Shown piece after piece: positions 1-64,000 of a stretch of 64,000 nucleotides of DNA. The stretch covers positions 3,144 through 67,143 of the forward strand of contig JACRFI010000009.1 in the NCBI GenBank assembly GCA_016217965.1. Reading direction: 5' to 3'. The position numbers and the translations under genes are program-made. The notes under the pieces were generated by a model. It had not been told where the DNA came from and did no database searches. It saw only the letters and a program-made list of their open reading frames with translations. How positions within the stretch are numbered: the first letter of the stretch is position 1; every line of letters begins with the position of its first letter. The stretch comes from Candidatus Kaiserbacteria bacterium (GTDB taxonomy: Bacteria > Patescibacteriota > Minisyncoccia > Phycocordibacterales > UBA2100).

Positions 1-2
1 AT

Positions 3-1550
3 GTTGGTGCGCCGGTTTCGATGAAGCTTGCGCGGCGCGGAGACGCCGCGCTTGCGGGCGTAATTGCGACGCAGCCGGGGCAGGTGCTCGGCGACATCAA
101 TGCGCCCGGGCAACGTCCCGTTGCTTTAGCTGGCCGCGTGCCCGTCAAGTTCTCTACAGAAAACGGCCCCGTCAAACTCGGCGACCGCATCGCCCCCTCC
201 AGTATTCCCGGCGTCGGCATGAAAGCAGGACCGTTTGATGACTCGGTCGGTATCGTTATCGGAAATATGGAAGACGGAAAGGTCATGGTCTTCCTCGATT
301 TGCAGCAGGGACTCAACATCAATGCGATTGCGCTCGGTCTTTTAAATCTTCCTGCCGCCTCCGCACATGCTTCGGCGAGCCAAGTCGATTTCGTCGGAGG
401 ATTACTTTCAGCAATCTCATCACGAATCTCAATCGCAAGTTCAACACTTTCCACTGGAAGCGCTCTAACAGCGCTCAATTCACTTACATACTTTAATCAA
501 ACAGAAGTCTCATCCGCAGAAAATACTCAGGAAGATCAAGCAAGCACCCCATTAGAGAGTCAGGGGCCTCTAACGGGGCAGGCTACGAATGCACTGTTGG
601 AATATGTCAGCGCCGTTCCATACACAGTACAAGCAATTAAAGAACTAGGAGCACAGGTCGAAGAACTTTCGACTACTTCTACTGCCACGTCAACACCATT
701 TGCCGATAATTTCTGGAATAACGTGTACTCGCGCGTAGCAGATAGGCTTGCGCTCTCCAACACAATCGTGGCAGTGAATGATCACACGGGGGCGACGACA
801 AACGCGACAGAACTCGTAACCTCTCGACCGGATTCGAATACCTCATCGCAAGCAAGCGCGGAGCAGGCGACATCAACATACATAGGGTTACCCTATGTAT
901 CTGGAACGACAACGCCATGGATAGCGTCATTCGCAGAGGCGTCTCAATCTCTCAAAGGCGCCCTTACCTCCCTTTCCGATACCGTGATTCAGGTACTTGG
1001 CAATGCTGTCTACGCAGTAACAGGAGTATTCGATCAAGTATTTACCAAAGAACTTGTCGCAGATAATGTATTTGGCGAACGCGGCACCTTTAGAGAACTC
1101 TGTGTCGGCAACGTATGCGTGTCGGAAGAGCAATTTATGAAAGTGTTTGGCGATACGGCCGAAGCGCAATCTGCTGCCGCTGCCGCAAGTGCAGTCCAAA
1201 GTCCTGAGTCAGAAGTCATCAGTGAAAATACGGCATCCTCTACCCTCCCGCATGACTTAGGACTGCAGACTAATGACTCATCCGCAACATCAACTCCAGA
1301 AATAATCCCTACCGAAAACGCATCTTCTACTCTGCCAATCGTTTCTCCATCTCTCGAACACGCTTCCTCATCGCCAGAAATTATCGATTCTACAGCAACA
1401 TCTTCACCGCCAGTTGAAACACTCTCCGCCCTGCAACAGACGGAAGAAATAATTACAGCTGAATCATCAGACCCTACCCCAGCTCCTGAACCAGAACCAA
1501 CACCTCCAACATCTTCAGCATCACAACCGGAACAAACTCCCACCCTCTAA
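3..1550 (+). CDS. Ser/Thr/Ala/Pro-rich low-complexity secreted or surface protein (5' end probably outside window; first ATG at 21)
   Basis: The frame is open from position 3 to the stop at 1550. The C-terminal half is strongly biased to S/T/A/P, with a PEPEPTPPTSS tail. No recognisable catalytic motifs. A REP-like palindrome lies inside the ORF at 878-900. Confidence 0.4.
   Translation, partial: VGAPVSMKLARRGDAALAGVIATQPGQVLGDINAPGQRPVALAGRVPVKFSTENGPVKLGDRIAPSSIPGVGMKAGPFDDSVGIVIGNMEDGKVMVFLDLQQGLNINAIALGLLNLPAASAHASASQVDFVGGLLSAISSRISIASSTLSTGSALTALNSLTYFNQTEVSSAENTQEDQASTPLESQGPLTGQATNALLEYVSAVPYTVQAIKELGAQVEELSTTSTATSTPFADNFWNNVYSRVADRLALSNTIVAVNDHTGATTNATELVTSRPDSNTSSQASAEQATSTYIGLPYVSGTTTPWIASFAEASQSLKGALTSLSDTVIQVLGNAVYAVTGVFDQVFTKELVADNVFGERGTFRELCVGNVCVSEEQFMKVFGDTAEAQSAAAAASAVQSPESEVISENTASSTLPHDLGLQTNDSSATSTPEIIPTENASSTLPIVSPSLEHASSSPEIIDSTATSSPPVETLSALQQTEEIITAESSDPTPAPEPEPTPPTSSASQPEQTPTL
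878..900. repeat. REP-like 23-bp palindrome ATACATAGGGTTACCCTATGTAT, copy 1, inside the upstream ORF
   Basis: Near-perfect palindrome, identical to the copy at 2310-2332 and the reverse-orientation version of the copy at 1591-1613. Confidence 0.8.
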
Positions 1551-1590
1551 CGACCAAAAAAGAAAAACCCTCTTTCAATCCCTATCCACA

Positions 1591-1613
1591 ATACATAGGG
1601 TAACCCTATGCAT
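1591..1613. repeat. REP-like 23-bp palindrome, copy 2, immediately 5' of rayT
   Basis: ATACATAGGGTAACCCTATGCAT. Its core CATAGGGT-A-ACCCTATG abuts the RAYT ORF start. Confidence 0.8.
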
Positions 1614-2317
1614 TGTGTGCTAGCGTTGTTGCACAGAATGTGCAAATTTCTATGGAACGCAAGATAACGTTTACCGAAGACGAGTACTATCACTTGTACA
1701 ATCGTGGCGTGGAAAAGCGATGCATATTCATGGACAAGAACGATCGCTTAAGATTCGTGCGTCTCCTCATCGCAGCCAATAGCGACCAGCGATTCGTCTT
1801 CCGCGATATCGAGCATAAGCACCTGGGTGAGATCCCGCGCGGAAACCCACTCGTGGCAATTGGTGCCTACGTTCTAATGTCGAATCATTTCCACATACTT
1901 GTGAAAGAAATACGCGATGGCGGCATTAGTGCCTTCATGGAGAAGCTGCAGACTGGCTACGCATCTTACTTTAATAGGCGGCACTCGCGAGTAGGAGCTC
2001 TTTTCCAAGGTACATTCCGTGCCCAGCATGTGGATAGTGACAGATTTCTTAAATATCTGTTCTCATACATACATCTCAATCCGATCAAGACAATCGAACC
2101 GCAATGGAAGGAGGATGGAATAAAGGACAGGCGGCGTGCTTGGAAATTCCTCAAAGAATATGCTGACTCGAGCTTTGCTGACTACTCCGGCGCCAAAAGA
2201 GATCGCAGCATCATACTCTCACCCGACGCGTTTCCAGCATATTTCTCAAGTCATTCCGACTTTACACAACACATTGATGATTGGTTTGACTACCGCAACA
2301 TCCTATACGATACATAG
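1613..2317 (+). CDS. rayT: REP-associated tyrosine transposase (RayT; COG1943, IS200-like HUH family); likely true start ATG 1652 (MERKIT...)
   Basis: Motifs YHLYNRGVEKRCIF and LMSNHFHILV (HUH), with the catalytic Tyr motif YIHLNP downstream. Length ~220 aa. Identical palindromes flank both ends, and the stop codon lies inside the 3' palindrome. Confidence 0.8.
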   Translation: MCASVVAQNVQISMERKITFTEDEYYHLYNRGVEKRCIFMDKNDRLRFVRLLIAANSDQRFVFRDIEHKHLGEIPRGNPLVAIGAYVLMSNHFHILVKEIRDGGISAFMEKLQTGYASYFNRRHSRVGALFQGTFRAQHVDSDRFLKYLFSYIHLNPIKTIEPQWKEDGIKDRRRAWKFLKEYADSSFADYSGAKRDRSIILSPDAFPAYFSSHSDFTQHIDDWFDYRNILYDT

Positions 2318-2332
2318 GGTTACCCTATGTAT
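2310..2332. repeat. REP-like 23-bp palindrome, copy 3, overlapping the rayT stop
   Basis: ATACATAGGGTTACCCTATGTAT, identical to copy 1. Confidence 0.8.
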
Positions 2333-2368
2333 TTGCCTTGGATTTCGTGCTTCAAATTTCGGATTTTT

Positions 2369-4903
2369 TTATTCGACGATTTTCCACTCACCGCTTGCAA
2401 GGAGCGCCTCTGCCCTTTTGAATTTAATTTCTTGTGTTTCCTTTCCGTTCGTTATCTTCACCTTGTCGTTGCGCCCATATTTCTTTGCGCCTACCGGGGC
2501 GGCAGATGCTGTTATTGTGGCAACATTGCGCAAGAACGAGCGGCGTGGTGCTGCGCCAGCCCCGGCTGGAGCGCCTTGGGACGAAAGAACGTTTGGAAGC
2601 GATTGGACGACATTTGCCGCGTATGTTTCTTCCATCGCCTGGAAAAGCTTGAGTCCTTCTTTCTTGTACTCGACCAAGGGGTCGCGCTGACCATATGCAC
2701 GCAGATTCACTGACGAACGCAAATATTCCATCGCCTCAAGGTGCTCGACCCAGAGAAAATCAATCGCTTGCAGAAGAAAGCGCCGCGCAATGCGGTAAAA
2801 CGCCTCCCCCATTTCTTTTTTCTTTTCCTCTATGGTACGCATCGCATCCGATTCAGGCTCGATAAGCCGTGCGACTTCCTCATCCACAACACTATCCCCT
2901 CCCGTAAGTAAGGCGCGGCGACGTTCGTAGATCGATTTGCGTTGAATATTCAATATGTCGTCATATGCAAGCACGTGTTTTCGAGCATCGAAATTCAACT
3001 CCTCGATACGCGTCTGCGCCTTTTCAAGCGACCTCGTTATCATCGAATTGTGAATCGGTTCGTCTTCGGGAATTTTAAACGTACCCATCACGCGCTTTAT
3101 TACATCGGATGCGAATATGCGCATCAAGGAATCTTCGAGAGATACGTAAAACTGCGTTGCGCCGGGATCGCCCTGGCGTCCGCTTCTTCCCCGCAACTGA
3201 TTGTCGATTCGCCTTGCTTCATGACGCTCCGTTCCCAGAACGAACAAGCCGCCAAGCGACTTCACTTCCTCATATTGTTCTGGGGTCGCTGGATTCCCAC
3301 CAAGCTTGATGTCGACGCCACGCCCGGCCATGTTTGTTGCTATCGTCACGGCGCCCTTGCGGCCCGCCTGTGCAATTATCTCTCCTTCCCTCTCATGGTT
3401 CTTTGCATTCAACAGTTCGTGAGGAATTCCTTCTTGCTTGAAATGCACCGAGAGCAATTCATTTTTCTCTACCGATACCGTTCCCACGAGAACTGGCTGA
3501 CCTTTCTCGTGCAGCTCTTTCACTCTGCGTGCGATTGCTTTCATCTTTCCGTCCTCAGTCTGTAGTATCTGATCGTCATGGTCTGCACGCGCTGGCGGCT
3601 TGTTCGTCGGAACGGCAACGGTATTGAGCCCATACACCTTATAAAACTCCTCGGACGACGTGGCAGCAGTTCCGGTCATCCCTGCCAATTTTTTATAGAG
3701 CCGGAAATAATTCTGGAATGTGATGGATGCGAACGTGCGGCTTTCCTGCTGAATAGCGACGCCCTCTTTCGCTTCTATCGCTTGGTGCAAGCCCTCGCTC
3801 CAGCGCCTACCAGGTTGCATGCGCCCAGTTAGTTCATCGACGATGACTACTTGCCCGTTCCGCACGACATATTCTTTGTCTTTCGCAAAGAGCGCCTTCG
3901 CGCGAACCGCCGTCTCCAAATGATGCACCAGTTTGATGCCCGCATCCGTATAGATATTCTCGATGCCGAGTGCTTTTTCTGCCTTCTCAATGCCGGCATC
4001 GGTAAGAGCTATCTGCCGGTGCTTCTCGTCAATCGTGTAATCTTCTTCGAGCGTAAGGCTCCTCGCGATAGTGGCGAATCTCTCGTACAAACGCTCTGCA
4101 TCCGAAACCGGCGCAGAGATGATGAGAGGCGTGCGCGCTTCGTCGATCAGGATGGAGTCTATCTCGTCGACGATGGCAAAATTGTATCCACCTCTGTCAG
4201 GAATGCGCTGTCGCAGCTTCTCCGGTTCGTGCTCCAGATTGTCGCGCAAATAATCAAAACCGAATTCATTGTTGGTGCCATACGTGATGTCGGCAGCATA
4301 TGCTTCGGTGCGTGTGCACGGGCGCAAGAATTCATGCTCGACTTTGAACGCGCCAAGCTCGTCCCGTTCCCTATCTTTTTCTGCCACATCTTTTTGCGGC
4401 ACATGCGCGGGATCGTACACATACGATGATTCGTGATTCAACACGCCGACAGAAAGCCCGAGCGCGTGATAAATCTGCCCCATCCACGCCCCATCGCGCT
4501 GCGACAGGTAGTCGTTCACAGTGACGATATGCACCCCTTTTCCTTCCAAAGCATTTAAATACGCTGGTAGCGTAGCAACAAGAGTTTTCCCCTCTCCCGT
4601 GCGCATTTCTGCGATATCGCCATTGTGGAGGATCATGCCGCCGATAAGTTGCACGTCGAAGTGGCGCTGGCCTAGGGTGCGGCGCGACGCCTCTCTCACT
4701 ACAGCGAACGCCTCGGGGGCCAGATCCTCAAGCAATTCACCCTTTACGAGTCGCGATTTGAATTCCAAAGTTTTGCTTTTCAGCGCCTCGTCCGACAGCG
4801 CTTTGACGTCAGCTTCAAGGGCATTTACACGTGCCACAATAGGCTCCGCACGCTTCAGTGCAGCAGAATTTTCATCCCCAAACAATCGCTTTAAGAAAGA
4901 CAT
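2369..4903 (-). CDS. secA: Preprotein translocase ATPase SecA (C-terminal Zn-finger absent)
   Basis: 844 aa. The N-terminus aligns to E. coli SecA (MSFLKRLFG...). Walker A MRTGEGKTLVATLPAYLNAL is present, plus the DEAD-like motor and IRA domains. The C-terminus has no CxxC...CH motif. Confidence 0.97.
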   Translation of the reverse strand: MSFLKRLFGDENSAALKRAEPIVARVNALEADVKALSDEALKSKTLEFKSRLVKGELLEDLAPEAFAVVREASRRTLGQRHFDVQLIGGMILHNGDIAEMRTGEGKTLVATLPAYLNALEGKGVHIVTVNDYLSQRDGAWMGQIYHALGLSVGVLNHESSYVYDPAHVPQKDVAEKDRERDELGAFKVEHEFLRPCTRTEAYAADITYGTNNEFGFDYLRDNLEHEPEKLRQRIPDRGGYNFAIVDEIDSILIDEARTPLIISAPVSDAERLYERFATIARSLTLEEDYTIDEKHRQIALTDAGIEKAEKALGIENIYTDAGIKLVHHLETAVRAKALFAKDKEYVVRNGQVVIVDELTGRMQPGRRWSEGLHQAIEAKEGVAIQQESRTFASITFQNYFRLYKKLAGMTGTAATSSEEFYKVYGLNTVAVPTNKPPARADHDDQILQTEDGKMKAIARRVKELHEKGQPVLVGTVSVEKNELLSVHFKQEGIPHELLNAKNHEREGEIIAQAGRKGAVTIATNMAGRGVDIKLGGNPATPEQYEEVKSLGGLFVLGTERHEARRIDNQLRGRSGRQGDPGATQFYVSLEDSLMRIFASDVIKRVMGTFKIPEDEPIHNSMITRSLEKAQTRIEELNFDARKHVLAYDDILNIQRKSIYERRRALLTGGDSVVDEEVARLIEPESDAMRTIEEKKKEMGEAFYRIARRFLLQAIDFLWVEHLEAMEYLRSSVNLRAYGQRDPLVEYKKEGLKLFQAMEETYAANVVQSLPNVLSSQGAPAGAGAAPRRSFLRNVATITASAAPVGAKKYGRNDKVKITNGKETQEIKFKRAEALLASGEWKIVE

Positions 4904-4907
4904 CTGT

Positions 4908-5038
4908 TTTTACGAAATGCTTTTCTCGGCACGTGTTTCTCGGGGTCGCTGTCTCCGCCTGCTGGCGGAGAGCTGACTCTCGGCCCGTCGGCCTGCGAGA
5001 CACCCCGAGAAACACGAGCCTTCGCGCATTTCGTAATG
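4908..5038 (-). promoter_or_regulatory. Nested stem-loop element (~130 nt) immediately upstream of the secA start; candidate structured 5' leader or cis-regulatory RNA
   Basis: Outer stem TTACGAAATGC pairs with GCATTTCGTAA. A second stem GTGTTTCTCGGGGT pairs with ACCCCGAGAAACAC. Inner hairpins are CTCCGCC-TGCTG-GCGGAG and GGCC-CGTC-GGCC. The element ends 5 nt before the secA ATG on the coding strand. Confidence 0.35.
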
Positions 5039-5040
5039 CA

Positions 5041-5081
5041 TCCTACCTCAAAACAAAAGATTCCTCCATGAGGAGGAATCT
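5041..5081 (-). terminator. Candidate intrinsic terminator on the minus strand (11-bp stem AAGATTCCTCC/GGAGGAATCTT followed by TTGTTTTG)
   Basis: Perfect 11-bp inverted repeat with a 4-nt loop, followed on the minus strand by a T-rich tract. Confidence 0.4.
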
Positions 5082-5173
5082 TTCTGCAAAACTCCGAGGC
5101 TACTGCGACTAGCGAGGAATCGAAATGAAAGCTTGCTTGCATTTCGTCCGAGCGACGGCGCAGAAAGCTCTGC

Positions 5174-5227
5174 TTATCGGCGCTTCGACTTCTTTGCCTT
5201 CTTCTTTGCTTTCTTTTTCTTGGCCAT
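5174..5227 (-). other. Polypyrimidine tract (plus strand) encoding a possible 17-aa Lys-rich micro-ORF MAKKKKAKKKAKKSKRR on the minus strand
   Basis: ATG at 5227..5225 and TAA at 5176..5174. There is no clear SD. It lies between the candidate terminator at 5041-5081 and the AT-rich region. It may be only a low-complexity tract. Confidence 0.12.
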
Positions 5228-5360
5228 ATCTTAGATTTGGTTAATGAGCGGAGCGAAATTTACCAAATCTTAGATCCGCCTAAATTTTACTCCGTAAAAT
5301 TTTGGGCGGATTAAGTGAAATATATTCGCTAGCTCATTATTTCACTAAATAAACATTCGA

Positions 5361-5400
5361 CCCGCATCAAACTTGTATACGACGGCGATGCGTTTTTTTT
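5361..5400 (+). terminator. Candidate plus-strand intrinsic terminator (CGCATC...GATGCG stem followed by T8)
   Basis: 6-bp stem with a large loop, followed by TTTTTTTT at 5393-5400. No annotated plus-strand gene upstream, so it would end a small unannotated transcript. Confidence 0.3.
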
Positions 5401-5650
5401 ATTATGTCACTCAATACCGAAGAAAAAACTTTATCGGGCATGAACTGTGGATAAGTCAGAAAAGTTTTTTCTCGGAAATTTCAATTTCAAATTTACAATT
5501 TTCAATCAAACTTCAATGAATTAATTCTCAAATGGAAATTTGAGCATATGAAAATATGTTACTCTGGAACGAGAAGGATGCGATGCGGAGGGCGGCGGCA
5601 CTCACAATGACTTTCACTTTGGAGCTCGCACCCGTCCTCCGCAACGCGTC

Positions 5651-5686
5651 TTTCCAAATAAAAACCAAACACCGCCCGAAGGGCGG
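5651..5686 (-). terminator. Candidate minus-strand intrinsic terminator downstream of the ligase-like gene
   Basis: CCGCCC-GAA-GGGCGG hairpin followed on the minus strand by TGTTTGGTTTTTATTTGG. Confidence 0.45.
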
Positions 5687-5868
5687 AGCTTGGCGACTTT
5701 CTAGAGAGACGCCATCTTTCAATGGCACTCACACCACCAATATACCATGGCGAGCGCGGGTATTGCTCTCGAGCCGTCTCTCGCAGGCGCATCTGGCGCC
5801 GAGACCGAGCGCTGGTGCAACAGCACCAGATAGCGACGGCGAAACAGCAGATACCAAGCGAGCACCTC

Positions 5869-8082
5869 TTACTGGATTTGCAAGGTTCCCGCACGTATTT
5901 CAGCAATGAGCGCATCTGCTTGCGCCGCAGATGCTGGTACGGCGAGTTTTAATTCCTGGAGCGCCTCTATCGCACGCTCCCTGTCGCCCATCTTATAGAG
6001 CGCAGCAGCATACGTGAGGCGCGGCTGCAAGTCGTTCGGATGTGTCCCAATGTACGCCGCTGCAACCTGCGCTATTTTGTCATAGCGCCCTTTCGCCGCG
6101 TATGCCGAAAGAATGCGTGGGTCCAGTGCTCCCCCTTTCTCGAGAAGGACATTCATCATCTCATTTTCAACCGCCGCATCCCCCACGTGAATCGCAACCG
6201 CAGCATAGAACACCCTCGCTTCGCCGTAGTTTGGTTCGAGTTCGTACGCGTCTTTGAAATACTGAAGTGCTTCTTCGCTCTGGTTTCGCGCAAGGGAATT
6301 CATGCCAAGTTGGAAGAAGATTGATTGCTTTGTGGGTGAAAGCTGGTGCGCCTTCTGAAGTGCTCCAGACGCATTATCGTGGCTCCCGAACGAGTCGAGA
6401 AGTATGCCAAGAAAGAATGGAAAGCGAGCGTTGAGAGGCGCTTCTTGCATCTGCTTTCCCATTTCGTCTGACGCAATCTGAAGGAATGCGAGCCTCACAT
6501 CTTGAGGCAACCCTGCATTAGCGCCGATCTGACTCGCGATCTGCGAAAGATGTTCTCTCGCCTCCTGCGTGCCATATGTGCCATAGCTGATGGCTTCTTT
6601 AAAGTATTCCAAGTTCTTCGACGGGCCTTCTTCTTGTCCCGAAAGCCCCCGAATGATCGCCTTATTCGCTGCGAGTGCGTCTGCATTCACAAACATCGCA
6701 ATGCCCCACAGAAGAACGACAGCGCCAGCAGATACAAGTGGCAGCGCATTTTCCTTTACCATACGCTGGTGCAATAACACTGACCCTTCGGACGAGCGCA
6801 CTGCGATATACCCCAAGAGAGAGACGAACAGCACGTAGCTCACGATGTTGTCGAACACGAAGAGATTATGGAAACCATACGCCGCGAAAAGCCCGGTGAG
6901 GATCGCTCGCTCATACGGTGCAAAAAAGAACGCGCCGTCCTTCCCTTTCTTCCACACGCTTATGAGTGCGGCAAAAAATATCGCCGCATATAAAATGAGG
7001 CCCACGATGCCGCCTGCAATGAGCCAGTCGAACACAATGTTGTGCACGCGGTCGAACCACGGCTCTTGTGCGTACATCTTTGGGTCATAGTACTTGTCAA
7101 AGACGACCGCATAGTTCTCCTGCCCCCATCCCAATATGGGCCGTTCTTTAAATCCTTGCCATGCCATATTGATATTGAGGTACCGAGAATTTGACTTCAC
7201 ATCCGAAAGTGAGATAGAAGCAAGGCGCTGTAAAGGCTCCACACCTTGTACGAATGCACTGTCGCGCCCCACCCAAAACACACCGATGAGCACAACAAGT
7301 GCGGCGATCAGGCTGCCCGCCCGCCACGCGACGCGCGAGCGCGGCGCAAGAATGATGAGAATGACGGCAGAAAGAAGTGCGCCTCCGATGAGCCCCAGGA
7401 TTGCGCCGCGCGTCGCAGTAAAAAAGAGAATCAGAGAATCAAGGAATATGAGGCCGCCGTACAGAAAGGCGCTCATCGGCCTTTCGTTTGGTTTTTCTAT
7501 CCACGCACGCGCAAGAAATAGCGCGGCAATAAAAATGTGGAAGAGCATGTAGACCGCGAGGTACGTTGCGTTCCCCAATGTCGCGTCGAGCCGAACGCCC
7601 CCCTGATTGATCGTGATGAATCCGGCAAGCTGGAGAAGCCCGTAAAAAGCGACGAATGCTGAGACGCCGAGCGAGACCTGCCACCACCTTTTCCATAGAC
7701 CCTCAGTCGAGAGAATGGATACAGAGGCTGTTAGATACACGAGAAGGTGTGCAAGCGTCACCCACCCTTCCATACGCTCATAGTTGCTCCAGAAACTCTT
7801 GAACGCGTTAACGCCAAACATGTCTGAAATTCCTATCGCGACAACAAACGCGGCGAACGCGAGCAATATCCACGAACGCTTCGGTCTGTACACATCTTTC
7901 ACGAACGCAAGCGCAAGCCAGGCAGTGCCGACTATCTCAACGAGAATGCGGAACGTGAAATTCTTGCCCGTGATGAAGGGAAAGAATAGAGAGCGCGAGA
8001 CTACAAGCACGATAAAAGGAAGCGCAAAAATACCAATGAGCGCTATCCATCGCAATACTTTCTCAAGCGTCATCCGCGCCAT
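5869..8082 (-). CDS. Polytopic membrane protein with O-antigen-ligase/Wzy_C-like domain and C-terminal TPR repeats (possible PglL-like O-oligosaccharyltransferase or polymerase)
   Basis: About 12 predicted TM helices. Wzy_C-like segment TATRGAILGLIGGALL, and a C-terminal ~200 aa TPR-like helical region. Confidence 0.55.
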   Translation of the reverse strand: MARMTLEKVLRWIALIGIFALPFIVLVVSRSLFFPFITGKNFTFRILVEIVGTAWLALAFVKDVYRPKRSWILLAFAAFVVAIGISDMFGVNAFKSFWSNYERMEGWVTLAHLLVYLTASVSILSTEGLWKRWWQVSLGVSAFVAFYGLLQLAGFITINQGGVRLDATLGNATYLAVYMLFHIFIAALFLARAWIEKPNERPMSAFLYGGLIFLDSLILFFTATRGAILGLIGGALLSAVILIILAPRSRVAWRAGSLIAALVVLIGVFWVGRDSAFVQGVEPLQRLASISLSDVKSNSRYLNINMAWQGFKERPILGWGQENYAVVFDKYYDPKMYAQEPWFDRVHNIVFDWLIAGGIVGLILYAAIFFAALISVWKKGKDGAFFFAPYERAILTGLFAAYGFHNLFVFDNIVSYVLFVSLLGYIAVRSSEGSVLLHQRMVKENALPLVSAGAVVLLWGIAMFVNADALAANKAIIRGLSGQEEGPSKNLEYFKEAISYGTYGTQEAREHLSQIASQIGANAGLPQDVRLAFLQIASDEMGKQMQEAPLNARFPFFLGILLDSFGSHDNASGALQKAHQLSPTKQSIFFQLGMNSLARNQSEEALQYFKDAYELEPNYGEARVFYAAVAIHVGDAAVENEMMNVLLEKGGALDPRILSAYAAKGRYDKIAQVAAAYIGTHPNDLQPRLTYAAALYKMGDRERAIEALQELKLAVPASAAQADALIAEIRAGTLQIQ

Positions 8083-8138
8083 AGTACCACACCGCCTTCC
8101 GCATAGAGAGCGATGAGAAAAAATGCTACATTCTTAAA
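8083..8138. promoter_or_regulatory. Divergent promoter region between the ligase-like gene and the C-methyltransferase operon
   Basis: 56-bp AT-richer spacer between divergent start codons (contains TAAAAT). Confidence 0.25.
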
Positions 8139-9365
8139 ATGACCGAAAGCGAATGCCGCTCGTGCAAGGAAAAAGGGTTGCTCCCTATTCTCTCGCTCGG
8201 CCACATGCCGCTCGCGAATGCGCTCCAGACCGGTGCTGATCTTGAGCGAGAGGGGGAAATGTATCCATTAGACTTGGTGTTCTGCCCCGCCTGCACGCTT
8301 GTGCAAATAACCGAAACCGTGCCACCAGAGAAACTGTTCCGCGATTATCTTTATTTCTCTTCGTTTTCCGACACTATCCTTGAGAGTGCTCGCTCTCTTA
8401 CAACCCGCGTCATCGAGGGGAGGCATCTTACCAACGAGAGCCTTGTCGTTGAGATCGCAAGCAACGATGGGTATCTCCTCAAGAATTATCTCGCGCGCGG
8501 CATTCCATGCCTTGGCATCGAACCAGCGCAAAACATCGCTAATACGGCTACGGAGCGCGGGGTCCCGACGATCGCAGAATTCTTCAACGAGGAGTTGGCC
8601 ACGAGGCTCGCAGCTGAGGGAAAGCACGCAGACGTCATACACGCGAACAATGTCATCGCGCACGTCGCAGATCTGCATGGCGCCGTCGCAGGCATCGCAA
8701 AGCTTCTAAAACCGGATGGCGTTGCGATAATAGAAAACCATTATGTGAAGGACCTCATCGATCACACTGAGTTCGACTCCATCTATCACGAACACCTTTG
8801 TTATTACTCAGCGACGTCGTTCCAGAATTTATTCAAGCAGCACGGTCTTGTTCTTTCAGATGTGGAGCGCATCCCTCTCCACGGAGGATCGCTGCGCGCG
8901 TACTTTCAGAAAGACAGCAGCGCCCACGAGACTGATGGGGCACATGCCTTCTTAGCAGCAGAACAGGCATGGGGAGTTGGCGACTATTCTTTTTACCGAG
9001 ATTTCGGGACTAACGTGGATCACTTGCGAAGTGAATTGACATCCCTCCTCAGGAAGATCAAAGGAGAAGGCGGCACAATAGCAGTCTACGGAGCTTCGGC
9101 GAAGAGCACGACGCTCCTCAATTATTTCGGCATTGGAAATGAGACCATCGAATACGTCGTTGATCGCTCAAGCGCAAAACAAGGACTCTTCACTCCAGGA
9201 ACGCATCTGCCGATCTATGCGCCGGAAAAGCTCTTAGAGACACAGCCGAGCCACACGCTTCTTCTCTCGTGGAATTTCGAGAAAGAGATACTTGCGCAGC
9301 AACAGGAGTATCGTGTGCGCGGAGGACGTTTTATTATTCCAATACCAGAGGTGCGAATGCTCTAG
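8139..9365 (+). CDS. NDP-hexose C-methyltransferase (TylCIII/NovU-like; N-terminal Zn-ribbon, class I MT core, C-terminal C-methyltransferase domain)
   Basis: N-terminal CxxC...CxxC (CRSC...CPAC). Domain order and length (408 aa) are typical of sugar C3/C5 C-methyltransferases. A paralog is at 32279-33559. Confidence 0.7.
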   Translation: MTESECRSCKEKGLLPILSLGHMPLANALQTGADLEREGEMYPLDLVFCPACTLVQITETVPPEKLFRDYLYFSSFSDTILESARSLTTRVIEGRHLTNESLVVEIASNDGYLLKNYLARGIPCLGIEPAQNIANTATERGVPTIAEFFNEELATRLAAEGKHADVIHANNVIAHVADLHGAVAGIAKLLKPDGVAIIENHYVKDLIDHTEFDSIYHEHLCYYSATSFQNLFKQHGLVLSDVERIPLHGGSLRAYFQKDSSAHETDGAHAFLAAEQAWGVGDYSFYRDFGTNVDHLRSELTSLLRKIKGEGGTIAVYGASAKSTTLLNYFGIGNETIEYVVDRSSAKQGLFTPGTHLPIYAPEKLLETQPSHTLLLSWNFEKEILAQQQEYRVRGGRFIIPIPEVRML

Positions 9366-9370
9366 GAAAT

Positions 9371-9904
9371 ATGAAATACACAAAAACAAAAATACCAGGA
9401 GTTGTGGTCATGGAATTCGAGCCCTTGGAAGATGAGCGCGGCTACTTCGCCCGCACGTGGGACGAAAAAGAAGCTGGCGAACAAAGTATCCGCCTTGCAT
9501 CCGTCCAGTGCAATACATCAGTGAGCCTCAAGCGAGGAACCCTGCGCGGCCTGCATTACCAAGAAAAACCATTCGAAGAAGGAAAATTGGTGCGCTGCAT
9601 CAGAGGCGCGATATACGATGTCGCAGTAGACCTTCGACGTGACTCAGCTTCGTACCGGCAGTGGGTGTCTGTCGAATTGAAAGGAGGTGGAAACCGGATG
9701 CTCTATATCCCGGAGGGCTGCGCGCACGGATTCCAAACGCTTGCAGACGATACCGAGGTCCTGTATCAGATGGGCGAATATTTCCATCCTGAACTGGCGC
9801 GCGGCGTGCGCTTCGATGATCCCGCATTCAATATCGAATGGCCAGAAGTCGATGAACGCACCATGTCAGAGAAAGACCGCTCATACCCGGACTGGGTCGT
9901 ATGA
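9371..9904 (+). CDS. dTDP-4-dehydro-6-deoxyhexose 3,5-epimerase family cupin (RmlC-like)
   Basis: 178 aa from the ATG at 9371. RmlC-like motifs (RGLHYQ, ...EGCAHGFQTL...). Immediately follows the C-methyltransferase. Confidence 0.8.
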   Translation: MKYTKTKIPGVVVMEFEPLEDERGYFARTWDEKEAGEQSIRLASVQCNTSVSLKRGTLRGLHYQEKPFEEGKLVRCIRGAIYDVAVDLRRDSASYRQWVSVELKGGGNRMLYIPEGCAHGFQTLADDTEVLYQMGEYFHPELARGVRFDDPAFNIEWPEVDERTMSEKDRSYPDWVV

Positions 9905-10818
9905 CGAAACGAGTCCTCGTGACCGGTGCCACTGGTTTCATCGGGCGCCACACACTCCAACCTCTTCTAGAGCGTGGATATGAAGTACACGCGGTATATC
10001 ATGCGCACGCCATAGAAAGCGATCCACAGATCGCATGGCACCGAGCTGACCTCTTGGATGCAAAAGACATCGAGCGCGTAGCTGCTGCAGTACAAGCGAC
10101 ACATCTCCTCCATTTTGCATGGATCGCGGCACCAGGGATCTACTGGACTTCTCCCGAGAATTTACTCTGGAAGGAGAGAACGCTTCTCCTACTTCGAGAG
10201 TTTGCGAAGAGCGGCGGCACGCGTGCAGTGATCGCGGGAACGTGTGCCGAGTATGACTGGACGATCTCACAAGATGTTTTAACCGAAAGCACTTCTCCTC
10301 TGCAACCCGCAACACCATATGGCATCTCAAAACACGAAGGGCGCCTCGCCACGGAATCGTACGCAGAAGGAAGCGGCCTCAGCCTTGCCTGGGGACGTAT
10401 CTTTTTTCTCTATGGCCCACATGAGGCAAAGACGCGCCTCGTTCCTTACATCATCACCTCCCTACTAAAAGACGAGGTTGCCGAATGCACTCCCGGAGAA
10501 CAGATCCGCGATTTCCTGCACGTGCAAGATGCTGCACACGCATTCGTATCACTCCTCGAAAGCAACGCCGAAGGTGCCGTGAACATTGGATCGGGAAAGC
10601 CAGTCGCAATCAAAGACATCATCGATGCCATCGCGCGGCAGCTTGGAAAAGAAGATCTTGTTCGTCTCGGCGCAAAACCGATTCCCCAAGGAGAGCCAGC
10701 GCGACTTGTTGCGGATATCACGCGGCTTTCGAAGGAAGTCGGCTGGTCACCAATACTCAACTTGCATGAAGGCCTCAAGGAAACTATTGCATGGTGGAAA
10801 CATCAGGGCAGCTCGTAG
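9901..10818 (+). CDS. NAD(P)-dependent sugar-nucleotide 4-ketoreductase/epimerase (SDR; RmlD-like)
   Basis: N-terminal TGATGFIGRH Rossmann motif and YGISK (YxxxK). ATGA overlap with the upstream epimerase. Confidence 0.7.
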   Translation: MTKRVLVTGATGFIGRHTLQPLLERGYEVHAVYHAHAIESDPQIAWHRADLLDAKDIERVAAAVQATHLLHFAWIAAPGIYWTSPENLLWKERTLLLLREFAKSGGTRAVIAGTCAEYDWTISQDVLTESTSPLQPATPYGISKHEGRLATESYAEGSGLSLAWGRIFFLYGPHEAKTRLVPYIITSLLKDEVAECTPGEQIRDFLHVQDAAHAFVSLLESNAEGAVNIGSGKPVAIKDIIDAIARQLGKEDLVRLGAKPIPQGEPARLVADITRLSKEVGWSPILNLHEGLKETIAWWKHQGSS

Positions 10819-12626
10819 AGTTTGATGTCTGTTGACGTCGCGATAATAGTGAGCGTTCGGAGCACCGAGAAATCTAATTCCGGCCGCTCACGCGTATCAT
10901 GTAACACATAGCGTACTCCCTGCTCTTTCAAAAAAGAGCTCACGGCAAGAGGAGAGGACGTGAATACACGATACTTCTCGCCAAGTTCTTCCAAAAATGC
11001 TGGGCGTGCTGCGAGCATATCCGGGTCATCGTACGGCATTCCCGCACGATACTTCCGCAGCGAGATGCCACTTTTATACCCCTCAAGCTCTCCATACATG
11101 TCCGTAATAAAAGAGGACGTGGTGGACGCGAGTGCCCCCGAAAGGTACGCGGCGGGATCTTGCCGCGCGTCTTTATGTAAATAAAGATATGTGAGAAGGA
11201 CATTCTCGTAATATTCCATCGAGACGAGGGAGGTAACCATGCCAGGCGTCCAAACAATATCATTATCCGTAAGTATGGTAACGAGAAGAGGATATGCGGC
11301 GCCACCTGGATCTCCCAAGACGACACCGTACGGGCGTTCATTCAGTGCTTGGAGAATGGGGGCGAAATCTTGCTCGCGCATTTTCCACTCGACAGTCGTG
11401 AAGAACGACCGGTATTGGCTTGCTGCTGCGTACAATAATGAGACGACAACGACACAACACAGGAACAGGTTTCGAAGCACGTTCCACTTCGGAGGAAATA
11501 AGTTCGCGGCCATATAGGTGCCAACTAGAATTGAGTTTGGCACGATAAAATACCAATAGAAGTGGCCATACTCCACTGTAACGCCTGTGATGACTTGCTG
11601 CTCAAGCGCAACCCAGCCAGTAAGAACGAGTGCGAACAGAAAGAAATTGTTGCGGTCGTCTCGTCTCAGATACAGGTAGAGTGCAAAAAAAAGCGAGAGG
11701 GCAATGCCGGTCTTACTCAATATAAGATCGTGGCTGCGATACGTGTGGAAAAAATACGTCAGCTGCTCCCCCATCTCTGATGTGTAGAACGAGAAAAGGC
11801 CATAGAGTTTGGGAGCACCTATCAACAATCCCGTTATCCCGATACAGAGGACAGCGGGAATTGCGTGCCATTTTCGAAAGATAAGCGCCGAAAGGAAAAG
11901 GGACCCAAGGAACGCGAGAGAGAAAGTCCACCCGTAGAACGCGATGTAAAAAAGGAGACCGAACAGAGCGCCCGCGGTTAGCGCATATGCGCACAGAGTG
12001 CGGGTGGGAGCAGCGGAAAGGGAGGCGAGAGATGCTCGATATGACAAAACCAACAATCCAAAGAAAGGAACAAGAATGGTGTACGGGTATATGGAACGGC
12101 CTAACAAATTAAAATGGGAGTGGATAAGCTCCCGCCCAGAAAGAAATGCGCCGATAATGGTCCCGTACTCGATAAGCATGTATGCGCCGCCCGCAAAAAG
12201 AGTTGCGCTCACCGAGAGCAATGGGTCACGCGAAAATCCGTAGAGGAAAAAATACATGAGAAGTAACAGCGCGAGAACGCCGATACTGTTGAGAATGTTG
12301 TAAACTGTCACTGGGTTAACGTTGTCTCCAAGACCAAAGAGGGCGCTAGGAAACAAGAGTATCTGCTCGATGTTCGTCTGAAAAGGATCGGGCTTCTCCT
12401 TCCCTTCCTTGAGGTGCGGAGCACCAAGTCCGTGCCCTTCGAGCACTTCCTTGGCACGAGTGAGGTAGTAGTGTTCGTCGTTCCCGTAGTGGGCTATGTT
12501 AATTCCTCTATACTGCTCGCCTGCATAAAATGGGAACACGATGAGGGGTCCCTCTATCAACAGTACGAGCACGACCAAAAGCCCGAGTACCCTCCAAGGG
12601 ATGTGCGCAAAAAATATTCGTATCAT
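10803..12626 (-). CDS. Large polytopic membrane protein, function unknown (possible GT-C glycosyltransferase)
   Basis: 607 aa with many hydrophobic helices. Adjacent to a GT2 gene with no intergenic gap. Confidence 0.35.
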   Translation of the reverse strand: MIRIFFAHIPWRVLGLLVVLVLLIEGPLIVFPFYAGEQYRGINIAHYGNDEHYYLTRAKEVLEGHGLGAPHLKEGKEKPDPFQTNIEQILLFPSALFGLGDNVNPVTVYNILNSIGVLALLLLMYFFLYGFSRDPLLSVSATLFAGGAYMLIEYGTIIGAFLSGRELIHSHFNLLGRSIYPYTILVPFFGLLVLSYRASLASLSAAPTRTLCAYALTAGALFGLLFYIAFYGWTFSLAFLGSLFLSALIFRKWHAIPAVLCIGITGLLIGAPKLYGLFSFYTSEMGEQLTYFFHTYRSHDLILSKTGIALSLFFALYLYLRRDDRNNFFLFALVLTGWVALEQQVITGVTVEYGHFYWYFIVPNSILVGTYMAANLFPPKWNVLRNLFLCCVVVVSLLYAAASQYRSFFTTVEWKMREQDFAPILQALNERPYGVVLGDPGGAAYPLLVTILTDNDIVWTPGMVTSLVSMEYYENVLLTYLYLHKDARQDPAAYLSGALASTTSSFITDMYGELEGYKSGISLRKYRAGMPYDDPDMLAARPAFLEELGEKYRVFTSSPLAVSSFLKEQGVRYVLHDTRERPELDFSVLRTLTIIATSTDIKLYELP

Positions 12627-12630
12627 GCGC

Positions 12631-13323
12631 TCATTTTATGCCGAGCCTGTACAAGATCATATTCTTCAGAAACTCGAGCCCTGTCCATAGCCGCGCGCGG
12701 GTAAACCCGCTTTGCCTTGAGTACCATACAGTCTCCACTTCGTAGATAGGTATCCTGTATCGCACACTTTTGATGATGAACTCCGGCTCTAGGAACCAAT
12801 CGCGAGAAGTGAGCCTCAGTTTCTCAGCGGCCTGTTTTGTCATGAGGCGTGGCGTTCCGTTGATGTCGCGATAGGGACTTTGGAACAAAGTTTGGAATAT
12901 CACGTAATACGTTGTGCTCTGAATTAACCGGAACACCGATTCGTGACGGATATTCCTCACAGCTTTTGCGAGCTGAAAATTTCCCTCTTTCATCCCCCGA
13001 TACATGCGCACGATGTCATGCGGGTCGACTTGCCCATCAGCATGTGACCAGCCAAGCACCGTGGCATCTGCATTTTTCAGGCCCTCAAGGATTCCATTGC
13101 TATAGCCGATATTCTTATCCAATGTGATCGCGGTGATTCGAGGGTATTGCGCCGCAAGCCCCTTCAATACTTCACCTGAATTATCTCGCGAGCCATTGTC
13201 GACAATGCGTATCTCATAATCGATCCCTGAGGCGTCAAGTTCCGAGACCATCCGCACGGCAACGTCCCGCAAGTTCCTCCCTTCGTTGTACGCCGGCACG
13301 ACAATGGAGAGCTCCCGCGTCAT
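12631..13323 (-). CDS. GT2 glycosyltransferase, polyprenol-phosphate sugar synthase-like (DPM1/ArnC-like)
   Basis: IVVPAYNEGRNL..., DNGSRDNS and DxD-type motifs; 230 aa. Confidence 0.8.
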   Translation of the reverse strand: MTRELSIVVPAYNEGRNLRDVAVRMVSELDASGIDYEIRIVDNGSRDNSGEVLKGLAAQYPRITAITLDKNIGYSNGILEGLKNADATVLGWSHADGQVDPHDIVRMYRGMKEGNFQLAKAVRNIRHESVFRLIQSTTYYVIFQTLFQSPYRDINGTPRLMTKQAAEKLRLTSRDWFLEPEFIIKSVRYRIPIYEVETVWYSRQSGFTRARLWTGLEFLKNMILYRLGIK

Positions 13324-13334
13324 ACAAATTACGC

Positions 13335-13377
13335 GAAGTATACCCCCACACCTTTTAGAATAAAAGGTGTGGGGGTA
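13335..13377. repeat. 43-bp hairpin repeat GAAGTATACCCCCACACCTTTTAGAATAAAAGGTGTGGGGGTA (copy 1 of 2)
   Basis: 17-bp perfect stem with a 3-nt loop. Identical to 45380-45422. Intergenic between same-strand genes. Confidence 0.85.
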
Positions 13378-13408
13378 TATCCTACTCGCCTCGAATCTGA
13401 AACCGCGC

Positions 13409-14446
13409 TCACGCCCAATACAGGCTGTCCGTGAGCTTTCCTTTTTCCCGCAAATCTTTCAAGACCTTGAGCCTAATGTATTCTGAAGAGCGAAAATTTG
13501 TATCGGAAAAGCCGCATGAGCGTAGTTTTTCTGCTATCTCCTTCACCGCAGAGTGAAGCGTCTCTCGTGGCTGATGCATCGGCGCTAACCTTTTGAAAAG
13601 GCTAAAGTCTACGCGATACGAGCGCTTGTCAGGCGCTGCATTCTCATTAATGGAAAGCGTTGTATTCCCTATCTCTTGCTGCACGGCCGCAGCGAGCTGC
13701 CGCACTTGGTAGTTCCACTCGTCAGACCCAACGTTCAAGACAAGGAACGCTTCCCCTTTTTGCCTCAGAATAGCCCACTCGATAGCTCGCGCCATGTCCT
13801 TCACATGTATGAGTGGCCGCCAGGGCGTGCCGTCGGAGAGTATCTCGATGCGCCCCGTCGCCAGCGCCGAAGCAACAAAATCATTGAGAACGAGATCAAA
13901 CCGCATGCGCGGCGAGAAACCGCATGCAGTAGCGAATCGCAAGCAGGTCACGACAAACTCTTTATCCGCAATATTCTTGAGCTCTTTTTCTGCCTCAACT
14001 TTGGAACGCGCGTATGCCGTCAACGGATCGAGAGCGGATTCTTCGTTTTTTGCGCTTTCGCCACCGGCCCCATACACGGAACAGCTTGAAGCAAAAATGA
14101 ATTGCCGCACGCCCGCGCGCTTTGCCTCCTTTGCTAGCTGGACGCTTGCATCCGCGTTGATCTCTTTGGTTGGGCGCTCAAATTCCTTACCCATTGGATC
14201 ATTAGAGATGGCCGCCAATTGGACGACAACATCCACGCCTACGAGCGCTTCAGAGGAAATGCGGCGCACATCACCGATCTGTTGTTCGTCGATGCGTTCA
14301 TCAGGAAACTTCTCCCTATCAATAAGATTCTCCTTGAAAAATCCACTGTCGAATCCAATGAGTGTCGCGCCGCGAAACACGTCCCGAAGGTGCCGTACGA
14401 CAACAGGGCCTATATACCCAAGGTTCCCTGTTATCAAGATCTTCAT
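13409..14446 (-). CDS. NAD-dependent nucleotide-sugar epimerase/dehydratase (GalE-like; likely CDP-sugar epimerase)
   Basis: GNLGYIGP Rossmann motif, YARSK catalytic motif, and the DGTPWRPLIHVKD epimerase signature. Start taken as the internal ATG (MKILITG). Confidence 0.7.
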   Translation of the reverse strand: MKILITGNLGYIGPVVVRHLRDVFRGATLIGFDSGFFKENLIDREKFPDERIDEQQIGDVRRISSEALVGVDVVVQLAAISNDPMGKEFERPTKEINADASVQLAKEAKRAGVRQFIFASSCSVYGAGGESAKNEESALDPLTAYARSKVEAEKELKNIADKEFVVTCLRFATACGFSPRMRFDLVLNDFVASALATGRIEILSDGTPWRPLIHVKDMARAIEWAILRQKGEAFLVLNVGSDEWNYQVRQLAAAVQQEIGNTTLSINENAAPDKRSYRVDFSLFKRLAPMHQPRETLHSAVKEIAEKLRSCGFSDTNFRSSEYIRLKVLKDLREKGKLTDSLYWA

Positions 14447-14450
14447 GGCA

Positions 14451-15305
14451 TCACTTCCAGACTTTCCACGGAGCTTTTCCGCTTTTCCACGCCTCATTCA
14501 AAACTTCGGTGTCTCGTATCGTGTCCATGCACTGCCAGTATCCTCTGTGCGGGAGCGCTGCAAGCTCCCCATCATCCGCAAGCTTCGTGAGGACATCTTT
14601 TTCAAATACGAGATCCTGTTTGTCCGGCATACGGCGAAAGATTCGGGAATCGATAACGAAATATCCTCCGTTGATAAGATGTTCGGTGCGATGCGCTATG
14701 GGGTCCGGTTTTTCGCGAAACGCCCTCACGTCGCCATTTTCGAACACCACCTCACCGAACCTGACAGGCGGATGCACGGCGGTCATAGTCGCAATGCGGC
14801 CCTTTTTTTTGTGAAAATCAAGCAAAGCACTGAGATCAATATTCCCGACGCCATCGCCATACGTGAGCATGAAGAAAGGCGCCTTCACTAACGCTTTTGC
14901 TTTTTTGAGGCGGCCCCCGGTCTGAGTATCGAGCCCGGTGTCGAGGCATGTTATCTCCCAATCCTCCGCAACCCCTTTTTGCTCCAGAGTGCTTCCCTTC
15001 CGCTTGTGCTTTAGCGTAAAATCATTCGCATACAACGGGTAATTACGTACGTACTCCTTAATTTTGTCGCCCTTGTACCCAAGCAGCAAAATGAATTTTC
15101 GAAATCCCTGCGCGTGATAGATCTTCATGATGTGCCACAGGATGGGTTTCCCTCCTACCGACACCATAGGCTTTGGTATCACTTCCGTCTCTTCCTTAAG
15201 GCGTGTTCCCCTCCCACCGCAAAATATGACGACAGGGATATCCCGTATCCGCCGATCGTTTGCGCCGCCTCTTTTCTGTTTCCGCATGGCGCGAGTATAC
15301 CCCAT
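14451..15305 (-). CDS. rfbF: Glucose-1-phosphate cytidylyltransferase (RfbF)
   Basis: The alignment to Salmonella RfbF is strong (GGRGTRLKEET..KPMV..GGKPILWHIMK..., C-terminal GKAPWKVWK). The N-terminal extension suggests a start downstream of 15305. Confidence 0.85.
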   Translation of the reverse strand: MGYTRAMRKQKRGGANDRRIRDIPVVIFCGGRGTRLKEETEVIPKPMVSVGGKPILWHIMKIYHAQGFRKFILLLGYKGDKIKEYVRNYPLYANDFTLKHKRKGSTLEQKGVAEDWEITCLDTGLDTQTGGRLKKAKALVKAPFFMLTYGDGVGNIDLSALLDFHKKKGRIATMTAVHPPVRFGEVVFENGDVRAFREKPDPIAHRTEHLINGGYFVIDSRIFRRMPDKQDLVFEKDVLTKLADDGELAALPHRGYWQCMDTIRDTEVLNEAWKSGKAPWKVWK

Positions 15306-15408
15306 GAGATATTAACTTGCATTGATAATGCGACACTTGAGATATCTGAGACCACGAAGTCTGTAAACGTCGTACACGTTCCAATTATCTCACGGGGTAT
15401 ACAGCGTT

Positions 15409-15882
15409 TTATGAATTTCCAGAATCGGATTGAAGATCGGTCGGATTCTCCGGCGTACGGAAGATGACAAAGTGATACACAAGGAAATTCTGGCACGCGA
15501 TGATGGCGGACGACAAGAGTTGCGCCACAACGGGCATAAGCCCTCCGAATTCAACCATCAGATACACTAAAAGAGTGTTTGTGCCCGCATTAATGATTAG
15601 GAGCACAAAATACATCGACATCTGGCGCGCAATGACATCGCGCCGCGTATCACGAAACGCCCAGAATTTTTGGAGCGTAAAACTGACGAAAAATCCCGCA
15701 AAAAATCCCAGGATGGAGCCCGTGATATACCACAAGCCAAAATAGCTAATAGAGGTGTGAAGAACTACGGCGCTCACCGCAGTCGCCATGCCTCCCGCAA
15801 ATACGAAGCGCGCGATGCGCCAAAAGAATTCGCTACTCAGTAGCGCCGAGAACATCCGCCGCGCACGTCCTAGTAAGTTCAT
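15409..15882 (-). CDS. gtrA: GtrA-family membrane protein (polyprenol-P-sugar flippase-like)
   Basis: 157 aa with 4 TM helices. Has the GtrA signature ...FVFAGGMATAV...KFWAF. Confidence 0.7.
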   Translation of the reverse strand: MNLLGRARRMFSALLSSEFFWRIARFVFAGGMATAVSAVVLHTSISYFGLWYITGSILGFFAGFFVSFTLQKFWAFRDTRRDVIARQMSMYFVLLIINAGTNTLLVYLMVEFGGLMPVVAQLLSSAIIACQNFLVYHFVIFRTPENPTDLQSDSGNS

Positions 15883-17470
15883 ACAATTTTAGATTCTTTC
15901 CAAGGCGCGATAGACGCCAGAAATCCACATGAAGATAGTGCCCAAGATTATACTCTACATCCGCATACGTTCCATCTGAGGAACCGCCCCGAAAACTGAT
16001 CGTCGGCTTGGGTGCACATGCCTCATCCGGCACCTTGTCCGTCACGAGGAGCACACGGCTATATTGAGAAAGGTCCACTGAACCTCTTTCACCTAATTTG
16101 GTAAGCACGGCAGAAGTGAAATCGGCATCTTCCACGGAAGCTCGCCAATACTGGCACTTACTCTCACACACTTCGTCGTGCAAGAGATTTGCCGTGCGTT
16201 TGTTGAGAGGCAGATCCAGTTCCACGACATCATTGATGATGAGAGCATCATCCTGATTGAAATCCTGCACAACATAACGCGCCGCTACATTATATGTAGT
16301 GGGAACGCTCAAAAGATACAATATATATACGAGTGCGATAGTTTGCACGCAGCAAAATCCCCAGAGCACCAAGCGCATCTTCGTAAAAGTGATGGATACA
16401 ATCGCGCCGGAAAAGAAGAACGCCAGAGGAAACAGATAGTGCAATACTCTGCCCGTATCGGAGACGTGCGGTACGACCATGGCTATCGTTAGAAAATAAA
16501 GGCTGGCATACCCGATGGAGAAAAAAAACAAACGTTTGTTTTCTATCGCGCGCGCCGCGGCGGCCATCGCAAGAACAAGGATAACAAGTGGAAATGCCAC
16601 GAACACTTGCTGGGCATGGAAGCCAAGCGACGTGAAAAACGAGAAAGTGTCAGCACCCGAAACTTCGCTACCCCAGCTCCGAAATATTTCGTTTGTGAGA
16701 GTAGAAACTACTAATGCGTATATGTTCTCAATATTGGCAGCCAAGACCGCCAGGAACAGTAGCCCGCCTCCCAATAGACCGGTGAGGAGAGCACGCTTTT
16801 GAAGCGCGTCATGCCGCGACGCAATGAAGAGGATCGGTATGTTAATAAGAAAAATGCCATAGAGCGGGAAATTCGCGAACGCGGCGAACGCAAGCACTAT
16901 CGCAAAGAATATCGGCCCGAATCTCGGCACAGGCACACTCTCAGCCGAGTGCTTCAGGGCAACATACGTACAGAGCGCAGAGGCTGCTGCCAGTGCTGTT
17001 GAAAGCACCCACATTTTCCCCGTATGGAGCGTTACCGTCGATACCACTGTGGCGAAGATAACGGAAAGCGATGCAAAACGATGTGCCACGGAGAGGCCCT
17101 CTGACCGGAGAAAACGATCATACAGAATGGCAATGCCCGTGGCGACGCAAGCGCTCAGAAGCCGTGGGACAAAATACGCCACTTCTGGGTGGATGATAAG
17201 ATACGTTTTAAGGTCAATTGCACTAAAGCCGTGCCAAACTAGCAGTATGAAAAGATATGGAAGCTGCAGAACATAATTCAGATAGAACGTGATCGTGCCA
17301 TACGGCAGATCTCCTGGAAGTGGAACGATGCTTTTCATCTCTATCGCGCGCAAAACACCGCCCACAAAATATTGCTCGTCGAAAACGACGCTGAGGAGTG
17401 GGAGGGCGTGCCATATACCAACAAAAGAGCAGATGACAAAAAAGGCGGGCACGAGGCGCAGATGCGACAT
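15833..17470 (-). CDS. Polytopic membrane glycosyltransferase, GT-C fold-like (GtrB-partner/ArnT/PMT-like)
   Basis: About 545 aa with 10 or more TM helices. Operonic with gtrA and GT2. The start was chosen at the internal Met. Confidence 0.4.
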   Translation of the reverse strand: MSHLRLVPAFFVICSFVGIWHALPLLSVVFDEQYFVGGVLRAIEMKSIVPLPGDLPYGTITFYLNYVLQLPYLFILLVWHGFSAIDLKTYLIIHPEVAYFVPRLLSACVATGIAILYDRFLRSEGLSVAHRFASLSVIFATVVSTVTLHTGKMWVLSTALAAASALCTYVALKHSAESVPVPRFGPIFFAIVLAFAAFANFPLYGIFLINIPILFIASRHDALQKRALLTGLLGGGLLFLAVLAANIENIYALVVSTLTNEIFRSWGSEVSGADTFSFFTSLGFHAQQVFVAFPLVILVLAMAAAARAIENKRLFFFSIGYASLYFLTIAMVVPHVSDTGRVLHYLFPLAFFFSGAIVSITFTKMRLVLWGFCCVQTIALVYILYLLSVPTTYNVAARYVVQDFNQDDALIINDVVELDLPLNKRTANLLHDEVCESKCQYWRASVEDADFTSAVLTKLGERGSVDLSQYSRVLLVTDKVPDEACAPKPTISFRGGSSDGTYADVEYNLGHYLHVDFWRLSRLGKNLKLYELTRTCAADVLGATE

Positions 17471-17483
17471 GCGCACAATGGTA

Positions 17484-18212
17484 CTATATTCGAAAACCCA
17501 CGCGATACATGATGAGAGCGAAGAGAAACGCGACAATGGCCCGCACATTCACGAACGATGAGCGCCCTTTCTGCTTGAGGAACACACTCGGCACTTGTGC
17601 GACGCGGAAATTCTTGTAACACGCCTGAATTACCATCTCGGCATCAATGAACCAATCATCCGCTTCGAGCGTAAGGAGACTGAGCGCGTTACGAGTAAAT
17701 ATTTTTGGTTTGGCGTTTGCATCGTAAATCGTTACTCGAGGAAACAACACGCGCAACAACGTATTGTATATTCGCGAAATCAATATGCGCTCAAGGCCAT
17801 CGTGCCGCTTCACCCGGTACGTAAGCGCCATATCACTCGCATCTTCCATAAGCGCATCATAGACGCGCACAACATCTTGGATAGGATTCTGCCCATCGCC
17901 GTCGATGAACGCGATCGTTCTGCCCTCTGCTTCCTTAAGCCCCGTCTTCACATCCCATCCGAACATCCCTTTTTTCTCAAGCGTCACGGCGATTATGCGC
18001 TCCTCGCGCGAGGCAATGTCCCGAACGATGCCAGGCGTCGCATCACTCTCCTTTTCATCTGCATTGTAATTTCCCACAAGGACTAATCTGTAGGTAAGAT
18101 TTCTAGAGTCGAGACATTGCTTTGCCTGCTGCACAAATTCCCGCACTCGTTCACCGCCCTTATAACAGAGAATGACCAGCGTCAGGTCAACATCCTTTCC
18201 CCCTTCCGTCAT
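17484..18212 (-). CDS. GT2 polyprenol-phosphate glycosyltransferase (GtrB/DPM1-like)
   Basis: LVILCYKGGERV..., DGDGQN, C-terminal TM helix; 242 aa. Confidence 0.8.
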   Translation of the reverse strand: MTEGGKDVDLTLVILCYKGGERVREFVQQAKQCLDSRNLTYRLVLVGNYNADEKESDATPGIVRDIASREERIIAVTLEKKGMFGWDVKTGLKEAEGRTIAFIDGDGQNPIQDVVRVYDALMEDASDMALTYRVKRHDGLERILISRIYNTLLRVLFPRVTIYDANAKPKIFTRNALSLLTLEADDWFIDAEMVIQACYKNFRVAQVPSVFLKQKGRSSFVNVRAIVAFLFALIMYRVGFRI

Positions 18213-19039
18213 GCTGCTTTTTTATGGCGGCCAAAGTCGTCCTGCAGCCGCACGATATCTGCTTCATTGAATTTCCCGTACGCAACTTCTACGACAATAC
18301 CTCCACGTTTTGATCCCAGCCGATGAACTTGCCTCTTTTCAACTCGCAACACTTCTCCTTTGCGCAGAGAGATGGTATGTTCCCCTTTTTTATCGTGGAT
18401 AACGGCATACGCATCGCCCGAAACTAACAACCACCATTCTTCGCGATTGCGATGGTATTGAAGAGACACGCGTTTCTTCGGTTGAAGATAAATCGTTTTC
18501 AAATTCCACCCCTTTCCGCTATCCCAACCGTAATATTCACCCCATGGACGGACACTCCGCGATGCAGGCCGCCGCGCCGCCCCAATCATCCACGATGAAG
18601 ATTGGACCTTCCCGCCTCGCCCCACGTTCAACACTTCCTTGCAGCCGATCCGCTCACACACAACAGCTTCTATGGGACGTAAGTTGCCTGGCTTCCGGTC
18701 TCCTCCGTTTGCGAACACGGTCGGCCGCAATTCGGCAAGCTCTCGAGCAACGCTCATATCCTTGGGATTCTTGCTGTGTTTTGTGTACACAACCCTATCG
18801 ACAGGCGCGAGGGCCTCGATGAGCTCTTTCCGTTCTTTCTGCGGCATGAAGACGAAACCTTTTTTCGCGCGGAGCCAATTATCATTATTAAGGATGACGA
18901 CAAGTTTGTCGCCAAGCTTTTTCGCTGCCTGCATCATCCGCACGTGCCCGATGTGAATAGGATCAAACCCTCCAGAAACTGCGACCCATCGCGGTCTCTG
19001 GTGTGCATTCGTTTGCTTTTGCGGCTGTCCCTTAGCCAT
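18209..19039 (-). CDS. Fusion of a cytidylyltransferase-like nucleotidyltransferase (RfaE-domain-II/TagD-like) with a C-terminal mannose-6-P-isomerase type II cupin
   Basis: N-terminal GGFDPIHIGHVRMM (HxGH). C-terminal RPWGEY...SLQYHRNREEWWLLVSGDA...VEVAYG matches the ManC C-terminal cupin. Start set at ATG 19039 (MAKGQ). Confidence 0.65.
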   Translation of the reverse strand: MAKGQPQKQTNAHQRPRWVAVSGGFDPIHIGHVRMMQAAKKLGDKLVVILNNDNWLRAKKGFVFMPQKERKELIEALAPVDRVVYTKHSKNPKDMSVARELAELRPTVFANGGDRKPGNLRPIEAVVCERIGCKEVLNVGRGGKVQSSSWMIGAARRPASRSVRPWGEYYGWDSGKGWNLKTIYLQPKKRVSLQYHRNREEWWLLVSGDAYAVIHDKKGEHTISLRKGEVLRVEKRQVHRLGSKRGGIVVEVAYGKFNEADIVRLQDDFGRHKKAA

Positions 19040-19100
19040 ATTGAACGCAACACTACCATTAAAAGTGCGTCCATCATATAGTAATGCAGAAGCTATCCCT
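19040..19100. promoter_or_regulatory. Divergent promoter spacer between the nucleotidyltransferase-cupin fusion (minus) and the GT4 gene (plus)
   Basis: 61 bp between divergent start codons. Confidence 0.2.
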
Positions 19101-20312
19101 ATGAGAAAACCCAGTGTCCTTGTCGTGCTGCCATACGGCTTCAATGAGCGCATGGTGAACTTCATCGAGTTTGTTGTGAGCCGAATGCTTGCACAGAATG
19201 GGTGGCGCGTCATAGGAATTGCCCGGAGCGAACAAGGGCTTCCGCAAAACCACACTGTGCGGGACATAGAAGTGCATAGGTACAAAAGCACTCTTTCAGG
19301 ATTATTTCTTGTCCTAAAAATCTTCTTGAGGGATCGTCCCGACATTGTGCACGTCCATACGCTCCGCAACAACCGCGTTGGCATCTTTGTGTCCATCCTC
19401 TCCAAACTGAGCGCGACTCCTCTCGCATTCACAGAAAGCGGATTATTGCACGACCACTATCTCGTCGCCGATCGCGATGACCCGCTTCAAAAACCAATAG
19501 CCTACAATAATTTCGTCCGCCGGTTTGCAGATATTTTTACGAGCGGACAGGTGCTTTTCCGTTTCAAAAGCTACCTCTTCCACTTTGCGCTCTCACATGC
19601 GGATGCTGTTATTTTCCACTCCCATCACAATCTGCCGATTGCCGAAAAGCTAGGGCTAAAAAACGCACACTTACTCCCGCAAATATTGGACGAATCCAGG
19701 TGGAGTGATTCTGCGCACAGCGCGCACAAGGAAGAAGCCGCGAGTGCGATTGCAGGAATAAAGGAACCCTGCGCACTCTTCGTGGGGCAGATCAAGATGC
19801 GCAAGGGCTGGGACATTCTTCTCCGGTCCATTCCACACGTTCCCAAAGAGATAATCCACACGTTCATCATGGTAACGTCCTCCTCCGCGAGAGAAACCGA
19901 GGATGTTATAGCGCTGATCGATGAGCTTAAGGTGCGCGGCCGCGTGCTATTCCTCGGGCAGATATCGAATGCACTGCTGCGCCTGGCGTTCGAAAAGAGC
20001 ACACTTGTCGCCGTACCTTCACGCTATGAAGGTTTCGGGCTCGTACCACTTGAAGCGTTTGAAATGAAGCGGCCAGTCATCGCTTCGCGGGTGGAAGCCA
20101 TGACTGATTTTCTTGTTAACGGAAAAAACTCATACCTTGTTCCGCCAAAAGATCCGATAGCGCTTGCAAAAGGGGTCGTAGAGCTCGCACGAGACGAGGA
20201 ACTGCAGAACCGCCTCATTGCGGGCGGCCTCGCCACACTTGAGGAGATGCGGAGCGACGCCAATAGAAAAAAGTGGCTCGAGTTCTACAATGCGCTCCGC
20301 ACCCGTCTTTGA
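19101..20312 (+). CDS. GT4 (GT-B) glycosyltransferase
   Basis: C-terminal E-x7-E region (RYEGFGLVPLEAFEMKRPVIAS). Confidence 0.8.
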   Translation: MRKPSVLVVLPYGFNERMVNFIEFVVSRMLAQNGWRVIGIARSEQGLPQNHTVRDIEVHRYKSTLSGLFLVLKIFLRDRPDIVHVHTLRNNRVGIFVSILSKLSATPLAFTESGLLHDHYLVADRDDPLQKPIAYNNFVRRFADIFTSGQVLFRFKSYLFHFALSHADAVIFHSHHNLPIAEKLGLKNAHLLPQILDESRWSDSAHSAHKEEAASAIAGIKEPCALFVGQIKMRKGWDILLRSIPHVPKEIIHTFIMVTSSSARETEDVIALIDELKVRGRVLFLGQISNALLRLAFEKSTLVAVPSRYEGFGLVPLEAFEMKRPVIASRVEAMTDFLVNGKNSYLVPPKDPIALAKGVVELARDEELQNRLIAGGLATLEEMRSDANRKKWLEFYNALRTRL

Positions 20313-21835
20313 GGCGCATCCTCGCCTTCTACTACAAGGCGGATTTTCTTTGCGATAAAACCGGCAAACTCCTCGAGCGCAGCACGGCGCTTTTCACGGT
20401 CAGTCTCAAATTCCCAGATGTATATGAGGTCGCACACTGCGCTCTCTTCGAGAAGTGCCACAAAAAACCTGGTCACATCTTCAAGCCGAGCTTCTACAGT
20501 AAGCTGGCGCAATACCAACTCCGGCAACTCTTCCGGAACAGAAGAATGCGCGACAGAGGGCAGAGCATTGTAGAAGATGTGCCCAAACGTAATGACTGGT
20601 TTCCCTAGGAGCGTTGCTTCCCACCCGGCACCTCCTGAAATGATGGCGACAAGTTTCGACGCCCGTATGATATCGAAGCTCGATAGTTCCGGCCGTATCA
20701 GCCGCACATTCGGTATCTTCTTCAACTCCTTATAGTAGGCGCGAGGCCGAAAGGGCACCATTTGCGGATGCTCCTTTACGTACACATACATCCCCGCGGG
20801 AAGCGAGCGCGCGAGGCGGCGCACGATAGAAAGCTGATCCGTATCAAATGGAGCGAGGAGAAGAACCGTGAGCTCCGGCTCGTAATGAAGTGGGTAGAAG
20901 ACAAACGGCTTAGAGGGATCGTATGCATCGTACAAATCGTCAGCGCCGACAAGATTGCGCACCTTCCTGCGTACGCGGTCGACGACATAGTTGATAGGAT
21001 GCACGGTTATGTAATCGTCGCGCCTCTCCGACTCGCGAAGCCATTCGCGAACCATCTTTAGTATCCATCGCACGGATCGAAGAAGGTTATTCGGGAGCAA
21101 GAATTTAAAATACTTTCTCCTGCCGTGGTGAATCAACGACGCGTACGCTGCCGAATACATTGCTGGACGGGAGCGAAACTCTTCAATATGCCTGCGCGCT
21201 TGTTCATACCTAGGAATTGCCTCGAGCGCCGTGTTCTTATTCCTTTCGACCGCCTTCTCGACCCACGTCAGGCGGTCATACTCTAGAGAGAGTGATATAC
21301 GGTCCCGAGTCAAAGGATGCACGATAAAGATGACGGGAATGCCTCGCTTTTTAGCGATCGCATTCAAGAGAACCATCCACAAACCCCCCGGCAAATACGT
21401 AAAAACGAAATCAGGCCGCTCGCGGTCGAGGAACGCAGATATGTTCTTTGCATACACCTGCACAATGCGGAGCATCTCCTCATACGTGTATGGAGGCGTG
21501 TCGTACGGGTACTCGCGCACAAGCTGGCCCAAGCGGATCACGCGGTCAACATTGATGAACGACCAGAGGTTGCCGTGTTCTTTCTCGAACGCTTCCAGGT
21601 ATGGGAGATCCAGCAATTCGGTGCGATATTGCTTGTGGATGTCCTCATCAAGCATGATGCTCGTGTACTCAATATCCTTTTGCGATACGAGAAAGTCGTA
21701 GCTACCCCGCTGGTTTGCAAAAACACAGAACTCTCCGATCCCGTGCTTTTCTTTCAAGAGGACTGCGAGCTCATGCCCGACGTAGGCAAACTGCCGCTGC
21801 AACACGAGGCATCCTTTCATAGCGATGAGAGCCAA
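20285..21835 (-). CDS. Capsule_synth family protein (KpsS/KpsC-like GT-B; paralog of 45435-46850)
   Basis: Shares KPFVFYPLHYEPE, KEHPQ and GGAGWEATLLGKPVITFGHIFY with the paralog. Resembles the KpsS/KpsC (G-F/V-E-A-L..GKPV..G..Y) core. Confidence 0.5.
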   Translation of the reverse strand: MALIAMKGCLVLQRQFAYVGHELAVLLKEKHGIGEFCVFANQRGSYDFLVSQKDIEYTSIMLDEDIHKQYRTELLDLPYLEAFEKEHGNLWSFINVDRVIRLGQLVREYPYDTPPYTYEEMLRIVQVYAKNISAFLDRERPDFVFTYLPGGLWMVLLNAIAKKRGIPVIFIVHPLTRDRISLSLEYDRLTWVEKAVERNKNTALEAIPRYEQARRHIEEFRSRPAMYSAAYASLIHHGRRKYFKFLLPNNLLRSVRWILKMVREWLRESERRDDYITVHPINYVVDRVRRKVRNLVGADDLYDAYDPSKPFVFYPLHYEPELTVLLLAPFDTDQLSIVRRLARSLPAGMYVYVKEHPQMVPFRPRAYYKELKKIPNVRLIRPELSSFDIIRASKLVAIISGGAGWEATLLGKPVITFGHIFYNALPSVAHSSVPEELPELVLRQLTVEARLEDVTRFFVALLEESAVCDLIYIWEFETDREKRRAALEEFAGFIAKKIRLVVEGEDAPQRRVRSAL

Positions 21836-21860
21836 TATACAATAGATAGCGCGAACCGCT

Positions 21861-22655
21861 ATGGCACACTCTTTTTTCGACGGCGCGTACGTATCATATT
21901 GGAAAGAAAGGGTGGGAAACGCGGCCGACGGATCGAAAGTCTCTGATGAGAGCGTCGTTTCTTTCTTTCTTCAGAAACTGCCACTTGCAAAAAATAGCAG
22001 CGTTCTCGACCTCGGATGCGGGCACGGAAGGCTCTTTCCACTCCTCCATGAGAAAAGCGACCATATCGAAGGCGCTGATGTGACCGATGAAGCTGTAGCT
22101 GAATGCGCAAAGCTTCCGTACAAAAACGTGGTAAAAGGATCCGCAGAAAACACAACGCTCCCCTCAAACTATTTCGATGCGGTAGTTGCGTGGGCAACCT
22201 ACGACGTTGTGGAACAGGAAGCCGCGCTTGTTGAAGAAAATAGGATATTAAAAAAGGGTGGATACCTGCTTATTACCGGAAAAAACAAAGGATACGAGCC
22301 GACGGATGATCTGGCGTTCATCGCCGAGAGAAATGCGAAATTGAAAGATTTCCCGAACCACTTCACGGATGTATATGGACTCATCAAAGAGAGCTCGCTC
22401 TACGGATTCAGCGTGCGTGCCGGAGTTGGATTCCCGAGGCGAGGCGATTTCGGCAACCTGCAATTTTTCGACCTGCAGGCCGAAGAGCGCCCATGCTACG
22501 AATTCCTGCTGATACTTGAAAAAGAGGGAGCGCCCGCGCACGAGCGGCCCCTGATATGTTATGAATACAGCGACGTCGCAAAAGAGCAGGCGAAAGAGCA
22601 TCAGTTTGATGATGTACGCCAGTTCTTTCAGTGGCATGCACAGAACCATGGCTAA
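21861..22655 (+). CDS. Class I SAM-dependent methyltransferase
   Basis: LDLGCGHGR motif I and later MT motifs. Confidence 0.7.
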   Translation: MAHSFFDGAYVSYWKERVGNAADGSKVSDESVVSFFLQKLPLAKNSSVLDLGCGHGRLFPLLHEKSDHIEGADVTDEAVAECAKLPYKNVVKGSAENTTLPSNYFDAVVAWATYDVVEQEAALVEENRILKKGGYLLITGKNKGYEPTDDLAFIAERNAKLKDFPNHFTDVYGLIKESSLYGFSVRAGVGFPRRGDFGNLQFFDLQAEERPCYEFLLILEKEGAPAHERPLICYEYSDVAKEQAKEHQFDDVRQFFQWHAQNHG

Positions 22656-24018
22656 ACCAGGCATCGTCCACATTGTCCACCACGTTGATGCCGAGGGCCC
22701 ACTTTTCGAGGAGCCTGCGGAGACCCTTAAACGCATCGAAACAACATTCGGCACCAAACTTCCCTTTCCAAAAACTGGTCCCACGCTGCAAAAACTGCAG
22801 AGGGGAGAGCTTACCGTAGATGGAATACACGCTGCAAAGATGCAGGCTATGCTTGATCCGCACACGCTTCACACGCTCGGAACATGGAAACAGGTGCGCG
22901 CAATGTTGAAAAGAGTGACTGCGCGCGAGTTCCGCATGGAGGAGAAGGATAGTTTCGGCGGTGGATGGGTGTTCAACTGGCACGTGATGGACCATGTTGG
23001 ATTCAAAACAAATGAAAGGGGGAGAGATCTTGGATACCTGAAGATATTCAACGTATACGAGAAGATGCTTGCCGAGGACGAATCAAGGCGCGACGCTATC
23101 CATTGGCACTTTCACCCGATATCGCATTACAAGGAAGCGCATATCCCGGCAACCTCATACGATAATTCCTACCGCGAGATCCATGAAGTACTGTGCCGAC
23201 GCCTGATTGAAAAGAAATGGTTCCCGAGAGTCAATCGCGCTGGGTTCCATTCCGAACGGCCCGATTCAAATTGGTTTTTGGAACAATGGATTCCCTTTGA
23301 CGCATCGAACCAATCGATAGAAATGAGTGGCGAGGAGCAGCGGGATGCGATCAACGGCAGGTTCGGCGATTGGGCGGGTGCGCCAAGCGACTGGAGCATG
23401 TATCATCCCGATCTCTACGATTGGAGAAAAAAAGGAAACGCCCGGCGCGTTATCGCCCGCGCCCTGAACATGAGGTCACGCTTTAGGAACATCAACGAGC
23501 ACGAGTTGAAAAAAGCGTTCTCGAGAGCAGAAAAAGGCGAGAACATATACGTCGGCATCACGAATCACGATTGGCGTGATATGGAAGTTGAGATACGCGA
23601 TTTTAGAAAACTGCTCATTTCTACGCGTGCAGAGTTCCCCACCGTGGAATACAAATTCTCTGAATCGGTCGATGCGTTCAGAAGCGCCCTTGGACTGGCC
23701 CCCGATGTTATACAAGGAGCACGCATTGATCTTGATTGCACGCTCCAAGACGATGTCTTAGTTGTAAAGGTAACAAACGGAGAACCGTTTGGGCCACAAC
23801 CATACCTCGCAATAAAGACAAAAAAGGGAGAGTATTTCCACGACAACTTTGATTTTGGAGTGTTCAAGAAAACCTACATGTACACGCTGGATAGGTATAC
23901 GGTAGAGACAAAGGACATCGACACAATTGCGATTGCCTCGAATGATCTATACGGAAATACGTGCATATGCAACATTCGGTTCCACAAAAATTCCCCGAGC
24001 ACAAAGCATTTTCTTTGA
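22648..24018 (+). CDS. Hypothetical protein, possibly glycoside-hydrolase/deacetylase superfamily (GH38/GH57-like HxHxD N-terminus)
   Basis: HIVHHVDAEGP near the N-terminus plus additional His-rich motifs (WHFHP). No confident family assignment. ATG 22648 overlaps the upstream stop. Confidence 0.35.
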   Translation: MAKPGIVHIVHHVDAEGPLFEEPAETLKRIETTFGTKLPFPKTGPTLQKLQRGELTVDGIHAAKMQAMLDPHTLHTLGTWKQVRAMLKRVTAREFRMEEKDSFGGGWVFNWHVMDHVGFKTNERGRDLGYLKIFNVYEKMLAEDESRRDAIHWHFHPISHYKEAHIPATSYDNSYREIHEVLCRRLIEKKWFPRVNRAGFHSERPDSNWFLEQWIPFDASNQSIEMSGEEQRDAINGRFGDWAGAPSDWSMYHPDLYDWRKKGNARRVIARALNMRSRFRNINEHELKKAFSRAEKGENIYVGITNHDWRDMEVEIRDFRKLLISTRAEFPTVEYKFSESVDAFRSALGLAPDVIQGARIDLDCTLQDDVLVVKVTNGEPFGPQPYLAIKTKKGEYFHDNFDFGVFKKTYMYTLDRYTVETKDIDTIAIASNDLYGNTCICNIRFHKNSPSTKHFL

Positions 24019-24082
24019 GCCACCCCACTCTCTTGCGTTTCTGCGTATAGACAAGACTGAGATTTCGTGGCAAAATCACGGC

Positions 24083-24829
24083 GTGAAAAATCCTAGTGTT
24101 CTGACAGTAATACCTGCGAGAAGCGGTTCGAAGAGGATACCGAGCAAGAATATTCGCCTGTTCGCAGGGAAACCCCTTATCGTGCATACGATCAGGCAAG
24201 CAAAAAAGATCCCATTCATAGGACGAATTATTGTAGACACAGACTCAAAACAAATCGCCACGCTTGCGAGACACGAGAGCGCTGAAGTTCCCTTCCTCCG
24301 GCCTAAGCGCCTCGCAGGTGACACTTCGCAAGTGGCAGACAGCCTGCGGCACCTCCTTATGAGACTTAAATCAAACGAGGGATACGTCCCCGACTACGTG
24401 CTCATTCTCCAGGCAACATCCCCGCTCCGGAAACTTTCAGACATTACGGCCTGCTGGAGAGCGATGAAAAAAGGCGGAGCAACAACCGTACTCACTGTTA
24501 CCCCTACACATCCGCGTCTCTACCACATACGTCGCGGATTCATCGCGCTTGTGAATGGTTCCGAGAAAGACTCGACGAATATGCAGGCATGGGAAAGTGC
24601 GTACATACTAAATGGCTGCTTTGCCTACATCGTGAAGACTGCTGCATTTCTAAAAGAGGGCCGCATCATCACGAAAAAGACACGGCCAGTCATCTGCCCC
24701 AAATGGCGTTCCGTTGACCTCGACACCCCGGAGGATTGGGCGCTTGCGGAGCACCTCTTCAAGAACCGTGGTGCGATCGAAACCGCGATTCGGAAGATAG
24801 GGCGGGCTCATGCTATAAAAACAATATGA
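24083..24829 (+). CDS. CMP-nonulosonic acid synthetase (acylneuraminate cytidylyltransferase family, CTP_transf_3; NeuA/PseF/LegF-like), GTG start
   Basis: VIPARSGSKRIPSKN, P-loop-like N-terminus, about 248 aa. Confidence 0.8.
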   Translation: MKNPSVLTVIPARSGSKRIPSKNIRLFAGKPLIVHTIRQAKKIPFIGRIIVDTDSKQIATLARHESAEVPFLRPKRLAGDTSQVADSLRHLLMRLKSNEGYVPDYVLILQATSPLRKLSDITACWRAMKKGGATTVLTVTPTHPRLYHIRRGFIALVNGSEKDSTNMQAWESAYILNGCFAYIVKTAAFLKEGRIITKKTRPVICPKWRSVDLDTPEDWALAEHLFKNRGAIETAIRKIGRAHAIKTI

Positions 24830-25611
24830 ACCCTCACGGATTTGATGTTGCTGGCCGCACATACGTAGTGATCGGAGGGGCAGGACTCATTGGCAGCGCA
24901 TTCTCTCGCGCTCTTGGAGAAGCGGGATGCAACGTTGTTATCGCTGACGCGAACAAAAAGAGAGGTGCGGAGCTCCTTCAGAGCATCCGCAGAAGTGGCG
25001 GGAAAGCCCATTTCGAGCGTGTCGATATCGGAAGCGCGTCTTCCATCGAGAAACTCTCGAAAAAGGTCGTCAAGATGTTCGGCAGCGTACATGGCGTTGT
25101 AAACGCTGCATATCCGCGGACTCCGAAGTACCCGCAGGCTTTTGAGAAAACGCCGCAAAAGGAGACGGAGAAAAACCTTGCGCTCATGCTCGGCAGCAAT
25201 TTTTCTATCGTCCGCGCATTTTCTGGGCCCATGAAGAAACAAAAACATGGTTCCATAGTGCTCCTCGGTTCCATCTACGGCATAGCGGCTCCCCGCTTCA
25301 GCATTTACAAAGGAACGGACATGATAAACCCTCCCGAGTATGCTGCGGCAAAAGGTGGCACCATCATGCTCGCAAAGTACTTCGCATCTCTTCTCGGGCC
25401 GTACAACATCCGCGTGAATTCTATTTCCCCCGGGGGCGTTCTCAATAACCAGCCCAAACCGTTTTTGAAGGAATACGCGAAGCACGCGAAGCTCGCGCCC
25501 GGAATGCTTGTGCCAGAAGATCTTGCAGGCGCACTCATCTTTCTTTTCGGAGATGCGTCAAAAAAGGTCACAGGGCAGAACATCGTAGTTGACGGCGGCT
25601 GGACGATATGA
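24826..25611 (+). CDS. Short-chain dehydrogenase/reductase (SDR)
   Basis: GGAGLIGSA, a YAAAK-type catalytic motif, and ATGA overlap with neuA-like. Confidence 0.8.
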   Translation: MNPHGFDVAGRTYVVIGGAGLIGSAFSRALGEAGCNVVIADANKKRGAELLQSIRRSGGKAHFERVDIGSASSIEKLSKKVVKMFGSVHGVVNAAYPRTPKYPQAFEKTPQKETEKNLALMLGSNFSIVRAFSGPMKKQKHGSIVLLGSIYGIAAPRFSIYKGTDMINPPEYAAAKGGTIMLAKYFASLLGPYNIRVNSISPGGVLNNQPKPFLKEYAKHAKLAPGMLVPEDLAGALIFLFGDASKKVTGQNIVVDGGWTI

Positions 25612-26651
25612 AAACGCTGAAGATCGGAAAACACGCCATAGGAAAAGGCGTCTTTATAATCGCAGAAGCCGGGGTTAACCATAACGGAAGACTTGATCTT
25701 GCCCTAAAACTTGTTGATGCCGCAGCTGAGTGCGGTGCGGACGCTATCAAGTTCCAGACCTTCAGAGCACCAGAACTCGTAACGAGTGCTGGAAAAATGG
25801 CAGCATATCAAAAAAGAAACACAGGAAAAAATGAGAGCCAACTCTCGATGCTGCGCAAACTCGAACTCCGCGAGTCATTGTATGCGCCGATCATCGCACG
25901 GTGCAAAAAGCGCAACATACTGTTTCTTTCTGCCGCGCATGGCGGATTTGCCAGCGTTGACCTTCTTGCCGCTCTCGGAGTCCCCGCATTTAAATTCAGC
26001 TCAGCCGACCTCACCAATCTTCCGGTCCTATCCCACGCTGCCAGATACAAAAAGCCGATGATAATCTCGACTGGCATGGCAACAATGCAAGAGATAGAAG
26101 AGGCAGTGCGCGCGATCAAAAAGGAGGGCAACGACAAGATCATCATCTTGCAATGCACGACGGATTACCCGACTGATCCTAAAGAAGTGAACCTCCGCGC
26201 AATGCAAACGATCGCCCGCCGATTAGGAACTCATGTCGGTTTCTCAGACCACACCTCTGGCATGCAAGCTGCCATTATGGCGGCAACGCTCGGCGCGTGT
26301 GTGATAGAGAAACATCTGACACTCGATAAACATATGCAGGGCCCCGACCACGCAGCATCAGAAAATCCTCGGGAGTTCCGAAAGTTTGTGGATGCCATCC
26401 GGCTTGTCGAGCCTCTGCTCGGCTCCCGCACGAAAAAACCAACAGTCTCAGAGAAAAAATATATCCCGCTGGTCAGAAAGAGCATTGTCGCAAACTGTTC
26501 TATAAAAAAGGGAGAACTGTTCACTCGCGATTCAATCGCGATAAAGCGCCCAGGAACCGGGCTCCATCCGCGCTTTTTCTCCAGATTCCTTGGGAAAAAA
26601 GCGAAACGGAACATAGAGAAGGACGCGCCCCTCTTGAGAAGCGACATATGA
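25608..26651 (+). CDS. neuB: Nonulosonic acid synthase (NeuB/PseI/LegI family, with SAF domain)
   Basis: FIIAEAGVNHNG, KFQT, C-terminal SAF-like domain; 347 aa. Confidence 0.9.
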   Translation: MKTLKIGKHAIGKGVFIIAEAGVNHNGRLDLALKLVDAAAECGADAIKFQTFRAPELVTSAGKMAAYQKRNTGKNESQLSMLRKLELRESLYAPIIARCKKRNILFLSAAHGGFASVDLLAALGVPAFKFSSADLTNLPVLSHAARYKKPMIISTGMATMQEIEEAVRAIKKEGNDKIIILQCTTDYPTDPKEVNLRAMQTIARRLGTHVGFSDHTSGMQAAIMAATLGACVIEKHLTLDKHMQGPDHAASENPREFRKFVDAIRLVEPLLGSRTKKPTVSEKKYIPLVRKSIVANCSIKKGELFTRDSIAIKRPGTGLHPRFFSRFLGKKAKRNIEKDAPLLRSDI

Positions 26652-27796
26652 AAAAGAAATCGATCCTTGTGATTACTGGCACGCGAGCCGAGTATGGCCT
26701 CTTGTATGAGACGATACAGGCGCTTCAGAAGAGCCAACGGCTTTCGATGCGACTTCTCGTTACCGGCATGCATACGGTACGGAAGTACGGGTATACGTTG
26801 CAGGGCATACGGCGCGATAACATTCCGATCGCCTGCGTGGTGCCGATTCACGAACACGACACAATGCTTCAGGCCTTCGCCAAAGAAGTGCTCGGGATTG
26901 ACGCATATTGCGTTAAAACTCGCCCCGACATGATCCTCGTTCTCGGCGATCGGGGCGAACCGCTCGCCGGCGCGGTCGTGGCGGCTAACCTCAATATCCC
27001 CGTCGCACATATTCACGGAGGCGACACGAGCGGCATAACAACAGCAGACGAACTTGTGAGGCACAGCATCACCAAACTTTCGCACTTACACTTCCCCGTC
27101 TCGCCTGCGAGCGCGAAACGGCTTCGTGCGCTGGGTGAAGAATCGTGGCGCATCCACATGCTGGGAGCGCCTGGGATCGAACACATCGCAAGCGCCCGCT
27201 TCCCTTCTCGCGCTGCCGTGGCCAGAAAGCACGGGCTCGACCCGCAGAAACAATGGATACTAGTCGTGCACCACCCGACGCCGTTTGAGAAGGTGCCAAT
27301 GGAAAAACAAATACGCCCTCTTCTTTCCTCACTCACATCGCAGCAAAGACATGAAGAAAAGATCATCGTCTATCCCAATACTGATACGGGATCCGCTGTT
27401 TTTATTCGCGAGATCGATCGTGTTAGAAATGAACCGCGCGTGCACGTGTATCCCAATTTGGAGCGTGATGAATATCTACACCTTTTCCGCCATAGCGCAT
27501 GCATAATTGGAAATTCAAGTTCAGGAATTATTGAATCAACGCCACTCCACGTGCCTTCAATAACCATCGGCAGCAGGCAGGACGGGCGATCTCGCGGCAA
27601 AAACGTAATCAGTGCATCGTACGACGCATCATCGATCGAACGAGCGCTTAGGAAGGCGCTTGGTGCCACATTTGCGTCGCGGACGAAGAACGCAAAAAGC
27701 CCATACGGGTCGGGAAATGTGGGCAGTTCTATCGTGAAGCGACTTGAGAAATACGTGTGCGATCCACGGTTGTTCCATAAGCGAGTCGCCTCGTAA
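26648..27796 (+). CDS. neuC: UDP-N-acetylglucosamine 2-epimerase (hydrolysing), NeuC/LegG-like
   Basis: Typical N-terminus ILVITGTRAEYGLL, plus HIHGGD. Confidence 0.9.
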   Translation: MKKKSILVITGTRAEYGLLYETIQALQKSQRLSMRLLVTGMHTVRKYGYTLQGIRRDNIPIACVVPIHEHDTMLQAFAKEVLGIDAYCVKTRPDMILVLGDRGEPLAGAVVAANLNIPVAHIHGGDTSGITTADELVRHSITKLSHLHFPVSPASAKRLRALGEESWRIHMLGAPGIEHIASARFPSRAAVARKHGLDPQKQWILVVHHPTPFEKVPMEKQIRPLLSSLTSQQRHEEKIIVYPNTDTGSAVFIREIDRVRNEPRVHVYPNLERDEYLHLFRHSACIIGNSSSGIIESTPLHVPSITIGSRQDGRSRGKNVISASYDASSIERALRKALGATFASRTKNAKSPYGSGNVGSSIVKRLEKYVCDPRLFHKRVAS

Positions 27797-27797
27797 T

Positions 27798-28595
27798 ATG
27801 CAAAAAAAACAAACTCTACAAAGCGCCATATTTCTAGGCCGAAAGGAGGGCGCGCTCGGCGCGCTCCAATATCTTTTACAGCAAAAGGTCGCGATCAAGA
27901 TGGTGGTGAATCCAGGGGGCACAGACCTATCACTCCGCTCTTTCGCGCAAAAGCACAAGATCCGATTCCTCACCGACGACAGGATGCTGTACCGCACGAT
28001 AGAAAGAAAAGATGCATCAATTCGCGCAGACCTCGTCATCTCATACTTGTACCCAAAAAAGATCCGCCGTCCGCTTATCGAACATGCAAAACTCGGCTGC
28101 ATTAACTTTCACCCCGCTCCTCTTCCCGAGTATAGGGGCCGCGCGGGCTACAACACCGCGATCCTAGAAAAAAAGAAACGATTCGGGGTAAGCGCCCACG
28201 TTATCGATTCGGAGACATTTGATAGCGGCCCCATCATAGAGGTTCTTCGCTTCCGCATTGACCCTTCACACGAAAGCGTTCTTTCTCTCGAAAGACTCAC
28301 TCAGAAAAAACTGCTCGAGCTGTTCAAGATCGTTATCGCACGTTATAAAAAAGGCGCAGCTATTAAAACGAAGCAAAATCGGGGCGGCCTCTACTTGACC
28401 GCAGAGGGCCTTGAATCCATGAAACGCATCCTGCCGTCAGATTCCGCAAAAGACATACACCGAAAGATCCGCGCATTTTTCTTCCCGCCATATCGCGGCG
28501 CGACCATTGAAATTAAAGGAGAGACATTTACACTGGTCGACGACGAGATGCTTTCCGAACTTGGGAAACTTCTCAAAACACAGCGACACGTATGA
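27798..28595 (+). CDS. Formyltransferase (Fmt/ArnA-N-terminal-like sugar N-formyltransferase)
   Basis: Formyl_trans_N fold with the HPAPLPEYRG motif; 266 aa. Sits where N-acetyltransferases sit in canonical Pse/Leg operons. A8 tract at codons 2-4. Confidence 0.75.
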   Translation: MQKKQTLQSAIFLGRKEGALGALQYLLQQKVAIKMVVNPGGTDLSLRSFAQKHKIRFLTDDRMLYRTIERKDASIRADLVISYLYPKKIRRPLIEHAKLGCINFHPAPLPEYRGRAGYNTAILEKKKRFGVSAHVIDSETFDSGPIIEVLRFRIDPSHESVLSLERLTQKKLLELFKIVIARYKKGAAIKTKQNRGGLYLTAEGLESMKRILPSDSAKDIHRKIRAFFFPPYRGATIEIKGETFTLVDDEMLSELGKLLKTQRHV

Positions 28596-29725
28596 AGATC
28601 TACCCTACGGCGCGGCCATATATTGGAGTACGTGAAGAAAGATATGTGCTTCAGGCACTTCGCTCCGGAGTTCTCAGCATTGGGCCGTTCATCGAAAGAT
28701 TCGAGAAAGCGTTCGCAAAACGCTACGGCGTAAAATATGCCTGCGCGGTTTCGAGCGGTACGGCAGCTCTCCACCTCGCGCTCCTTGCGGCAGGAATACG
28801 TGAAGGCGACGAAGTGATCACGTCCCCGTATTCATTCGTTGCCTCCGCAAACGCGATCCTCTACGTCGGCGCAAAGCCGATATTCGCCGATATAGATGCG
28901 CGAACCTACAACATCGATCCGCGCGATATCGAAAGGCGAATTACGAAAAAAACAAAAGCCATTATGCCGATCCACATTTTCGGCCAACCCGCAGACATGT
29001 CAGCTATTATGAGGATCGCAAAGAAGCATAAGCTCCTCGTCATCGAGGACGCGTGCGAATCACTGCTATCAGAATGGAAAGGAAAGAAGGTAGGAACGTT
29101 CGGAAAAGCCGGCACATTCGCATTTTATCCGAACAAACAAATGACGACCGGAGAGGGTGGCATGATCGTGACGAACGACGCGTCTATGGATGCGCTGTGC
29201 CGTAGTATGCGCAATCAGGGGCGTGGGGAGGATGCGGCTTGGCTTGACCACCCGCGCCTCGGATTCAACTACCGCATGGATGAACTCTCAGCTGCTGTGG
29301 GGTTAGCCCAAATAGAGAATATACACTTCCTTCTGAAGGAGCGCGCAAAGATTGCCGCGTGGTATACCGAATTCTTCAAGGCGCTTGCTGATGATATCGA
29401 CGTGCCGTATATTGCGCCGCACGCCTCGCATACCTGGTTTGTATACGTGCTTCGCCTCAAGAATGGAGGCATAGACCGCGATGCATTCATTCAGGACTTA
29501 GCCCGTAGGGGCGTGCGATGCCGGCCGTATTTGCCTTCGATCCACCTCTTTCAGTTCTATCGAAAGAGATTCGGTTTTGCAAAAGGCGACTTGCCTGTTT
29601 CAGAAGCAGTAAGCGCGGGGACATTTGCGATCCCCTTTTACATCGGGCTCAAAAAGAGCGATGTACGCAGCATCGTACGGACCATAGAGCAAACACTTGC
29701 GATCCATGAAAAAAAACACGTTTAA
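28592..29725 (+). CDS. DegT/DnrJ/EryC1/StrS-family PLP aminotransferase (PseC/LegC-like)
   Basis: SSGTAALHLAL; the PLP-binding Lys lies in the ...FYPNKQMTTGEGG... region. Confidence 0.9.
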   Translation: MKIYPTARPYIGVREERYVLQALRSGVLSIGPFIERFEKAFAKRYGVKYACAVSSGTAALHLALLAAGIREGDEVITSPYSFVASANAILYVGAKPIFADIDARTYNIDPRDIERRITKKTKAIMPIHIFGQPADMSAIMRIAKKHKLLVIEDACESLLSEWKGKKVGTFGKAGTFAFYPNKQMTTGEGGMIVTNDASMDALCRSMRNQGRGEDAAWLDHPRLGFNYRMDELSAAVGLAQIENIHFLLKERAKIAAWYTEFFKALADDIDVPYIAPHASHTWFVYVLRLKNGGIDRDAFIQDLARRGVRCRPYLPSIHLFQFYRKRFGFAKGDLPVSEAVSAGTFAIPFYIGLKKSDVRSIVRTIEQTLAIHEKKHV

Positions 29726-30662
29726 AAACAAAACAGTGGTGGTGACGGGAGGCACGGGAAGTGTCGGCAGTGAAATAGTGCGCCAACTTTTGAGGACAAA
29801 CGTCCGGCAGGTGCGCATCTTTAGCCGCGACGAGCACAAACAGCACGAGTTGAAACATGAGATAGGCGGCGACAAACGAGTTCGATTCCTCATCGGCGAC
29901 GTTCGAGACAAAGAACGAATGGACTTTGCATTCAAAGGCGTCGACATCTGCTTCCATGCTGCAGCCCTAAAACACCTGCCAATGTGCGAGTACAACCCGT
30001 TCGAAGCAGTAAAAACCAACATCATCGGTACGCAGAACGTGATAGAAGTTGCCATTCGCAATAATGTCGAGAAGGTACTGGCGATCTCCACCGATAAGGC
30101 AGCGGACCCGGCATCAGTCCTCGGCGCGTCAAAACTGATGATGGAGCGCCTCGTTACAGCCGCGAACGCCACAGTCGGAAAAACCCGCACGCGATTCGCG
30201 TCGGTGCGGTTCGGGAACGTCCTCAATTCCCGCGGCTCGGTCGTACCTATTTGGCATAAGCAACTTGAAGCGGGAAAGAATATCACCGTAACCGACCCGA
30301 GCGCCACGCGCTTTCTCATGGAAATATCGGATGCGGCTGGACTCGTATTCCAGGCACTCGACGTCATGCGTGGCGGAGAAATATTCGTGCTCAAGATGAA
30401 GCCGGCAGCACGCATCATTGATCTTGCAAAAGAGTTCTTGAAGAAGCATCCAAAAGGCGCCAAGAGAAAGATCGATATCATCGGCCTCCGCCCCGGCGAG
30501 AAACTGCACGAAGTCTTGATGACGGAAGATGAATCGGGACACGCCGTTGAGATCAAGGGGATGTTCGTCATTTTGCCGCAAAGCGCGGATCCCCACAGCA
30601 TGCCGAAACTAGACTACAAAAAAGCGAAACGCGCGCCCCGTGGCGCATATAAGTCTAACTAG
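29706..30662 (+). CDS. UDP-GlcNAc 4,6-dehydratase (PseB/FlaA1/CapD-type, Polysacc_synt_2)
   Basis: VVVTGGTGSVGSEIV, the FlaA1-like TDKAADP motif, and YGASKLMMER. An upstream in-frame TTG at 29697 is possible. Confidence 0.85.
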   Translation: MKKNTFKNKTVVVTGGTGSVGSEIVRQLLRTNVRQVRIFSRDEHKQHELKHEIGGDKRVRFLIGDVRDKERMDFAFKGVDICFHAAALKHLPMCEYNPFEAVKTNIIGTQNVIEVAIRNNVEKVLAISTDKAADPASVLGASKLMMERLVTAANATVGKTRTRFASVRFGNVLNSRGSVVPIWHKQLEAGKNITVTDPSATRFLMEISDAAGLVFQALDVMRGGEIFVLKMKPAARIIDLAKEFLKKHPKGAKRKIDIIGLRPGEKLHEVLMTEDESGHAVEIKGMFVILPQSADPHSMPKLDYKKAKRAPRGAYKSN

Positions 30663-31552
30663 AGCGCACTCCATTTTGAGGGATCAACAACCTCCTCGGG
30701 AACACTTACAAATTCCCTCTCAAGATCGTTCATCCATTGCTCCCCGTGGAGCGTATGGACAGATGCAAGGATCTCTCCGAGCTCTCGTAGGCTCTGCACG
30801 CCAAAGACAACATGTTGTATCCTCTCGCGGGAGAGCGCGTATTGAAATGCAGCCGAAAGTGGCGTGAGGCCAGCACTCTTTGCTATGTCATGAAATCGCT
30901 CGATGAAGGGGCGGGCAAGCGATACGCGTGCCGGAATTTTCTCTTTGTCCATGGCAAGTAACCCTTGAAGAAGCACGCTGCGTGCAAATACTCGCGCGTG
31001 AGTGATGGCTGCTTCTTTGAAAAAACCCGCCGTATCGAGCCTTCTATCGAGTGCGTTGTACGGGACCTGGATGTATTCAAGTCCTGCTCGTGCCGCATGA
31101 AGTGCATCCCTTACTTGATAGATCGAAACGCCGACATGCCGGGTAAGCTCTGCTCGCCGTACACTCTCAAGGGCTTCGATAGTGCCAGCGTCATACATGC
31201 TCTCTGGTGCGTGCAAAAGATATCCATCTAAGACTTCTATACGAAGCCGCTTGAGAGACGCTTCGAGCTCTGAACGGATCTGAGACGCAGCTGACGCAGC
31301 GCGCAATTTGGAAATGACAAACACTACATCCTTGAGGCGGCGGCTCTCGATCCACTCGCCGAGCACGCTCTCCGCCTCCCCATATGAGGCTGCCGTATCG
31401 AATGTGTTGATGCCGCCATCATATGCCGCATCCAAAATTAGAAACGCGTCCTCTTTTGTCGGCTGCGCATTGCCCGAAACCCCATACGGCATTCCAAGCT
31501 GCACCGTCCCAAGAACAAGCCGCGAGCGCTCCATTTTGGAACTATACCCCAT
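30659..31552 (-). CDS. Aldo/keto reductase family oxidoreductase
   Basis: AKR (beta/alpha)8 motifs. Its stop overlaps the converging pseB-like stop (CTAG). Confidence 0.7.
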   Translation of the reverse strand: MGYSSKMERSRLVLGTVQLGMPYGVSGNAQPTKEDAFLILDAAYDGGINTFDTAASYGEAESVLGEWIESRRLKDVVFVISKLRAASAASQIRSELEASLKRLRIEVLDGYLLHAPESMYDAGTIEALESVRRAELTRHVGVSIYQVRDALHAARAGLEYIQVPYNALDRRLDTAGFFKEAAITHARVFARSVLLQGLLAMDKEKIPARVSLARPFIERFHDIAKSAGLTPLSAAFQYALSRERIQHVVFGVQSLRELGEILASVHTLHGEQWMNDLEREFVSVPEEVVDPSKWSAL

Positions 31553-31592
31553 GAGATATGCGTGCGCTCCGTTGATGTGAGGTGATAACCAT

Positions 31593-32177
31593 CTATCTCA
31601 CAGGGTATGCTACAGGCCGCAGGATCCATTCGGTTGCATCCAAAATATCGGCAGCGACGTACGAGGGCTTAAAGTCCTCTTTCCATGTCTTCCATTCCTT
31701 GTCGCCATAGCCCGTTTTAACCAAAATTGTCGTGCATCCTACCGACACGCCGGCAGCGATGTCACTCACTTTGTCGCCCACGAGGGCGCAGCGCCTTAGG
31801 TCTAGATGCATGTCCTTTGCCGCCCTGTGCAAGAGCCCGGGTTTCGGTTTTCTGCAATCGCAGTCGACGAGGTATTCATTCTTGCCATGTTCCGGATGGT
31901 GCGGGCAATGGTAGTAGCGATCGATATGCGCGCCTTCTTTCTCTAGCTCTTTCGAGAGTGCTGTATGAAGAACGTGTATCTGTGATTCAGGATAGTAGCC
32001 TCGCGCCACGCCCGCCTGATTTGTAATGACAACAACAGGAATATGCCTCTCGTTCAACAAACGTACCGCGCGTACAACACCCGGTATGAGCACCAGATCT
32101 TTTGGATCGTGAAGATACTCGACTTCTTCATTGATGACGCCGTCTCGATCGAGAAAGACAACATCGATTGTATTCAT
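31593..32177 (-). CDS. gmhB: D,D-heptose 1,7-bisphosphate phosphatase (GmhB; HAD-like)
   Basis: FLDRDGVIN (DxDGT-type), CxHxxxxxC...CxCRKP zinc motif. Confidence 0.85.
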   Translation of the reverse strand: MNTIDVVFLDRDGVINEEVEYLHDPKDLVLIPGVVRAVRLLNERHIPVVVITNQAGVARGYYPESQIHVLHTALSKELEKEGAHIDRYYHCPHHPEHGKNEYLVDCDCRKPKPGLLHRAAKDMHLDLRRCALVGDKVSDIAAGVSVGCTTILVKTGYGDKEWKTWKEDFKPSYVAADILDATEWILRPVAYPVR

Positions 32178-32278
32178 ACCAATATTACGAAACTCGTCGA
32201 AGGCACACGTATTTTTGGCGGTATGAGCAACTCCTCCGTCAAAAATACGTGTGCCGAGAAAGAGTTTCGTAGTTCATA

Positions 32279-33559
32279 TTACTCCGCCCCTATCACTTCC
32301 ACCCGAGGCAGCGGCATGATGAATTTCCCGCCTGATTGCAAGAATTCTTTTTCCCGCTCCTTAAATTCCTCCAGGAAATGCCACGGTAAGAGGAGGAAAT
32401 AATCGGGCTTCTCCTTGCGTGCCTGCTCTTCGGAGATGATTGGAATATGGGAGCCGACGGTCTTCAGCCCCCATTTGTCCGGATTTCTCTCTGCGGCAGC
32501 CTTGATAGTAGGATAGCCCAAATTGCAGAACTGCAATGTGGTATTGCCTTTTGTTGATGCGCCATACACATACACTGTTTTCCCTTTCGCGACCTCACCT
32601 TTCACGAGAGAAACAAGCTGGTCCTTTAAAGACTCTGCGCGTGCGGCAAATTCATCGTAGATCTTTTTCTCGTACAGACCTAGGTTTTTTTCGTCGTCCC
32701 GCATCTTTTGCACACGCTCCTTAGCACCTGAGGCAAGTTGTATGCTCTTCCCTTTCCCTTTGTGCCGTGCGTATACGCGAAAACTGCCGCCGTTTATCTC
32801 ATTCAGTTCCGCATCGCATATTTCGAGGCCATTTTTCTCGAAAAGATATTCCAAGGGGCCAAGCGCATAGTACTCAAGGTGCTCGTGGCCGATATTGTCG
32901 TAATCAGTCTGCGTAAGCATCGACGGCAGATACATTTGCTGCACGATGAAAACTCCTTCGTCATCCAGGCACTCTTTAATATCTTTCATGAACGCATTCG
33001 GGTCTTCGAGATCATAGAACATCGCAATTGCAGTGATTGCTTTCGCCTTTTTCTCTCCAAATTCCTCTTTCCACGCTTTCGCATTGAAGTAATCGTTAAT
33101 GAGATGAATGCCAGGATCGTTGATATATTCCACGATATTCTTTGAAGGCTCGTAGGCAACTCGCTCCAACCCTTCGACTGCGTAGCTCTTCAAGAGCGTT
33201 CCGTCGTTAGCCCCGATATCGATCACATAGTCACCTGCCTTGAGGCCAGCAAGTCCTGTGGCTTTGCGCGCGATACCCTGAAGCTCTTCGGTCATCGTTC
33301 TGTTGACCCCGGACCGGTACCAATACTGTCTATAGAGCGCATCATGCGAGAGCGTGTGCTTCAGCTGCAATAGCCCGCACCCACCTTTCGATTTGTCGCA
33401 GAGGACAAGTTCGAGCGGATATTTCCCCCACTCTTTCTCGATCGCCTCATCCTTGATGAAATCAGAAACATACACTTCTCCGAGTGAGAGAATCGGGATC
33501 AAGGGCGATGTGCCGCACACGCGGCATGATTCTCGTACGGCAATGACTTCTTGTTTCAT
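32279..33559 (-). CDS. NDP-sugar C-methyltransferase, second paralog (Zn-ribbon + MT + C-methyltransferase C-terminal domain)
   Basis: CRVCG...CDKSKGGCGLLQL N-terminus; same architecture as 8139-9365. Confidence 0.7.
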   Translation of the reverse strand: MKQEVIAVRESCRVCGTSPLIPILSLGEVYVSDFIKDEAIEKEWGKYPLELVLCDKSKGGCGLLQLKHTLSHDALYRQYWYRSGVNRTMTEELQGIARKATGLAGLKAGDYVIDIGANDGTLLKSYAVEGLERVAYEPSKNIVEYINDPGIHLINDYFNAKAWKEEFGEKKAKAITAIAMFYDLEDPNAFMKDIKECLDDEGVFIVQQMYLPSMLTQTDYDNIGHEHLEYYALGPLEYLFEKNGLEICDAELNEINGGSFRVYARHKGKGKSIQLASGAKERVQKMRDDEKNLGLYEKKIYDEFAARAESLKDQLVSLVKGEVAKGKTVYVYGASTKGNTTLQFCNLGYPTIKAAAERNPDKWGLKTVGSHIPIISEEQARKEKPDYFLLLPWHFLEEFKEREKEFLQSGGKFIMPLPRVEVIGAE

Positions 33560-33562
33560 ACT

Positions 33563-34153
33563 CTATTTTCTTATGCCGGGCAGCGTGTCTAAATATTCGC
33601 ACCAGCCGTGATAAATAAGTTCGTGCATCTCTTGGATGCGCGCGGTTTCTTCCGAAGGAACCGCGACTACAAGATCTGCCGCGTCCGCGAGCGTCCCGCC
33701 CTTTGCTCCTGTGAGGACTATGGTAACGAGGCCTTTCTTGCGTGCCGCGCCCAAAGCGGCGAGCACATTCTTCGATCTCCCGCTGGTCGTGAGCGCGACG
33801 AGAATATCCCCCGTGGCGCCCAACGCGTCGACCTGACGAGCGAATACATCGTCAAAAGAATAATCATTTGCGATCGCCGTTAAGGCTCCAACAGGAAAAA
33901 GGAGCGATATCCCAGGAAGCGCCCTTCGATCGTCCTTGTATCTACATAGCAGTTCGCCGACGAAATGCTCTGCGTCGGCTGCGGATCCACCGTTCCCGCA
34001 CGCGAGTACCTTCTTGCCCTCTTTGAGCGCCGAAGCTAACATATCCGCGCCACGCGCTGCATGTTCGAGTATCGTGTCCGTCTTCAAAACCACGTCTTGG
34101 TGCCTCCTGAGAGCATCCTTTAATACATCTTCCGCTTTCATCGTCTGTATCAT
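33563..34153 (-). CDS. gmhA: Phosphoheptose isomerase (GmhA, SIS domain)
   Basis: Aligns to E. coli GmhA (KVLACGNGGSAADAEHF...TTSGRSKNV). Start set at the internal ATG (MIQTM). Confidence 0.85.
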   Translation of the reverse strand: MIQTMKAEDVLKDALRRHQDVVLKTDTILEHAARGADMLASALKEGKKVLACGNGGSAADAEHFVGELLCRYKDDRRALPGISLLFPVGALTAIANDYSFDDVFARQVDALGATGDILVALTTSGRSKNVLAALGAARKKGLVTIVLTGAKGGTLADAADLVVAVPSEETARIQEMHELIYHGWCEYLDTLPGIRK

Positions 34154-34154
34154 A

Positions 34155-35165
34155 TCAGGCTTCGAAGACTTCGTACTTTTCAGAGGGTCTAGTAAAAATG
34201 ATCTGGCTCCCCTTTGTTTCAAACCGAAAAGGAACGCATAGAAGCTCCTTGAGCGCCGTACGGACTGCACTTCTTTTTTCTCTAGGAACAAAGAAAAGCA
34301 TAAATCCGCCGCCGCCTGCGCCAAGTATCTTTCCGCCAATAGCCCCTGCTGCTCGGCCTCTCTCGTAGATCGAATCAAGGTGATCATTCGTCACTACAGA
34401 GGAAAGTCCGCGCTTCAGCATCCATCCTTCGTGGAGAAGTTCGCCGAAGTCAGTGAGCCTCCCGCGAGGCTCCAAGATGCGCTTCCCCTCATCTACCATT
34501 GCCTGCATTCTTCGCAGCTCTGCTGCTTTCTTAGGGATTGCTTTAATTTGTTTCCCTGCGATGTCTGAAGCACGACGGGAAAATCCGGTAAAAAAGAGAA
34601 GAAGATGGTCCTCAAGATCGTGAACGCGTTTCTTTGAGATATCGATGGGCGATACTTTTATTCCACCCTTCCCGCCAAAAGTTATCTTGTTGAGGCCCCC
34701 GAACGCTGCCGCCACTTGGTCCTGAGAGCCTACGTTCTCTTTGATGCGCTTCTGCTCTACATAGATGGCATCGTCGGCAAGCTTTTTCTTTGTAGTGTGC
34801 TCATCGCGGAGAGCTTGGAGCCCATGCAGAAGCCCTACAGTAAATGAAGAACTTGAGCCAAGTCCTGACATCGCAGGAAGATCGGCAGTATGCATGATTT
34901 CCACGCCGTCCTTAAAATGCAGAAACTTCAAGCTCTCTCGCACTGCTGGGTGCTCAATGTCGTCGTGTACTGTTGTATTTTCGTTTATCGCATATCGTAC
35001 CCTGTACCGATATTCAAAAAAAGGCGGAAAGTGGCGAAGTATAAGGTAACAGTACTTGTCGATAGATCCAGAGAGAACAGCTCCTCCATGGTTCTGGTAC
35101 CAGGCCGGGTAATCAGTCCCTCCTCCAAAAAAGGAAATACGAAACGGGGTACGCGTGATCACCAT
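34155..35165 (-). CDS. hddA: D-glycero-alpha-D-manno-heptose 7-phosphate kinase-like GHMP kinase (HddA family)
   Basis: MVITRTPFRISFFGGGTD N-terminus and the GHMP motif GLGSSSSF. Confidence 0.8.
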   Translation of the reverse strand: MVITRTPFRISFFGGGTDYPAWYQNHGGAVLSGSIDKYCYLILRHFPPFFEYRYRVRYAINENTTVHDDIEHPAVRESLKFLHFKDGVEIMHTADLPAMSGLGSSSSFTVGLLHGLQALRDEHTTKKKLADDAIYVEQKRIKENVGSQDQVAAAFGGLNKITFGGKGGIKVSPIDISKKRVHDLEDHLLLFFTGFSRRASDIAGKQIKAIPKKAAELRRMQAMVDEGKRILEPRGRLTDFGELLHEGWMLKRGLSSVVTNDHLDSIYERGRAAGAIGGKILGAGGGGFMLFFVPREKRSAVRTALKELLCVPFRFETKGSQIIFTRPSEKYEVFEA

Positions 35166-35168
35166 AGG

Positions 35169-36185
35169 TCAATCGCGCGTGAAGTGGTCACGCCAATAGT
35201 TGAGCGTATCTTCAATTGTCTTTGAGAAAGGAATGGTTGATTTCCAGCCGGTCGCCTTTTCAAATTTCTTGTTGGAAGGAATCTGGAGCGTAACGTCGGA
35301 CGGGCGCAGCCGGGCAGGATCAACTTGCACTTTGATGTTCTTAACCTTTGAGAGCGCAAGTAATTTTTTTACCATTTCGCCTATGGTCATCGTCTCGTTG
35401 CCTCCGATGTTATACACCTCGCCTGGTGGACACGTGTGCACCATTGTCCAATATGCCTCGACAGCGTTTCGCACGTCCATGAATGTCCGGATACTGTCCA
35501 GATTCCCGACTTTAAGGACCGGCTTCTGCTTGCCCGCTTCGATCGCTGCTACTTGCTTCGCGAAATTTGAGAGCGCGAACACTTCTCCGCGACGCGGACC
35601 AGTGTGTGTGAACATCCGCGTGCGGATCGTCTTTATCTTCCAGGATAACCAGTACTGCAGTCCTAACATATCCTCCGCAACCTTCGAGACTGCATAGGGA
35701 GAGGCAGGACGGAAAGAATTGTTTTCTGTAATGGGAACCTCGTCCTTCCGCACTTGGCCGTACACTTCGGAAGAAGAGCAAATATGGATTGTGGGATCGT
35801 ACCAAGTCTCAGCTTTTAATGCCCGCACTGCCTCAAGGAGTGTTGCGGTGCCGATGACATTTGTTTGGAGTGTTGCAAGAGGCGCAGCAAAGCTAAAGTC
35901 CACATATGATTGTGCCGCGAGATGAAAAATAAATTCCGGCCTATGTTTTGCGAGCACTGCATGAACTGACGGAAAATCGGTAAGGTCCCCGTACTCGATG
36001 GTGACTTTATCGAGGATATGTTTGATGTTGTCCTTGGGCGATCTCCAACGCGCAAAACCTACAATGGTATATTCCGGCGCCTTCGCGAGAATATAGTCCG
36101 CTAAATGGCTGCCCACAAATCCTGTGAGCCCTGTTATCACGACCGTACGCTTCTTGCTACCTGCCTTTTTACGCATCGCCCACAC
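35169..36185 (-). CDS. GDP-mannose 4,6-dehydratase family enzyme (Gmd/DmhA-like; likely GDP-heptose 4,6-dehydratase)
   Basis: ITGLTGFVGSHL and PRRGEVFALSNFAKQ...GNLDSIRTFMDV match conserved Gmd blocks. Confidence 0.7.
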   Translation of the reverse strand: MWAMRKKAGSKKRTVVITGLTGFVGSHLADYILAKAPEYTIVGFARWRSPKDNIKHILDKVTIEYGDLTDFPSVHAVLAKHRPEFIFHLAAQSYVDFSFAAPLATLQTNVIGTATLLEAVRALKAETWYDPTIHICSSSEVYGQVRKDEVPITENNSFRPASPYAVSKVAEDMLGLQYWLSWKIKTIRTRMFTHTGPRRGEVFALSNFAKQVAAIEAGKQKPVLKVGNLDSIRTFMDVRNAVEAYWTMVHTCPPGEVYNIGGNETMTIGEMVKKLLALSKVKNIKVQVDPARLRPSDVTLQIPSNKKFEKATGWKSTIPFSKTIEDTLNYWRDHFTRD

Positions 36186-36209
36186 TATACATACGATGGC
36201 ATGTTCTGT

Positions 36210-37121
36210 CTAAACATGCCTTTCGTGCCACGCAATCGTCGCGCGAAGGCCTGTTTCGAGATCAACAAGCGGAGTCCATCCAAGTTCCTTTTTTGCGCGG
36301 CGTATGTCCGCAACGACCCTATCAGGCCGCTCTGCAACACTTTCAAATTGCATCACCCCCTCATACCCAATGATCTTACCGATAAGAAGCGCAAGGTCAC
36401 GGATGGAGACTTCAATCCCTGAGGCTATATTAAGCGGCGTATCGGAATCGTAGCTCTCAGCTGCAGCAAGGATAGCCCTTGCCGCGTCTTCAACGAAGAG
36501 AAAATCTCGCGTTGACGCACCCCCTTGTTCGAGGAGTTGCGGCTTGTCCTCACGTTTTGCGGCTGCGATTTTCTTTATGAGTTTGGGGATCACGAAATCA
36601 TCCCTCTCTCCTGGGCCATACATGCTTGCAAGGAGTAGATGTGCGCTCTCTAATCCCTGCGCGCGTTGCTTTTTCGCTTCGAGAAGGATTTCCCGTTTCG
36701 CGCGGGCATATGCCGCGTGCTGGGGCTTTGGGTCTCCGCTCCACAAAGAATCTTCAGAGAGGGGCAACGCAGCATCCATCCCGTACTCTGTAAGGCTCCC
36801 TGCCATAACAAACTTCTCGGCTCCGCTTTCCCGCGCAGCACCGAGCATATTCATTCCCATCAGAAAATTGTCTTCATAGATGCGATTGGCGTTATCGCGA
36901 TGAAAAAGAATGCCACCTGTAATGCCGGCAAGATGAATAATGATGTGCGCTCCGCGAACCGCTTCCCTCGCTGCTTCTTTTGTCCGCAGGTCTCCTTTCT
37001 CACTCGAGTGCAATGCGATATTTTTTTCAGGAACGCCAATGGACTGCAAGCGCGCACATACGGCACGCCCTACAAATCCGCGTGCGCCTGTGAGGAGGAT
37101 TTTTTTATCACGCAGTTCCAT
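36210..37121 (-). CDS. GDP-sugar 3,5-epimerase/4-reductase (GDP-L-fucose synthase Fcl/WcaG-like)
   Basis: LLTGARGFVG and Fcl-like architecture. Start at the internal ATG (MELRDKK). Confidence 0.65.
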   Translation of the reverse strand: MELRDKKILLTGARGFVGRAVCARLQSIGVPEKNIALHSSEKGDLRTKEAAREAVRGAHIIIHLAGITGGILFHRDNANRIYEDNFLMGMNMLGAARESGAEKFVMAGSLTEYGMDAALPLSEDSLWSGDPKPQHAAYARAKREILLEAKKQRAQGLESAHLLLASMYGPGERDDFVIPKLIKKIAAAKREDKPQLLEQGGASTRDFLFVEDAARAILAAAESYDSDTPLNIASGIEVSIRDLALLIGKIIGYEGVMQFESVAERPDRVVADIRRAKKELGWTPLVDLETGLRATIAWHERHV

Positions 37122-37131
37122 GTCTTCTATG

Positions 37132-37959
37132 CTATATAGCGCGGAGAAAATATCGTGCGAGTCCCACGAAACGCATCGTGCCGTGCAACATAAAGAATGG
37201 AGCCGCGTATGCTTTCCCCGCACGGATCGCTCTCCACGAATACAGAAAGGGATAACGGATAAGGAGATGGAAAAGCATCGACGGCGCCCGATTCGGGTGC
37301 TTTCTGCAAAATTCACCATCTCCTTTGCCGTACATCTGGAATTTCTTTAGGTAAATGCCAAGATCGGCAAAGTGGTGCTGGACCACTTTCGTTTTGCCCA
37401 CGCCAACTCGAAGTTCCGGAAATTTTGAGAGCCGATACATGAAATCGGTGTCATCAACGGTCGATGTTAGGCTGTCGTTAAATCGTACTTTTTTGAATAC
37501 GCTCTTTTTATAGATGGATGGCGCCGTGCTTATCATCGTTCGCGGCCCGGGCGCATTCTGCGTCAATTCCCACAACGCACCTTCTGCTCTGTGCCAATAT
37601 CCAGTATCAGAAGATGATACGAGGCCGGCCTGCACAATATCCAAATCGTATTCCACCATATCTTTGTACAACGCCTCCAAGTCCTCCTTTTTTAAGCGAT
37701 GGTCTCCATCGATCATCGCAACAAGCTCATTTCTAGCCGCATCAATACCGATCTGCCTATCGCGCGTGAGATTTGAGTTCTTGCTTACGATGGTGTGGAT
37801 GCCGGGGAATTCTCGCGCAATTGCAACCGTCTTGTCGGAAGAATTCCCATCAACAAGGATAACCTCGTCAGGGTTATTTGCATATACGCCAACGAGGCAA
37901 TCGCGTATGCGCTTCTCTTCATTGCGCACGCACACGACAACAGATAGTTTCTCTCCCAT
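37132..37959 (-). CDS. GT2 glycosyltransferase
   Basis: LSVVVCVRNEEKRI, DGNSSD, DGD motifs. Confidence 0.75.
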   Translation of the reverse strand: MGEKLSVVVCVRNEEKRIRDCLVGVYANNPDEVILVDGNSSDKTVAIAREFPGIHTIVSKNSNLTRDRQIGIDAARNELVAMIDGDHRLKKEDLEALYKDMVEYDLDIVQAGLVSSSDTGYWHRAEGALWELTQNAPGPRTMISTAPSIYKKSVFKKVRFNDSLTSTVDDTDFMYRLSKFPELRVGVGKTKVVQHHFADLGIYLKKFQMYGKGDGEFCRKHPNRAPSMLFHLLIRYPFLYSWRAIRAGKAYAAPFFMLHGTMRFVGLARYFLRAI

Positions 37960-37960
37960 A

Positions 37961-38728
37961 TTAGATTCCCTTTGAATCATGATCAGGAGGCCTCTGCACA
38001 ATATTTTTATTTATGAGAACGATGTCCGGGCGCGTTCGTAGGAATGTCACAACGTCGAGCGTAGAAAAATCGGGGTTTGTCGGATACAGCGCTTCGTATA
38101 CCGATCTAATCATGTCGTAATCCTCTTTCGTATCGAGCGTGACCCGAAGGTCCGGCCATACGAGAGTAGCCGTAGCCTGTATCGAGCCCACTTTAAATTT
38201 TTCTCGCTGAGAACGAATGGAATACCCTGCGTGTTCGCGGAGTGCCCTTTCGGTATCAACTTCTGCGGCCTTCACCAAGACGGGGAAGGCATACACGCGC
38301 ATCCCAATGCCTATAGGAAATGTCTTATCCAGTTCGCTGTCGGTACAATCGTAACCACCCTCCTCTAGAAGCTCGACGAGTTGGTCTACAAAACGCCAGT
38401 CGATCAAGGGATCGTCAGACATGCCCTGCACGAGAATATCGGCGCCGTGTTCTTTGCCCGCTGCGACGATGCGGCCGAGCACATCTTCCTCGCTGCCACG
38501 GAATACCGAGCAGCCTATTCTTTTGCAGAGTTCTTCGATCGCGTCGTCGGCAGCATTTGTGGTCGTCGCAACAACAACTTCGTCAGTCAATCTACTCCTC
38601 CGATGCCGTTCTACCACATGCTCGAGGACCGGCTTCCCTGCCATGGGAAGCAGCACTTTTCCGGGCAGCCGCGTCGATGTCATGCGTGCCTCGATGGTTG
38701 CAACGACTTTTTTGCCGTTACTTACCAT
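37961..38728 (-). CDS. Cytidylyltransferase of the CTP_transf_3 family (SpsF/CMP-NulO synthetase-like)
   Basis: VATIEARMTSTRLPGKVL, ~255 aa; resembles B. subtilis SpsF and PseF. Confidence 0.7.
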   Translation of the reverse strand: MVSNGKKVVATIEARMTSTRLPGKVLLPMAGKPVLEHVVERHRRSRLTDEVVVATTTNAADDAIEELCKRIGCSVFRGSEEDVLGRIVAAGKEHGADILVQGMSDDPLIDWRFVDQLVELLEEGGYDCTDSELDKTFPIGIGMRVYAFPVLVKAAEVDTERALREHAGYSIRSQREKFKVGSIQATATLVWPDLRVTLDTKEDYDMIRSVYEALYPTNPDFSTLDVVTFLRTRPDIVLINKNIVQRPPDHDSKGI

Positions 38729-39935
38729 AGAACGCTATCGTGTTTTTCAGAATCTTCGCCTGCCTTTCTGCCCTCGCCCAATCCCAGTAGTTCGTTTTAA
38801 ACGCGAGGATTTGGGGCTGTATTTTTTCGGCAACGGGGCACAAGCCGATCTGCCACGGCTGGTGCTTGTGTTTGTATATTTCTCCAAGAACTTTCTCCTT
38901 CCCCCCGAGATTTCTCGTTGGTTTTTGGAACATGGGCTCAAGGTAGGAGAGTTTCCACGTCGCATAAATGCCATCGCCGCCAAGCTCCATGAACTTTTTT
39001 CGAAACAGGACCCATTCTATCGAAGGATCAACAAGCCGCACCGGAAAGGCCCAATAGGAATGCGTCGCGTACGCTGGTGTCTCTTGGACCTTCAGCCACG
39101 AACAATCCCCGATCGCCTCCATAAACAGCTCCGCAACATCGATGCGCCGATCTGCAAGTTCATCGAGGTGTTCGAGCTGCCCTAGCGCGACGGCGGCACA
39201 CAGCTCTGGCATGCGATAGTTGAAACCCATCTGGACATGCCGGTTATAATTCGGATTTTGTATATCATCTTTTTTCACAATACCCTTCGCGCGCGATAAG
39301 CTCGCATAGCCGAGTCCTCCGAAGCGGCGCACCGCATCAGCGAGCTTTGGGTCGTTCGTGCACACGACCCCTCCTTCACCCCCCGTCATATGCTTTGTCG
39401 ACTGCAAGCTGAAGCTGGACATCTGTCCTATGGTCCCCACCATGCGTCCCTTGTATTTTGCCAAATAACATTGCGCATCGTCCTCAATGACAACTAGATT
39501 ATGCTTCTTGGCGATAGCCATGATCTTGCCGATATCTGGAGAAAGGCCATATAAAGCAACCGGCATGATTGCTTTTGTGCGGGGCGTAATGCATTTCTCA
39601 ATTGAAGCGGGGTCGATTTGAAATGTTCCCTCCACGACATCGGCAAATACGGGCATCGCATCTGCTTGAAGTATCGCCATGCATGTCGCCGACATTGTAA
39701 GAGGAGTTGTTATGACTTCATCCCCGGCGCGCACGCCTGCGGCAAAAAGCGCAGAATGGAGAGATGCCGTTCCGTTCACCTGAGCAACGGCATACTTGGT
39801 GCCTACCTTTTTTGCGAATTCCTTTTCAAATCGTCCGAGTATCCCGCTGTTCTTCGAATTAGAGAAATCTGTCGCGAGGACTTCCTCGACATACCTACGC
39901 TCCGCTTTGCCGATACGGCGGATCTTTTTCTTCAT
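38718..39935 (-). CDS. DegT/DnrJ/EryC1/StrS-family aminotransferase (SpsC-like)
   Basis: NGTASLHSAL and ...LQSTKHMTGGEGG. Confidence 0.85.
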   Translation of the reverse strand: MKKKIRRIGKAERRYVEEVLATDFSNSKNSGILGRFEKEFAKKVGTKYAVAQVNGTASLHSALFAAGVRAGDEVITTPLTMSATCMAILQADAMPVFADVVEGTFQIDPASIEKCITPRTKAIMPVALYGLSPDIGKIMAIAKKHNLVVIEDDAQCYLAKYKGRMVGTIGQMSSFSLQSTKHMTGGEGGVVCTNDPKLADAVRRFGGLGYASLSRAKGIVKKDDIQNPNYNRHVQMGFNYRMPELCAAVALGQLEHLDELADRRIDVAELFMEAIGDCSWLKVQETPAYATHSYWAFPVRLVDPSIEWVLFRKKFMELGGDGIYATWKLSYLEPMFQKPTRNLGGKEKVLGEIYKHKHQPWQIGLCPVAEKIQPQILAFKTNYWDWARAERQAKILKNTIAFYGK

Positions 39936-39971
39936 TGCTGCAGGATACCATCGGCCTTCCCTCCCTGCCAC

Positions 39972-41024
39972 TCAAGCGCGTATGCCGTACATTGACCGCA
40001 ATTTCTTAAGTTGCGGCAAGAACTTCTTTGTGTTTTTTAAAAGGGATCCCCTCCCATCCGCAATACCGATAATGGCACGTGGTTTTCGTATGTCATCAAC
40101 AATTATTTCTCCGTATCCGCCGAGGAGACCGAGAGAAACGAGCCGTATGTTATGCCCTTTGATGGAACGGCGGCCAAGTGATTTTCCATAGTGTGCAGCC
40201 GTTTCGAGCAATGCAGAGAAGTTGTGTTTCTGGACCATTGATACGTCGATGCGATACACCACGTACTGCCCCCCTTTCGTTACGTCGCTTCGAAAACATC
40301 CCTTTCCGACATCGATGAGAATGGGCGCAGCGCTTCTATCCAATTCCTTGAGATGCTCACCTCCAATAATGCCGCGCGAATCCGCTGCTGCGATAACTGC
40401 GTTTGCCCCCTTACAGGCGTCTTTGATGCTTTTCGCTGCGCTGATTGGGGAAATTGTGTGTTCCGATTTAATGAGATTGAGGCCGGCTACAATAGTTTTT
40501 AACTTTTTCTGGTCGCGGCGATAGCCTCGCACATATGCACCGCGCTCCACGAGCTTCAACGCGATCTTGGCGCCGATGTTGCCAAACCCTATGACCGCGA
40601 TGTTCTTTCCCCCAACATCACCCGGTATCTGCCCCAAAAGAAAATCAATAGCCTCGACCGTGAGGTCATTGCCTTTGTACGTGACGATAGTCGATTTGCC
40701 CACTGCTTGCCGGACATGCCGCTCAATATTGCCGACATCATTTCTCCCATAATATAATTTCTCGACCTTCTTTTCTGAATCCAGAATGATGTAATCAACC
40801 TTGCCATCCACCATTCTCGCTATCCGGACTGCCGTAGAAACATCGCGGACGATAACCCCGCCATATACAAGCGTGTGTGTTTCCCGTAGCGGCGTCTCGT
40901 AATATCTGCCGCGCTCGAAGAGCCCGGAGGTGTTGCCTATCACAAATCCAGTTGGCCGCCTTCCTGCCCGCGCCTTCACATTTTTTACTATTCTCTCTAC
41001 CTTTTTCTGCATACCAGGCTGCAC
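39972..41024 (-). CDS. NAD(P)-binding Rossmann-fold oxidoreductase, function unknown
   Basis: GxGxxG motif IAVIGFGNIGAKIALKL. No further family assignment possible. Confidence 0.45.
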   Translation of the reverse strand: MQPGMQKKVERIVKNVKARAGRRPTGFVIGNTSGLFERGRYYETPLRETHTLVYGGVIVRDVSTAVRIARMVDGKVDYIILDSEKKVEKLYYGRNDVGNIERHVRQAVGKSTIVTYKGNDLTVEAIDFLLGQIPGDVGGKNIAVIGFGNIGAKIALKLVERGAYVRGYRRDQKKLKTIVAGLNLIKSEHTISPISAAKSIKDACKGANAVIAAADSRGIIGGEHLKELDRSAAPILIDVGKGCFRSDVTKGGQYVVYRIDVSMVQKHNFSALLETAAHYGKSLGRRSIKGHNIRLVSLGLLGGYGEIIVDDIRKPRAIIGIADGRGSLLKNTKKFLPQLKKLRSMYGIRA

Positions 41025-41025
41025 G

Positions 41026-43440
41026 CTAGATACTATCCCACTCTATTGGATGGTCTTTTTGTATCGCCCTCTTTGCGCGCCTGCCGATGACTATATCAAT
41101 ATATTTTGGGAGCACCCCACCACCCGGCCCTTTCACGGCAAGCATGTTCCTCGTTATTTTCTCTTCTTTTTTAATATCAACGGCAGCATACAAGCTCTTC
41201 TTGAAACGATTGATCGTCTCGCGCTCGCTCCCAAGTATCACCTTTTGAGGAGATCCTTTGATAGCAGGAATAAGATTGCTAAGCCGTACGAGTTCCTTCA
41301 TCTCTTCCGGGTCCGACGAAAGTATATGGTCCGGCCCCTCCATGAACCTATCCAATGTAAAATGGCGCTCTATGACTCGGGCGCCGAGGGCGAGGGCAAC
41401 CGATGCTGCGGTAAGTCCTATAGAATGGTCCGAGAATCCAACCGGAACTCCAAATGCCTTTCGGAGAGTTCCCATCACTTCCAAATTCATGTCCTGTGGC
41501 GCCGCAGGGTAGCTTGAGACGCAGTGGAGCAATATGAGATTTTTGTTCCCCGAATCTCGGACGACGTTCACCGCATCTTCAATTTGCCCGAACGTCGACA
41601 TGCCGGTCGAGATAATGAGCGGCTTCCCGGTCTTTGCAACTTTTTTGATGAGCGGCAGATTCACAAGGTCCATTGATGAGATCTTGTAGAACTGGACGCC
41701 GAGAGATTCGAGGAGGTCCACGCTCTTCTCATCGAAAGGCGTCGAGAAGATCTCGATGCCTTTTTTCTTCGCGTGCGCAAACATCGCCTCGTGGTCTTCT
41801 TTGCGCAGCTCGAGCCGAGATAGCATGCTGTGCGTCGACTCTTCGAGCTCTATTAATTCCTCCGCATACCGATTGCCCTTCACTTTCTTAGAAACCCGGC
41901 CGCTTGCTTCGTAGGTTTGGAACTTGACCGCACTGCAGCCAACCTCTTTTGCCTTGTCTATAAGTTCGAGCGCCAAGGCAAGGCTTCCATTATGGTTAAG
42001 CCCGGCTTCCGCAATAATGAACGCAGGATTCTCCGACGATACGACGTGCTTCCCGAGCCTGACCGATTGGTTAAATGAGAATGCCGTGTCCTCCTTGATA
42101 AGCTCGCGACTCTCCTCTCTCTCTTCCGAGGCGAGCCTTTCTGCGAGATCAGTCCCGCGAATATAAAGGATCTGCAAGTCGTCATATCGAAAGTCGCCCC
42201 CTGTCCCGATGCAGTAAAGCTGCTTGAAGCTGGCCAGGCGGCTACGCACCTCGACAAGCTCCGGCTCGCTTCCTCGCACAAGAAGCGGATATACGTACGG
42301 CAGCGAGACTACTGTTGCAGCTTCTAGTTCATCTTCCTTAGCGAGCCCAACTTTGACGATGTCCCGCATCGCGCGCTCTTGTATTTTTTTCGAATCAGAG
42401 GCATCGAGCGAATCTCCCTTTGTGTATGCTATCTCACAGGTAAGGACCGTCTTGTCCTTGGGAAATCCGTTAGCACAGAATTTCTTTTGCTCGCTCACAC
42501 GGTGGAAGAGTATGTCCGGTGCATCGTAGTAGAGGAAATTTGCTTTGCCGGGGATTGCTTCGCGCTTCTTAAGGGCAACAAACACCAATTTCGCACCTCG
42601 ATACCCGAGCGTATTTCTGATGCCAAGCTGTTTTGTGAGTTGCGGAATTGGGATGGTCGAGACGATCGTGTCATGAGGCGAGAGGGCGATCTTTTTTTTG
42701 CCCATCTCTACCCTGCTGATGATGCCATTTGAATGCGTAAAACCCGTCACTGCTGTTTTTAGAAGAAGTGTTCCACCGGCTTTCTTGAATTTCTCTGCCA
42801 TGCGCTCTAACACCTTGCCCGAGCCGTATTTTCCGACGGCACTCCACTGCCCCGCGTGAAAATGTTCATCACTTGTCCTAAATGTCACGCGCTTTGGAGC
42901 CCAGTTTGCGGTCATTTTTCCTATCGGCACGCCCCACAACTTCTGCGGATACCGAATAAAGAAATATTCCATGAGGGTCGGGCCCACCAACTCGCGGACA
43001 TATTCAGCATAGCTTTTTGCCCGCGCCCGGCGAGATTCGTCTAGGCGAGATAGCTCATGCACTATCTTTTTGCGCATCTCCGATGGGAATTTCTTTAAAG
43101 ACTCGAATGAAAGTGGGTAGTCGAAATACTGGTCGAATTTCTCGCCCTTAACATTCTTTCCCCAGAATTCGTTCTTGTGGAACAGGTCGCCATATTCTCT
43201 CTCCCATATTTCTTCCATCTTTTTGTCGGGAGTGTGGTAAATGTGCGGGCCGTAGTCGAGGTGTTTGAATTCCCTCCACGAGAAACTCCCCGCGAGCCCG
43301 CCGACCGCGGCCTCCTTTTCAATGAGGGTGGTTTTGACACCCAACTCCGCGAGCCGAAGTGCCGTTGCAAGCCCACTCATGCCCGCCCCAAGTACATACA
43401 CTTTTTTGGCCTGAGGAGAGTCCGCTTTCCGGCGATTCAT
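41026..43440 (-). CDS. Fusion protein: N-terminal UDP-galactopyranose mutase-like FAD enzyme (~430 aa) + C-terminal NeuB/SpsE-like nonulosonic acid synthase (~370 aa)
   Basis: N-terminus: VYVLGAGMSGLA (FAD GxGxxG), YGPHIYHT (compare Glf YGAHIFHT), C-terminal GGDFRYDDLQ (compare Glf GRLAEYKYYDMDQ). C-terminus: FIIAEAGLNHNGS, KFQT and SAF domain. Single uninterrupted 804-aa ORF. Confidence 0.75.
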   Translation of the reverse strand: MNRRKADSPQAKKVYVLGAGMSGLATALRLAELGVKTTLIEKEAAVGGLAGSFSWREFKHLDYGPHIYHTPDKKMEEIWEREYGDLFHKNEFWGKNVKGEKFDQYFDYPLSFESLKKFPSEMRKKIVHELSRLDESRRARAKSYAEYVRELVGPTLMEYFFIRYPQKLWGVPIGKMTANWAPKRVTFRTSDEHFHAGQWSAVGKYGSGKVLERMAEKFKKAGGTLLLKTAVTGFTHSNGIISRVEMGKKKIALSPHDTIVSTIPIPQLTKQLGIRNTLGYRGAKLVFVALKKREAIPGKANFLYYDAPDILFHRVSEQKKFCANGFPKDKTVLTCEIAYTKGDSLDASDSKKIQERAMRDIVKVGLAKEDELEAATVVSLPYVYPLLVRGSEPELVEVRSRLASFKQLYCIGTGGDFRYDDLQILYIRGTDLAERLASEEREESRELIKEDTAFSFNQSVRLGKHVVSSENPAFIIAEAGLNHNGSLALALELIDKAKEVGCSAVKFQTYEASGRVSKKVKGNRYAEELIELEESTHSMLSRLELRKEDHEAMFAHAKKKGIEIFSTPFDEKSVDLLESLGVQFYKISSMDLVNLPLIKKVAKTGKPLIISTGMSTFGQIEDAVNVVRDSGNKNLILLHCVSSYPAAPQDMNLEVMGTLRKAFGVPVGFSDHSIGLTAASVALALGARVIERHFTLDRFMEGPDHILSSDPEEMKELVRLSNLIPAIKGSPQKVILGSERETINRFKKSLYAAVDIKKEEKITRNMLAVKGPGGGVLPKYIDIVIGRRAKRAIQKDHPIEWDSI

Positions 43441-43521
43441 CTGCCATTTTTTACATTAAAAATCAGGCCACGTCAATGGAAATGAACCGCTTGATATATT
43501 CTCAAGAATAGCCGACGGACC
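43441..43521. promoter_or_regulatory. Divergent promoter spacer
   Basis: 81 bp between the divergent fusion gene and the methyltransferase. Confidence 0.2.
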
Positions 43522-44544
43522 ATGAAATTCATCAGATACAATGAGGTTTATATGACCGACCAAGGAACAGCGAAATTCGACAGAGGTTACGCGAAGCAAT
43601 ATGACGCGCTTTCAGGAGATATACGCGCGTATGAGGCGTTTGCCAAGACGCTCGCAGGAAGACTCCTCGATCATATGCCCAACGCCAAAGAAGTATTGGA
43701 GATTGGGACCGGGACCGGAAACTCTGCACTTGTACTTCTGGAGTCAGCTCCCTTTCTCGAACAAGTCTACGGCATGGAAATCGAGGATTTTATTTTGCTT
43801 GCGCGCGCAAAGCAAAAGAATGCGGTGAGTAGGCTCTTTTCCCCCCAACGATCACCTGCCTACAGCCGCGAAGTTCAGGAACGCTTGCAGGCGCACAAAC
43901 ACAAGCTTCATCTTATAAAGGCAAGGGGAGAAGCAATACCGATCAAGGACGGAACCGTGGATGCCGTATTCATGAATCAAGTCTTTCATTGGCTCAACGC
44001 TGAAGAAGCACTGAGAGAGATTGGCAGAGTACTGAAACCGGATGGGCTTCTTGTTTTTGATGAAAGCGAGTTTCAGTTTGACTTTGGCGATACAGTTGAA
44101 GGGCGGCAGATTAAAAAAGAGCAGATCGTTGATCACCCGTTCATAAAACTGTTTCAAAAAATATTTAACCAAGAACTGGAACAGCAGGGTATAGTTGTGG
44201 ACGTCAAGCCATTCCAATATCTTTTTACACTCGACACACTTCGGGCTCTGTTGGAAAAGAATGGGTTCGAAATTGTGCCAAACTCGGCAGGGGATCCGTA
44301 CACAATCACAACTGTTCGTTACAATCTCACGCAGGTAATGAGTTTCGCCGAAAAAGGTGCACGGATGAGAATCATGAGGCAAATGCCAGACCTTCTCAAG
44401 ATGCCTGGTCTTGTCGACAAAATTGTTGCCGCAGCCATGCGAAAAACAAAACGTGAGTGGAGCAAATTGCCGCATCGTGACGAAGGCTTGTACGGACCGA
44501 GCCAAGCAGCATTCGTGGCGCGGAAAATTGTCCACACCGCTTAA
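43522..44544 (+). CDS. Class I SAM-dependent methyltransferase
   Basis: EIGTGTGNS motif I, Methyltransf_11/12-like. Confidence 0.65.
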   Translation: MKFIRYNEVYMTDQGTAKFDRGYAKQYDALSGDIRAYEAFAKTLAGRLLDHMPNAKEVLEIGTGTGNSALVLLESAPFLEQVYGMEIEDFILLARAKQKNAVSRLFSPQRSPAYSREVQERLQAHKHKLHLIKARGEAIPIKDGTVDAVFMNQVFHWLNAEEALREIGRVLKPDGLLVFDESEFQFDFGDTVEGRQIKKEQIVDHPFIKLFQKIFNQELEQQGIVVDVKPFQYLFTLDTLRALLEKNGFEIVPNSAGDPYTITTVRYNLTQVMSFAEKGARMRIMRQMPDLLKMPGLVDKIVAAAMRKTKREWSKLPHRDEGLYGPSQAAFVARKIVHTA

Positions 44545-44562
44545 CATCTCGATTTGCCAGAA

Positions 44563-45375
44563 TTATTTCTTAGCCAGCGCACAGAGCGCGAGGCCTGCGC
44601 CGGAAGCGTCCTCCGTCTCCGATACATCAGCTAGTTCTTTGGGAGATGAGACACGAGTCCAGCCCTCCGGCGTGTTCTTGAAAAAGAGTTCTTCTGCGAC
44701 ACTGAAGCGCGCGTCCCCCACAAGCTCATTCCAACTCTTCTCCTCGTATTCCCACTCAGAAAAATAAAATCCGAGGCTGTCTTTCATGATTATTGGCCCA
44801 CCCTTTCCCATCGGGACCGTGATGAGCGCCTTTCCGCCCTTCCTCAGCGCTACATGGAAATTGTTCAGCACCTTTCTATTCACTTCCGTGTCACGAGATG
44901 TGTGCACGTCCTCCTTCTTCCGAGGCCTTTCGAACGCGCTTCCCTCTACACTCGTCGAGGGCGCATCGTATCCAATGTGCTCTATGGTTGATATGCACGT
45001 CACGACATCATACTTCTCGTTGGGCAGCTGCATCGAACGTATATCTCCTATCATGATGGGAACCGAAAGAATATCTTCTAACCATTCAGTCGGATACCGA
45101 GATTGAACGCTCTCCGGCTTGATAATGTCCGCAGCTTCGAGCATTACGCCATATTTCTTTTTCGCCTCAAGCAGCATGCCAAGACAGTCTTTGCTCCCGA
45201 GGCTGATGCCAATATCAAGGAGTGTGTCTCCCTTTTTTATGTGAGACGCTATCCAAGGAACTTCGATAGAACGTGACGTCCATCCTTTTCCTCGGAAGCC
45301 AGATGATTCAAACTTTCTCTTCCCACCCAATATCTCCTTTGCCTCTTCAAGGCTCGCTGTTTCTTCTGGATTCAT
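44563..45375 (-). CDS. Putative methyltransferase-like protein (divergent class I MT fold)
   Basis: LLDIGISLGS, D-x-x-x-x-T-C-I-S-T-I-E-H. Start placed at the internal Met so the gene does not overlap the conserved hairpin repeat. Confidence 0.4.
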   Translation of the reverse strand: MNPEETASLEEAKEILGGKRKFESSGFRGKGWTSRSIEVPWIASHIKKGDTLLDIGISLGSKDCLGMLLEAKKKYGVMLEAADIIKPESVQSRYPTEWLEDILSVPIMIGDIRSMQLPNEKYDVVTCISTIEHIGYDAPSTSVEGSAFERPRKKEDVHTSRDTEVNRKVLNNFHVALRKGGKALITVPMGKGGPIIMKDSLGFYFSEWEYEEKSWNELVGDARFSVAEELFFKNTPEGWTRVSSPKELADVSETEDASGAGLALCALAKK

Positions 45376-45379
45376 CGCG

Positions 45380-45422
45380 GAAGTATACCCCCACACCTTT
45401 TAGAATAAAAGGTGTGGGGGTA
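45380..45422. repeat. 43-bp hairpin repeat (copy 2 of 2), identical to 13335-13377
   Basis: GAAGTATACCCCCACACCTTTTAGAATAAAAGGTGTGGGGGTA. Confidence 0.85.
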
Positions 45423-45434
45423 GCCTCGCGCTTG

Positions 45435-46850
45435 CTATTCCTTTCCTATACGCTCAAGCGCCGATCGCGCAAATGCTTTCATTTCCTCCTCCAGGCTCAT
45501 GCGCAGCACCTTATCACCCACGTTCGTGCGCACCCCAACAGTTTCGAGTGCCTTTAGAAATGCAAGTGCGCCCTCTTTCGTGACTTTTTTTCCCGCCTTC
45601 ACCTCTTCAAAGATCCGCTCGCAATCCTCGACGCTCTGCACTCGCACGACTCCCGGGCAGTCCCGGTACCACACAGCACCGAAGATGAGCGCATGCTTCC
45701 CCCGCACCACTGCCTCCACACCAACGCTGCCCGTGATCGTCGCGACTGCCAGGGACGCTTCGACAAGTTGCCGCACTGGCATATTCGTCGGAACCAGGCG
45801 TACGCGAGGAATGGCAGCAAGGCGACGATAGTAACCTCTGTAACGCGCGCTGCTGTAACGTGTTTTAGTGCGCAAGAGCCACTGCGACGGATGCTCCTTT
45901 ATGTAGAGCTCCCATCCTTCAGGCAGAGCTGCTGCAAGAGTCTCAGCTGCCAATATTTGGTCATGGAATACTCCTCCTTGCGGAGAAGAGCTTCTCTCTG
46001 GCTGGAAGTTGAGCGCAAAAAAGACGAACGGCTTCGTCAGGTCTGCCGGCCGCACCACGTCTCGATATTCACTGCGAAGATCTTTCACGACTGATCGGCT
46101 CACGAAATTCCAAACGAGCGGAAGAAGCGTGCCATTGCGGAGCGCCCGCAAGGCAGCAAAAAAACGGATGCGTGCCAGCGTAAAACCGGCTGCTCGGGCT
46201 TTTTGGTCTTGTATATACCAAATAGGCGTGTCCCCGCGAGATACGATTTCGTTCCAATACGTGTGCATTTCTTCGCCCAAGTCATCCACTGTAATGTTCT
46301 TCTTGAGATTCTCTCGCACCGCAGAAGTAAGTTCTGTATTTCCTTCCCACACATCGCTGTACCCCACGACGCGACCTGCGGCTAACGTCCCCTCAAACAT
46401 CACGCTCCGTATGCCACGAACTTTTGCAAGTTCCCACACCACATTGCTGTAAAGCGAATGGGGCACGTCGTTAAAAACGAGTGCATCAGGCTTCAATCTA
46501 TCGAGAACAGCGCTCCAGTAACTGAGCATCGTGTAGTAGACGTGTTTTCTTTCATCGACAGGCGCACCGTCGTAGTGTTTGTTCATCATCGTCAGGATTT
46601 CTGACTCTAGCCGATACATCGAGGCAATATCGTGCGCGTTCGGAGGAAAAAATACCTCATCCTTGTATGCCTCCGCTGGCTTCGCGTCCCACGCATCGTA
46701 GTGGTCATGGAACACAGTGCCTTTTGGTGTGAGGTGCGACACGGAATGCTCGCCCACCCAGTACACGATCTCGTGTCCGGCGTTCTCGATCTCGTCAAGC
46801 AGAACTTTTATTTCAGGGAGAGAGGTCGGCCAAACGAGCAGTATCTTCAT
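45435..46850 (-). CDS. Capsule_synth family protein (KpsS/KpsC-like), paralog 2
   Basis: ITGSVGVEAVVRGKHALIFGAVWYRDC, KEHPSQ, KPFVFFALNFQPE. Confidence 0.5.
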   Translation of the reverse strand: MKILLVWPTSLPEIKVLLDEIENAGHEIVYWVGEHSVSHLTPKGTVFHDHYDAWDAKPAEAYKDEVFFPPNAHDIASMYRLESEILTMMNKHYDGAPVDERKHVYYTMLSYWSAVLDRLKPDALVFNDVPHSLYSNVVWELAKVRGIRSVMFEGTLAAGRVVGYSDVWEGNTELTSAVRENLKKNITVDDLGEEMHTYWNEIVSRGDTPIWYIQDQKARAAGFTLARIRFFAALRALRNGTLLPLVWNFVSRSVVKDLRSEYRDVVRPADLTKPFVFFALNFQPERSSSPQGGVFHDQILAAETLAAALPEGWELYIKEHPSQWLLRTKTRYSSARYRGYYRRLAAIPRVRLVPTNMPVRQLVEASLAVATITGSVGVEAVVRGKHALIFGAVWYRDCPGVVRVQSVEDCERIFEEVKAGKKVTKEGALAFLKALETVGVRTNVGDKVLRMSLEEEMKAFARSALERIGKE

Positions 46851-46852
46851 GG

Positions 46853-48670
46853 CTATTGGTTGATAGAATAGACTTTGAAAAAGTACGACGCGGGATCTGC
46901 AAGAAGTTTTGATGGCGCTCCAGTTTCTACTACACGCCCATCCTTGAGGACAATGAGCTCGTCAGAATCCATGATCGTGGAAAGGCGGTGCGCGATCGCA
47001 ATAATAGTAAGGTGACCTTTCAGCTCCTCGATAACTCGCTTGATGTGGGCTTCCGCTTCGTTGTCGAGCGCACTCGTCGCCTCGTCGAGTATGAGAAGCT
47101 TGGGTTTCCGCGCCAACGCCCTTGCGATAACAATACGTTGGCGTTCGCCGGCAGAGAGCTTTATGCCGCGCTCGCCGACCAGAGTTTCAAGGCCGTCTTT
47201 GCAGCGCGAGATAAAATCATCAATGTGCGCCAGGCGTGCTGCCTCCCAAATATCTTCATCTGACACCGACTCGTCGTAGAAACAGATATTGTTGCGGATC
47301 GTGTCCTGAATGAGGAACAACTCTTGCGATACGTACGCGATATGCCGGCGCCAATCGTCAAGCGCTATCGTGCGGCTATCAACGCCGTCGAGCGTCACGG
47401 CGCCACTCGTGGGTAGGAGGAGCCGCAAGATGAGATCCACTGTCGTCGTTTTTCCAGAGCCCGATGGCCCCACGATGCCTACCATGCTTCCTTTTTTGAT
47501 CTCGAAGGAGGTGTCTTTCAGAACTTCTCGTCCCGATTCGTACGAAAAAGTAACGTGTTCGAATGCAAGCGCTCTCTCGAAAGAGAAAGGTGCGTCCCCG
47601 CTCGAGGGCTCGGGTGATCGCTGGGCAGTTTGTTCGTACTCAATGATGCGCGAAAGATGTGGGGCCAGCTCGCTCATATACTGCAGGTTGTTCTGCATCT
47701 GCTGCACATAGGTGAAAATGCGATAAATGAGATAGAGGACTGCGGGAAGCGCTGCAAACGTGATGAACGGAGTCTTGAATGCGAGAGCGAGGATGAGCGC
47801 AATATAGATGACTCCGATAGGCGCAACTATCTGCGATGCAACTTGCTGGAACATCTGGATGCGGAGCGAGTGAGCACGTATTTCTTCGAACAATCCCTCC
47901 CCCTTTTGTATCGCGCTCGCTTCCGCGCCGTATGCCTTCACTGTCTTAAGCCCGCCGACATGCTCGGTGACATGGTGCAAGGTGTCGCGGAAAACAACGG
48001 TGCGCAGCGTGGACGCTCGGTGTACCCGGTCCATAAGAGGCCTCAGTGTTACAAACGTGAGAAGCCCGAGAACGATGGTCGAGAGCGTTACGACCGGCGA
48101 GATAGAGAACGCAACGATAAGGTACATGATGAGGCTCGTGACGAGGGTGATAGAGAATACTATCTTTGTGAGAAGCGCGGTCGCGGACGGCACATCTATC
48201 ATGAGCGCCGTCTCAAGGTTGCCAAGCTTCTGTTTGAGAAGGTATGGCCACGAGGCCGAGAGGACCATCCCGAATAATTTCGAACGTGTCGTCCGCTCAT
48301 ATTCCATAGTGATGACCGCTTGTATGTACGTGAGAAGCAGCATCACGGCAGACTTGCCAATGAATAGAATGACGATAAGTGCAAGCATGTACCGTGGCAC
48401 GAACGGGACATGTATGAATGCAAAGAAATCTTTCAAGAGGAGCGACAGCGAATCCGTCGCCGCATTTTGCATGCCAAGAGCCGAGCTGAGAAGTGGGATG
48501 ACGGCGTTGATGCCAATGCCCTCCAAAATACCGCTGAGGAACCCCAGAAGCGTTAGAACTACTATCTGCGTCCGATACGGCCTGTACGCCTTCATCGCGA
48601 GGCGAAGGATCGACAACATCTGCCGGTATATATGGGCTGGTTCCGCCTTCATTGGAGTAAACCCTAGCAC
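46853..48670 (-). CDS. ABC exporter, fused permease + ATPase (MsbA/lipid or glycan exporter type)
   Basis: 6-TM N-terminal domain, Walker A GPSGSGKTT, signature LSAGERQRIVIARAL, Walker B ILDEATSALD. Confidence 0.9.
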   Translation of the reverse strand: MLGFTPMKAEPAHIYRQMLSILRLAMKAYRPYRTQIVVLTLLGFLSGILEGIGINAVIPLLSSALGMQNAATDSLSLLLKDFFAFIHVPFVPRYMLALIVILFIGKSAVMLLLTYIQAVITMEYERTTRSKLFGMVLSASWPYLLKQKLGNLETALMIDVPSATALLTKIVFSITLVTSLIMYLIVAFSISPVVTLSTIVLGLLTFVTLRPLMDRVHRASTLRTVVFRDTLHHVTEHVGGLKTVKAYGAEASAIQKGEGLFEEIRAHSLRIQMFQQVASQIVAPIGVIYIALILALAFKTPFITFAALPAVLYLIYRIFTYVQQMQNNLQYMSELAPHLSRIIEYEQTAQRSPEPSSGDAPFSFERALAFEHVTFSYESGREVLKDTSFEIKKGSMVGIVGPSGSGKTTTVDLILRLLLPTSGAVTLDGVDSRTIALDDWRRHIAYVSQELFLIQDTIRNNICFYDESVSDEDIWEAARLAHIDDFISRCKDGLETLVGERGIKLSAGERQRIVIARALARKPKLLILDEATSALDNEAEAHIKRVIEELKGHLTIIAIAHRLSTIMDSDELIVLKDGRVVETGAPSKLLADPASYFFKVYSINQ

Positions 48671-48774
48671 ACTGAAGCACGTTCAAAAAACTTGAGAATT
48701 GCTAATACCTTATCTGGTTTTCCGCGAAATGATAGACTGCGAACGACCCCCATTGCGAACCCATACTTTGCACT

Positions 48775-49503
48775 ATGATCCAGCCAGGCACAGTAACGAC
48801 CATTGTGATGCTCCCGACCTTTGACGAGGCTGGAAACATCGAAAAGTTGCTCCGAGAAATTCTGAGCCTCAATGATTCCATTGGTACTGTAGTTGTGGAC
48901 GACAACTCGCCTGATGGCACGAGCAGTATTGTTGCGAAACTCGAAAAAGAATTTCCTCAGCAGATTACTCTCATCACCCGAACTTCGGAACGAGGCAGAG
49001 CAACAGCAGGCATCAGAGGCCACCTCGAGGCCATACGGCTGAAGCCCGCATTCATCACCGAGATGGATGCAGATTTTTCCCACGACCCGAGATACATTTC
49101 GACATTCTTAAAAGAAATACAAGATTGTGACGTTGTCCTAGGGTCACGTTTCGTTCCCGGAGGAAAAGATTCTGACCGAAGCCCATTTCGAACGCTCCTC
49201 AGCGTCCTATCCGGCATTGTGTTCCGAACAATACTCGGCCTCCAGGTTCGAGACATCGGAAGCGGATTCAAGCTGTACAAGCGCGAAGTCCTCGAATCCC
49301 TTCCGTGGAACGAATTTTTCTCCTATGGCATTGCGATCTCGATGGAGGAGTGTTTCCGGATCGTGAAAAAAGGCTATCGCGTCAAGGAAGTTCCAATTAT
49401 TTTCGTCGACCGCCGTGCCGGGTACTCAAAATTGAAATGGAAAGATTTCTTCGAACCTGTGTGGGTCAGCATCAAACTTGCCGCAACATTCGGCAGGGCC
49501 TAA
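48775..49503 (+). CDS. GT2 polyprenol-phosphate glycosyltransferase (DPM1/ArnC-like)
   Basis: VMLPTFDEAGNI, DDNSPDGT, EMDADFSH. Confidence 0.8.
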   Translation: MIQPGTVTTIVMLPTFDEAGNIEKLLREILSLNDSIGTVVVDDNSPDGTSSIVAKLEKEFPQQITLITRTSERGRATAGIRGHLEAIRLKPAFITEMDADFSHDPRYISTFLKEIQDCDVVLGSRFVPGGKDSDRSPFRTLLSVLSGIVFRTILGLQVRDIGSGFKLYKREVLESLPWNEFFSYGIAISMEECFRIVKKGYRVKEVPIIFVDRRAGYSKLKWKDFFEPVWVSIKLAATFGRA

Positions 49504-49513
49504 GCCTGACTCC

Positions 49514-49636
49514 GCCGCACAGACTATTTTGGCGGCAGCTCGCAGTAGCGACTGCACTTGGATTTTCTACGACGGAGTACCGTCAAGAAAATCTCGGCGG
49601 AGGAGTGGCTCATACCGCCAAAATAGTCTGTGCGGC
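49514..49636. repeat. 22-bp perfect inverted repeat (CCGCCGCACAGACTATTTTGGC / GCCAAAATAGTCTGTGCGGCGG) enclosing a 79-nt segment with its own nested hairpins; between convergent genes
   Basis: Arms at 49514-49535 and 49615-49636. Inner stems GATTTTCT/AGAAAATC and GACGG/CCGTC. Confidence 0.7.
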
Positions 49637-49640
49637 TCCG

Positions 49641-50750
49641 TCAAGCCAAAGATGCGAGTATCTTTTTTGCCCGCCCTTCCCATGAATATTGAAGGACTTT
49701 CTCGTAGGCACGTGCGGCTCGAGCGCCCGCACTTCGGTCAGAAAGCGCGGTTTCGATAGCGCGCGTGAGATCTGTGGGATCGTCGGCGCGAAAAAAGAAC
49801 GCTTCTTCATCAGAAAGAATTTCGCGCATGCTCGGCAGATCCGAGACAACTATCGGTATGCGCGATGCCATGTAGGTGAAGAGCTTGAGAGGAGACGTGT
49901 AACGCTTGGATATTTCCTCGCTGCCTGAATTGGGAAGAACAAGGACGTCTGCCGCAGCCTGGTTATCAGCTATCTCTCGATACGGCCTGAAGCCCACAAA
50001 CATGACCTGCGGATGGTGTTTCTTTAGGACGGAAATCTCTTCTGGCCCATTACCTATTGCAACAATTTGGACATCTCGGAGTAATTCTGCTGCTTTGAAG
50101 AGAGTATCTGTTCCCTTCCACGCATCTATGCGGCCAATGTACAACGCGATCTTTTTTCCCGGCGGGAGCTGAAGCCGTTCGCGAGCCGCATCTTTTTGCA
50201 CGACTCTCCGAAACATGGAAAGGTCGACGGCATCTGGCGCCACGATAATTTTGCCTGCATCAAGCCCGAGCGCAACGAGATCATCTTTAAGGCCATTGGT
50301 AATGGCAACAATGCGGGACGCACGCATGAGAGCTCTCACGAAAAGACGTTTCCACCCGTAGATGTGGTGCACTTCGATAATGAGCCTGTTCCTTCGCGGA
50401 GAAAATGCGAAGAGAAGCGGGAAATCGCGAAAGTAGAGCACGTCACCCTCCGATGCGATGCGGGCAAATTTTAGATTGAGAATGAACGCAAGCGTGTCGA
50501 GCCACATGATGAGCGTTGGAAACACCTCCGACCTGCTTCCAATGTCGGGAATCTTGAGAGTCCGTATAGTGAAATTCTTTTTTACGCCGTAGTACGCGAA
50601 TGGATCGGTATCTAAAAATATGCGCTTTTGTGGCACAACAAGCTGCACGTCGTGCCCAAGAGAGGCGAAAGCGCCGCACATGCTCATTATCTGGACGCCG
50701 TGCGCTTTCTCGGTGGGAATCCTAGCATTGGAAATGTATCGCACTCTCAT
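49641..50750 (-). CDS. GT4 glycosyltransferase
   Basis: GT-B fold and C-terminal E-x7-E region. Confidence 0.75.
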   Translation of the reverse strand: MRVRYISNARIPTEKAHGVQIMSMCGAFASLGHDVQLVVPQKRIFLDTDPFAYYGVKKNFTIRTLKIPDIGSRSEVFPTLIMWLDTLAFILNLKFARIASEGDVLYFRDFPLLFAFSPRRNRLIIEVHHIYGWKRLFVRALMRASRIVAITNGLKDDLVALGLDAGKIIVAPDAVDLSMFRRVVQKDAARERLQLPPGKKIALYIGRIDAWKGTDTLFKAAELLRDVQIVAIGNGPEEISVLKKHHPQVMFVGFRPYREIADNQAAADVLVLPNSGSEEISKRYTSPLKLFTYMASRIPIVVSDLPSMREILSDEEAFFFRADDPTDLTRAIETALSDRSAGARAARAYEKVLQYSWEGRAKKILASLA

Positions 50751-51886
50751 ACCCTATGTTCATTCCGAATGAGATGCAGCAGCGCCTCTGCACTTTTTCT
50801 CCATGAAAAATCACGAGCTCGAGCAAGCCCTTTTGCGGCAATGCGCTCGCGTAAGGCAAAATCATTGACGAGCTGTCTCATGCGGGATTGTATCGCATCG
50901 ACATCTAACGGATCAGTTAAAACTGCAGCACCGCCTGCTATCTCCGGCATACATGAGATGTTTGATGTGAGAACAGGCGTACCGCATTGCATAGCCTCCA
51001 CGATAGGAAGGCCGAACCCCTCGACAAGGGAAGGGAACACGAGCATCTCTGCACAATTATAGAGCGCTGGCATATCTTCGTTCGCAACATACTTCTCTAC
51101 GTGCACGCTGCCCTCCGGCGCCTGGCGAATTTTCTCTTCGACCTCTCTTGAGTAGTCCGCGGCATGCGCGCCACCTATGCATACGAGGGTGTGTGGCACG
51201 CCTTCCTTCCTTAACCCGATAAATGCCTCCACAATGCGCGTGTTATTTTTGTGCGGGTCGAACCTCGCAACTGAGAGAATATAGGGTGGGCGAATGCCGT
51301 ACGTTTTCAGGAGTCTCTCCCGTGCAACGATGCGCTCTTCTTCTGAATACCGCCGGTATGCTTTTTCGGCTGCATTATAAATCGTGTGCACTTTCGAAGG
51401 AGGAAGTGCGTAGTACGAAATGATCCATTTTTTGGCATCCTCTGATACGGCTATCGCGGAAGTGAAGAAATATTGCCCAACAAAGCGAAGGAAATACTCA
51501 AACGCAAGATTCACGAGCGATCGAGGTGAACGGTACACTTCGCTCCGGGACGCATCATGGATAAATACGACTTTCTTCTTTGCGCTCAGCATCCAAAAGA
51601 GCGGATAGACAACACGATTAAAAATTACGGCATCGTATGTCTCCCGATGCGTAAGGAAAAAAAATGCATAGGAGAGCAAGGTCGAGGCGAAACGCTTAAT
51701 GATGACCGTCCGAGCTTTCTCGCACAGGGGACTATTACATTTCCCTTCCGGCCGCAGCAATGAAAGGTCTACGTCATCCCGGATTGCGAGTTCTTCTGCG
51801 ATCTTTTGAATAACGAGCGCGGTCCCCTTCCCGCCACGAGCGAAATCATCGCCGAAAAATGCGATGCGAAGTTTACTGCTTTGCAT
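50747..51886 (-). CDS. GT4 glycosyltransferase
   Basis: FPSLVEGFGLPIVEAMQCGTPVL. Start set at the internal ATG 51886 (MQSSKLRIAFFG). Confidence 0.8.
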   Translation of the reverse strand: MQSSKLRIAFFGDDFARGGKGTALVIQKIAEELAIRDDVDLSLLRPEGKCNSPLCEKARTVIIKRFASTLLSYAFFFLTHRETYDAVIFNRVVYPLFWMLSAKKKVVFIHDASRSEVYRSPRSLVNLAFEYFLRFVGQYFFTSAIAVSEDAKKWIISYYALPPSKVHTIYNAAEKAYRRYSEEERIVARERLLKTYGIRPPYILSVARFDPHKNNTRIVEAFIGLRKEGVPHTLVCIGGAHAADYSREVEEKIRQAPEGSVHVEKYVANEDMPALYNCAEMLVFPSLVEGFGLPIVEAMQCGTPVLTSNISCMPEIAGGAAVLTDPLDVDAIQSRMRQLVNDFALRERIAAKGLARARDFSWRKSAEALLHLIRNEHRV

Positions 51887-53042
51887 GGGTGAAAATATCC
51901 TTGATGGCGTGAATGACATCCGAGACATCGTCGTCAGTAAGCTTTGCAGAAAATGGGATAGAAACGGTACGGTCACCGATCCATTCCGCATTCGGCAGAT
52001 CGCCTTCTTTGTGCCCAAGCAATTTCCGATAATACGGCTGCAAGTGAAGTGCGCGGAAATGAACACCCGTGCCGATGTTGCGCTTTGTCATTCCGTCCAG
52101 GAATTCGTCCCTCGTTATTCCAGCCTTCTTAGTGTCAATGATGACAGTGAAAAGATGGTACGCATGGCGCTCATGCTCCCGGATAGGAGCAGGGAGTATA
52201 AGCGGCAAACCGGCAAGCTCTCTCATGTAGCGCTGCCACAGTTCTTCTCGGCGTTCCCTGTGCACTTCGATCCGAGCAAGCTGGTGAAAGCCAAGAGATG
52301 CCTGCAGGTCAGTCATGTTGTACTTGTAACCGGCTTCGACGACATCGTAATGCTTGTACCCTTCTTCGCCGTACCTCTTCCACGCATCTGCACTAAGGCC
52401 ATGCAACGACAGTACGCGCATGTTCTGTGCATACGCATCGTTTTCCGTCGTCGCCATTCCACCCTCTGCTGTGACAAGATTCTTCGTCACATAAAAACTG
52501 AAGCACCCTATGTCTCCTATCGTGCCAGCCTTCCTCCCTTTATATTCGGTTTCTATCGCGTGGGCGGCGTCCTCAATGACTTTCAGATCATGTCTCTTTG
52601 CGATCTTCAGTATCTCATCCATCTCGCACGGCCGCCCTGCCATATGGACTACGACAATGGCTTTCGTCTTTTGCGTTATTCTCCGCTCAATATCTTCAGG
52701 CAAAATGTTCTGAGTCTCTCTGTCACAATCTGCAAAGACAGGGCGCGCACCGCAGTGCACAACAGTGTTGGCTGTCGCAGCAAAGGTCATCGAAGGCACG
52801 ATAATCTCATCTCCCTCACTCACGCCGATTGCCCGCAGGGCAAGATGCAGAGCGGCGGTACACGAAGAAAGCGCTATCGCATGTTTGGTTCCAGTATGGG
52901 CCTTGAACGCGTCCTCAAACTTGTGCGTTTTCGGCCCTGTGCCGATCCAACCGCTCTTCAGGGTAGCCACAACCTCATCGATCTCCGGCTGTTCGATGAG
53001 AGGGGACCCAAAGACGAGAAAATCCTTCCGCATTAGTGACAC
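51873..53042 (-). CDS. DegT/DnrJ/EryC1/StrS-family aminotransferase (ArnB/WecE-like)
   Basis: SSCTAALHLAL and ...FYVTKNLVTAEGG. Confidence 0.85.
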   Translation of the reverse strand: MSLMRKDFLVFGSPLIEQPEIDEVVATLKSGWIGTGPKTHKFEDAFKAHTGTKHAIALSSCTAALHLALRAIGVSEGDEIIVPSMTFAATANTVVHCGARPVFADCDRETQNILPEDIERRITQKTKAIVVVHMAGRPCEMDEILKIAKRHDLKVIEDAAHAIETEYKGRKAGTIGDIGCFSFYVTKNLVTAEGGMATTENDAYAQNMRVLSLHGLSADAWKRYGEEGYKHYDVVEAGYKYNMTDLQASLGFHQLARIEVHRERREELWQRYMRELAGLPLILPAPIREHERHAYHLFTVIIDTKKAGITRDEFLDGMTKRNIGTGVHFRALHLQPYYRKLLGHKEGDLPNAEWIGDRTVSIPFSAKLTDDDVSDVIHAIKDIFTHAKQ

Positions 53043-53075
53043 TATACATCGCCTCTAGATTTCGGCGAGCCGTGG

Positions 53076-54737
53076 CTATAGAGCATAAATGATTATCGTC
53101 GGGCCAAAGTAACGCTCATCAAAGAATTCAAGAAAAGAGTTCGTGAACGAACTGTCAGCAATGGACATCAAGACTCCCCTGCCCTCGAAACGTTGCAACT
53201 CTTTCGCGCCTTTAGTGAGACGGGAGAACGCCTCGGCAGTCGACGTTGCTTCAGTGGCGTATTCCGGAGCGAATATAAGATGCGTATATCCATTATTCTT
53301 TGCATACGCCGAAATATCGCGGATGAACACGCTGTCTTTCTTCATCGAAAACAGATAATTAAGAACGTGTGGCACGTCTTTGCGGTCGAGCACGACATCG
53401 GCGCCATCGACTTGCCTCACAACATTCGAATCGACAGCGCGAAGTTCCTCTACCGCATCCGCTGTCGTCGGCAATCTCATATGCGCGACATAGACAAGGA
53501 CTTTGTCAGAAGCGTCAAGATTCAGCAGCGCCCACTCGCGCGCCATGTCCCGCGTATCGCTCTCATATGCCAAGTATTCCACTCTGGCTGCGATTACAAG
53601 CGGGACGAGCAACAACAAAATGAGAGCAAAACGCGCCCAAGTATTCCACCAACGATCGACAACATAGCCGCCCGCGAGTGCATAGAATGGAACGAGGGCG
53701 AGCGCAAACCGCGGGTCGAACCGGAATACAATGTAAAAAACGGCAGTGTACGCGAGAAACCACCCAAATAGGAGAAATCCAATAGAGCGCCGCTCTTTCA
53801 GAAGAAGTGCAACGCCGATAAGAAAAAAGCCAATAAGAATTGGTTCCGAGTAAACGCTCATCGAGAGCATGGTCCACGGGCTTTCAAGAAATGCTGCAAG
53901 AGACTTGTCATTCAACAGAGTTATTGCACCAAAAAAAGCGTTGCCGTTCTTGTAGAGAAGAAATGGTATCGCCGCGAGCGCCACAAAAATGGCGCTACAC
54001 TGTGCGATGAGAGGAATATCCGTTACAACATCTCTCCACTTTTCCTTGTCGAAAATAACGTAGTAAAGCGCCATAAGCACCGCCGAGAGTATTGAGAGAG
54101 TCGAAAAACCCATGCCAATGCCAGCGATGAGCGACGCATAAAGATATCTCCTCTTTTTGGGAAGATCTCGCGATAGCGTGTAAAGCACTAACACAAATAC
54201 AAATGACGACGGCATCCAGTGCCTCCCGACCATAGAAAGCGCCTGATGTAGAATACTGGTCGCAACAAGATATGCGGAAACAAATGCCGCCACGGGAGAG
54301 TGGAACAGAGACTGCGCGACCCGATACACGAGATACACCATCAAGATCCCAAGGAGAATGTTGAGGCACCGTGCAGCAATAAAAAAAGGCGAGAGGTCCG
54401 TAAGAAGCGTTGCTTCAAAGAGCTCTCGCGAACCATCCCACGCAAGATACTTAACGCCGAGGATCAGGACAAACGGAATAAGGAGGACGTACGAGAGGTA
54501 CAAAGGGTACAAAAGGATGGACGAGAACGCCTCGGGTTGAAGTGCAGGAATAAGCGTCTGCGTCTCTATCATTTTGAGGGCGACGACGGTAAATGGAGGT
54601 TCATCGGAAACAAGAGTGAGCGGTAGGCCAAAACCGATACCAAAGATGCGGAGAAATAATGTAAGGAGGAGAACGGAGGCGAGCGCCCATTCGTTCCGCA
54701 CTATGTGTTTAATTCTTTCTTTGATCATACAGTTCAA
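53076..54737 (-). CDS. GT-C membrane glycosyltransferase of the ArnT/PMT (GT39/83-like) family
   Basis: 553 aa, about 12 TM helices. N-terminal ...LRIFGIGFGLP...DEPPF loop typical of ArnT/PMT_2. Confidence 0.6.
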   Translation of the reverse strand: MNCMIKERIKHIVRNEWALASVLLLTLFLRIFGIGFGLPLTLVSDEPPFTVVALKMIETQTLIPALQPEAFSSILLYPLYLSYVLLIPFVLILGVKYLAWDGSRELFEATLLTDLSPFFIAARCLNILLGILMVYLVYRVAQSLFHSPVAAFVSAYLVATSILHQALSMVGRHWMPSSFVFVLVLYTLSRDLPKKRRYLYASLIAGIGMGFSTLSILSAVLMALYYVIFDKEKWRDVVTDIPLIAQCSAIFVALAAIPFLLYKNGNAFFGAITLLNDKSLAAFLESPWTMLSMSVYSEPILIGFFLIGVALLLKERRSIGFLLFGWFLAYTAVFYIVFRFDPRFALALVPFYALAGGYVVDRWWNTWARFALILLLLVPLVIAARVEYLAYESDTRDMAREWALLNLDASDKVLVYVAHMRLPTTADAVEELRAVDSNVVRQVDGADVVLDRKDVPHVLNYLFSMKKDSVFIRDISAYAKNNGYTHLIFAPEYATEATSTAEAFSRLTKGAKELQRFEGRGVLMSIADSSFTNSFLEFFDERYFGPTIIIYAL

Positions 54738-55821
54738 GGATAAGCGCCTCGAATTCTTTCATATATTCTGGCATCGAGTATTTTTTAACTCTCTCGCGCG
54801 CCGCATTCCCCAACTGTTCACGGCGCGAAGCATCAGCAAGAAGCGCCGTTATGTGGCTCGCAAGCCCGTGCGGGTCGCGAGGCTCTGCAATGAGGCCTGT
54901 CACGCCGTGTCCAACAAACAAGGGGATGTCTCCCACATTCGTCGATACTATTGCACGCCCTTCCCTCATCGCTTCCATTATCGCAATGGGAAGATCAGTC
55001 GAAACGGCAGGATCAACGTAGACATCCGCAAGCGGCAACACATCCTGTATATCGAGCTGTCCAGGAAAAAGCACCCTATCCTCGATACGAAGGCGCGCCG
55101 CTTCCTCTCGCAACTCCTGTTGGAGAGGTCCCCATCCCACTACCAGAAACGTCGTGTGTGGATGCTGCTGTAGCACCTGCTGCGCAGCTTTCACAAGATA
55201 CGTGTGCCCTTTCTCTTCAACAAGGCGGCTCACCGTGAGAACGATGCGATCCGATCCTGGTATACCGAGCTCCCGCCGAAGTTCTGAGTTGGGGCGGCTC
55301 ACTTTCTCTTTCAGAAGTGGAGGGATATGGAGCGTGAGGAATTTCTCAATTGGAATTTTTTCCTGCCCCGCGGTAAAGTCGCGCGCAACATTAGAATCGA
55401 CGATGATGCGCGCAGTCTTCTTTGAAAGAAGCTTGTCCATGAATATCTGCCACTGACGTTTATTCGGGTATATATTGTGTTCGTAACTGATGATGCACGG
55501 GACACCAGCGAGAATGGCAGCGCCTCGAACCAGCAAATTCGCTGAGAAAAGATGTGTGACAACAACATCGAATCGCCCACGCCGCACATAGGAAACAAGG
55601 CGGAAAAACGCGACGATGTCCCACGTTCGGCGGAAGCGGAAACAGCGATCGATCCGCGCACTGCCCGCCAATGTCTCTTTCTGCTCATCGAAAAGCGTGA
55701 TAAAGAAAGGCTCGAAGCGCACCCGGTCCAGGGCTTCGAGCTGCCGGACGAGAAGTTTCTCCGCGCCGCCAACGCTGCATCGCGGTATCGCGAAGAGGAC
55801 CTTAACCCTCTTTGCTGTCAT
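54709..55821 (-). CDS. GT4 glycosyltransferase
   Basis: GT-B fold and EX7E motif. Confidence 0.75.
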   Translation of the reverse strand: MTAKRVKVLFAIPRCSVGGAEKLLVRQLEALDRVRFEPFFITLFDEQKETLAGSARIDRCFRFRRTWDIVAFFRLVSYVRRGRFDVVVTHLFSANLLVRGAAILAGVPCIISYEHNIYPNKRQWQIFMDKLLSKKTARIIVDSNVARDFTAGQEKIPIEKFLTLHIPPLLKEKVSRPNSELRRELGIPGSDRIVLTVSRLVEEKGHTYLVKAAQQVLQQHPHTTFLVVGWGPLQQELREEAARLRIEDRVLFPGQLDIQDVLPLADVYVDPAVSTDLPIAIMEAMREGRAIVSTNVGDIPLFVGHGVTGLIAEPRDPHGLASHITALLADASRREQLGNAARERVKKYSMPEYMKEFEALILELYDQRKN

Positions 55822-56690
55822 AGGTATGTTTCCTTTGCGATCTGTATCAAATACTCCCCATAGCCACTTTTTCGCAGTGGCTCGGCGAGCGAGTACAATT
55901 TCTCCCTCGAGATGTATCCCATGCGGTATGCCACTTCTTCAATGCTTCCGACAAGAAATCCTTGCCGCTTCTCGATGACCTGCACAAATTGCGCGGCCTC
56001 CATGAGGGCAGCAAATGTGCCGGTGTCGAGCCAGATCGTGCCGCGGTCAAGCTCTAAGACCTTCAACTTCCCCTGGCTCAGGTAGTGCTTATTTATATCC
56101 GTCACTTCGTATTCCCCACGGCCACCTCGTTTGAGGCTTTTTGCTATAGCAACCACAGAATTGTCGTAAAAATATAAGCCGGGAACAGCATATTTAGACC
56201 GAGGCAGTGCTGGTTTTTCCTCTATTGATATGGCCGTATTGTTTTTGTCGAATTCAATCACACCGTACGCAGATGGGTCTGACACATGGTGCGCAAAAAC
56301 GATGCCACCTTTTGGATCTTTGCATTTCTCGAACAACTTGCGGAGCCCCGAGCTAAAAAAGAAGTTGTCGCCTAAAATAAGTGCAACGTCATCCTCGCCA
56401 ACAAACTTCTCCCCGATGACAAACGCATGCGCCACTCCCTCTGGTTTCTCCTGGATCGCGTATGAGAATGAGCATCCCACCTGAGAACCATCTCCCAGGA
56501 GGCGTTCGAATGCTGGTGCATCTTCGGGCGTTGTGATCACCAAAATGTCCCTTATCCCAGCAAGCATCAATGTCGAGAGCGGATAGTAGACCATCGGCTT
56601 GTTGTAAAGAGGTATCAGCTGCTTACTCGCAGCCTTTGTGATTGGGTACAGACGCGTGCCAGAGCCACCCGCGAGTATGATGCCTTTCAT
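55818..56690 (-). CDS. rmlA: Glucose-1-phosphate thymidylyltransferase (RmlA)
   Basis: MKGIILAGGSGTRLYPIT, and the YGVIEFD region. Confidence 0.92.
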   Translation of the reverse strand: MKGIILAGGSGTRLYPITKAASKQLIPLYNKPMVYYPLSTLMLAGIRDILVITTPEDAPAFERLLGDGSQVGCSFSYAIQEKPEGVAHAFVIGEKFVGEDDVALILGDNFFFSSGLRKLFEKCKDPKGGIVFAHHVSDPSAYGVIEFDKNNTAISIEEKPALPRSKYAVPGLYFYDNSVVAIAKSLKRGGRGEYEVTDINKHYLSQGKLKVLELDRGTIWLDTGTFAALMEAAQFVQVIEKRQGFLVGSIEEVAYRMGYISREKLYSLAEPLRKSGYGEYLIQIAKETYL

Positions 56691-56711
56691 GGCACAATAG
56701 TATTCTTTTTT

Positions 56712-57359
56712 CTACTTCCTTGCCACCGCGATAAGTTTCGCCCGCATCCATTCGAACGGGAGCGTTCGGGGAGATTCCTGAAAGTACGAATATTGTACAG
56801 ACGCCCAAGGAACTGTTCCGAGAAGTTTCTTAAGCGAACGCGAGCTGTAAAGCCATCTTGCAGTATTATCGTATTTAAAGCGGCGGCCCTTGAAGCGCGC
56901 TGCGAGATAAGAGAACCACACATAGAGTTTGTTAGGCGTAAGTATCATGAGGCTTCCGCCGGGCTTTAATATCCGGAATGCTTCACCTATGCCAGATATT
57001 CCATCTTCGAAGTGCGCGATGACATGCAAGCAAAATATTTTGTCGAACGAATCGTCTTCAAATGGCATAGAGGTCATGGAACAACGAACGAAGCTCCCTC
57101 GAATATACTTGCGAGCCTCGTCGGTCACGTCACTGGAAACCATATCAACACTCGGCTCAAGAGCTGTGAGCAGCTGCTCCAGGCGCCCCTTTCCACATCC
57201 TATGTCCAGAATCCTGTCCCCTTTTTTCGGGGACATGAGACGCAAAATGAGCGCGTGTTCTTCTTGTAAGCGATCGTGCAACTCGTGACTATCGCGTTTC
57301 AGGACTTCAAAATACGCTGGACCGAATTGCTCATTCTGCCCCCCCAACTTCTCGCTCAT
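56712..57359 (-). CDS. Class I SAM-dependent methyltransferase
   Basis: ILDIGCGKGR, Methyltransf_11-like. Confidence 0.7.
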   Translation of the reverse strand: MSEKLGGQNEQFGPAYFEVLKRDSHELHDRLQEEHALILRLMSPKKGDRILDIGCGKGRLEQLLTALEPSVDMVSSDVTDEARKYIRGSFVRCSMTSMPFEDDSFDKIFCLHVIAHFEDGISGIGEAFRILKPGGSLMILTPNKLYVWFSYLAARFKGRRFKYDNTARWLYSSRSLKKLLGTVPWASVQYSYFQESPRTLPFEWMRAKLIAVARK

Positions 57360-58363
57360 ACAATATGCGCGTTTGCGTGTACACGCACCTGTGGATTAGC
57401 CTTGAACCATTCCACGGTTTCCGACAACTTCTCTTCGAGCGTACACTTTGGTTTCCAGCCAAAACCTCGAAGCTTTGAGGAATCAACTGCGTACTTCTGA
57501 TCATGGGCAGGCCTATCCTCAACATGCGTGGTAAGAGACAGAGGCTTCCCGAGTATTTTGAGAATATTCTCAGCAATATATTTGTTCGAATACTCCTTCT
57601 GCTGCGATACGTTATACACATCACCAACGGTGCCCTTTTCAAGGACCGCGAGAATCGCTTCCGAGTGGTCATCAACATACAGCCAGTCGCGCATATTTTC
57701 TCCCGTGCCATACAGAGGAAGAGGCTCATTATTCAAAGCGCACATCGTAAAGAAAGGAATGAGCTTTTCAGGGAACTGCCGAGGCCCGTAATTATTGACA
57801 GAGTGAGTGACAATGACCGGCAGCTTGTGTGTTTTTGCATACGAACGAACCAAGAGATCTCCTGCAGCCTTTGACGCCGCATAGGGCGAATTCGGGCGAA
57901 ATGGCGAATCTTCTGTGAAGCGCTCCTTCGAATCGAGCGGGAGATCTCCCCACACCTCGTCTGTCGATATATGCACCATTCGGCTGACATGCGGGCTCTG
58001 ACGAAGCGCCTCGAGAAGCGAGTAGACGCCAACAACATTCGTGTGTATGAAAGGGGCAGCGCCTTCGTGTATTGACCTGTCGACATGCGTCTCAGCCGCA
58101 AAATTCACTACCGCATCTGCATCGCGCATCTGCTCTAACATAAGCGGCGTATCAGAGATATCCCCTTTTACGAACACGTATCTCGCCTCATCAACTCCAT
58201 CAAGGTTACGAGGATTCCCCGCGTATGTAAGCGCGTCCACATTGGCAACACGCACATCAGGAAAACGTTCAAGGAGCATCCGGATGAAATTAGAGCCCAT
58301 GAACCCACAGCCGCCCGTGACGACGATCTTTTTATTCCGGAGAGTGAATGTTCCTTGGTCCAT
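57356..58363 (-). CDS. rmlB: dTDP-glucose 4,6-dehydratase (RmlB)
   Basis: VVTGGCGFMGSN, HISTDEVWG, YAASKAAGD. Confidence 0.92.
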   Translation of the reverse strand: MDQGTFTLRNKKIVVTGGCGFMGSNFIRMLLERFPDVRVANVDALTYAGNPRNLDGVDEARYVFVKGDISDTPLMLEQMRDADAVVNFAAETHVDRSIHEGAAPFIHTNVVGVYSLLEALRQSPHVSRMVHISTDEVWGDLPLDSKERFTEDSPFRPNSPYAASKAAGDLLVRSYAKTHKLPVIVTHSVNNYGPRQFPEKLIPFFTMCALNNEPLPLYGTGENMRDWLYVDDHSEAILAVLEKGTVGDVYNVSQQKEYSNKYIAENILKILGKPLSLTTHVEDRPAHDQKYAVDSSKLRGFGWKPKCTLEEKLSETVEWFKANPQVRVHANAHIV

Positions 58364-58396
58364 ACAGAGTAGAGTTCGCAGAGAGATTACAACATT

Positions 58397-59185
58397 CTAT
58401 ATCGGTTTCTTTTCCAAAACGACCATAACGGTACGCAGGATCGCGCTGTGATGAATCCCAAAAGCCGCAAGAAGCCATTTGGCATAGTGTCGAAATCCTG
58501 AACCTGCGTCTTCATACAGAACGCGAAAACCTGCTTTGCGCGCCATCCGCTTCATCTTCCAGAAACTGATGAAGTGCAAGTTAATTTCCTCAATGGTATT
58601 TTGATGCCACGCCGCGCGCAGCAACACTGCAGCAAGCGATCGAGGCATGTAGCTAAGGCCCCAAACACCAGTGTGTGTCTCTTTTGGTGCAAGCCGGTTC
58701 GGAAACGCTAGGTAGAACCTTCCTCCCTCCTTCAGGACACGCGCAGCCTCGCGGAGCATGAGACCAGGATCCGAAACATGTTCCAGAACGCTTACAGAGA
58801 ATGCGTAATCAAACGATCCGCTTGCGTGGGGAAAAATGCCGCCGTCGTAGAGGCGAAGATCGATCTTGGCGCGCGCATTCTTAGCATTCTGGACCGCAAT
58901 CCGCCAAAGGACCTCATTAACCTCAAGCCCAGAAGCTAGGGCACCCGCCTCTCCGAACGCAACCGCATACAAGCCATTTCCGAAACCGATGTCCAGAACT
59001 GATTTACCGCCTACCGGTCCGGCACGTTTTTCGAAATCATTCACAACATTCTTCGCAACACCCCCCTTCTTTTCCCAATCCCGTACTAATTTCTCATGCT
59101 CGTAGACATCCGTGTATTCCGTACATTCAGCCAAGTACTGTTCAGCCTGTTTCCGAACCTGCTCTGCAGAAATTCCTTGATTCAT
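58397..59185 (-). CDS. Class I SAM-dependent methyltransferase
   Basis: VLDIGFGNGL, ...VLEHV. Confidence 0.7.
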   Translation of the reverse strand: MNQGISAEQVRKQAEQYLAECTEYTDVYEHEKLVRDWEKKGGVAKNVVNDFEKRAGPVGGKSVLDIGFGNGLYAVAFGEAGALASGLEVNEVLWRIAVQNAKNARAKIDLRLYDGGIFPHASGSFDYAFSVSVLEHVSDPGLMLREAARVLKEGGRFYLAFPNRLAPKETHTGVWGLSYMPRSLAAVLLRAAWHQNTIEEINLHFISFWKMKRMARKAGFRVLYEDAGSGFRHYAKWLLAAFGIHHSAILRTVMVVLEKKPI

Positions 59186-60201
59186 AGGTTCATTTCCTTC
59201 GCGAGAGAGTGAACAAGTGACGGGAGCGAATGGGTGTCCGCCATATGGGATAGTTGCTCAATCAACACTCGACGCTCCCCATCTCTAAGCGATAGCAGTC
59301 CCTTAAGCTTCTCTGCGAGGGTCTCTGCAGAGCCGTCGAAGCTAAGCCGTGCGTCGGCACTCTCCGCAAAATCCTTGCTCGCTGCAAGAACGAGGCACCC
59401 GCACGCTGCCGCCTCAAAGATGGTTTTGTTATACATCCCGCTCTCTGACAGGTCGACGAATATCTCATATTCGCTAAAAACGCTTGGGGCCGCAGCGTGC
59501 GGGACGCCTTCAAAAAATCGCGCGTTTTCAAGCGAGTAGCTATCGGCCTGTACTGATGCCTTGTACGCCGCATCGCGCGCCAAGGCAGAGCCAAAGAACG
59601 TAACCGAACATGGAATATTCTGCGCATGCAACATGCGAACAGCGGAAACTAACACATCAGGCCTCTTCGATGGCGCAAATCTCCCAAAAAAAAGTAGAGA
59701 ACCTGGGACACGTCTGATTTCCCGGAGAGGCTGGAATAGCGCAGTATCGATACCGATGGGCATCAACACTGTCTTTTTATATTTTGCAGTGTATGAGAAT
59801 TTCGACGTGCAAAATACTTTCTCGCAAAAAAACGCCGCGATGTCGGTTGCGAGACTGCCTTCATAGTGGTTTCGCCAGAGATACACTTTTTTTCCAAGAA
59901 GCTTCCATAGCCATCCGGCTAAGAGCGCATATTCCTCGTTCATATGCACAAACACGGCATCGTATTCACGTCGCAATTTCCATACGTGCAGTAAAAAACG
60001 GATGGAGTAGCGTAGCCGCCCTTGCGAGCCACGTTCCTTGCCAAGCGAGTGCACCTGGCTTTTCAGATCATACTGCCCTACTTGGAGGGCAATGATATTC
60101 ATAGTGCCGAATGTTTTTTCGAATGCCTTAAGCCACCCGACAAAAAAACCGAGCACTAAATCTTCGGTATCCACTGACTGAGTGCAAACCAGGAGCTTCA
60201 T
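59182..60201 (-). CDS. GT4-like (GT-B) glycosyltransferase
   Basis: C-terminal EYEIFVDLSESGMYNKTIFEAAACGCLV. ATGA overlap with the upstream gene. Confidence 0.6.
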   Translation of the reverse strand: MKLLVCTQSVDTEDLVLGFFVGWLKAFEKTFGTMNIIALQVGQYDLKSQVHSLGKERGSQGRLRYSIRFLLHVWKLRREYDAVFVHMNEEYALLAGWLWKLLGKKVYLWRNHYEGSLATDIAAFFCEKVFCTSKFSYTAKYKKTVLMPIGIDTALFQPLREIRRVPGSLLFFGRFAPSKRPDVLVSAVRMLHAQNIPCSVTFFGSALARDAAYKASVQADSYSLENARFFEGVPHAAAPSVFSEYEIFVDLSESGMYNKTIFEAAACGCLVLAASKDFAESADARLSFDGSAETLAEKLKGLLSLRDGERRVLIEQLSHMADTHSLPSLVHSLAKEMNL

Positions 60202-60202
60202 G

Positions 60203-62164
60203 TCACGATAGAAGGAGATCGCGCGCCTCTTCCGGCTTGTCGCCATATACCCCCTTCACAAGGTCCATATCTTTTTCACTGGAGAGAAGAAGGTCGAGAT
60301 TTTTCGCAGCAGCGGCATCGAGGAATTTTGCGCCGTATTCGTCTTGGAGAAGATCGGCATACAAGCGGCGAGTAACTTCAAAATCCTTGATGAAGCAATG
60401 TCCGCCTGCGCCGCGGCCCGGCTTGCCACCATGGCCGCTCTGATGCACAGGATCAAGGTGCGACCGGCCGATGCGCGGGTCGCCAGCAAGCGCGTCGCGG
60501 ATTATTTCGTAGCGTGCGCCACTTTTTTTAGCGAGATCATGCAGAAGATTGATGTACACAACTTTCACATACAGCCAGCTGTTGCCCGCATATTTAATGA
60601 GTTCGGCTTCAAGCGCGCTGCACACGAGCTCAAATGGCGCCGACGGTAATATCGCGAGCACCTGTTTTGCTCGTCTTTGCATTTCCTCAGTATCTTCCGG
60701 AATGCCGGCTATATTCCTATCGGGATGGCTGGCATCGTATGCGGCAGTTGCTTCGCGCAAGAATTCTGGCGAGTGCATAACAAAAATATCCGGATTTTCT
60801 TTCTGAAGTTGTTCAGTCGTGCCAGGAAGTAGCGTCGATTTTATGACCGCAGTCTTTCCTTTGCCGACAAGCCGAAGTGCACTTTTTACTATCGAAACGT
60901 CAAAACCTTCCGGCGTCGTAGGCGTAGGAACAGCGATGAACACAATATCGCAGCCCTGTATCTTGTCTTTGTTCTGCCGATACGGCTCTTCGAGCGCATA
61001 CCGAACGACCGTGAATCCGCGCCGCTCAAAATCATCTGCATAATTCTTGCCAATCCACCCTTGTCCCACATATCCGATAGTCGGCCTGTCTTCTTTTTTT
61101 GCAGGCGCGAAAGGCGCAGTGCCAAGCGCCGACCCAATTTCCGCGCGCCACATATCCCGATACTCAGTCTCCGTCGGAAGTGGAAATGATAATTTCCCTT
61201 TCTTTCCCTCGGAAAGTACCGCCGCGACGGTACGTGGAAATTCGGTTTTGTCAGCTATCAACGCGCCAGCTTCCTTCGCCACACCAACATCATAGGAAAC
61301 AACTGCGCACCCCGCGGCAAGCGCCTCGACGATGACCATCCCGTATCCTTCGAAATCCGAGGTAACAAGAAGTACATCTGCCGATTTGTAATACGAATTC
61401 GGATTGTGAGAACCAGCAAAAACAACCCATTGTGTGAGGCCAAGTTTCTCCACAAGCAATTCAAGTTTTTTTCTCTCACTCCCGTCTCCCAGGATAACGA
61501 GGCCGGTTTCCGCCCGTACCTTCTGTACCTCTGGAAGTGCACGAATCGCTGCGGCAACATTCTTCTCCGGCTCGAGCCGTGCGACAACAAGCGCAATTTT
61601 CTTGAACTTCGGGTACTGATGCTTAAGATCGGCTGGTTGCGCTGCTTTCAAGGCATCCAAGTCAACAAACACCGGAAGCACTGATACGCGAGTTTTAATG
61701 CCACGCTTTTCCATCGAGAGTTTTATTTTTTCTGAAACAACGCGGATAGCATCTGCGCGAGAAATAAGAAAACGTGCGAGAAGAACGCGAAGCCTGTTCG
61801 CAAACGAATGCCGCCTGAAATTGGCATCAAACAGATCGGTATGCACCTGGAGATGCAACCTCGCCCCTCGTACACGAGCAATGATGTATCCGAGAAGCCC
61901 TATGAGGAACGGGTCCTGCGCAGAGACAACATCGGGACGCGGGATCCGAACGGCTCGCGGAAGCATCCTCAGAGTTCCTCTGATCTGTCCCGGCCCAAAG
62001 CCGCGCATCGTGGCGTTCCCCGCGAGGTTCACTATTTGGTTCGGCCCATGGGGCACGAACACATCAAGCCGCTCCACAGTGGATGCTTGCATGCGCATTC
62101 GGCGTGCAACCGCGCTGTCTTCATTGAAGACGTTCCAATCAGTGGAAATGCTAAGGACCCGCAT
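60203..62164 (-). CDS. Fusion: N-terminal GT4 glycosyltransferase + C-terminal UDP-glucose/nucleotide-sugar 6-dehydrogenase-like NAD-binding and catalytic domains (no C-terminal UDP-binding domain)
   Basis: GT4 EX7E SDFEGYGMVIVEALAAGCAVVS. Then IGYVGQGWIG, IVFIAVPTP, SPEFLREATA and the catalytic-Cys motif GGHCFIKD. A7 tract exactly at the inter-domain linker (61094-61100). Confidence 0.65.
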   Translation of the reverse strand: MRVLSISTDWNVFNEDSAVARRMRMQASTVERLDVFVPHGPNQIVNLAGNATMRGFGPGQIRGTLRMLPRAVRIPRPDVVSAQDPFLIGLLGYIIARVRGARLHLQVHTDLFDANFRRHSFANRLRVLLARFLISRADAIRVVSEKIKLSMEKRGIKTRVSVLPVFVDLDALKAAQPADLKHQYPKFKKIALVVARLEPEKNVAAAIRALPEVQKVRAETGLVILGDGSERKKLELLVEKLGLTQWVVFAGSHNPNSYYKSADVLLVTSDFEGYGMVIVEALAAGCAVVSYDVGVAKEAGALIADKTEFPRTVAAVLSEGKKGKLSFPLPTETEYRDMWRAEIGSALGTAPFAPAKKEDRPTIGYVGQGWIGKNYADDFERRGFTVVRYALEEPYRQNKDKIQGCDIVFIAVPTPTTPEGFDVSIVKSALRLVGKGKTAVIKSTLLPGTTEQLQKENPDIFVMHSPEFLREATAAYDASHPDRNIAGIPEDTEEMQRRAKQVLAILPSAPFELVCSALEAELIKYAGNSWLYVKVVYINLLHDLAKKSGARYEIIRDALAGDPRIGRSHLDPVHQSGHGGKPGRGAGGHCFIKDFEVTRRLYADLLQDEYGAKFLDAAAAKNLDLLLSSEKDMDLVKGVYGDKPEEARDLLLS

Positions 62165-62200
62165 GAGTTTTGCCCACTGTACGCGGTTTTAGACCGTTTC

Positions 62201-62338
62201 TCAACCCCGTTAGAAATAGCCCGCCCAAGCCCTCTAGGGCGCGCTTGCCCCGTTAGAAGCTTTGCGGTTAGAAGAATGTGTCCAGCGTTGGTTTGGCTTC
62301 TAACGGGGCTTGCGCGCGGGCGCGATTTCTAACGGGGT
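62201..62338. repeat. Nested palindrome built from four copies of CCCCGTTAGAA (two direct, two inverted)
   Basis: Outer arms 62201-62215 / 62325-62338 (14 bp), inner arms 62245-62257 / 62297-62309 (13 bp). The right outer arm overlaps the stop of the GT4 gene at 62338. Confidence 0.75.
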
Positions 62339-63465
62339 CAATGCGCCGTAAATTTCCTGAAGAGCGCCATATGTTCTTGCAACACGGCGTCCCAACTATG
62401 CTCGAACCTGACTTTTCGGCACTTCGCAACGAATTCCCCATACCGTTTCTCGTCGGCAAGCATTTCCAGCTTCGATGCAATATCCTCAACGGAGCGCGGA
62501 TCAAGCATCTCCGGCAACTGATCCTTGATAGGAAGAAAATTCTCCTTCGTCACGAGGACAGGTACGCCGAGCGCAAGTGCTTCAGTAACCTGATTGGGAG
62601 AAATATCACTCCAGCTCGGCAAGACAAGAGCGCGGCAATTTTTTATTCTCTCGCATAACTCTTCCTGCCGCATCGTGGGAAGCATGGTCACTTCTCCAAC
62701 TATTCTCAGCTCTTGCATTGCATTGCGAATGCGGTGCTCTTCAGGGCCGCTACCGATGAGAACGAGGCGGTATGAGTCCGGCAGTTGCGCCTTCGCAAAT
62801 GCCCACACCAAGGACGTCACATTTTTCATAGCAACGAAACGCCCCGCGAATAGTATCTCCTCGCTCGCCTTCCCTCTGCTCACGGTAGATATTTTTGGCA
62901 AAGGATTATAGATGACAGAGGTCTTTCTGGGATCAAGACTGTAATATTGGTGATACATCTTCTGCTGCGCATCACTATTGAATACGACATGAGCCCGCCT
63001 GAGTACGAAACGGATGACTCGGTATAACATTCGGAAATTTCTATCTAACTTCTTTTCGTAAAAATCCGTAAGGGGCATCGGGTCGTTCGTGTTCTCCAAA
63101 TAACGCTCCCAGATATAATCGCCGCCAACACGGATGATAATGGGTGTTGGTTTCAGCATTGCCGCTAGCACAACGGGAAACCCCGCGGCAATCCAGTCCA
63201 GGCTATAGATCAGATCCGCATTTCCTATCTCTTTCCGAACCGCTCGAAAAAACGTGAGGTAATTTGCTATGCGGCTTCCCTTTCGAACGACGCGAACAAG
63301 TTTGAACGAATACTTGGAATCAAAATCGTATCTATCTTTATGCGAGTACGTAATGACAGTTACATCATGCCCCGCACCGACAAGCATCGATGCGATCTTC
63401 GGCGTGTAAATAGCGGGACCTCCTGCTTCGGGTTCGAAGATGCCTGTCGTTATCAGAATGTGCAT
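62338..63465 (-). CDS. GT4 glycosyltransferase
   Basis: GT-B fold, EX7E (SWSDISPNQVTEALALGVPVLV). Confidence 0.8.
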   Translation of the reverse strand: MHILITTGIFEPEAGGPAIYTPKIASMLVGAGHDVTVITYSHKDRYDFDSKYSFKLVRVVRKGSRIANYLTFFRAVRKEIGNADLIYSLDWIAAGFPVVLAAMLKPTPIIIRVGGDYIWERYLENTNDPMPLTDFYEKKLDRNFRMLYRVIRFVLRRAHVVFNSDAQQKMYHQYYSLDPRKTSVIYNPLPKISTVSRGKASEEILFAGRFVAMKNVTSLVWAFAKAQLPDSYRLVLIGSGPEEHRIRNAMQELRIVGEVTMLPTMRQEELCERIKNCRALVLPSWSDISPNQVTEALALGVPVLVTKENFLPIKDQLPEMLDPRSVEDIASKLEMLADEKRYGEFVAKCRKVRFEHSWDAVLQEHMALFRKFTAH

Positions 63466-63705
63466 GCGAGAACTGTATCAGATATGTCTCCAAATCGACG
63501 AGCCCCAGTTGTCGGGGGCTCGCCAGAAGTTGTCTCACCGCGAGGTGGGACGTGGTTTCTCCCATTTCTTGAGCTCGTCGTCGCATACCTTGAGGAAGGC
63601 AAGGTACGCAGCTGCGTTCTTAAGAAAGAAATACTGCCACAGGTTCATAGGCTTTCACTCCCAGAAAAGCCCCCCACCGCACAAGACACCCGCATTGCTG
63701 TCCCG

Positions 63706-64000
63706 TCAAGCGGGGCGGGTAAATAGTCTGTTGAATACTTTTTCTCGCATCGTTCTCGCAATGATATCCCAATCGTATTTCTCCTCCACCATTTTCTTCG
63801 CAGTTGCGACCACAGCGCGAACTTTTTCTGGTCGAGACATCACTTCGCGTATCGCAAACGCAATTTGCTCGGGTGAATCCTTGTCCACCGCCCACCCGGT
63901 TATCGGCTTATCAGGATCCTTTCTTTCATCAAAAAGAAAATCCGCAATGCCGCCCTCTTGTGTGGCAATGACCGGAAGCCCCGCCGCCATCGCCTCGACG
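63706..64000 (-). CDS. GT4 glycosyltransferase, C-terminal fragment (gene continues beyond window end)
   Basis: MAAGLPVIATQEGGIADF... C-terminal GT4 region. The ORF is open to the window edge. Confidence 0.6.
   Translation of the reverse strand, partial: VEAMAAGLPVIATQEGGIADFLFDERKDPDKPITGWAVDKDSPEQIAFAIREVMSRPEKVRAVVATAKKMVEEKYDWDIIARTMREKVFNRLFTRPA

Follow-up and report, generated by a model that had tools for sequence, protein, structure and literature searches.

A legionaminic-type nonulosonic acid operon of Candidatus Kaiserbacteria in which a sugar N-formyltransferase probably takes the place of the N-acetyltransferase

The organism, a member of Candidatus Kaiserbacteria, is an ultra-small CPR bacterium from groundwater, and its genome is a MAG. 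Within the window, the whole 64-kb stretch of DNA that was analysed, nine co-directional genes form an operon on the + strand (21861-30662), most of whose junctions are 4-nt overlaps. Its first gene (21861-22655) encodes a SAM-dependent methyltransferase of 264 aa (Methyltransf_11, 54.9 bits) and overlaps by 8 nt with the gene for a protein that we call hyp456, whose ORF opens at 22561 but whose translation probably begins at 22648, for a length of 456 aa (22648-24018). After 64 nt follow the genes for a CMP-nonulosonate synthetase (24083-24829; 248 aa from a GTG start; CTP_transf_3, 82 bits), a PtmA-like short-chain dehydrogenase or SDR (24826-25611; 261 aa; adh_short_C2), a nonulosonic acid (NulO) synthase NeuB of the Neu/Leg type (25608-26651; 347 aa; TIGR03569), a hydrolysing NDP-sugar 2-epimerase of the NeuC/LegG type (26648-27796; 382 aa; TIGR03568), a sugar N-formyltransferase (27798-28595; 265 aa; Formyl_trans_N), a PLP-dependent NDP-4-keto-sugar aminotransferase, DegT (28592-29725; 377 aa; DegT_DnrJ_EryC1), and a UDP-GlcNAc 4,6-dehydratase of the PseB/CapE/SpsM type (29706-30662; 318 aa; Polysacc_synt_2). 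The three junctions from the CMP-transferase through the SDR and NeuB to NeuC are overlaps of 4 nt each; the formyltransferase gene is separated from neuC by 1 nt and overlaps that of DegT by 4 nt, and the DegT and dehydratase genes overlap by 20 nt. Because neighbours overlap, the genes look translationally coupled. Pfam and NCBIfam searches bear out the positions, strand and domains that a sequence-only reading of this DNA had assigned to the last seven genes, including the presence of the formyltransferase, although its length is 265 aa rather than the 266 then given.

The formyltransferase is identical in sequence to NCBI HY969_01560 of Ca. Kaiserbacteria. It matches Formyl_trans_N with 58.7 bits (Pfam cut-off 26.1) and stays far under the NCBIfam cut-offs for fmt (TIGR00460, 67.6 bits against 201.5) and PurN (36 bits against 150), and a Pfam scan of its 265 aa found no Formyl_trans_C, the tRNA-binding domain of Fmt. 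Its nearest PDB sequence is the GDP-perosamine 4-N-formyltransferase WbkC (54.7 bits), followed by Fmt (46.7), ArnA (38.8) and PseJ (27.8). Its AF2 model (pLDDT 89.5) likewise has WbkC as the top Foldseek match (5vyt/5vyr, E 9e-18), aligned over the full length with a TM-score of 0.76-0.82, and also matches the sugar 4-N-formyltransferases WbtJ and Rv3404c. Across a 33-member alignment with the motifs GCINFHPAPLP and FDxGPII, Asn103 (codon 28104-28106, + strand), His105 (28110-28112) and Asp142 (28221-28223) are invariant; they presumably correspond to N102, H104 and D140 of ArnA. Judged from this alignment, the Asn-His-Asp catalytic triad is intact. It is scarcely credible that the gene instead encodes a housekeeping folate enzyme, such as the organism's own methionyl-tRNA formyltransferase, whose location in the operon is incidental. 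JGI pipelines do label many homologues as methionyl-tRNA formyltransferase, and Fmt structures are among the fold matches of the model, but a length of 265 aa fits a sugar formyltransferase, WbkC is the best match, the synteny with the NulO cluster is conserved, and both the fmt score and the lack of Formyl_trans_C agree with the earlier argument that this is not Fmt.

A Pfam scan of the 64-kb window, which covered practically all ORFs of 150 aa or more, detected no GNAT or hexapeptide (LbH) acetyltransferase. Six PglD, LbH and GNAT sequences of related loci, used as tblastn queries, matched the window with a best E-value of 0.08, so that the absence of an acetyltransferase, claimed earlier for the operon, holds for the entire window; an unlinked one may exist elsewhere in the genome. 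Canonical legionaminic acid (Leg) clusters (L005, L006, L089) have the order dehydratase-DegT-PglD-NeuB-NeuC, whereas the order here and in related loci is NeuB-NeuC-formyltransferase-DegT-dehydratase; the formyltransferase sits between DegT and NeuC/NeuB, without PglD, and thus occupies the acetyltransferase slot, as had been proposed. Among 22 loci with a formyltransferase at least 47% identical, mostly Patescibacteria MAGs, NeuB lies within 10 kb of the formyltransferase in 20, the formyltransferase directly adjoins DegT in 20, and the formyltransferase-DegT-dehydratase module is present in 18. The full five-gene order is found in 12 of the 22 and is interrupted by contig ends in two more, and a PglD-type match occurs in a single locus, on the opposite strand. 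The enzyme is not always a replacement, since some relatives lie alongside LbH or GNAT acetyltransferases (L001/L010, L016, L020, L057, L071, L085). The module also occurs without a nearby NeuB (L015, L019), and formyltransferase relatives below 47% identity mostly lack one.

NeuB exceeds the cut-off of TIGR03569 (423.7 bits against 399.65) and falls under that of PseI (285 against 340); its nearest PDB relative is the Leg synthase SpsE of B. subtilis (232 bits, with PseI at 190 and N. meningitidis NeuB at 153), and it shares 46-48% identity with its counterparts in the canonical clusters L005 and L006. NeuC passes TIGR03568 (370 bits against 235.9) and is nearest to the hydrolysing GDP/UDP-N,N'-diacetylbacillosamine 2-epimerase of A. 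baumannii (5xvs, 198 bits; GNE epimerase domain, 144). The CMP-nonulosonate synthetase scores under the cut-off of PseF (TIGR03584, 149.5 bits against 205.7), with NeuA 9ftb as its nearest PDB relative. DegT matches DegT_DnrJ_EryC1 with 396.6 bits and scores almost alike with the PseC (302) and LegC (299.7) families, under both NCBIfam cut-offs; its nearest PDB relative is the perosamine synthetase 3bn1 (299 bits; PglE 171, PseC 163). The dehydratase (Polysacc_synt_2, 354 bits) falls under the PseB cut-off (TIGR03589, 338.8 bits against 407.75) and in PDB comparisons is nearer to the inverting, 5-epimerising enzymes PseB (2gn4, 279 bits), Pen (6bwc, 271) and CapE (about 250, as for FnlA) than to PglF (171). 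Its active-site motif STDK...L-x3-K has Leu in place of the Tyr of PseB and the Met of CapE/SpsM, and it is the CapE/PseB-like SpsM that feeds the UDP-linked Leg pathway in B. subtilis (PMC7439481). Pfam and NCBIfam detected neither a PseG-like hydrolase nor PseI in the operon. As judged by these relationships, the pathway is Leg-type and not pseudaminic acid (Pse)-type, given the presence of NeuC, the proximity of NeuB to SpsE and the lack of PseG and PseI; of the Leg/Pse-type assignment made earlier, the Leg half stands and the Pse half does not.

The SDR, previously regarded as extra, is better described as an ordinary component of Leg clusters. It matches PRK09186 with 246 bits (cut-off 255) and FlagModPtmA with 161.6, lies beside hyp456 in L005, L006 and L089, and by these comparisons is a PtmA-like, common accessory of such clusters; ptmA is needed for Leg-dependent flagellation in Plesiomonas (PMC4481668). 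The hyp456 family is highly conserved, with 1595 matches at 51-63% identity and 931 clusters at 50% identity, and yet hyp456 and all 38 family members searched lack a Pfam or NCBIfam match. A profile search gave no PDB relative, and the confident AF2 model (pLDDT 88.9) has no Foldseek neighbour in the PDB at E<=0.001. In its N-terminal part strands and helices alternate and many His, Asp and Glu residues are invariant; its C-terminal part is a beta-sandwich. In all six contexts examined hyp456 lies inside a Leg-type NulO cluster. A methyltransferase adjoins it or lies near it in L005, L087, L088 and L089. In P0241 an orthologue of the operon's methyltransferase makes up the N-terminal side of a single protein with a hyp456 domain, methyltransferase and hyp456 are likewise fused in P0351 and P0375, and P0339 combines a distant relative of hyp456 with a Formyl_trans_N-like domain. 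The suggestion that these two upstream genes belong to the NulO chemistry thus gains support, as other phyla also have them in Leg clusters and they exist elsewhere as one protein, and hyp456 is a candidate NulO-tailoring metalloenzyme. Divergent from the operon on the - strand (20285-21835) lies a Capsule_synth (KpsS/KpsC-like) gene, whose product matches PF05159 with 34.1 bits (cut-off 20) and gives a weak, partial match of 27.4 bits, far under the cut-off of 200, to the BFO_1060 family, which includes Tannerella transferases for Pse/Leg derivatives (PMC5420450). Homologues flank formyltransferase clusters in L001, L003, L015, L016 and L057, and the protein may be the transferase that uses the CMP-activated NulO.

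We consider it probable, at roughly 0.6, that the operon encodes a UDP-linked Leg-type pathway in which the sugar N-formyltransferase does the job of the N-acetyltransferase PglD, LegH or SpsD. In the order of steps that we infer, DegT would aminate C4, the 265-aa formyltransferase would transfer a formyl group from N10-formyl-tetrahydrofolate to the 4-amine, and the NeuC-type enzyme would remove UDP and epimerise C2. The NeuB-type synthase would then condense the sugar with PEP to 5-acetamido-7-formamido-3,5,7,9-tetradeoxy-non-2-ulosonic acid, from which the cytidylyltransferase would form the CMP-sugar. Further tailoring may fall to the methyltransferase and hyp456, possibly also to the SDR, and transfer to the Capsule_synth-like protein. 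The likely product would be a CMP-activated 5-acetamido-7-formamido legionaminic-type acid, for which a Leg configuration is favoured, although it may differ at C8 and other stereocentres.

Parts of this logic are known from other systems. PseJ of Anoxybacillus kamchatkensis (PDB 6ci2, 6ci4, 6ci5, 6edk) is likewise a folate-type N-formyltransferase that replaces an N-acetyltransferase on the way to a 5,7-diamino NulO. In the 2018 work of Reimer and colleagues it is reported to act on a UDP-4-amino-4,6-dideoxy sugar, which leads to a 7-formamido product. However, PseJ aligns with the present enzyme more weakly (E 2e-5) than do WbkC, Fmt and ArnA, and the two look like independent recruitments because they are only distantly related; moreover, the Pse5Ac7Fo pathway that PseJ is credited with completing (PMC11040635) is Pse-type. 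The Sps system of B. subtilis (SpsM, SpsC, SpsD, SpsG, SpsE, SpsF) shares with the operon the UDP-linked intermediates and a CapE/PseB-like dehydratase (PMC7439481), which has Met rather than Leu in the T-x9-[M/Y]-x3-K motif, and no solved structure is nearer to the operon's NeuB than SpsE, but there the acetyltransferase SpsD leads to di-N-acetyl Leg. The GDP-perosamine synthase Per and WbkC of Brucella, the closest solved relatives of DegT and the formyltransferase, are likewise an aminotransferase/4-N-formyltransferase pair for a 4-amino-4,6-dideoxy sugar, yet they serve a GDP-mannose-derived hexose of the O-antigen with no NulO synthase, at only about 24-25% identity. The C. jejuni Leg/Ptm locus shares the PtmA-like SDR, NeuB, NeuC and CMP-transferase paralogues and tailoring genes within the cluster, but uses GDP-linked precursors (LegB, PtmE, PtmF), the acetyltransferase LegH, and acetimidoyl and N-methyl tailoring by PtmG/PtmH rather than formylation. 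Halorubrum sp. PV6, an archaeon, carries legB, legC, legF, legG and legI with a predicted formyltransferase, HrrPV6_1050 (HrrPV6_1046-1053), and N-formylated Leg on its S-layer glycoprotein, the product being described as 5-N-formyl and the acetyltransferase homologues LegH and NeuD being kept (PMC6137143). Finally, a formyltransferase also lies in the Leg-type cluster of Ca. Kuenenia stuttgartiensis, for which experiments have detected CMP-NulOs that are formylated, some of them methylated as well (bioRxiv 10.64898/2026.04.20.719630).

The last two systems suggest other products for the Kaiserbacteria operon. In Ca. Kuenenia, deacetylase and formyltransferase genes lie in the same Leg-like cluster, and the CMP-NulOs have one formylated and one free amine, with +14 Da methylated forms. 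By analogy, the formyltransferase would act on the amine set by DegT, hyp456 would be an N-deacetylase acting on the 5-N-acetyl group, and the sugar would be methylated by the methyltransferase. Instead of Leg5Ac7Fo, this would give a zwitterionic NulO with a 7-formamido group and, at C5, an amine that is either free or methylated. The fusions of hyp456 described above and the resemblance of its N-terminal part to metal hydrolases make this possible, though unlikely. However, Ca. Kuenenia has an annotated deacetylase, whereas the operon has no recognised one and hyp456 matches no deacetylase or other family; a deacetylase role for it is speculation from motif character alone. Moreover, hyp456 occurs in PglD-type Leg clusters without a formyltransferase (L005, L006, L089) and is absent from most CPR formyltransferase clusters. 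Formylation at N5, with the enzyme acting on a 2-amino intermediate (GlcN-type or deacetylated) and N7 acetylated by an unlinked acetyltransferase or not at all, would parallel Halorubrum, and formyltransferase and PglD lie side by side in L057 and L085, the former also with PtmE. We regard this as improbable, as the operon lacks a PtmE-type nucleotidyltransferase, a recognised deacetylase and an acetyltransferase, the formyltransferases of close relatives are always joined to the DegT-dehydratase pair, a signature of a 4-amine acceptor, and the nearest characterised relatives WbkC, WbtJ and Rv3404c are 4-N-formyltransferases.

Two further readings concern the configuration of the sugar and the unity of the pathway. 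If the pathway opens with an inverting dehydratase of the PseB type, as the PseB and Pen scores well above that for the retaining PglF suggest, the product could be a 7-N-formyl NulO other than Leg, such as 8-epi-Leg, a Pse-related or another isomer. L001/L010 carry much the same formyltransferase-DegT-dehydratase module (DegT 60% and dehydratase 52% identical) without NeuC and with a PseH-like GNAT. This is nevertheless unlikely in view of the missing PseG-like hydrolase, the low PseI score and the proximity of NeuC and NeuB to proven Leg-pathway enzymes, and B. subtilis Leg itself begins from a CapE/PseB-like dehydratase. Alternatively, NeuC, NeuB and the CMP-transferase would yield CMP-Neu5Ac, while the formyltransferase-DegT-dehydratase module would yield a UDP-4-formamido-4,6-dideoxy-HexNAc that enters the glycan as a hexose. 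NeuB and NeuC do pass NCBIfam models that bear the names of sialic acid enzymes, and the module occurs without NeuB in L015, L019 and many distant relatives. Two separate pathways are very doubtful, however, because SpsE outscores the N. meningitidis enzyme as a relative of NeuB, NeuC resembles the diNAcBac epimerase more than the GNE domain, and the strict gene order with 1-4-nt junctions is kept in 12-14 loci, which argues for a single pathway.

The formylated Leg-type pathway thus remains our preferred reading. Its novelty is lower than the earlier reading had implied: since PseJ, Halorubrum sp. PV6 and Ca. Kuenenia precede it in the formyl-for-acetyl logic, the operon is a well-supported further example and not a new principle, with a formyltransferase of a different lineage and in a CPR host. 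The most interesting by-product of the analysis is the pair of methyltransferase and 456-aa protein, a module that may alter the structure of the final sugar. Most likely, the surface sugar that this bacterium makes is sialic-acid-like, with formyl at the position that is acetylated in the textbook pathway.

The cluster that the sequence-only reading took for a seven-gene nonulosonic acid (NulO) operon is real, and forms part of a run of nine consecutive open reading frames (ORFs) on the + strand, at 21861-30662, whose gene families we assigned by Pfam and NCBIfam profile scans. The run opens with a SAM methyltransferase (21861-22655; Methyltransf_11 in Pfam) and with a gene that we call hyp456, whose ORF covers 22561-24018 with a likely start at 22648, giving a protein of 456 aa without a family match. 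Then follow a cytidylyltransferase with a GTG start (24083-24829; CTP_transf_3, 82 bits), an SDR nearest to PRK09186 and PtmA (24826-25611), a NeuB (25608-26651; TIGR03569, 423.7 bits, above the cut-off of 399.65), a NeuC-type hydrolysing 2-epimerase (26648-27796; TIGR03568, 370 bits, above 235.9), the formyltransferase, hereafter FT (27798-28595, 265 aa; Formyl_trans_N), a DegT aminotransferase (28592-29725; DegT_DnrJ_EryC1, 396.6 bits) and a 4,6-dehydratase (29706-30662; Polysacc_synt_2, 354 bits) that scores 338.8 bits with the PseB model, below its cut-off of 407.75. The junctions of these genes, in operon order, measure -8, +64, -4, -4, -4, +1, -4 and -20 nt, a spacing typical of a translationally coupled operon. 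A divergent Capsule_synth-like gene borders the run upstream and a convergent aldo-keto reductase gene downstream, and a consensus search for promoters and terminators across 20-32.5 kb of the window gave counts at the level of shuffled sequence, which carry no information on where the operon begins or ends. The base composition of the window shows no GC anomaly at the operon, and therefore no compositional sign of recent transfer. FT is identical to NCBI protein HY969_01560 and hyp456 to HY969_01535, both from a Candidatus Kaiserbacteria MAG of the Parcubacteria/Patescibacteria group, i.e. the CPR, and the spacing of the HY969 locus tags fits the gene calls made here.

FT matches PF00551 (Formyl_trans_N) at 58.7 bits, over a gathering cut-off of 26.1, and carries the motifs GCINFHPAPLP and FDxGPII. 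Aligned with its family, 33 homologues in all, it shows no variation at N103, H105 and D142, which we take to be the Asn-His-Asp triad of folate-dependent formyltransferases, equivalent to the triad (NxH...D) of ArnA and WbkC. Such a protein could in principle be a genuine Met-tRNA formyltransferase (Fmt), a reading that would have undone the original proposal, and Fmt does come second among the solved relatives of FT by sequence (46.7 bits), after WbkC (54.7), the GDP-perosamine 4-N-formyltransferase of Brucella, and before ArnA (38.8) and WlaRD (37.4). However, the fmt equivalog TIGR00460 gives only 67.6 bits where 201.5 are needed, the PurN and ArnA equivalog models are likewise failed by wide margins, and Pfam finds no Formyl_trans_C (PF02911) tRNA-binding domain in FT. 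In sugar formyltransferases the C-terminal subdomain is short and takes the place of the tRNA-binding barrel of Fmt, and the 265 aa of FT lie within their size range of about 240-275 aa. An AlphaFold2 model (pLDDT 89.5) superposes best on WbkC, over the full length and about 250 columns (E 9e-18, TM 0.76-0.82), and also resembles the sugar 4-N-formyltransferases Rv3404c and WbtJ. The failed fmt model, the missing C-terminal domain and the WbkC-like fold therefore rule out Fmt. Judged by sequence and modelled fold, FT is a sugar N-formyltransferase, and we put the probability that it is such an enzyme and serves a NulO pathway at about 0.85.

The claim that the operon has no acetyltransferase also held when the search was widened to the window, where Pfam scans of essentially all ORFs of at least 150 aa yielded no GNAT or hexapeptide acetyltransferase. 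Six PglD, LbH and GNAT proteins from related loci, used as tblastn queries against the window, gave a best E of 0.08, and a crude hexapeptide-repeat regex returned noise only. The PglD/LegH/SpsD 4-N-acetyltransferase of the canonical legionaminic acid (Leg) pathway is thus absent from the operon and from the 64-kb window, with FT in its slot.

This arrangement recurs in other genomes. A scan of species-representative genomes found FT relatives in 224 of them; pathway genes were located by tblastn in 80 retrieved loci, and loci with an FT at least 47% identical, 22 in number, were treated as a close set. NeuB lies within 10 kb of FT in 20 of these 22 loci, DegT directly downstream of FT in the same number, and FT-DegT-dehydratase occurs in 18; the full order NeuB-NeuC-FT-DegT-dehydratase is found in 12, and is broken by contig ends in two more. 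Only one of the 22 has a PglD-type match, located in another cluster on the opposite strand. The close set consists mostly of Patescibacteria MAGs (Saccharibacteria, Magasanik-, Yanofsky-, Falkow-, Nomura-, Niyogi-, Davies-, Roizman- and Peregrinibacteria), with a few MAGs labelled Gammaproteobacteria. Three Leg clusters retrieved through hyp456 are canonical, with the order DH-DegT-PglD-NeuB-NeuC (DH, 4,6-dehydratase): one in an Arcobacter flagellin island that also carries Maf, one in a capsule locus of Macellibacteroides and one in a Bacteroidota-like genome. FT therefore holds exactly the place of PglD between the DegT and NeuB/NeuC genes. The same order as in CPR, NeuB-NeuC-FT-DegT-dehydratase, is present in a Woesearchaeota MAG (locus L027, 1843-6900; FT 40% identical), which suggests either exchange of the module between ultra-small organisms of the CPR and DPANN or a binning artefact. 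A Micrarchaeota MAG, also DPANN (L035), has a member of the FT family as well.

Distant relatives, which share 36-46% identity with FT, come from Thermoleophilaceae, Omnitrophota, Acidobacteria, Bacillus songklensis, Fusobacterium and other groups, and only 10 of 62 have NeuB nearby; thus, the NulO-associated enzymes are a sub-clade within a wider family of sugar formyltransferases. The Fusobacterium vincentii relative, the best match in the plasmid collection (38%), has no NeuB nearby and so belongs to a different sugar pathway. FT does not always substitute for an acetyltransferase either, since the two occur together in some loci: L001 and L010 combine FT with a PseH-like GNAT and lack NeuC, and in L057, L071 and L085 a PglD-like acetyltransferase directly adjoins FT. 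The products of these loci may be mixed or N5-formyl. Most CPR clusters with FT (L003, L008, L011-L014, L016, L020, L021) contain HisF/HisH-like genes, a PseA/WbpG-like amidotransferase and a PtmF-like oxidoreductase, a set that replaces the methyltransferase, hyp456 and SDR of the window, and 5-acetimidoyl-7-formyl derivatives are predicted there.

The operon had been described as legionaminic/pseudaminic-acid-type, and the first half of this label fits better than the second. NeuB passes the Neu/Leg synthase model TIGR03569 and stays below the cut-off of the PseI model (285 bits against 340); its closest solved relative is SpsE, the B. subtilis legionaminic acid synthase (232 bits), with PseI (190) and meningococcal NeuB (153) scoring lower. 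The best PDB relative of the NeuC-type enzyme is the GDP/UDP-diNAcBac hydrolysing 2-epimerase of A. baumannii (5xvs), and no PseG-like hydrolase was found among the operon genes by Pfam or NCBIfam. A pseudaminic acid (Pse) pathway is known in which the formyltransferase PseJ takes the place of the N-acetyltransferase, giving Pse5Ac7Fo (PDB 6ci2/6ci4; PMC11040635). FT is not a close relative of PseJ, which matches it at only 27-28 bits (E 2e-5) and ranks below WbkC, Fmt, ArnA and WlaRD, and the setting differs from a Pse cluster of PseB, PseC, PseG, PseI and PseF in having the NeuC-type epimerase instead of PseG. On the side of Pse stands the dehydratase, which is closer to a set of inverting enzymes, PseB (279 bits) together with Pen, FnlA and CapE, than to PglF (171) and falls nearest to the PseB/Pen/CapE class, the one with which SpsM is compared. 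However, B. subtilis SpsM, a CapE/PseB-like dehydratase, feeds a UDP-linked Leg pathway (PMC7439481), and a PseB-like dehydratase together with Leg-like NeuB and NeuC is therefore compatible with Leg. At the dehydratase motif T-x9-[Y/M]-x3-K as given in PMC7439481, the window enzyme (29706-30662) reads STDKAADPASVLGASK, with a Leu in place of the Tyr of PseB and the Met of CapE/SpsM. The DegT aminotransferase likewise points away from Leg, with perosamine synthetase as its nearest solved relative; it scores 299.7 bits with the LegC family model, below the cut-off of 420. The evidence on stereochemistry is thus mixed, the dehydratase appearing PseB-like and NeuC and NeuB Leg-like, and neither C8 nor the other stereocentres are fixable from sequence.

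Apart from the 4-N-acetyltransferase, the parts of a UDP-linked Leg pathway are present, i.e. dehydratase, C4 aminotransferase, NeuC/LegG, Neu/Leg synthase and CMP-NulO synthetase. In the pathway that we propose, UDP-GlcNAc would be converted to a UDP-4-keto-6-deoxy-HexNAc and then to a UDP-4-amino sugar, which FT would formylate with N10-formyl-THF to a UDP-4-formamido sugar. NeuC would release free 2-acetamido-4-formamido-2,4,6-trideoxyhexose, NeuB would condense it with PEP to a 5-acetamido-7-formamido NulO, and activation to the CMP-NulO would complete the route. The scheme as a whole, with a Leg-type backbone and with formylation of N7 while the sugar is still UDP-linked, is in our judgement somewhat better than an even bet.

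The SDR, which had been regarded as an extra gene, turned out to be nothing unusual, as PtmA-like proteins are standard members of Leg clusters; Plesiomonas ptmA mutants lose their Leg-dependent flagella (PMC4481668). The hyp456 family is harder to place. It has 1595 matches at 51-63% identity across phyla and 931 clusters at 50% identity, and is specifically embedded in Leg-type clusters of CPR, Campylobacterota and Bacteroidota. Pfam matched 0 of 38 family members, hyp456 itself has no NCBIfam match and no PDB relative by profile search, and Foldseek returned no neighbour for its putative catalytic domain, though the model is confident. The gene lies within a Leg-type cluster in all six contexts (the window, L005, L006, L087, L088 and L089), with a methyltransferase adjacent or nearby in five and an SDR in four, and in L087 it occurs together with the same FT module. 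Fusions of hyp456 and methyltransferase exist in either order (P0241, P0351, P0375), and in P0241 the methyltransferase half is a clear orthologue of the window's methyltransferase; P0339 joins a divergent relative of hyp456 to a Formyl_trans_N-like domain that is degenerate. Two assignments were rejected: PtmF is a 326-aa GFO/IDH/MocA oxidoreductase, and BLASTP of hyp456 against the proteins without Pfam match in L001 and L003 came back empty, which speaks against the PseA-like amidotransferase found at the corresponding place of other CPR loci. The invariant residues of hyp456 are mostly His, Asp and Glu, and its model alternates strands and helices through the N-terminal 350 residues; together these suggest a metal-dependent enzyme. 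We speculate, by analogy with the chemistry of Kuenenia, that it might be an N-deacetylase making the substrate of the methyltransferase.

The operon sits in a large glycan island rich in GT2 and GT4 enzymes and in sugar dehydratases, epimerases and methyltransferases, with three DegT paralogues; at least 40 kb of the contig are glycan genes, with two NulO-type synthases. The second NeuB belongs to a NulO-type cluster at 36210-43440 on the - strand, as the C-terminal NeuB+SAF part of an 804-aa fusion whose N-terminus resembles FAD amine oxidases and UDP-galactopyranose mutase; the fusion scores 375 bits with TIGR03569 and 308 with PseI, neither reaching its cut-off, and a flavoenzyme-NeuB fusion is not known to have been described before. 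The same cluster encodes an NAD-binding oxidoreductase, a DegT, a KdsB-like cytidylyltransferase, a GT2 and an epimerase, and neither NeuC nor an acetyltransferase was found in it. Two Capsule_synth (KpsS/KpsC-like) proteins, at 20285-21835 (-) and 45435-46850 (-), flank the two NulO clusters. The former, with an 'EHPQ' (HP) motif, has homologues beside FT clusters in several CPR loci and a weak, sub-threshold match to the BFO_1060 family, which includes Tannerella transferases of Pse/Leg derivatives (PMC5420450), and is a candidate NulO transferase. A Wzy_C protein with C-terminal TPR (5869-8082, -; O-antigen-ligase or PglL-like), an MsbA/PglK-type ABC exporter (46853-48670, -) and a PMT_2 (GT39/83-like) membrane protein (53076-54737, -) point tentatively to a glycan that is assembled on a lipid carrier and transferred en bloc, possibly to protein. 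The genes at 31593-36185 (-), for a HAD phosphatase, a SIS isomerase, a GHMP kinase, a GDP-mannose-4,6-dehydratase-like enzyme and a zinc-finger C-methyltransferase, look like a GDP-heptose/6-deoxyheptose branch with C-methylation; a C-methyltransferase of the same type recurs at 8139-9365. A 653-aa fusion at 60203-62164 (-) combines a GT4 glycosyltransferase with a partial UDP-glucose/GDP-mannose dehydrogenase, in which the match to the N-terminal NAD-binding domain starts only at profile position 71. A weak match to an IS200-like Y1 transposase (1613-2317, +; 25.8 bits) sits at the island's edge, adjoining secA (2369-4903, -). Three more large ORFs in the island or next to it, of 607, 571 and 509 aa (10803-12626, -; 15833-17548, -; 21-1550, +), have no Pfam match, and the first two no NCBIfam match either.

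As a principle, the exchange of an acetyltransferase for a formyltransferase is not new. Besides PseJ, Leg-type clusters with a formyltransferase have been described in Halorubrum sp. PV6, where N-formyl-Leg is found on the S-layer glycoprotein (PMC6137143), and in Ca. Kuenenia stuttgartiensis, where formylated CMP-NulOs were detected (bioRxiv 10.64898/2026.04.20.719630). In contrast to these systems, the cluster in the window has no acetyltransferase and the host group is the CPR; unlike the formyltransferase of the PseJ pathway, FT is of WbkC-like lineage. In the literature searched, no paper ties CPR/Patescibacteria to Leg or Pse biosynthesis or discusses NulOs there, and Leg5Ac7Fo appears neither as a term nor as a structure. 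The parts most worth pursuing are the hyp456-methyltransferase module and the distribution across CPR and DPANN. More boldly, NeuB-NeuC-FT-DegT-DH could mark a dedicated FT clade of many Patescibacteria classes and one DPANN archaeon, and the methyltransferase and hyp456 could be a new two-component NulO-tailoring system, two linked and tentative readings that we consider less likely than not.

NulOs cap microbial glycans at the outermost position, and the N-acyl groups that they carry determine charge, antigenicity and how phages, hosts and lectins recognise them. CPR/Patescibacteria lead a host-attached life with genomes of about 1 Mb, and to our knowledge almost nothing is known of their surface glycans. 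The predicted product is testable, as a formylated Leg-type acid would be 14.016 Da lighter than Leg5Ac7Ac; by calculation the free acid, C12H20N2O8, would have a mass of about 320.12 Da, against 334.14 Da for Leg5Ac7Ac. Members of the FT clade, now labelled 'methionyl-tRNA formyltransferase' or 'hypothetical' by annotation pipelines, could be recognised by the signature GCINFHPAPLP...RAFFFPPYxGA adjoining DegT, and hyp456, a large unannotated family tied to Leg clusters in the cultivable Arcobacter, Macellibacteroides and Chryseolinea, is open to direct study. If the tailoring pair is real, it would be built on an enzyme family without detectable relative of known function, ranging from Campylobacterota and Bacteroidota to CPR. 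If the dedicated FT clade is real, a 7-N-formyl Leg-type acid would be a characteristic surface sugar of ultra-small episymbionts.

Follow-up and report, generated by a model that had tools for sequence, protein, structure and literature searches.

Which sugar is assembled by a gene run in which a sugar C-methyltransferase (C-MT) stands among enzymes of heptose activation? The question is raised by the minus strand of a 64-kb stretch of DNA from an uncultivated Kaiserbacteria (CPR) bacterium (hereafter the window), where conserved genes join the known 6-deoxy-heptose route to a C-MT, an arrangement that predicts a branched seven-carbon sugar. A preliminary description had placed six contiguous, co-directional genes at 31593-37121; this interval begins and ends exactly at the stop codon of gmhB and the ATG of the Fcl-like gene, and the open reading frame listing and family matches bear out six near-abutting genes, given here in 5′ to 3′ order with predicted functions:

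36210..37121, minus strand, Fcl-family SDR, predicted 4-ketoreductase, 303 aa (GDP-fucose synthase model; PDB 8du0)
35169..36176, minus strand, DmhA-type NDP-heptose 4,6-dehydratase, 335 aa (PF16363, 260 bits; PDB 7US5)
34155..35165, minus strand, GHMP kinase of the HddA/WcbL type (heptose-7-phosphate 1-kinase, alpha-anomer series), 336 aa (GHMP_kinases_N and GHMP_kinases_C)
33563..34153, minus strand, GmhA-type sedoheptulose-7-phosphate isomerase, 196 aa (NF010546, TIGR00441, SIS_2)
32279..33559, minus strand, sugar C-MT of the TylCIII/TcaB9/MtmC family, 426 aa (Pfam domains, solved matches)
32202..32255, minus strand, perfect 16-bp inverted repeat (hairpin) with unique arms, in the C-MT/gmhB spacer
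31593..32177, minus strand, GmhB-type HAD-IIIA heptose 1,7-bisphosphate 7-phosphatase, 194 aa (NF006506)

Three of the junctions have spacers of 1-3 nt, while the dehydratase and Fcl-like genes are separated by 33 nt and the C-MT gene and gmhB by 101 nt; the starts of GmhA (ATG at 34153) and of the dehydratase (ATG at 36176) were refined by means of ortholog lengths and alignment consensus. Because orthologs with 57-86% identity occur in the same order on independent metagenome contigs, the genes can be taken as real and their adjacency as not due to chance. GC content is uniform at about 0.51 across the composition check, with no island signature. The 101-nt spacer has a folding energy of -44.9 kcal/mol (z = -7.4), and the arms of its inverted repeat occur nowhere else in the window (chance expectation 0.02 matches); the hairpin is not present in loci L005-L008, where the two genes abut.

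The enzymes expected to prepare the heptose are recognizable to differing degrees. GmhB just exceeds the cutoff of its model (NF006506, 178.6 bits against 178; TIGR00213, 138.6 bits), and its orthologs, 57-62% identical, directly follow the C-MT gene in L005-L008. GmhA, the kinase, and the Fcl-like protein score under their NCBIfam equivalog cutoffs: GmhA matches NF010546 at 194.6 bits, TIGR00441 at 185 bits (cutoff 209), and SIS_2 at 80.6 bits, and the top NCBIfam model for the kinase is HddA at 131 bits, far under the cutoff of 600. The top solved matches of the kinase are 4n3o (putative heptose-7-phosphate kinase, 115 bits) and 4usk (134.5 bits), which the PDB lists only as a “putative sugar kinase” and which we take to be WcbL (PMC4691232). 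The earlier assignment of an hddA-like kinase is sustained by the solved matches.

The dehydratase was compared by score and identity with the families named in the preliminary description (DmhA, Gmd, and Rmd), and it sides with the heptose enzyme. It matches PDB 7US5, a GDP-D-glycero-D-manno-heptose 4,6-dehydratase, at 308 bits and 46% identity, ahead of Rmd (2pk3, 211 bits), Gmd (about 125 bits), and RmlB (about 107 bits); a bona fide Gmd or RmlB is ruled out by these scores. By sequence, it is of the DmhA type. Among sister loci it is 81-86% identical, and of 80 related loci in metagenomes, about 30 have HddA or HddC homologs beside the dehydratase gene. The Fcl-like protein scores 135 bits against the GDP-fucose synthase model (cutoff 500) and 134 bits against PDB 8du0. 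Its Ser/Tyr/Lys triad is intact, in keeping with the reductase half of the epimerase/reductase proposed earlier; the epimerase half is not upheld, since Cys109 and His179 of GMER are replaced by Thr and Gly, and the protein is probably a 4-ketoreductase only.

These components recall the GDP-6-deoxy-heptose pathways of Campylobacter jejuni (GmhA, HddA, GmhB, and HddC, then DdahA/WcbK, DdahB, and DdahC), Yersinia pseudotuberculosis (DmhA, DmhB), and Burkholderia pseudomallei (WcbL, WcbN, WcbM, WcbK), with which the window shares GmhA, a GHMP kinase, GmhB, and the dehydratase related to the solved heptose enzyme. Campylobacter has dedicated reductases that operate alongside separate cupin epimerases (PMC7949155), and the Fcl-family C4 reductase of the window, lacking the GMER epimerase residues, resembles these. 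The window differs from all of these pathways in carrying a TylCIII-family C-MT between gmhA and gmhB, in having neither HddC nor a cupin epimerase in the cluster, and in its host, a CPR bacterium. CPR bacteria are thought to be without an outer membrane. The term “C-methyl” is absent from a 2023 survey of Campylobacter heptose pathways (PMC10680097).

The C-MT has the three-domain build of its family (Methyltransf_13, the zinc domain; Methyltransf_23; and Methyltransf_14, 162 bits), and its top solved matches are MtmC (4rv9, 219 bits) and TcaB9/KijD1 (157 bits). Like the dTDP-sugar C3-methyltransferases TylCIII, TcaB9, KijD1, and MtmC, it retains the four cysteines of the zinc site, a SAM motif (VIDIGANDG), and a Glu226-His227 dyad equivalent to Glu224-His225 of TcaB9. 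Unlike them, it has CX6C instead of CX2C as the second cysteine pair, and two residues that were probed in TcaB9 or line its pocket are changed (His181 to Asp, Tyr222 to Gly). The heptose-linked clade is set apart by thirteen substitutions of its own, two of which, F220Y and C224G, lie beside the dyad.

Genomic partners further distinguish the wider, CPR-wide clade of the C-MT from the dTDP-sugar enzymes. Its other members adjoin genes for genuine Gmd and Fcl-like reductases, joined at some loci by a Gmm-like Nudix gene, and it is for this reason placed, on gene neighborhoods, as a GDP-sugar rather than a dTDP-sugar clade; a tight relationship to the dTDP-sugar enzymes was rejected on these systematic links and on the MtmC score of 219 bits. 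Neither of the two groupings named earlier as pointing away from a heptose pathway, C-MT tightly with dTDP-sugar enzymes and dehydratase with Gmd, was found. The sister C-MT clade, about 60% identical, adjoins a true Gmd (TIGR01472, 517-556 bits; cutoff 415) and Fcl-like SDRs in an uncharacterized module sampled at four CPR loci (L001, L003, L015, L016), three of which additionally have an RmlC-like gene and another C-MT; in L015 a Gmm-like Nudix gene lies beside the set. This module has the same dehydratase-reductase-C-MT pairing logic (C-MT 59-62% identical, Fcl-like reductase about 43%) and differs in its true Gmd and in the absence of heptose genes. The dehydratase partner of the C-MT switches from Gmd to the DmhA type exactly where heptose genes appear; in the clade represented in the window, a DmhA-type enzyme has taken the place of Gmd, and gmhA, hddA, and gmhB have been recruited. 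The same logic, in which a GDP-4-keto-6-deoxy sugar passes to a TylCIII-family C-MT and then to an Fcl-family enzyme, has been proposed for GDP-virenose in Coxiella burnetii (Gmd CBU_0689, TylCIII-like CBU_0691, Fcl CBU_0688; PMC3539893), where genes for a phosphoheptose isomerase (CBU_0674) and a reversed HldE (CBU_0678) have nearby locus numbers (PMC5843353). That pathway, itself only predicted, differs in that it is assumed to start from a hexose, GDP-mannose; the window instead has a DmhA-type dehydratase and a C-MT gene interleaved with heptose genes.

The Coxiella case and the Gmd module bring into view a hexose substrate for the C-MT, namely, a dTDP-, CDP-, or GDP-4-keto-6-deoxy sugar of the same glycan island, with the position between gmhA and gmhB reflecting mere packing of one glycan’s genes. 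Such sugars are plausible here because genes for RmlA (437 bits), a glucose-1-phosphate cytidylyltransferase (304 bits), and an RmlB-like SDR also lie in the window; every solved relative of the C-MT works on dTDP-sugars, its sister clade adjoins Gmd rather than heptose genes, and the heptose route has no nucleotidyltransferase in the window. We nevertheless consider a hexose substrate rather unlikely. No Gmd was found in the window, the dTDP series already has a C-MT of its own, a second enzyme encoded separately and paired with a true RmlC-type epimerase, and the switch to a DmhA-type partner coincides with the clade-specific C-MT changes. Moreover, the C-MT gene adjoins gmhA in all five independent lineages that have a C-MT at least 79% identical and readable flanks, while the outer genes vary. 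The full order (Fcl-like, dehydratase, kinase, GmhA, C-MT, GmhB) is found again in three other lineages (L005-L007, L008), and the dehydratase-kinase-GmhA-C-MT core in two more (L002, L010), where an HddC-like guanylyltransferase (HddC model, 170 bits; JGI naming agrees) is inserted between kinase and GmhA and no GmhB was seen nearby; protein identities across these loci are 53-86%. Of 80 further metagenome loci, three (L050, L052, L079) carry more distant C-MT homologs within 7 kb of DmhA-type genes.

The six genes, treated earlier as a unit, do form a contiguous set, but they belong to the 3′ half of an operon of 12 genes, which includes a nonulosonic-acid branch left unmentioned in the preliminary description and begins with a fusion gene. 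The remaining genes of the operon are:

41026..43440, minus strand, FAD-oxidoreductase (amine-oxidase/GLF-like)::NeuB synthase fusion, first gene (NeuB, Amino_oxidase, and GLF matches)
39972..41024, minus strand, NAD(P)-binding protein, constant partner of the fusion (weak Rossmann-domain matches only)
38718..39935, minus strand, DegT-family sugar aminotransferase (PF01041, 269 bits; LegC-family model, 202 bits)
37961..38728, minus strand, CTP_transf_3 cytidylyltransferase (PF02348, 98 bits; 6oew, a solved cytidylyltransferase, 116 bits)
37132..37959, minus strand, GT2 glycosyltransferase, candidate transferase (Glycos_transf_2, 83.5 bits)
30659..31552, minus strand, aldo/keto reductase, last gene (Aldo_ket_red, 128.6 bits)

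The fusion (NeuB, 299 bits; TIGR03569, 375 bits) has 554 homologs at E <= 1e-50 over several phyla. In L006, L017, and L018 it is followed by the NAD(P)-binding protein and accompanied by the CTP_transf_3 enzyme, which presumably activates the NeuB product; the DegT aminotransferase shares 81% identity with its L006 counterpart and 51% with that of L018.

One enzyme of the heptose route is missing from the cluster. No HddC-type heptose-1-phosphate guanylyltransferase was found anywhere in the window or within 10 kb in L005-L008, and the L002 HddC-like protein, used as a database query, gave no Kaiserbacteria-labelled match among the best 120. The pathway is incomplete within the window. Because HddC is lacking there, we infer GDP from the dehydratase and from the sister loci that carry HddC; of the GDP-deoxyheptose pathway described earlier, the deoxyheptose route with its C-MT stands, and the nucleotide becomes a prediction. 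The same chemistry could proceed on a CDP-, ADP-, or UDP-heptose made by a non-HddC enzyme, either a PF01467 (RfaE-domain-II-like) and cupin protein at about 18209-19039 (also delimited as 18209-19432), which has an HxGH nucleotidyltransferase domain and a heptose-1-phosphate adenylyltransferase domain as top NCBIfam model (62 bits), or the CTP_transf_3 enzyme, the sole nucleotidyltransferase found in the searchable heptose loci linked to the fusion (window, L005, L006, L018). The nucleotide indeed need not be GDP, because in L021 a 72%-identical dehydratase has a PF01467-type nucleotidyltransferase, not HddC, two genes downstream, after an RmlC-like gene. Against another nucleotide, which we regard as unlikely, the dehydratase is closest to a GDP-heptose enzyme, is 39-42% identical to the GDP-specific Rmd, and is 81-84% identical to its counterparts beside the HddC-like gene in L002 and L010, so that the same NDP-heptose is expected. 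RfaE-domain-II enzymes use the beta-anomer from HldE-type kinases, whereas the kinase of the window is a GHMP enzyme of the alpha-anomer type; the CTP_transf_3 gene also accompanies the fusion in L017, where heptose genes are absent.

With GDP-heptose as the favored reading, we judge it fairly likely that the six genes make a nucleotide-activated, C-methyl-branched 6-deoxy-heptose, much as first proposed; the DmhA-type dehydratase, the HddA-type kinase, the context of the C-MT clade, and C-MT/gmhA synteny all favor it. Weighing against it are the missing HddC, the PF01467 neighbor in L021, the dTDP-sugar use of the solved C-MT relatives, the two altered TcaB9 positions, and the sub-cutoff scores of the kinase, GmhA, and the Fcl-like protein. 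The kinase would phosphorylate C1 to give the alpha-1,7-bisphosphate, GmhB would remove the 7-phosphate, and a nucleotidyltransferase encoded outside the cluster would form NDP-heptose, most likely GDP-heptose, which the dehydratase would convert to NDP-4-keto-6-deoxy-heptose. The Glu-His dyad of the C-MT would then deprotonate the carbon adjoining the 4-keto group, most likely C3 by homology with TylCIII, TcaB9, and MtmC, for methylation from SAM, and the Fcl-family SDR would reduce the 4-keto group, probably without epimerization. The finished sugar would pass to a glycosyltransferase for a surface or protein glycan, the GT2 gene (syntenic in L006, 79% identical) being a candidate; the order of methylation and reduction, the stereochemistry, and the acceptor are likewise what we infer. 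No description of a C-methyl-branched deoxyheptose of this kind was found in the literature.

The shared operon allows a different fate, in which the (C-methyl) 6-deoxyheptose is an intermediate that is freed from its nucleotide and joined to PEP by the NeuB of the fusion, giving a 10- or 11-carbon ulosonic acid activated by the CTP_transf_3 enzyme. The heptose genes form one tight operon with the fusion, NAD-binding, CTP_transf_3, and DegT genes in the window and L006, and both sets are again adjacent, with a Nudix gene, in the Elusimicrobia locus L018 (dehydratase 60%, kinase 55%, and GmhB-like HAD 40% identical; fusion 50%, NAD-binding protein 39%, CTP_transf_3 34%). Neither a hydrolyzing 2-epimerase nor an N-acyltransferase that could feed NeuB is encoded within the minus-strand operon itself, and a Gmm-like Nudix gene lies beside or close upstream of the dehydratase gene in L002 and L008. 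Such a fate is nonetheless highly improbable: membership of one glycan accounts equally well for the adjacency, a nonulosonic-acid pathway encoded in full on the plus strand of the window could supply the fusion, and the two sets occur apart, the fusion adjoining a classical PseB/DegT/acetyltransferase/NeuB set without heptose genes in L017 and the heptose/C-MT module lacking the fusion in L002, L008, and L010. Near DmhA-type loci the FAD domain is found in 0 of 80 cases and the NeuB domain in 1 of 80. We know of no 10-carbon ulosonic acid.

The 3′ end of the operon varies. The aldo/keto reductase is not conserved after gmhB in sister loci; an Aminotran_3 gene lies immediately 3′ of gmhB in L005-L007 and one gene farther away in L008, behind a reverse-strand Cas2-like open reading frame. 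In the window, a terminator-like hairpin lies at 30647-30625, by the aldo/keto reductase end of the operon.

The window is 64 kb long and lies on a 95.9-kb contig of a MAG assigned to Candidatus Kaiserbacteria (CPR/Patescibacteria); NCBI proteins labeled Kaiserbacteria are 100% identical to its C-methyltransferase and its NeuB fusion protein. The GC content of about 0.51 throughout gives the region no status as a compositional island. Six ORFs follow one another on the minus strand between 31593 and 37121 with almost no spacers, and the ORF listing and family models bear out both the coordinates and the list of six genes given in the preliminary description:

31593-32177, minus strand: GmhB (NF006506, 178.6 bits; cutoff 178)
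32279-33559, minus strand: C-methyltransferase (Methyltransf_13, the zinc domain, with Methyltransf_23 and Methyltransf_14)
33563-34153, minus strand: GmhA (NF010546, 194.6 bits; TIGR00441, 185 bits)
34155-35165, minus strand: GHMP kinase (best NCBIfam model HddA, 131 bits; cutoff 600)
35169-36176, minus strand: SDR dehydratase (PF16363, 260 bits)
36210-37121, minus strand: Fcl-family SDR (GDP-fucose synthase model, 135 bits; cutoff 500)

The earlier reading of this run as a 6-deoxy-heptose pathway with an embedded C-methyltransferase holds in its main thrust, with the amendments that a guanylyltransferase is missing, that the Fcl homolog appears to be a reductase only, and that the operon is larger than described. 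The functional statements made here all draw on sequence and synteny, and on this basis the run predicts a monosaccharide for which we found no description, together with a C-methyltransferase that would be active on GDP-sugars and heptoses. The six genes belong to a 12-gene operon spanning 43440 to 30659, of which they are the 3' half. It is headed, in order, by an FAD-oxidoreductase::NeuB fusion, an NAD-binding protein, a DegT aminotransferase, a CTP_transf_3 cytidylyltransferase, and a GT2 glycosyltransferase, and ends with an aldo/keto reductase gene. Promoter and terminator scans of the operon returned counts no higher than those of shuffled controls, and the hairpin after the aldo/keto reductase gene is the sole scan element consistent with an operon end. 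The only sizeable spacer of the heptose run, between the C-methyltransferase gene and gmhB (32178-32278), holds a perfect 16-bp inverted repeat at 32202-32255 that folds into a highly stable hairpin (-44.9 kcal/mol, z = -7.4) with no U-tract; it occurs once in the window and has no counterpart in the sister loci, in which the two genes abut. Convergent with the operon is a complete nonulosonic-acid pathway on the plus strand (23927-30662), comprising CTP_transf_3, a short-chain SDR, NeuB (424 bits, above cutoff), a hydrolysing 2-epimerase, a formyltransferase-like protein, DegT, and a PseB-like dehydratase; in this set the formyltransferase-like protein replaces the usual N-acetyltransferase.

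For the dehydratase, the alternative of a bona fide Gmd, and with it a pathway of the fucose or rhamnose type, had to be considered. Its best match among all solved structures is 7US5, a GDP-D-glycero-D-manno-heptose 4,6-dehydratase (308 bits, E 6e-91, 46% identity), against 211 bits to the GDP-specific Rmd, about 125 to Gmd, and about 107 to RmlB/dTDP-glucose dehydratases, which identifies it as a DmhA-type GDP-heptose 4,6-dehydratase separate from Gmd and RmlB; it is not the bona fide Gmd that would have counted against the original proposal. Its Ser-Ser-Glu aligns with Thr-x-Glu, which we take to be the Gmd catalytic motif. A metagenome scan with an alignment of DmhA-type proteins yielded 80 further loci (49-73% identity), in which the dehydratase is adjoined by HddA-like genes in 30 and by HddC-like genes in 29, and these neighbors confirm the heptose assignment of the dehydratase subfamily. 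GmhB is identified as a heptose-1,7-bisphosphate phosphatase by a score just over the model cutoff, and GmhA by scores slightly under the equivalog cutoffs with alignments of almost full length. The kinase has both the N- and C-terminal GHMP domains and belongs with HddA/WcbL at the family level only; its best solved matches are 4usk (134.5 bits), labeled in the PDB table as a putative sugar kinase and presumably the Burkholderia pseudomallei heptokinase WcbL (see also PMC4691232), and a putative HddA structure (115 bits).

The Fcl-like enzyme of the run had been called an epimerase/reductase, and only the second half of that name survives. The Fcl-like SDR retains the Ser/Tyr/Lys triad and, with its match to the Fcl model, can be placed as a C4 reductase of the Fcl/Rmd family; the acid/base pair used for epimerization by Escherichia coli GDP-fucose synthase (GMER), Cys109/His179, is replaced by Thr and Gly. 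On these catalytic residues a bifunctional epimerase/reductase is rejected, and the protein is consequently read as probably a 4-ketoreductase only. The same reductase-only role is found in the Campylobacter heptose pathways, in which epimerization is performed by separate cupin enzymes and the reductase is distinct (PMC7949155).

Of the proposed pathway, GmhA, the kinase, GmhB, the dehydratase, and the reductase are thus accounted for, whereas the heptose-1-phosphate guanylyltransferase HddC is not in the window. A tblastn search of the 64 kb with the HddC-like protein of L002, a related locus, matched only the PF00483 enzymes of the window, RmlA (TIGR01207, 437 bits) and the glucose-1-phosphate cytidylyltransferase RfbF (TIGR02623, 304 bits). 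In L002 and a second related locus, L010, an HddC-like gene sits between the kinase gene and gmhA; it scores 170 bits with the HddC model and 183 bits with the mannose-1-phosphate guanylyltransferase model, and its JGI name agrees. In the window and in the related loci L005-L008, the kinase gene and gmhA are contiguous or separated by no more than 16 nt, with no HddC within reach. Among the 120 best matches of the L002 HddC-like protein there was no close homolog labeled as Kaiserbacteria, the source genome being a MAG that is possibly incomplete. Loci with HddC and loci lacking it have dehydratases 81-84% identical to each other, from which a common NDP-heptose is expected; judging from these sequences the substrate of the window enzyme is most likely GDP-heptose.

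A nucleotide other than GDP is still conceivable in view of two PF01467 proteins. One is encoded in the window at 18209-19432, with a probable start at about 19039, the N-terminal ~130 residues of the ORF appearing spurious, and joins an HxGH nucleotidyltransferase domain resembling RfaE domain II and TagD to a type-II phosphomannose-isomerase cupin domain, whereas the usual bifunctional GMP/PMI enzymes carry a PF00483 domain in place of the HxGH domain. This protein may supply the missing sugar-1-phosphate nucleotidyltransferase activity. The other lies in the related locus L021, two genes downstream of a dehydratase 72% identical to that of the window. The CTP_transf_3 protein of the operon was also considered as the heptose activator and judged unlikely, as it accompanies the fusion in L017, a locus without heptose genes. 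The L021 cluster (10016-20983) additionally groups its DmhA-type dehydratase and PF01467 nucleotidyltransferase with an RmlC-like epimerase, a Nudix protein, ThDP-dependent E1 alpha and beta subunits, SDRs, a B12-binding radical SAM enzyme, and an HddA-like kinase, a gene content suggestive of further carbon-branching reactions of 6-deoxyheptoses among uncultivated bacteria.

The C-methyltransferase displays the three-domain architecture of the TylCIII/TcaB9/MtmC family, with an N-terminal zinc domain (PF08421, 42 bits), a class I SAM domain (PF13489, 56 bits), and a C-terminal Methyltransf_14 domain (PF08484, 162.5 bits). Its best solved matches are MtmC (219 bits), then TcaB9 and KijD1 (157 bits), a family-level similarity and not the tight clustering with dTDP-sugar enzymes that would have counted against the earlier reading. 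Glu226-His227, equivalent to the Glu224-His225 catalytic dyad of TcaB9, is invariant in all of the 120 best homologs, the SAM motif VIDIGANDG is kept, and Cys12, Cys15, Cys54, and Cys61 align with the zinc-site cysteine pairs of MtmC and TcaB9, the second pair being CX6C. TcaB9 His181 and Tyr222, reportedly important for catalysis from mutagenesis, are not conserved; the window enzyme has Asp183 and Gly224 at these positions, and the Gmd-linked homologs discussed below have Asp and Cys. The PDB entry 4e2w (TcaB9) departs from wild type precisely at His181, and the residue roles given here follow the mutagenesis of TcaB9 and PDB mutant entries. Thirteen positions separate the heptose-linked from the Gmd-linked clade, including F220Y and C224G adjoining the dyad, and these substitutions are compatible with, rather than proof of, an altered sugar pocket.

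Homologs of the C-methyltransferase number in the thousands, and among the best 120 the majority of those labeled are from CPR bacteria. They split into a heptose-linked group (79-85% identical) and a Gmd-linked group (about 60% identical). The former, where flanks could be read, comprises five independent lineages (the window, L005-L007, L008, L002, and L010, the last being the only informative one of four loci from a genome-collection scan with the C-methyltransferase). In these loci the dehydratase (81-86% identical to that of the window), kinase (66-72%), and GmhA (63-70%) all adjoin the C-methyltransferase, and in L005-L008 GmhB (57-62%) immediately follows it. The Gmd-linked group consists of L001, L003/L004, L015, and L016, in which no heptose genes were found and the C-methyltransferase adjoins a true Gmd (TIGR01472, 517-556 bits; cutoff 415), about 31% identical to the window dehydratase, and Fcl-like SDRs; a Gmm-like Nudix gene is present in L015, and a second C-methyltransferase and an RmlC-like gene in three of the four. 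The C-methyltransferase/reductase pair is therefore constant between the groups, and the dehydratase switches from Gmd to the DmhA type in exact coincidence with the appearance of gmhA, hddA, and gmhB. This switch provides the strongest argument that the C-methyltransferase acts on the product of the dehydratase and that this clade works on GDP-type sugars. It suggests a modular rule by which one C-methyltransferase/reductase pair would operate with Gmd in most sampled CPR loci, and with a DmhA-type dehydratase and heptose genes in one subclade. Genomic context likewise points to GDP-linked sugars, in preference to a dTDP-linked 4-keto-6-deoxyhexose, as the probable substrates. Three of the 80 DmhA-type loci, the unrelated metagenome loci L050, L052, and L079, combine the dehydratase (51-59% identical) with distant C-methyltransferase homologs (30-44% identical), the two genes being divergent and 52 bp apart in L079; the combination therefore arose more than once.

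The Parcubacteria loci L001, L015, and L016 share the gene order RNase Y, Wzy_C, a gene of unknown function, true Gmd, one or two Fcl-like SDRs (with Nudix in L015), C-methyltransferase 1, C-methyltransferase 2, and RmlC-like, and this recurrent arrangement points to putative uncharacterized C-methylated deoxyhexoses in several sampled CPR lineages. The window also encodes a second TylCIII-family C-methyltransferase (8139-9365), 29% identical to the first and 37% to the second C-methyltransferase of other CPR loci. Downstream of it (8139-10818 overall) are an RmlC-type 3,5-epimerase, which scores 153 bits against solved dTDP enzymes, and an SDR, and the set adjoins an O-antigen-ligase-like Wzy_C-TPR protein (5869-8082); it probably represents a separate pathway to a dTDP-linked C-methyl sugar.

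Among characterized systems, the pathways to GDP-6-deoxy-heptose in Campylobacter, Yersinia, and Burkholderia come closest; they share with the window the chemistry to the 4-keto intermediate and the reductase but, unlike it, have no C-methyltransferase. The term "C-methyl" is nowhere used in a 2023 survey of Campylobacter heptose pathways (PMC10680097), and the open-access literature covered, including that on CPR bacteria, yielded no report of a C-methyl heptose or of a sugar C-methyltransferase tied to a heptose pathway. A GDP-sugar role for a TylCIII-family C-methyltransferase is to date no more than a proposal, made for Coxiella virenose, where the predicted route employs Gmd, the TylCIII-like CBU_0691, and Fcl (PMC3539893); Coxiella heptose genes have locus numbers near those of the virenose genes (PMC5843353). 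The Coxiella-type route includes Gmd, whereas the C-methyltransferase of the window has no bona fide Gmd beside it, and none was detected in the window, the best tblastn match of a CPR Gmd being the DmhA-type gene (30-31% identity). If the present reading is correct, these CPR bacteria produce a C-branched 6-deoxyheptose, possibly a new monosaccharide, and possess a TylCIII-family C-methyltransferase for GDP-sugars and heptoses that could be of use in the chemoenzymatic synthesis of branched sugars.

The fusion that heads the operon (41026-43440) is an 804-aa protein in which an amine-oxidase/GLF-like FAD-oxidoreductase is joined to NeuB. It has 554 homologs at E <= 1e-50, spread from CPR to Elusimicrobia, Omnitrophota, Thermodesulfobacteriota, and others, and none was found to be characterized in their family or name annotations. 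The constant downstream neighbor of the fusion is an NAD-binding protein of unknown function (39972-41024 in the window; also in L006, L017, and L018), with CTP_transf_3 and an aminotransferase nearby. The link to heptose genes is seen again in a distant phylum, in the Elusimicrobia locus L018 (1-15448). Immediately upstream of the fusion module there, a dehydratase of the DmhA type (60% identical) and a kinase of the HddA type (55%) are accompanied by DegT, three SDRs, a Nudix protein, and an ABC transporter to which a GmhB-like HAD domain is fused; no C-methyltransferase, GmhA, or HddC was found within 10 kb. That the heptose genes and the fusion belong to the same glycan would explain their adjacency. 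A bolder reading makes the C-methylated 6-deoxyheptose an intermediate that is freed from its nucleotide and condensed with PEP by the fusion, giving a branched ulosonic acid of 10 or 11 carbons, activated with CMP. We know of no described example of such acids, and if true this would define a class of sugar acid without known description. We regard it as very improbable, given that the fusion occurs without heptose genes in L017 and that an FAD domain is nearby in none of the 80 DmhA-type loci, a count that also rules out DmhA/FAD::NeuB linkage as a general rule.

Glycan synthesis occupies about two thirds of the window (about 5.8-63.5 kb), a heavy investment for a CPR genome, as these are usually small. 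The window holds two NeuB genes, two C-methyltransferases, RmlA, an RmlB-like SDR, CDP-glucose pyrophosphorylase, two Capsule_synth proteins, a PMT_2 protein, an ABC exporter, and many GT2, GT4, and class I methyltransferase genes. Its genes represent the dTDP-, CDP-, and CMP-linked nucleotide sugars, three systems to which the dehydratase adds by implication a fourth, probably GDP-linked. In a 653-aa protein encoded at 60203-62164, a GT4 glycosyltransferase is fused with two domains, N-terminal and central, of a UDP-glucose/GDP-mannose dehydrogenase.

What the first reader, a model, noticed from the sequence alone, without database searches (positions are those of the whole stretch)
41026..43440. 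UDP-galactopyranose-mutase-like flavoenzyme fused to a NeuB-type nonulosonic acid synthase
A single 804-aa ORF joins a Glf/UGM-like FAD domain (GxGxxG, YGPHIYHT, GGDFRYDD) to a complete NeuB/SpsE-like synthase with SAF domain. UGM-family enzymes act on nucleotide-sugars (pyranose/furanose ring contraction, or flavin-dependent redox) and NeuB-family enzymes condense PEP with a free hexosamine, so a covalent fusion of the two is not a recognised architecture. It sits at the head of an sps-like operon (cytidylyltransferase, aminotransferase, oxidoreductase, GT2), which suggests a modified route to a 9-carbon keto-sugar, possibly channelling an unusual sugar straight into the synthase. There is no homopolymer at the junction, so a sequencing-error fusion is unlikely.
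Basis: partly seen in the sequence, partly recalled or inferred. Interest (0 to 1): 0.8.

Follow-up and report, generated by a model that had tools for sequence, protein, structure and literature searches.

The report
UGM-like flavoenzyme fused to NeuB synthase
A real, widely conserved but unstudied two-domain enzyme joins a flavin domain built like UDP-galactopyranose mutase to a sialic-acid-type synthase and always travels with a third unknown NAD-binding protein, pointing to an undescribed route to sialic-acid-like surface sugars in many uncultured and marine bacteria.

Summary
The 804-aa ORF (41026-43440, minus strand) is real and is not an assembly artefact. Full-length homologues occur in at least 102 species-representative genomes, including Patescibacteria, Elusimicrobia, Omnitrophota, Nitrospirota, Magnetococcales, SAR11/SAR116/SAR86, cultured Arcobacter and Rheinheimera, and a few archaea. 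The N-half has the UGM fold (TM 0.78-0.80) and invariantly keeps the UGM His-loop, both diphosphate-binding arginines and most nucleotide-contact aromatics. It still scores far below the true-UGM model. The C-half is a catalytically intact NeuB+SAF, but the Arg314 position is an invariant Gly. New here: a ~350-aa NAD(P)-binding protein with no family of its own and no close solved relative (window 39972-41024) lies next to the fusion in most loci, and one marine protein fuses all three. Cytidylyltransferase, aminotransferase, SDRs and an ABC exporter recur. No NeuC/LegG/PseG-type sugar-releasing enzyme or N-acetyltransferase recurs. Best reading (about 0.4): the flavin domain takes an NDP-sugar, expels NDP by flavin-N5 chemistry and passes the open-chain sugar to NeuB, replacing the missing hydrolase. 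Rivals are a genuine ring-contraction mutase or redox chemistry. I found no paper describing it.

The parts
41026..43440 (-). Whole fusion gene, 804 aa: UGM-like FAD domain + linker + NeuB + SAF
   Evidence: ORF; domains; exact database match and more than 100 full-length homologues
42130..43410 (-). N-terminal UGM-like flavin domain (aa 11-437): GxGxxG at 18-23, His-loop GPH66-I-Y-H69, FF160/161-x-x-Y164-x-x-x-x-W169, K183-R184, R314-x-x-E317-x-K319, Y384-P385, Y419-x-D421
   Evidence: AF2 model pLDDT 89.8. Foldseek top hits are A. fumigatus and T. cruzi UGM, TMq 0.78-0.80. Profile against PDB gives TcUGM E 6e-23 over the full length. Invariant columns. KpUGM contact list in PMC3624792 Table 3
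42025..42129 (-). Acidic, low-confidence linker (aa 438-472) between the two halves; no homopolymer in the DNA
   Evidence: pLDDT below 50 for aa 441-452; sequence; poorly conserved alignment columns
41251..42024 (-). NeuB TIM-barrel domain (aa 473-730) with the conserved catalytic motifs AE478AG, K506-F-Q508, YK586IxS, SDH672, ERH693F and GPD704H
   Evidence: Pfam NeuB 3e-89; TIGR03569 375 bits and TIGR03586 308 bits, both below the equivalog cutoffs; alignments to SpsE, PseI and NmNeuB
41032..41196 (-). SAF/antifreeze-like domain (aa 749-803); the NmNeuB Arg314 position is an invariant Gly771 within K-G-P-G-G-G
   Evidence: Pfam SAF
39972..41024 (-). Obligate partner: 350-aa NAD(P)-binding protein from an unnamed family (D82-x-E-K-K, K117-G-N-D, G146-x-G-N-x-G151, G240-K241, R258-x-D260)
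38718..39971 (-). DegT/LegC/PseC-type PLP aminotransferase
   Evidence: Pfam 1e-79; LegC-family 202 bits and PseC 193 bits, both below cutoff; an aminotransferase (DegT or class III) occurs in 35 of 49 loci
37961..38728 (-). CTP_transf_3 cytidylyltransferase (SpsF/KdsB-like)
   Evidence: a CTP_transf_3 gene occurs in 35 of 49 loci
37132..38001 (-). GT2 glycosyltransferase
36210..37121 (-). Fcl-like extended SDR (NDP-4-keto-6-deoxysugar epimerase/reductase type); start taken at Met67 of the listed ORF
35169..36185 (-). NDP-sugar 4,6-dehydratase (generic: scores similarly to the dTDP-Glc, GDP-Man and LegB models)
31593..35165 (-). Possible precursor supply: HddA-like GHMP kinase (34155-35165), GmhA (33563-34387), C-methyltransferase (32279-33559) and GmhB (31593-32177)
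   Evidence: GmhB passes its cutoff; a GHMP kinase recurs in 10 of 49 loci. Whether these genes feed the fusion is inferred only
44563..48670 (-). Upstream same-strand genes that recur with the fusion elsewhere: MsbA/HepA-like ABC exporter (46853-48670), 471-aa Capsule_synth-like protein (45435-46850, probable ulosonate transferase) and a methyltransferase-like protein (44563-45396)
   Evidence: ABC exporter in 27 of 49 loci; Capsule_synth also in L091

Best explanation
The gene encodes a genuine bifunctional enzyme of a non-canonical ulosonic (sialic-acid-like) sugar pathway. It works as a unit with the adjacent 350-aa NAD(P)-binding protein. Proposed mechanism: neighbouring enzymes (nucleotidyltransferase, 4,6-dehydratase, reductase or aminotransferase) build an NDP-sugar. 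The N-terminal domain binds it as UGM does. Its reduced flavin N5 attacks C1 and expels NDP, giving the ring-opened flavin-iminium sugar adduct that is established for UGM. Instead of re-closing to a furanose and recapturing NDP, the adduct is hydrolysed, possibly after C2 epimerisation through the enamine. This releases the free acyclic aldose beside the C-terminal NeuB domain, which condenses it with PEP to a 3-deoxy-2-ulosonic acid. In this reading the flavin domain takes the place of the NeuC/LegG/PseG sugar-releasing step that every characterised bacterial nonulosonic-acid pathway needs. The partner then oxidises or reduces the acid or its precursor. The CTP_transf_3 enzyme activates the product as a CMP-sugar, and the Capsule_synth-like/GT2 enzymes and the ABC exporter install it on the surface. 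Shown here: the architecture, the fold, the conserved active-site residues, the three-part linkage and the gene context. Inferred: the substrate, the hydrolytic outcome, the order of steps and the partner's reaction.
For: (1) The fusion is conserved down to 28% identity in the N-half across more than 10 phyla, so the linkage is under selection. (2) The N-half has the UGM fold. The following are invariant in the family: H66 = KpUGM H60 (flavin stacking), F161/Y164 = F152/Y155 (uracil stacking), W169 = W160, R184 = R174 and R314 = R280 (diphosphate), Y384 = Y314, and Y419 = Y349 (residue roles from PMC3624792 Table 3). So it very probably binds an NDP-sugar at the flavin N5. (3) UGM chemistry passes through a covalent, ring-opened flavin-iminium sugar (PMC3624792 and PMC7662398). 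That is one hydrolysis step away from the acyclic aldose NeuB uses (the NeuB substrate form is from my own knowledge). (4) No Epimerase_2 or PseG-type hydrolase and no N-acetyltransferase appears in the window, in 7 Pfam-annotated neighbourhoods from other phyla, or in the 20 recurrent neighbour families that I annotated (most of those present in at least 4 of the 80 loci). One Epimerase_2 was found in 80 loci (L079). (5) L085 is a minimal cluster: NTP_transferase, 4,6-dehydratase-type SDR, the fusion, an RmlD-like SDR and a CMP-transferase. That is everything needed except a sugar-releasing enzyme. (6) The triple fusion UGM-like+NeuB+partner never includes the cytidylyltransferase. This suggests the three activities are consecutive and precede CMP activation. 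(7) Domain order (flavin N-terminal, synthase C-terminal) matches the proposed reaction order. (8) Gly replaces NmNeuB Arg314 and acetyltransferases are absent, which fits an unusual, non-N-acetylated aldose.
Against: There is no biochemical evidence of any kind. No UGM-family member is known to me to act as a hydrolase. The closest standalone relatives sit in classic mutase contexts, next to GT2s and after NTP-transferase, dehydratase and reductase genes, so the ancestral and simplest function is ring contraction. The missing hydrolase could instead be explained by a sugar-phosphate route, as for Kdo, animal Neu5Ac and Bacteroides Kdn (my knowledge): GmhA, GmhB, HAD and GHMP-kinase genes are nearby in the window and in some other loci. 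A hydrolase could also be encoded elsewhere in the genome, which was not checked. The role of the near-universal partner is unexplained by this model. Protoporphyrinogen oxidases match the fold almost as well (TM 0.73). Two UGM contacts differ (N270 to Tyr, Y185 to His/Pro). Neighbourhood gene calling used a crude ORF caller.
Confidence: 0.4

Rival explanations
1. The N-half is a true pyranose-to-furanose mutase. Either it makes an NDP-furanose that goes into the same glycan as the ulosonic acid, so the fusion reflects co-regulation and stoichiometry rather than consecutive steps. Or it ring-contracts the CMP-activated 5-hydroxy ulosonic acid to a furanosyl donor.
For: The UGM fold and the full set of NDP-binding and catalytic residues are conserved. 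Standalone relatives at 29-30% identity lie in mutase-type contexts beside GT2 genes. The Pfam GLF match passes its cutoff. The lack of the Arg314 equivalent and of acetyltransferases is compatible with a 5-OH (Kdn-like) acid that could form a furanose.
Against: A strict fusion conserved across more than 10 phyla, with a third partner that is also fused in P0143, is hard to explain for non-consecutive steps. The CMP-transferase that would have to act between NeuB and a CMP-sugar mutase is never part of the fusion. L084 has the fusion plus partner with only one glycosyltransferase, a GT2 about 4 kb away. This model leaves the sugar-release step unaccounted for. The TIGR00031 UGM equivalog score is 50.7 against a cutoff of 303.75.
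Confidence: 0.25
2. The N-half performs net redox chemistry like its amine-oxidase/protoporphyrinogen-oxidase cousins. It might oxidise an amine or alcohol to the aldehyde that NeuB condenses, or dehydrogenate the product. The NAD(P) partner would supply or remove the reducing equivalents or carry out the paired redox step, by analogy with Kdo8N formation by an oxidase plus a transaminase.
For: The Pfam Amino_oxidase match (51 bits) is stronger than the GLF match (29.9 bits). The PRK07208 'hypothetical protein' models are the best NCBIfam hits. PPO structures match with TM 0.73-0.74 and Foldseek E-values in the same range as the UGM hits. A dedicated NAD(P) oxidoreductase partner and an aminotransferase co-occur. 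The DpaA-type similarity of the partner recalls a Rossmann protein paired with a flavoprotein.
Against: The residues that are invariant are exactly the UGM nucleotide-diphosphate and flavin-N5 set, which has no role in amine oxidases or PPO. UGMs are the best sequence hits in PDB by many orders of magnitude. An aldehyde-generating oxidase would not need diphosphate-binding arginines.
Confidence: 0.12
3. The flavin domain is a non-catalytic NDP-sugar-binding module (regulatory, or for scaffolding and oligomerisation) attached to an otherwise ordinary NeuB that uses a sugar or sugar phosphate made elsewhere.
For: The NeuB half is catalytically complete on its own. Sugar-phosphate enzymes (GmhA, GmhB, GHMP kinase) are nearby in the window.
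Against: Invariance of the His-loop, the FAD-binding motifs and both catalytic arginines over a very wide divergence is typical of an active enzyme. Degenerate domains usually lose such residues.
Confidence: 0.05
4. The ORF is an artefactual fusion of two genes, caused by a frameshift or misassembly.
For: None, apart from one error-prone long-read contig (L092) in which the same gene appears broken into pieces.
Against: The same architecture is found in more than 100 independent assemblies, including complete genomes (NZ_CP090177, CP136340) and single-cell genomes. The reading frame is continuous with a conserved linker length, and there is no homopolymer at the junction.
Confidence: 0.01

Closest known systems
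UDP-galactopyranose mutase (Glf/UGM; e.g. K. pneumoniae 1WAM/3GF4, T. cruzi 4DSG, A. fumigatus 3UKH) and its specificity variants (C. jejuni UNGM 4MO2; dTDP-fucopyranose mutase Fcf2, from memory)
   Same: Three-domain flavoenzyme fold (TM 0.78-0.80). GxGxxG motif and His-loop. Both diphosphate-binding arginines, the uracil-stacking aromatics, W160, Y314 and Y349 are conserved. The substrate is presumably an NDP-sugar.
   Different: Only 17-21% identity. Fails the UGM equivalog model (50.7 against 303.75 bits). N270 is Tyr and Y185 is His/Pro. Covalently fused to NeuB and tied to an NAD(P) partner. The activity is unknown and may not be ring contraction.
NeuB-family nonulosonic acid synthases (NmNeuB 1XUU, B. 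subtilis SpsE 1VLI, PseI 8H2C, LegI)
   Same: TIM barrel plus SAF domain. Metal-binding His pair and catalytic Glu, Lys and Asp motifs are conserved. E-values about 1e-51 to 2e-54.
   Different: Below both the NeuB and PseI equivalog cutoffs. The Arg314 position (N-acetyl recognition, from memory; the mutated position in 4IPI and 4IPJ) is an invariant Gly. Carries a 470-aa N-terminal flavin domain.
NeuC / LegG (hydrolysing NDP-HexNAc 2-epimerases) and PseG (UDP-sugar hydrolase)
   Same: Proposed functional analogy only: releasing the free aldose from its nucleotide just before NeuB-type condensation.
   Different: No sequence or fold relationship. The proposed mechanism uses a flavin N5 covalent adduct instead of elimination/hydration or direct hydrolysis. 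Untested.
Other fusions in sialic-acid pathways: Leptospira NeuB-phosphatase (PMC3438082) and animal GNE epimerase/kinase (from memory)
   Same: Precedent that consecutive steps around the synthase become fused.
   Different: The fused partner domains are different, and none of them is a flavoenzyme.
B. subtilis sps legionaminic-acid operon and the C. jejuni leg/ptm clusters (from memory)
   Same: 4,6-dehydratase, DegT aminotransferase, NeuB-type synthase, CTP_transf_3 cytidylyltransferase and a GT2.
   Different: No acetyltransferase and no SpsG/LegG-type sugar-releasing enzyme. Extra flavin domain, a new NAD(P) partner, an ABC exporter, a Capsule_synth-like transferase and heptose-phosphate genes.

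Membership tests
UDP-galactopyranose mutase (UGM/Glf) | FAD Rossmann motif plus the three-domain UGM fold | tested here: met
   AF2 model pLDDT 89.8. Foldseek top hits are UGMs, TMq 0.78-0.80, E about 5e-25. PPOs are close behind at TM 0.73.
UDP-galactopyranose mutase (UGM/Glf) | Histidine loop over the flavin (KpUGM H60/H63, motif GPHxFH) | tested here: met
   G64-P65-H66-x-x-H69 is invariant in 22 diverse fusions and aligns to KpUGM YGPHIFHT.
UDP-galactopyranose mutase (UGM/Glf) | Two diphosphate-binding arginines (KpUGM R174, R280) | tested here: met
   R184 in A-P-K-R aligns to L-K-R174. R314 in F-x-R-x-S-E-x-K-K aligns to Y-T-R280-I-T-E-H-K-Y. Both are invariant. Residue roles from PMC3624792 Table 3.
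UDP-galactopyranose mutase (UGM/Glf) | Nucleotide and sugar contact residues F152, Y155, W160, Y185, N270, Y314, Y349, N84 | tested here: inconclusive
   F161, Y164, W169, Y384 and Y419 are conserved. N270 is replaced by Y304 and Y185 by His/Pro. The N84 equivalence (N96) is off by one in the alignment.
UDP-galactopyranose mutase (UGM/Glf) | Scores above the curated family thresholds | tested here: not met
   TIGR00031 50.7 bits against a cutoff of 303.75. Pfam GLF only 29.9 against 26.3. The best NCBIfam hits are the PRK07208 'hypothetical protein' models, also below cutoff.
UDP-galactopyranose mutase (UGM/Glf) | Catalyses NDP-pyranose to NDP-furanose interconversion with reduced flavin | not testable with these tools
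   Needs an enzyme assay.
NeuB-type nonulosonic acid synthase | NeuB TIM barrel followed by a SAF/antifreeze-like domain | tested here: met
   PF03102 E 3e-89 and PF08666 E 2e-8. PDB hits SpsE, PseI and NeuB at E 1e-51 to 2e-54.
NeuB-type nonulosonic acid synthase | Catalytic and metal-binding motifs (NmNeuB E25, K53, K129, H215, E234, H236, D247; residue roles from memory) | tested here: met
   AE478AG, VK506FQ, YK586I, SDH672, E691-R-H693 and GPD704 align with the NmNeuB motifs and are invariant. NmNeuB E134 aligns to an invariant Asp591.
NeuB-type nonulosonic acid synthase | SAF-domain arginine (NmNeuB Arg314) that contacts the substrate N-acetyl group | tested here: not met
   The position that differs between 4IPI (A) and 4IPJ (K), which is R in SpsE and PseI, is Gly771. 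It is invariant within K-G-P-G-G-G.
NeuB-type nonulosonic acid synthase | Reaches an equivalog threshold (NeuB, or PseI) | tested here: not met
   TIGR03569 375.0 against 399.65. TIGR03586 308.1 against 340.25.
Canonical bacterial Neu/Leg/Pse pathway | NDP-sugar hydrolase or hydrolysing 2-epimerase (NeuC/LegG Epimerase_2, or PseG) in the cluster | tested here: not met
   Absent from the window's glycan island, from 7 annotated neighbourhoods and from the 20 recurrent neighbour families annotated. One Epimerase_2 in 80 loci (L079). Whole genomes were not checked.
Canonical bacterial Neu/Leg/Pse pathway | N-acetyltransferase (PseH, LegH, NeuD) | tested here: not met
   No Hexapep or Acetyltransf family appears in the same neighbourhoods (same calls).
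Canonical bacterial Neu/Leg/Pse pathway | CMP-activating cytidylyltransferase, 4,6-dehydratase and aminotransferase | tested here: met
   Window genes at 37961-38728, 35169-36185 and 38718-39971. CTP_transf_3 in 35 of 49 loci and an aminotransferase in 35 of 49 loci.
Flavin amine oxidase / protoporphyrinogen oxidase (PF01593) | Matches the family model and fold | tested here: met
   PF01593 51 bits against a cutoff of 19.8. PPO structures at TM 0.73-0.74. This is superfamily-level only: in PDB sequence searches amine oxidases match only the first ~60-residue dinucleotide-binding motif, and one PPO (3i6d) gives a weak match to the C-terminal part.

The most novel reading that the evidence does not exclude
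A widespread three-component module (UGM-like flavin domain, NeuB synthase, new NAD(P) enzyme) is a previously unrecognised way of making ulosonic acids. In it, a UGM-type flavin acts as a covalent 'nucleotide-sugar unloader', possibly also a 2-epimerase through the enamine, and hands an acyclic aldose directly to the aldol-type synthase. In lineages that also carry GmhA/HddA/GmhB and a 4,6-dehydratase (as in this window), the substrate could be an NDP-6-deoxyheptose, which would give a ten-carbon ulosonic acid. That would mean a new reaction type for the UGM family, and possibly a new class of surface sugar in SAR11, CPR and other abundant uncultured bacteria.
Probability: 0.3. Interest if true: 0.85.

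Novelty: new variant of a known kind. Interest (0 to 1): 0.68.

Why it matters
Nonulosonic acids are key determinants of bacterial surfaces, flagellin glycosylation, phage and host recognition. All characterised bacterial routes use the same logic: an NDP-sugar, then a dedicated hydrolase or epimerase, then NeuB, then the CMP-sugar. This family indicates a different, widely distributed solution that includes some of the most abundant marine bacteria (SAR11, SAR116, SAR86) and many CPR lineages. It involves a flavoenzyme class so far known only for ring contraction, plus a completely uncharacterised NAD(P) enzyme family. If the hydrolytic hand-off is real, it adds a new reaction outcome to flavin-N5 covalent catalysis and defines a new pathway marker for genome annotation. 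These proteins are currently labelled 'FAD-dependent oxidoreductase' or 'N-acetylneuraminate synthase'. Cultured carriers (Arcobacter iocasae KX21116, Rheinheimera sp. YQF-1) make it directly testable.

Full report
OBSERVATION. The window carries an 804-aa ORF on the minus strand at 41026-43440. Pfam finds NeuB (aa 493-730, E 3e-89) and SAF (749-803) in the C-half. In the N-half it finds NAD_binding_8, Amino_oxidase (51 bits) and a marginal GLF match (29.9 bits against a cutoff of 26.3). NCBIfam places the C-half just below the NeuB (375 against 399.65) and PseI (308 against 340.25) equivalog thresholds. It places the N-half closest to the PRK07208 'hypothetical protein' models, and the true UGM model scores only 50.7 against 303.75. 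The junction DNA has no homopolymer. The exact protein is deposited as 'FAD-dependent oxidoreductase [Candidatus Kaiserbacteria bacterium]', so the window comes from a CPR/Patescibacteria genome.

IS THE FUSION REAL AND HOW COMMON IS IT? The 120 best hits listed in the 5.8-billion-protein search are almost all full-length fusions of 783-841 aa, from 79% down to 47% identity. The few shorter entries (P0014, P0015, P0044) look truncated. The hits come from Parcubacteria, Elusimicrobia, Omnitrophota, Margulisiibacteriota, Thermodesulfobacteriota, Anaerolineales and Pseudomonadota, and JGI names them 'sialic acid synthase SpsE/protoporphyrinogen oxidase'. A scan of one genome per GTDB species found 102 encoding loci. 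These include Nitrospiraceae, Magnetococcales, SAR11, SAR116, SAR86, Leptospira, complete genomes of Arcobacter iocasae and a Pelagibacterales strain, Rheinheimera sp. YQF-1, and a few archaeal MAGs. An exhaustive HMMER search with the N-half alone against 50%-identity representatives returned about 30 separate clusters of 780-830-aa fusions, down to 28% identity. After those came standalone proteins of 420-480 aa. An artefact is excluded. The architecture is common and auto-annotated. No paper in the searchable library mentions it, including a large NulO-synthase phylogeny paper.

THE N-HALF IS UGM-LIKE IN FOLD AND IN ACTIVE SITE. By sequence, the best solved relatives are UGMs (E 2e-11 with the single sequence). 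With a family profile, T. cruzi UGM aligns over its full length at E 6e-23. An AlphaFold model built on 16 homologues (pLDDT 89.8) superposes best on A. fumigatus and T. cruzi UGM (TMq 0.78-0.80). Protoporphyrinogen oxidases follow at 0.73-0.74. I compared 22 fusions spanning 48-78% identity with the published KpUGM contact list (PMC3624792 Table 3). The invariant family residues map as follows:
- H66 = H60 (stacks on the flavin), with H69 = H63
- F161 and Y164 = F152 and Y155 (uracil stacking)
- W169 = W160
- R184 = R174 and R314 = R280 (diphosphate)
- Y384 = Y314
- Y419 = Y349
Two contacts differ: N270 is Tyr304 and Y185 is His/Pro. The nucleotide base, or the way it is gripped, may therefore differ. 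The domain very probably binds an NDP-sugar against the flavin N5. It is not a member of the UGM equivalog family by score, and its reaction is unknown.

THE C-HALF IS AN INTACT BUT ATYPICAL NeuB. Alignments to SpsE, PseI and NmNeuB show that the catalytic and metal-binding motifs are conserved and invariant. The position that differs between PDB 4IPI and 4IPJ is Arg in SpsE and PseI but an invariant Gly771 here (K-G-P-G-G-G). From memory, those two entries are the Arg314 mutants of NmNeuB, and Arg314 contacts the substrate's N-acetyl group. Together with the absence of acetyltransferases (see below), this argues against an N-acetyl-hexosamine substrate.

THE WIDER CASSETTE. Other recurrent neighbours in the 49 complete loci (annotation):
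- a 253-aa classical SDR: 31 of 49
- a CTP_transf_3 cytidylyltransferase of SpsF or NeuA type: 35 of 49
- an aminotransferase, DegT or class III: 35 of 49
- an MsbA/HepA-like ABC exporter: 27 of 49
- extended SDR dehydratases/reductases: 26 of 49
- NTP_transferase: 13 of 49
- aldo-keto reductase: 11 of 49
- GHMP kinase: 10 of 49
- B12-radical-SAM enzymes, C-methyltransferases, GFO/IDH/MocA oxidoreductases and a Capsule_synth-like protein also recur
The window contains the fusion, the partner, DegT, CTP_transf_3 and GT2, followed by an Fcl-like SDR, a 4,6-dehydratase, an HddA-like kinase, GmhA, a C-methyltransferase, GmhB and an AKR, all on the same strand. Upstream lie a methyltransferase-like gene, a Capsule_synth-like gene and the ABC exporter. 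A compact CPR locus (L085) has only a CMP-transferase, an NTP-transferase, a dehydratase-type SDR, the fusion and an RmlD-like SDR.

WHAT IS MISSING. Every characterised bacterial Neu/Leg/Pse pathway frees the sugar from its nucleotide with NeuC/LegG (Epimerase_2) or PseG before NeuB acts, and the Leg and Pse pathways also need an N-acetyltransferase (established knowledge). I found no such family in the window, in 7 Pfam-annotated neighbourhoods from other phyla, or among the 20 recurrent neighbour families that I annotated. One Epimerase_2 occurs in 80 loci, in Arcobacter. Whole genomes were not searched.

MECHANISM. UGM uses reduced flavin N5 to displace UDP and form a ring-opened flavin-iminium sugar adduct. 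NeuB-type synthases act on the acyclic aldose (my knowledge). The most economical reading of these observations is that the flavin domain unloads the NDP-sugar and delivers the open-chain aldose to the synthase. The observations are: the strict fusion, the N-to-C domain order, the triple fusion that excludes the cytidylyltransferase, the conserved NDP and flavin-N5 site, and the missing hydrolase. In this reading the adduct is hydrolysed instead of being re-closed, and iminium/enamine chemistry could also invert C2. I put this at about 0.4.

The evidence against this reading is substantial:
- No UGM relative is known to hydrolyse its substrate.
- Standalone relatives sit in classic mutase contexts next to GT2 genes.
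- A sugar-phosphate route of the Kdo/Kdn-9-P type would also explain the missing hydrolase. GmhA, GmhB and kinase genes are present in the window.
- The model does not explain why the partner is needed.
The rivals are a true mutase acting on the NDP- or CMP-sugar (0.25), net redox chemistry of the amine-oxidase/PPO type (0.12), a regulatory domain (0.05), and an artefact (0.01 or less).

NOVELTY AND VERDICT. All the component folds are known, and the overall product class (a CMP-activated ulosonic acid for a surface glycan) is a known kind. The novel parts are the conserved UGM-like::NeuB architecture, its obligate partner from a new family, and the apparent replacement of the canonical sugar-release step. 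I classify it as a new variant of a known kind. The 'unrecognised architecture' claim needs tempering, because the fusion is common and auto-annotated, though I found no study of it. Interest is 0.68: a specialist would be surprised by the conserved active site in this context and by the triad, and cultured carriers make it testable. The mechanism is still inference.

Noticed in passing
L089 (P0143, marine metagenome contig), gene 499-3924: 1,141-aa triple fusion: UGM-like + NeuB + the NAD(P)-binding partner in one polypeptide. Pfam reports no SAF domain for it.
   Followed up: partly
window 60203-62164 (-): 653-aa ORF combining a GT4 glycosyltransferase with a partial UDP-glucose/GDP-mannose dehydrogenase (only profile positions 71-181 of the N domain, plus the central domain). 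Either an odd fusion or a frameshifted pair of genes.
   Followed up: no
window 36210-37319 (-) and 33563-34387 (-): The listed ORFs are over-extended at the 5' end. The Fcl-like SDR probably starts at Met67 (nt 37121), because the longer ORF overlaps the GT2 gene. The GmhA ORF overlaps the GHMP-kinase gene by 232 nt, and its SIS match starts only near aa 100.
   Followed up: partly
L091 5389-7260: A second NeuB+SAF gene fused to an AP_endonuc_2 (xylose-isomerase-like TIM barrel) domain, 623 aa. It lies two genes upstream of the UGM-like::NeuB fusion and is another uncharacterised NeuB architecture.
   Followed up: no
L001 7644-10004: The ABC exporter next to the fusion carries an N-terminal HAD/PNK3P-like phosphatase domain (786 aa). 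This hints at a phosphorylated intermediate or at coupling of dephosphorylation to export.
   Followed up: no
window 45435-46850 (-): 471-aa protein with only a weak Capsule_synth (KpsS/KpsC-type) match and no NCBIfam hit. Relatives recur near the fusion (6 loci, and L091). It is a candidate transferase for the CMP-activated acid.
   Followed up: partly
window ~28000-64000: The fusion lies in a glycan island of about 35 kb with three DegT aminotransferases (28592-29725 +, 38718-39971 -, 51873-53042 -), an rml-like nucleotidyltransferase and dehydratase (55818-56690, 57356-58363), a PMT_2-type membrane glycosyltransferase (53076-54737), at least six GT4 and two GT2 genes, and at least four methyltransferase or methyltransferase-like genes.
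   Followed up: partly
L092 (long-read contig, ERZ28548085): The contig is full of frameshifts: CTP_transf_3, 2-Hacid_dh, NeuB and GDP_Man_Dehyd are all split into fragments. The apparent 'standalone' 521-aa UGM-like protein P0137 is therefore a broken fusion. This is a caution when using protein lengths from the representative library.
   Followed up: yes
L093 (CP015106.1, complete genome) 8001-9305: A standalone UGM-like relative (29% identity to the N-half) lies after an NTP_transferase and two SDRs and before a GT2. The context resembles the dTDP-fucopyranose-mutase (Fcf2) arrangement and suggests what the fused domain evolved from.
   Followed up: partly
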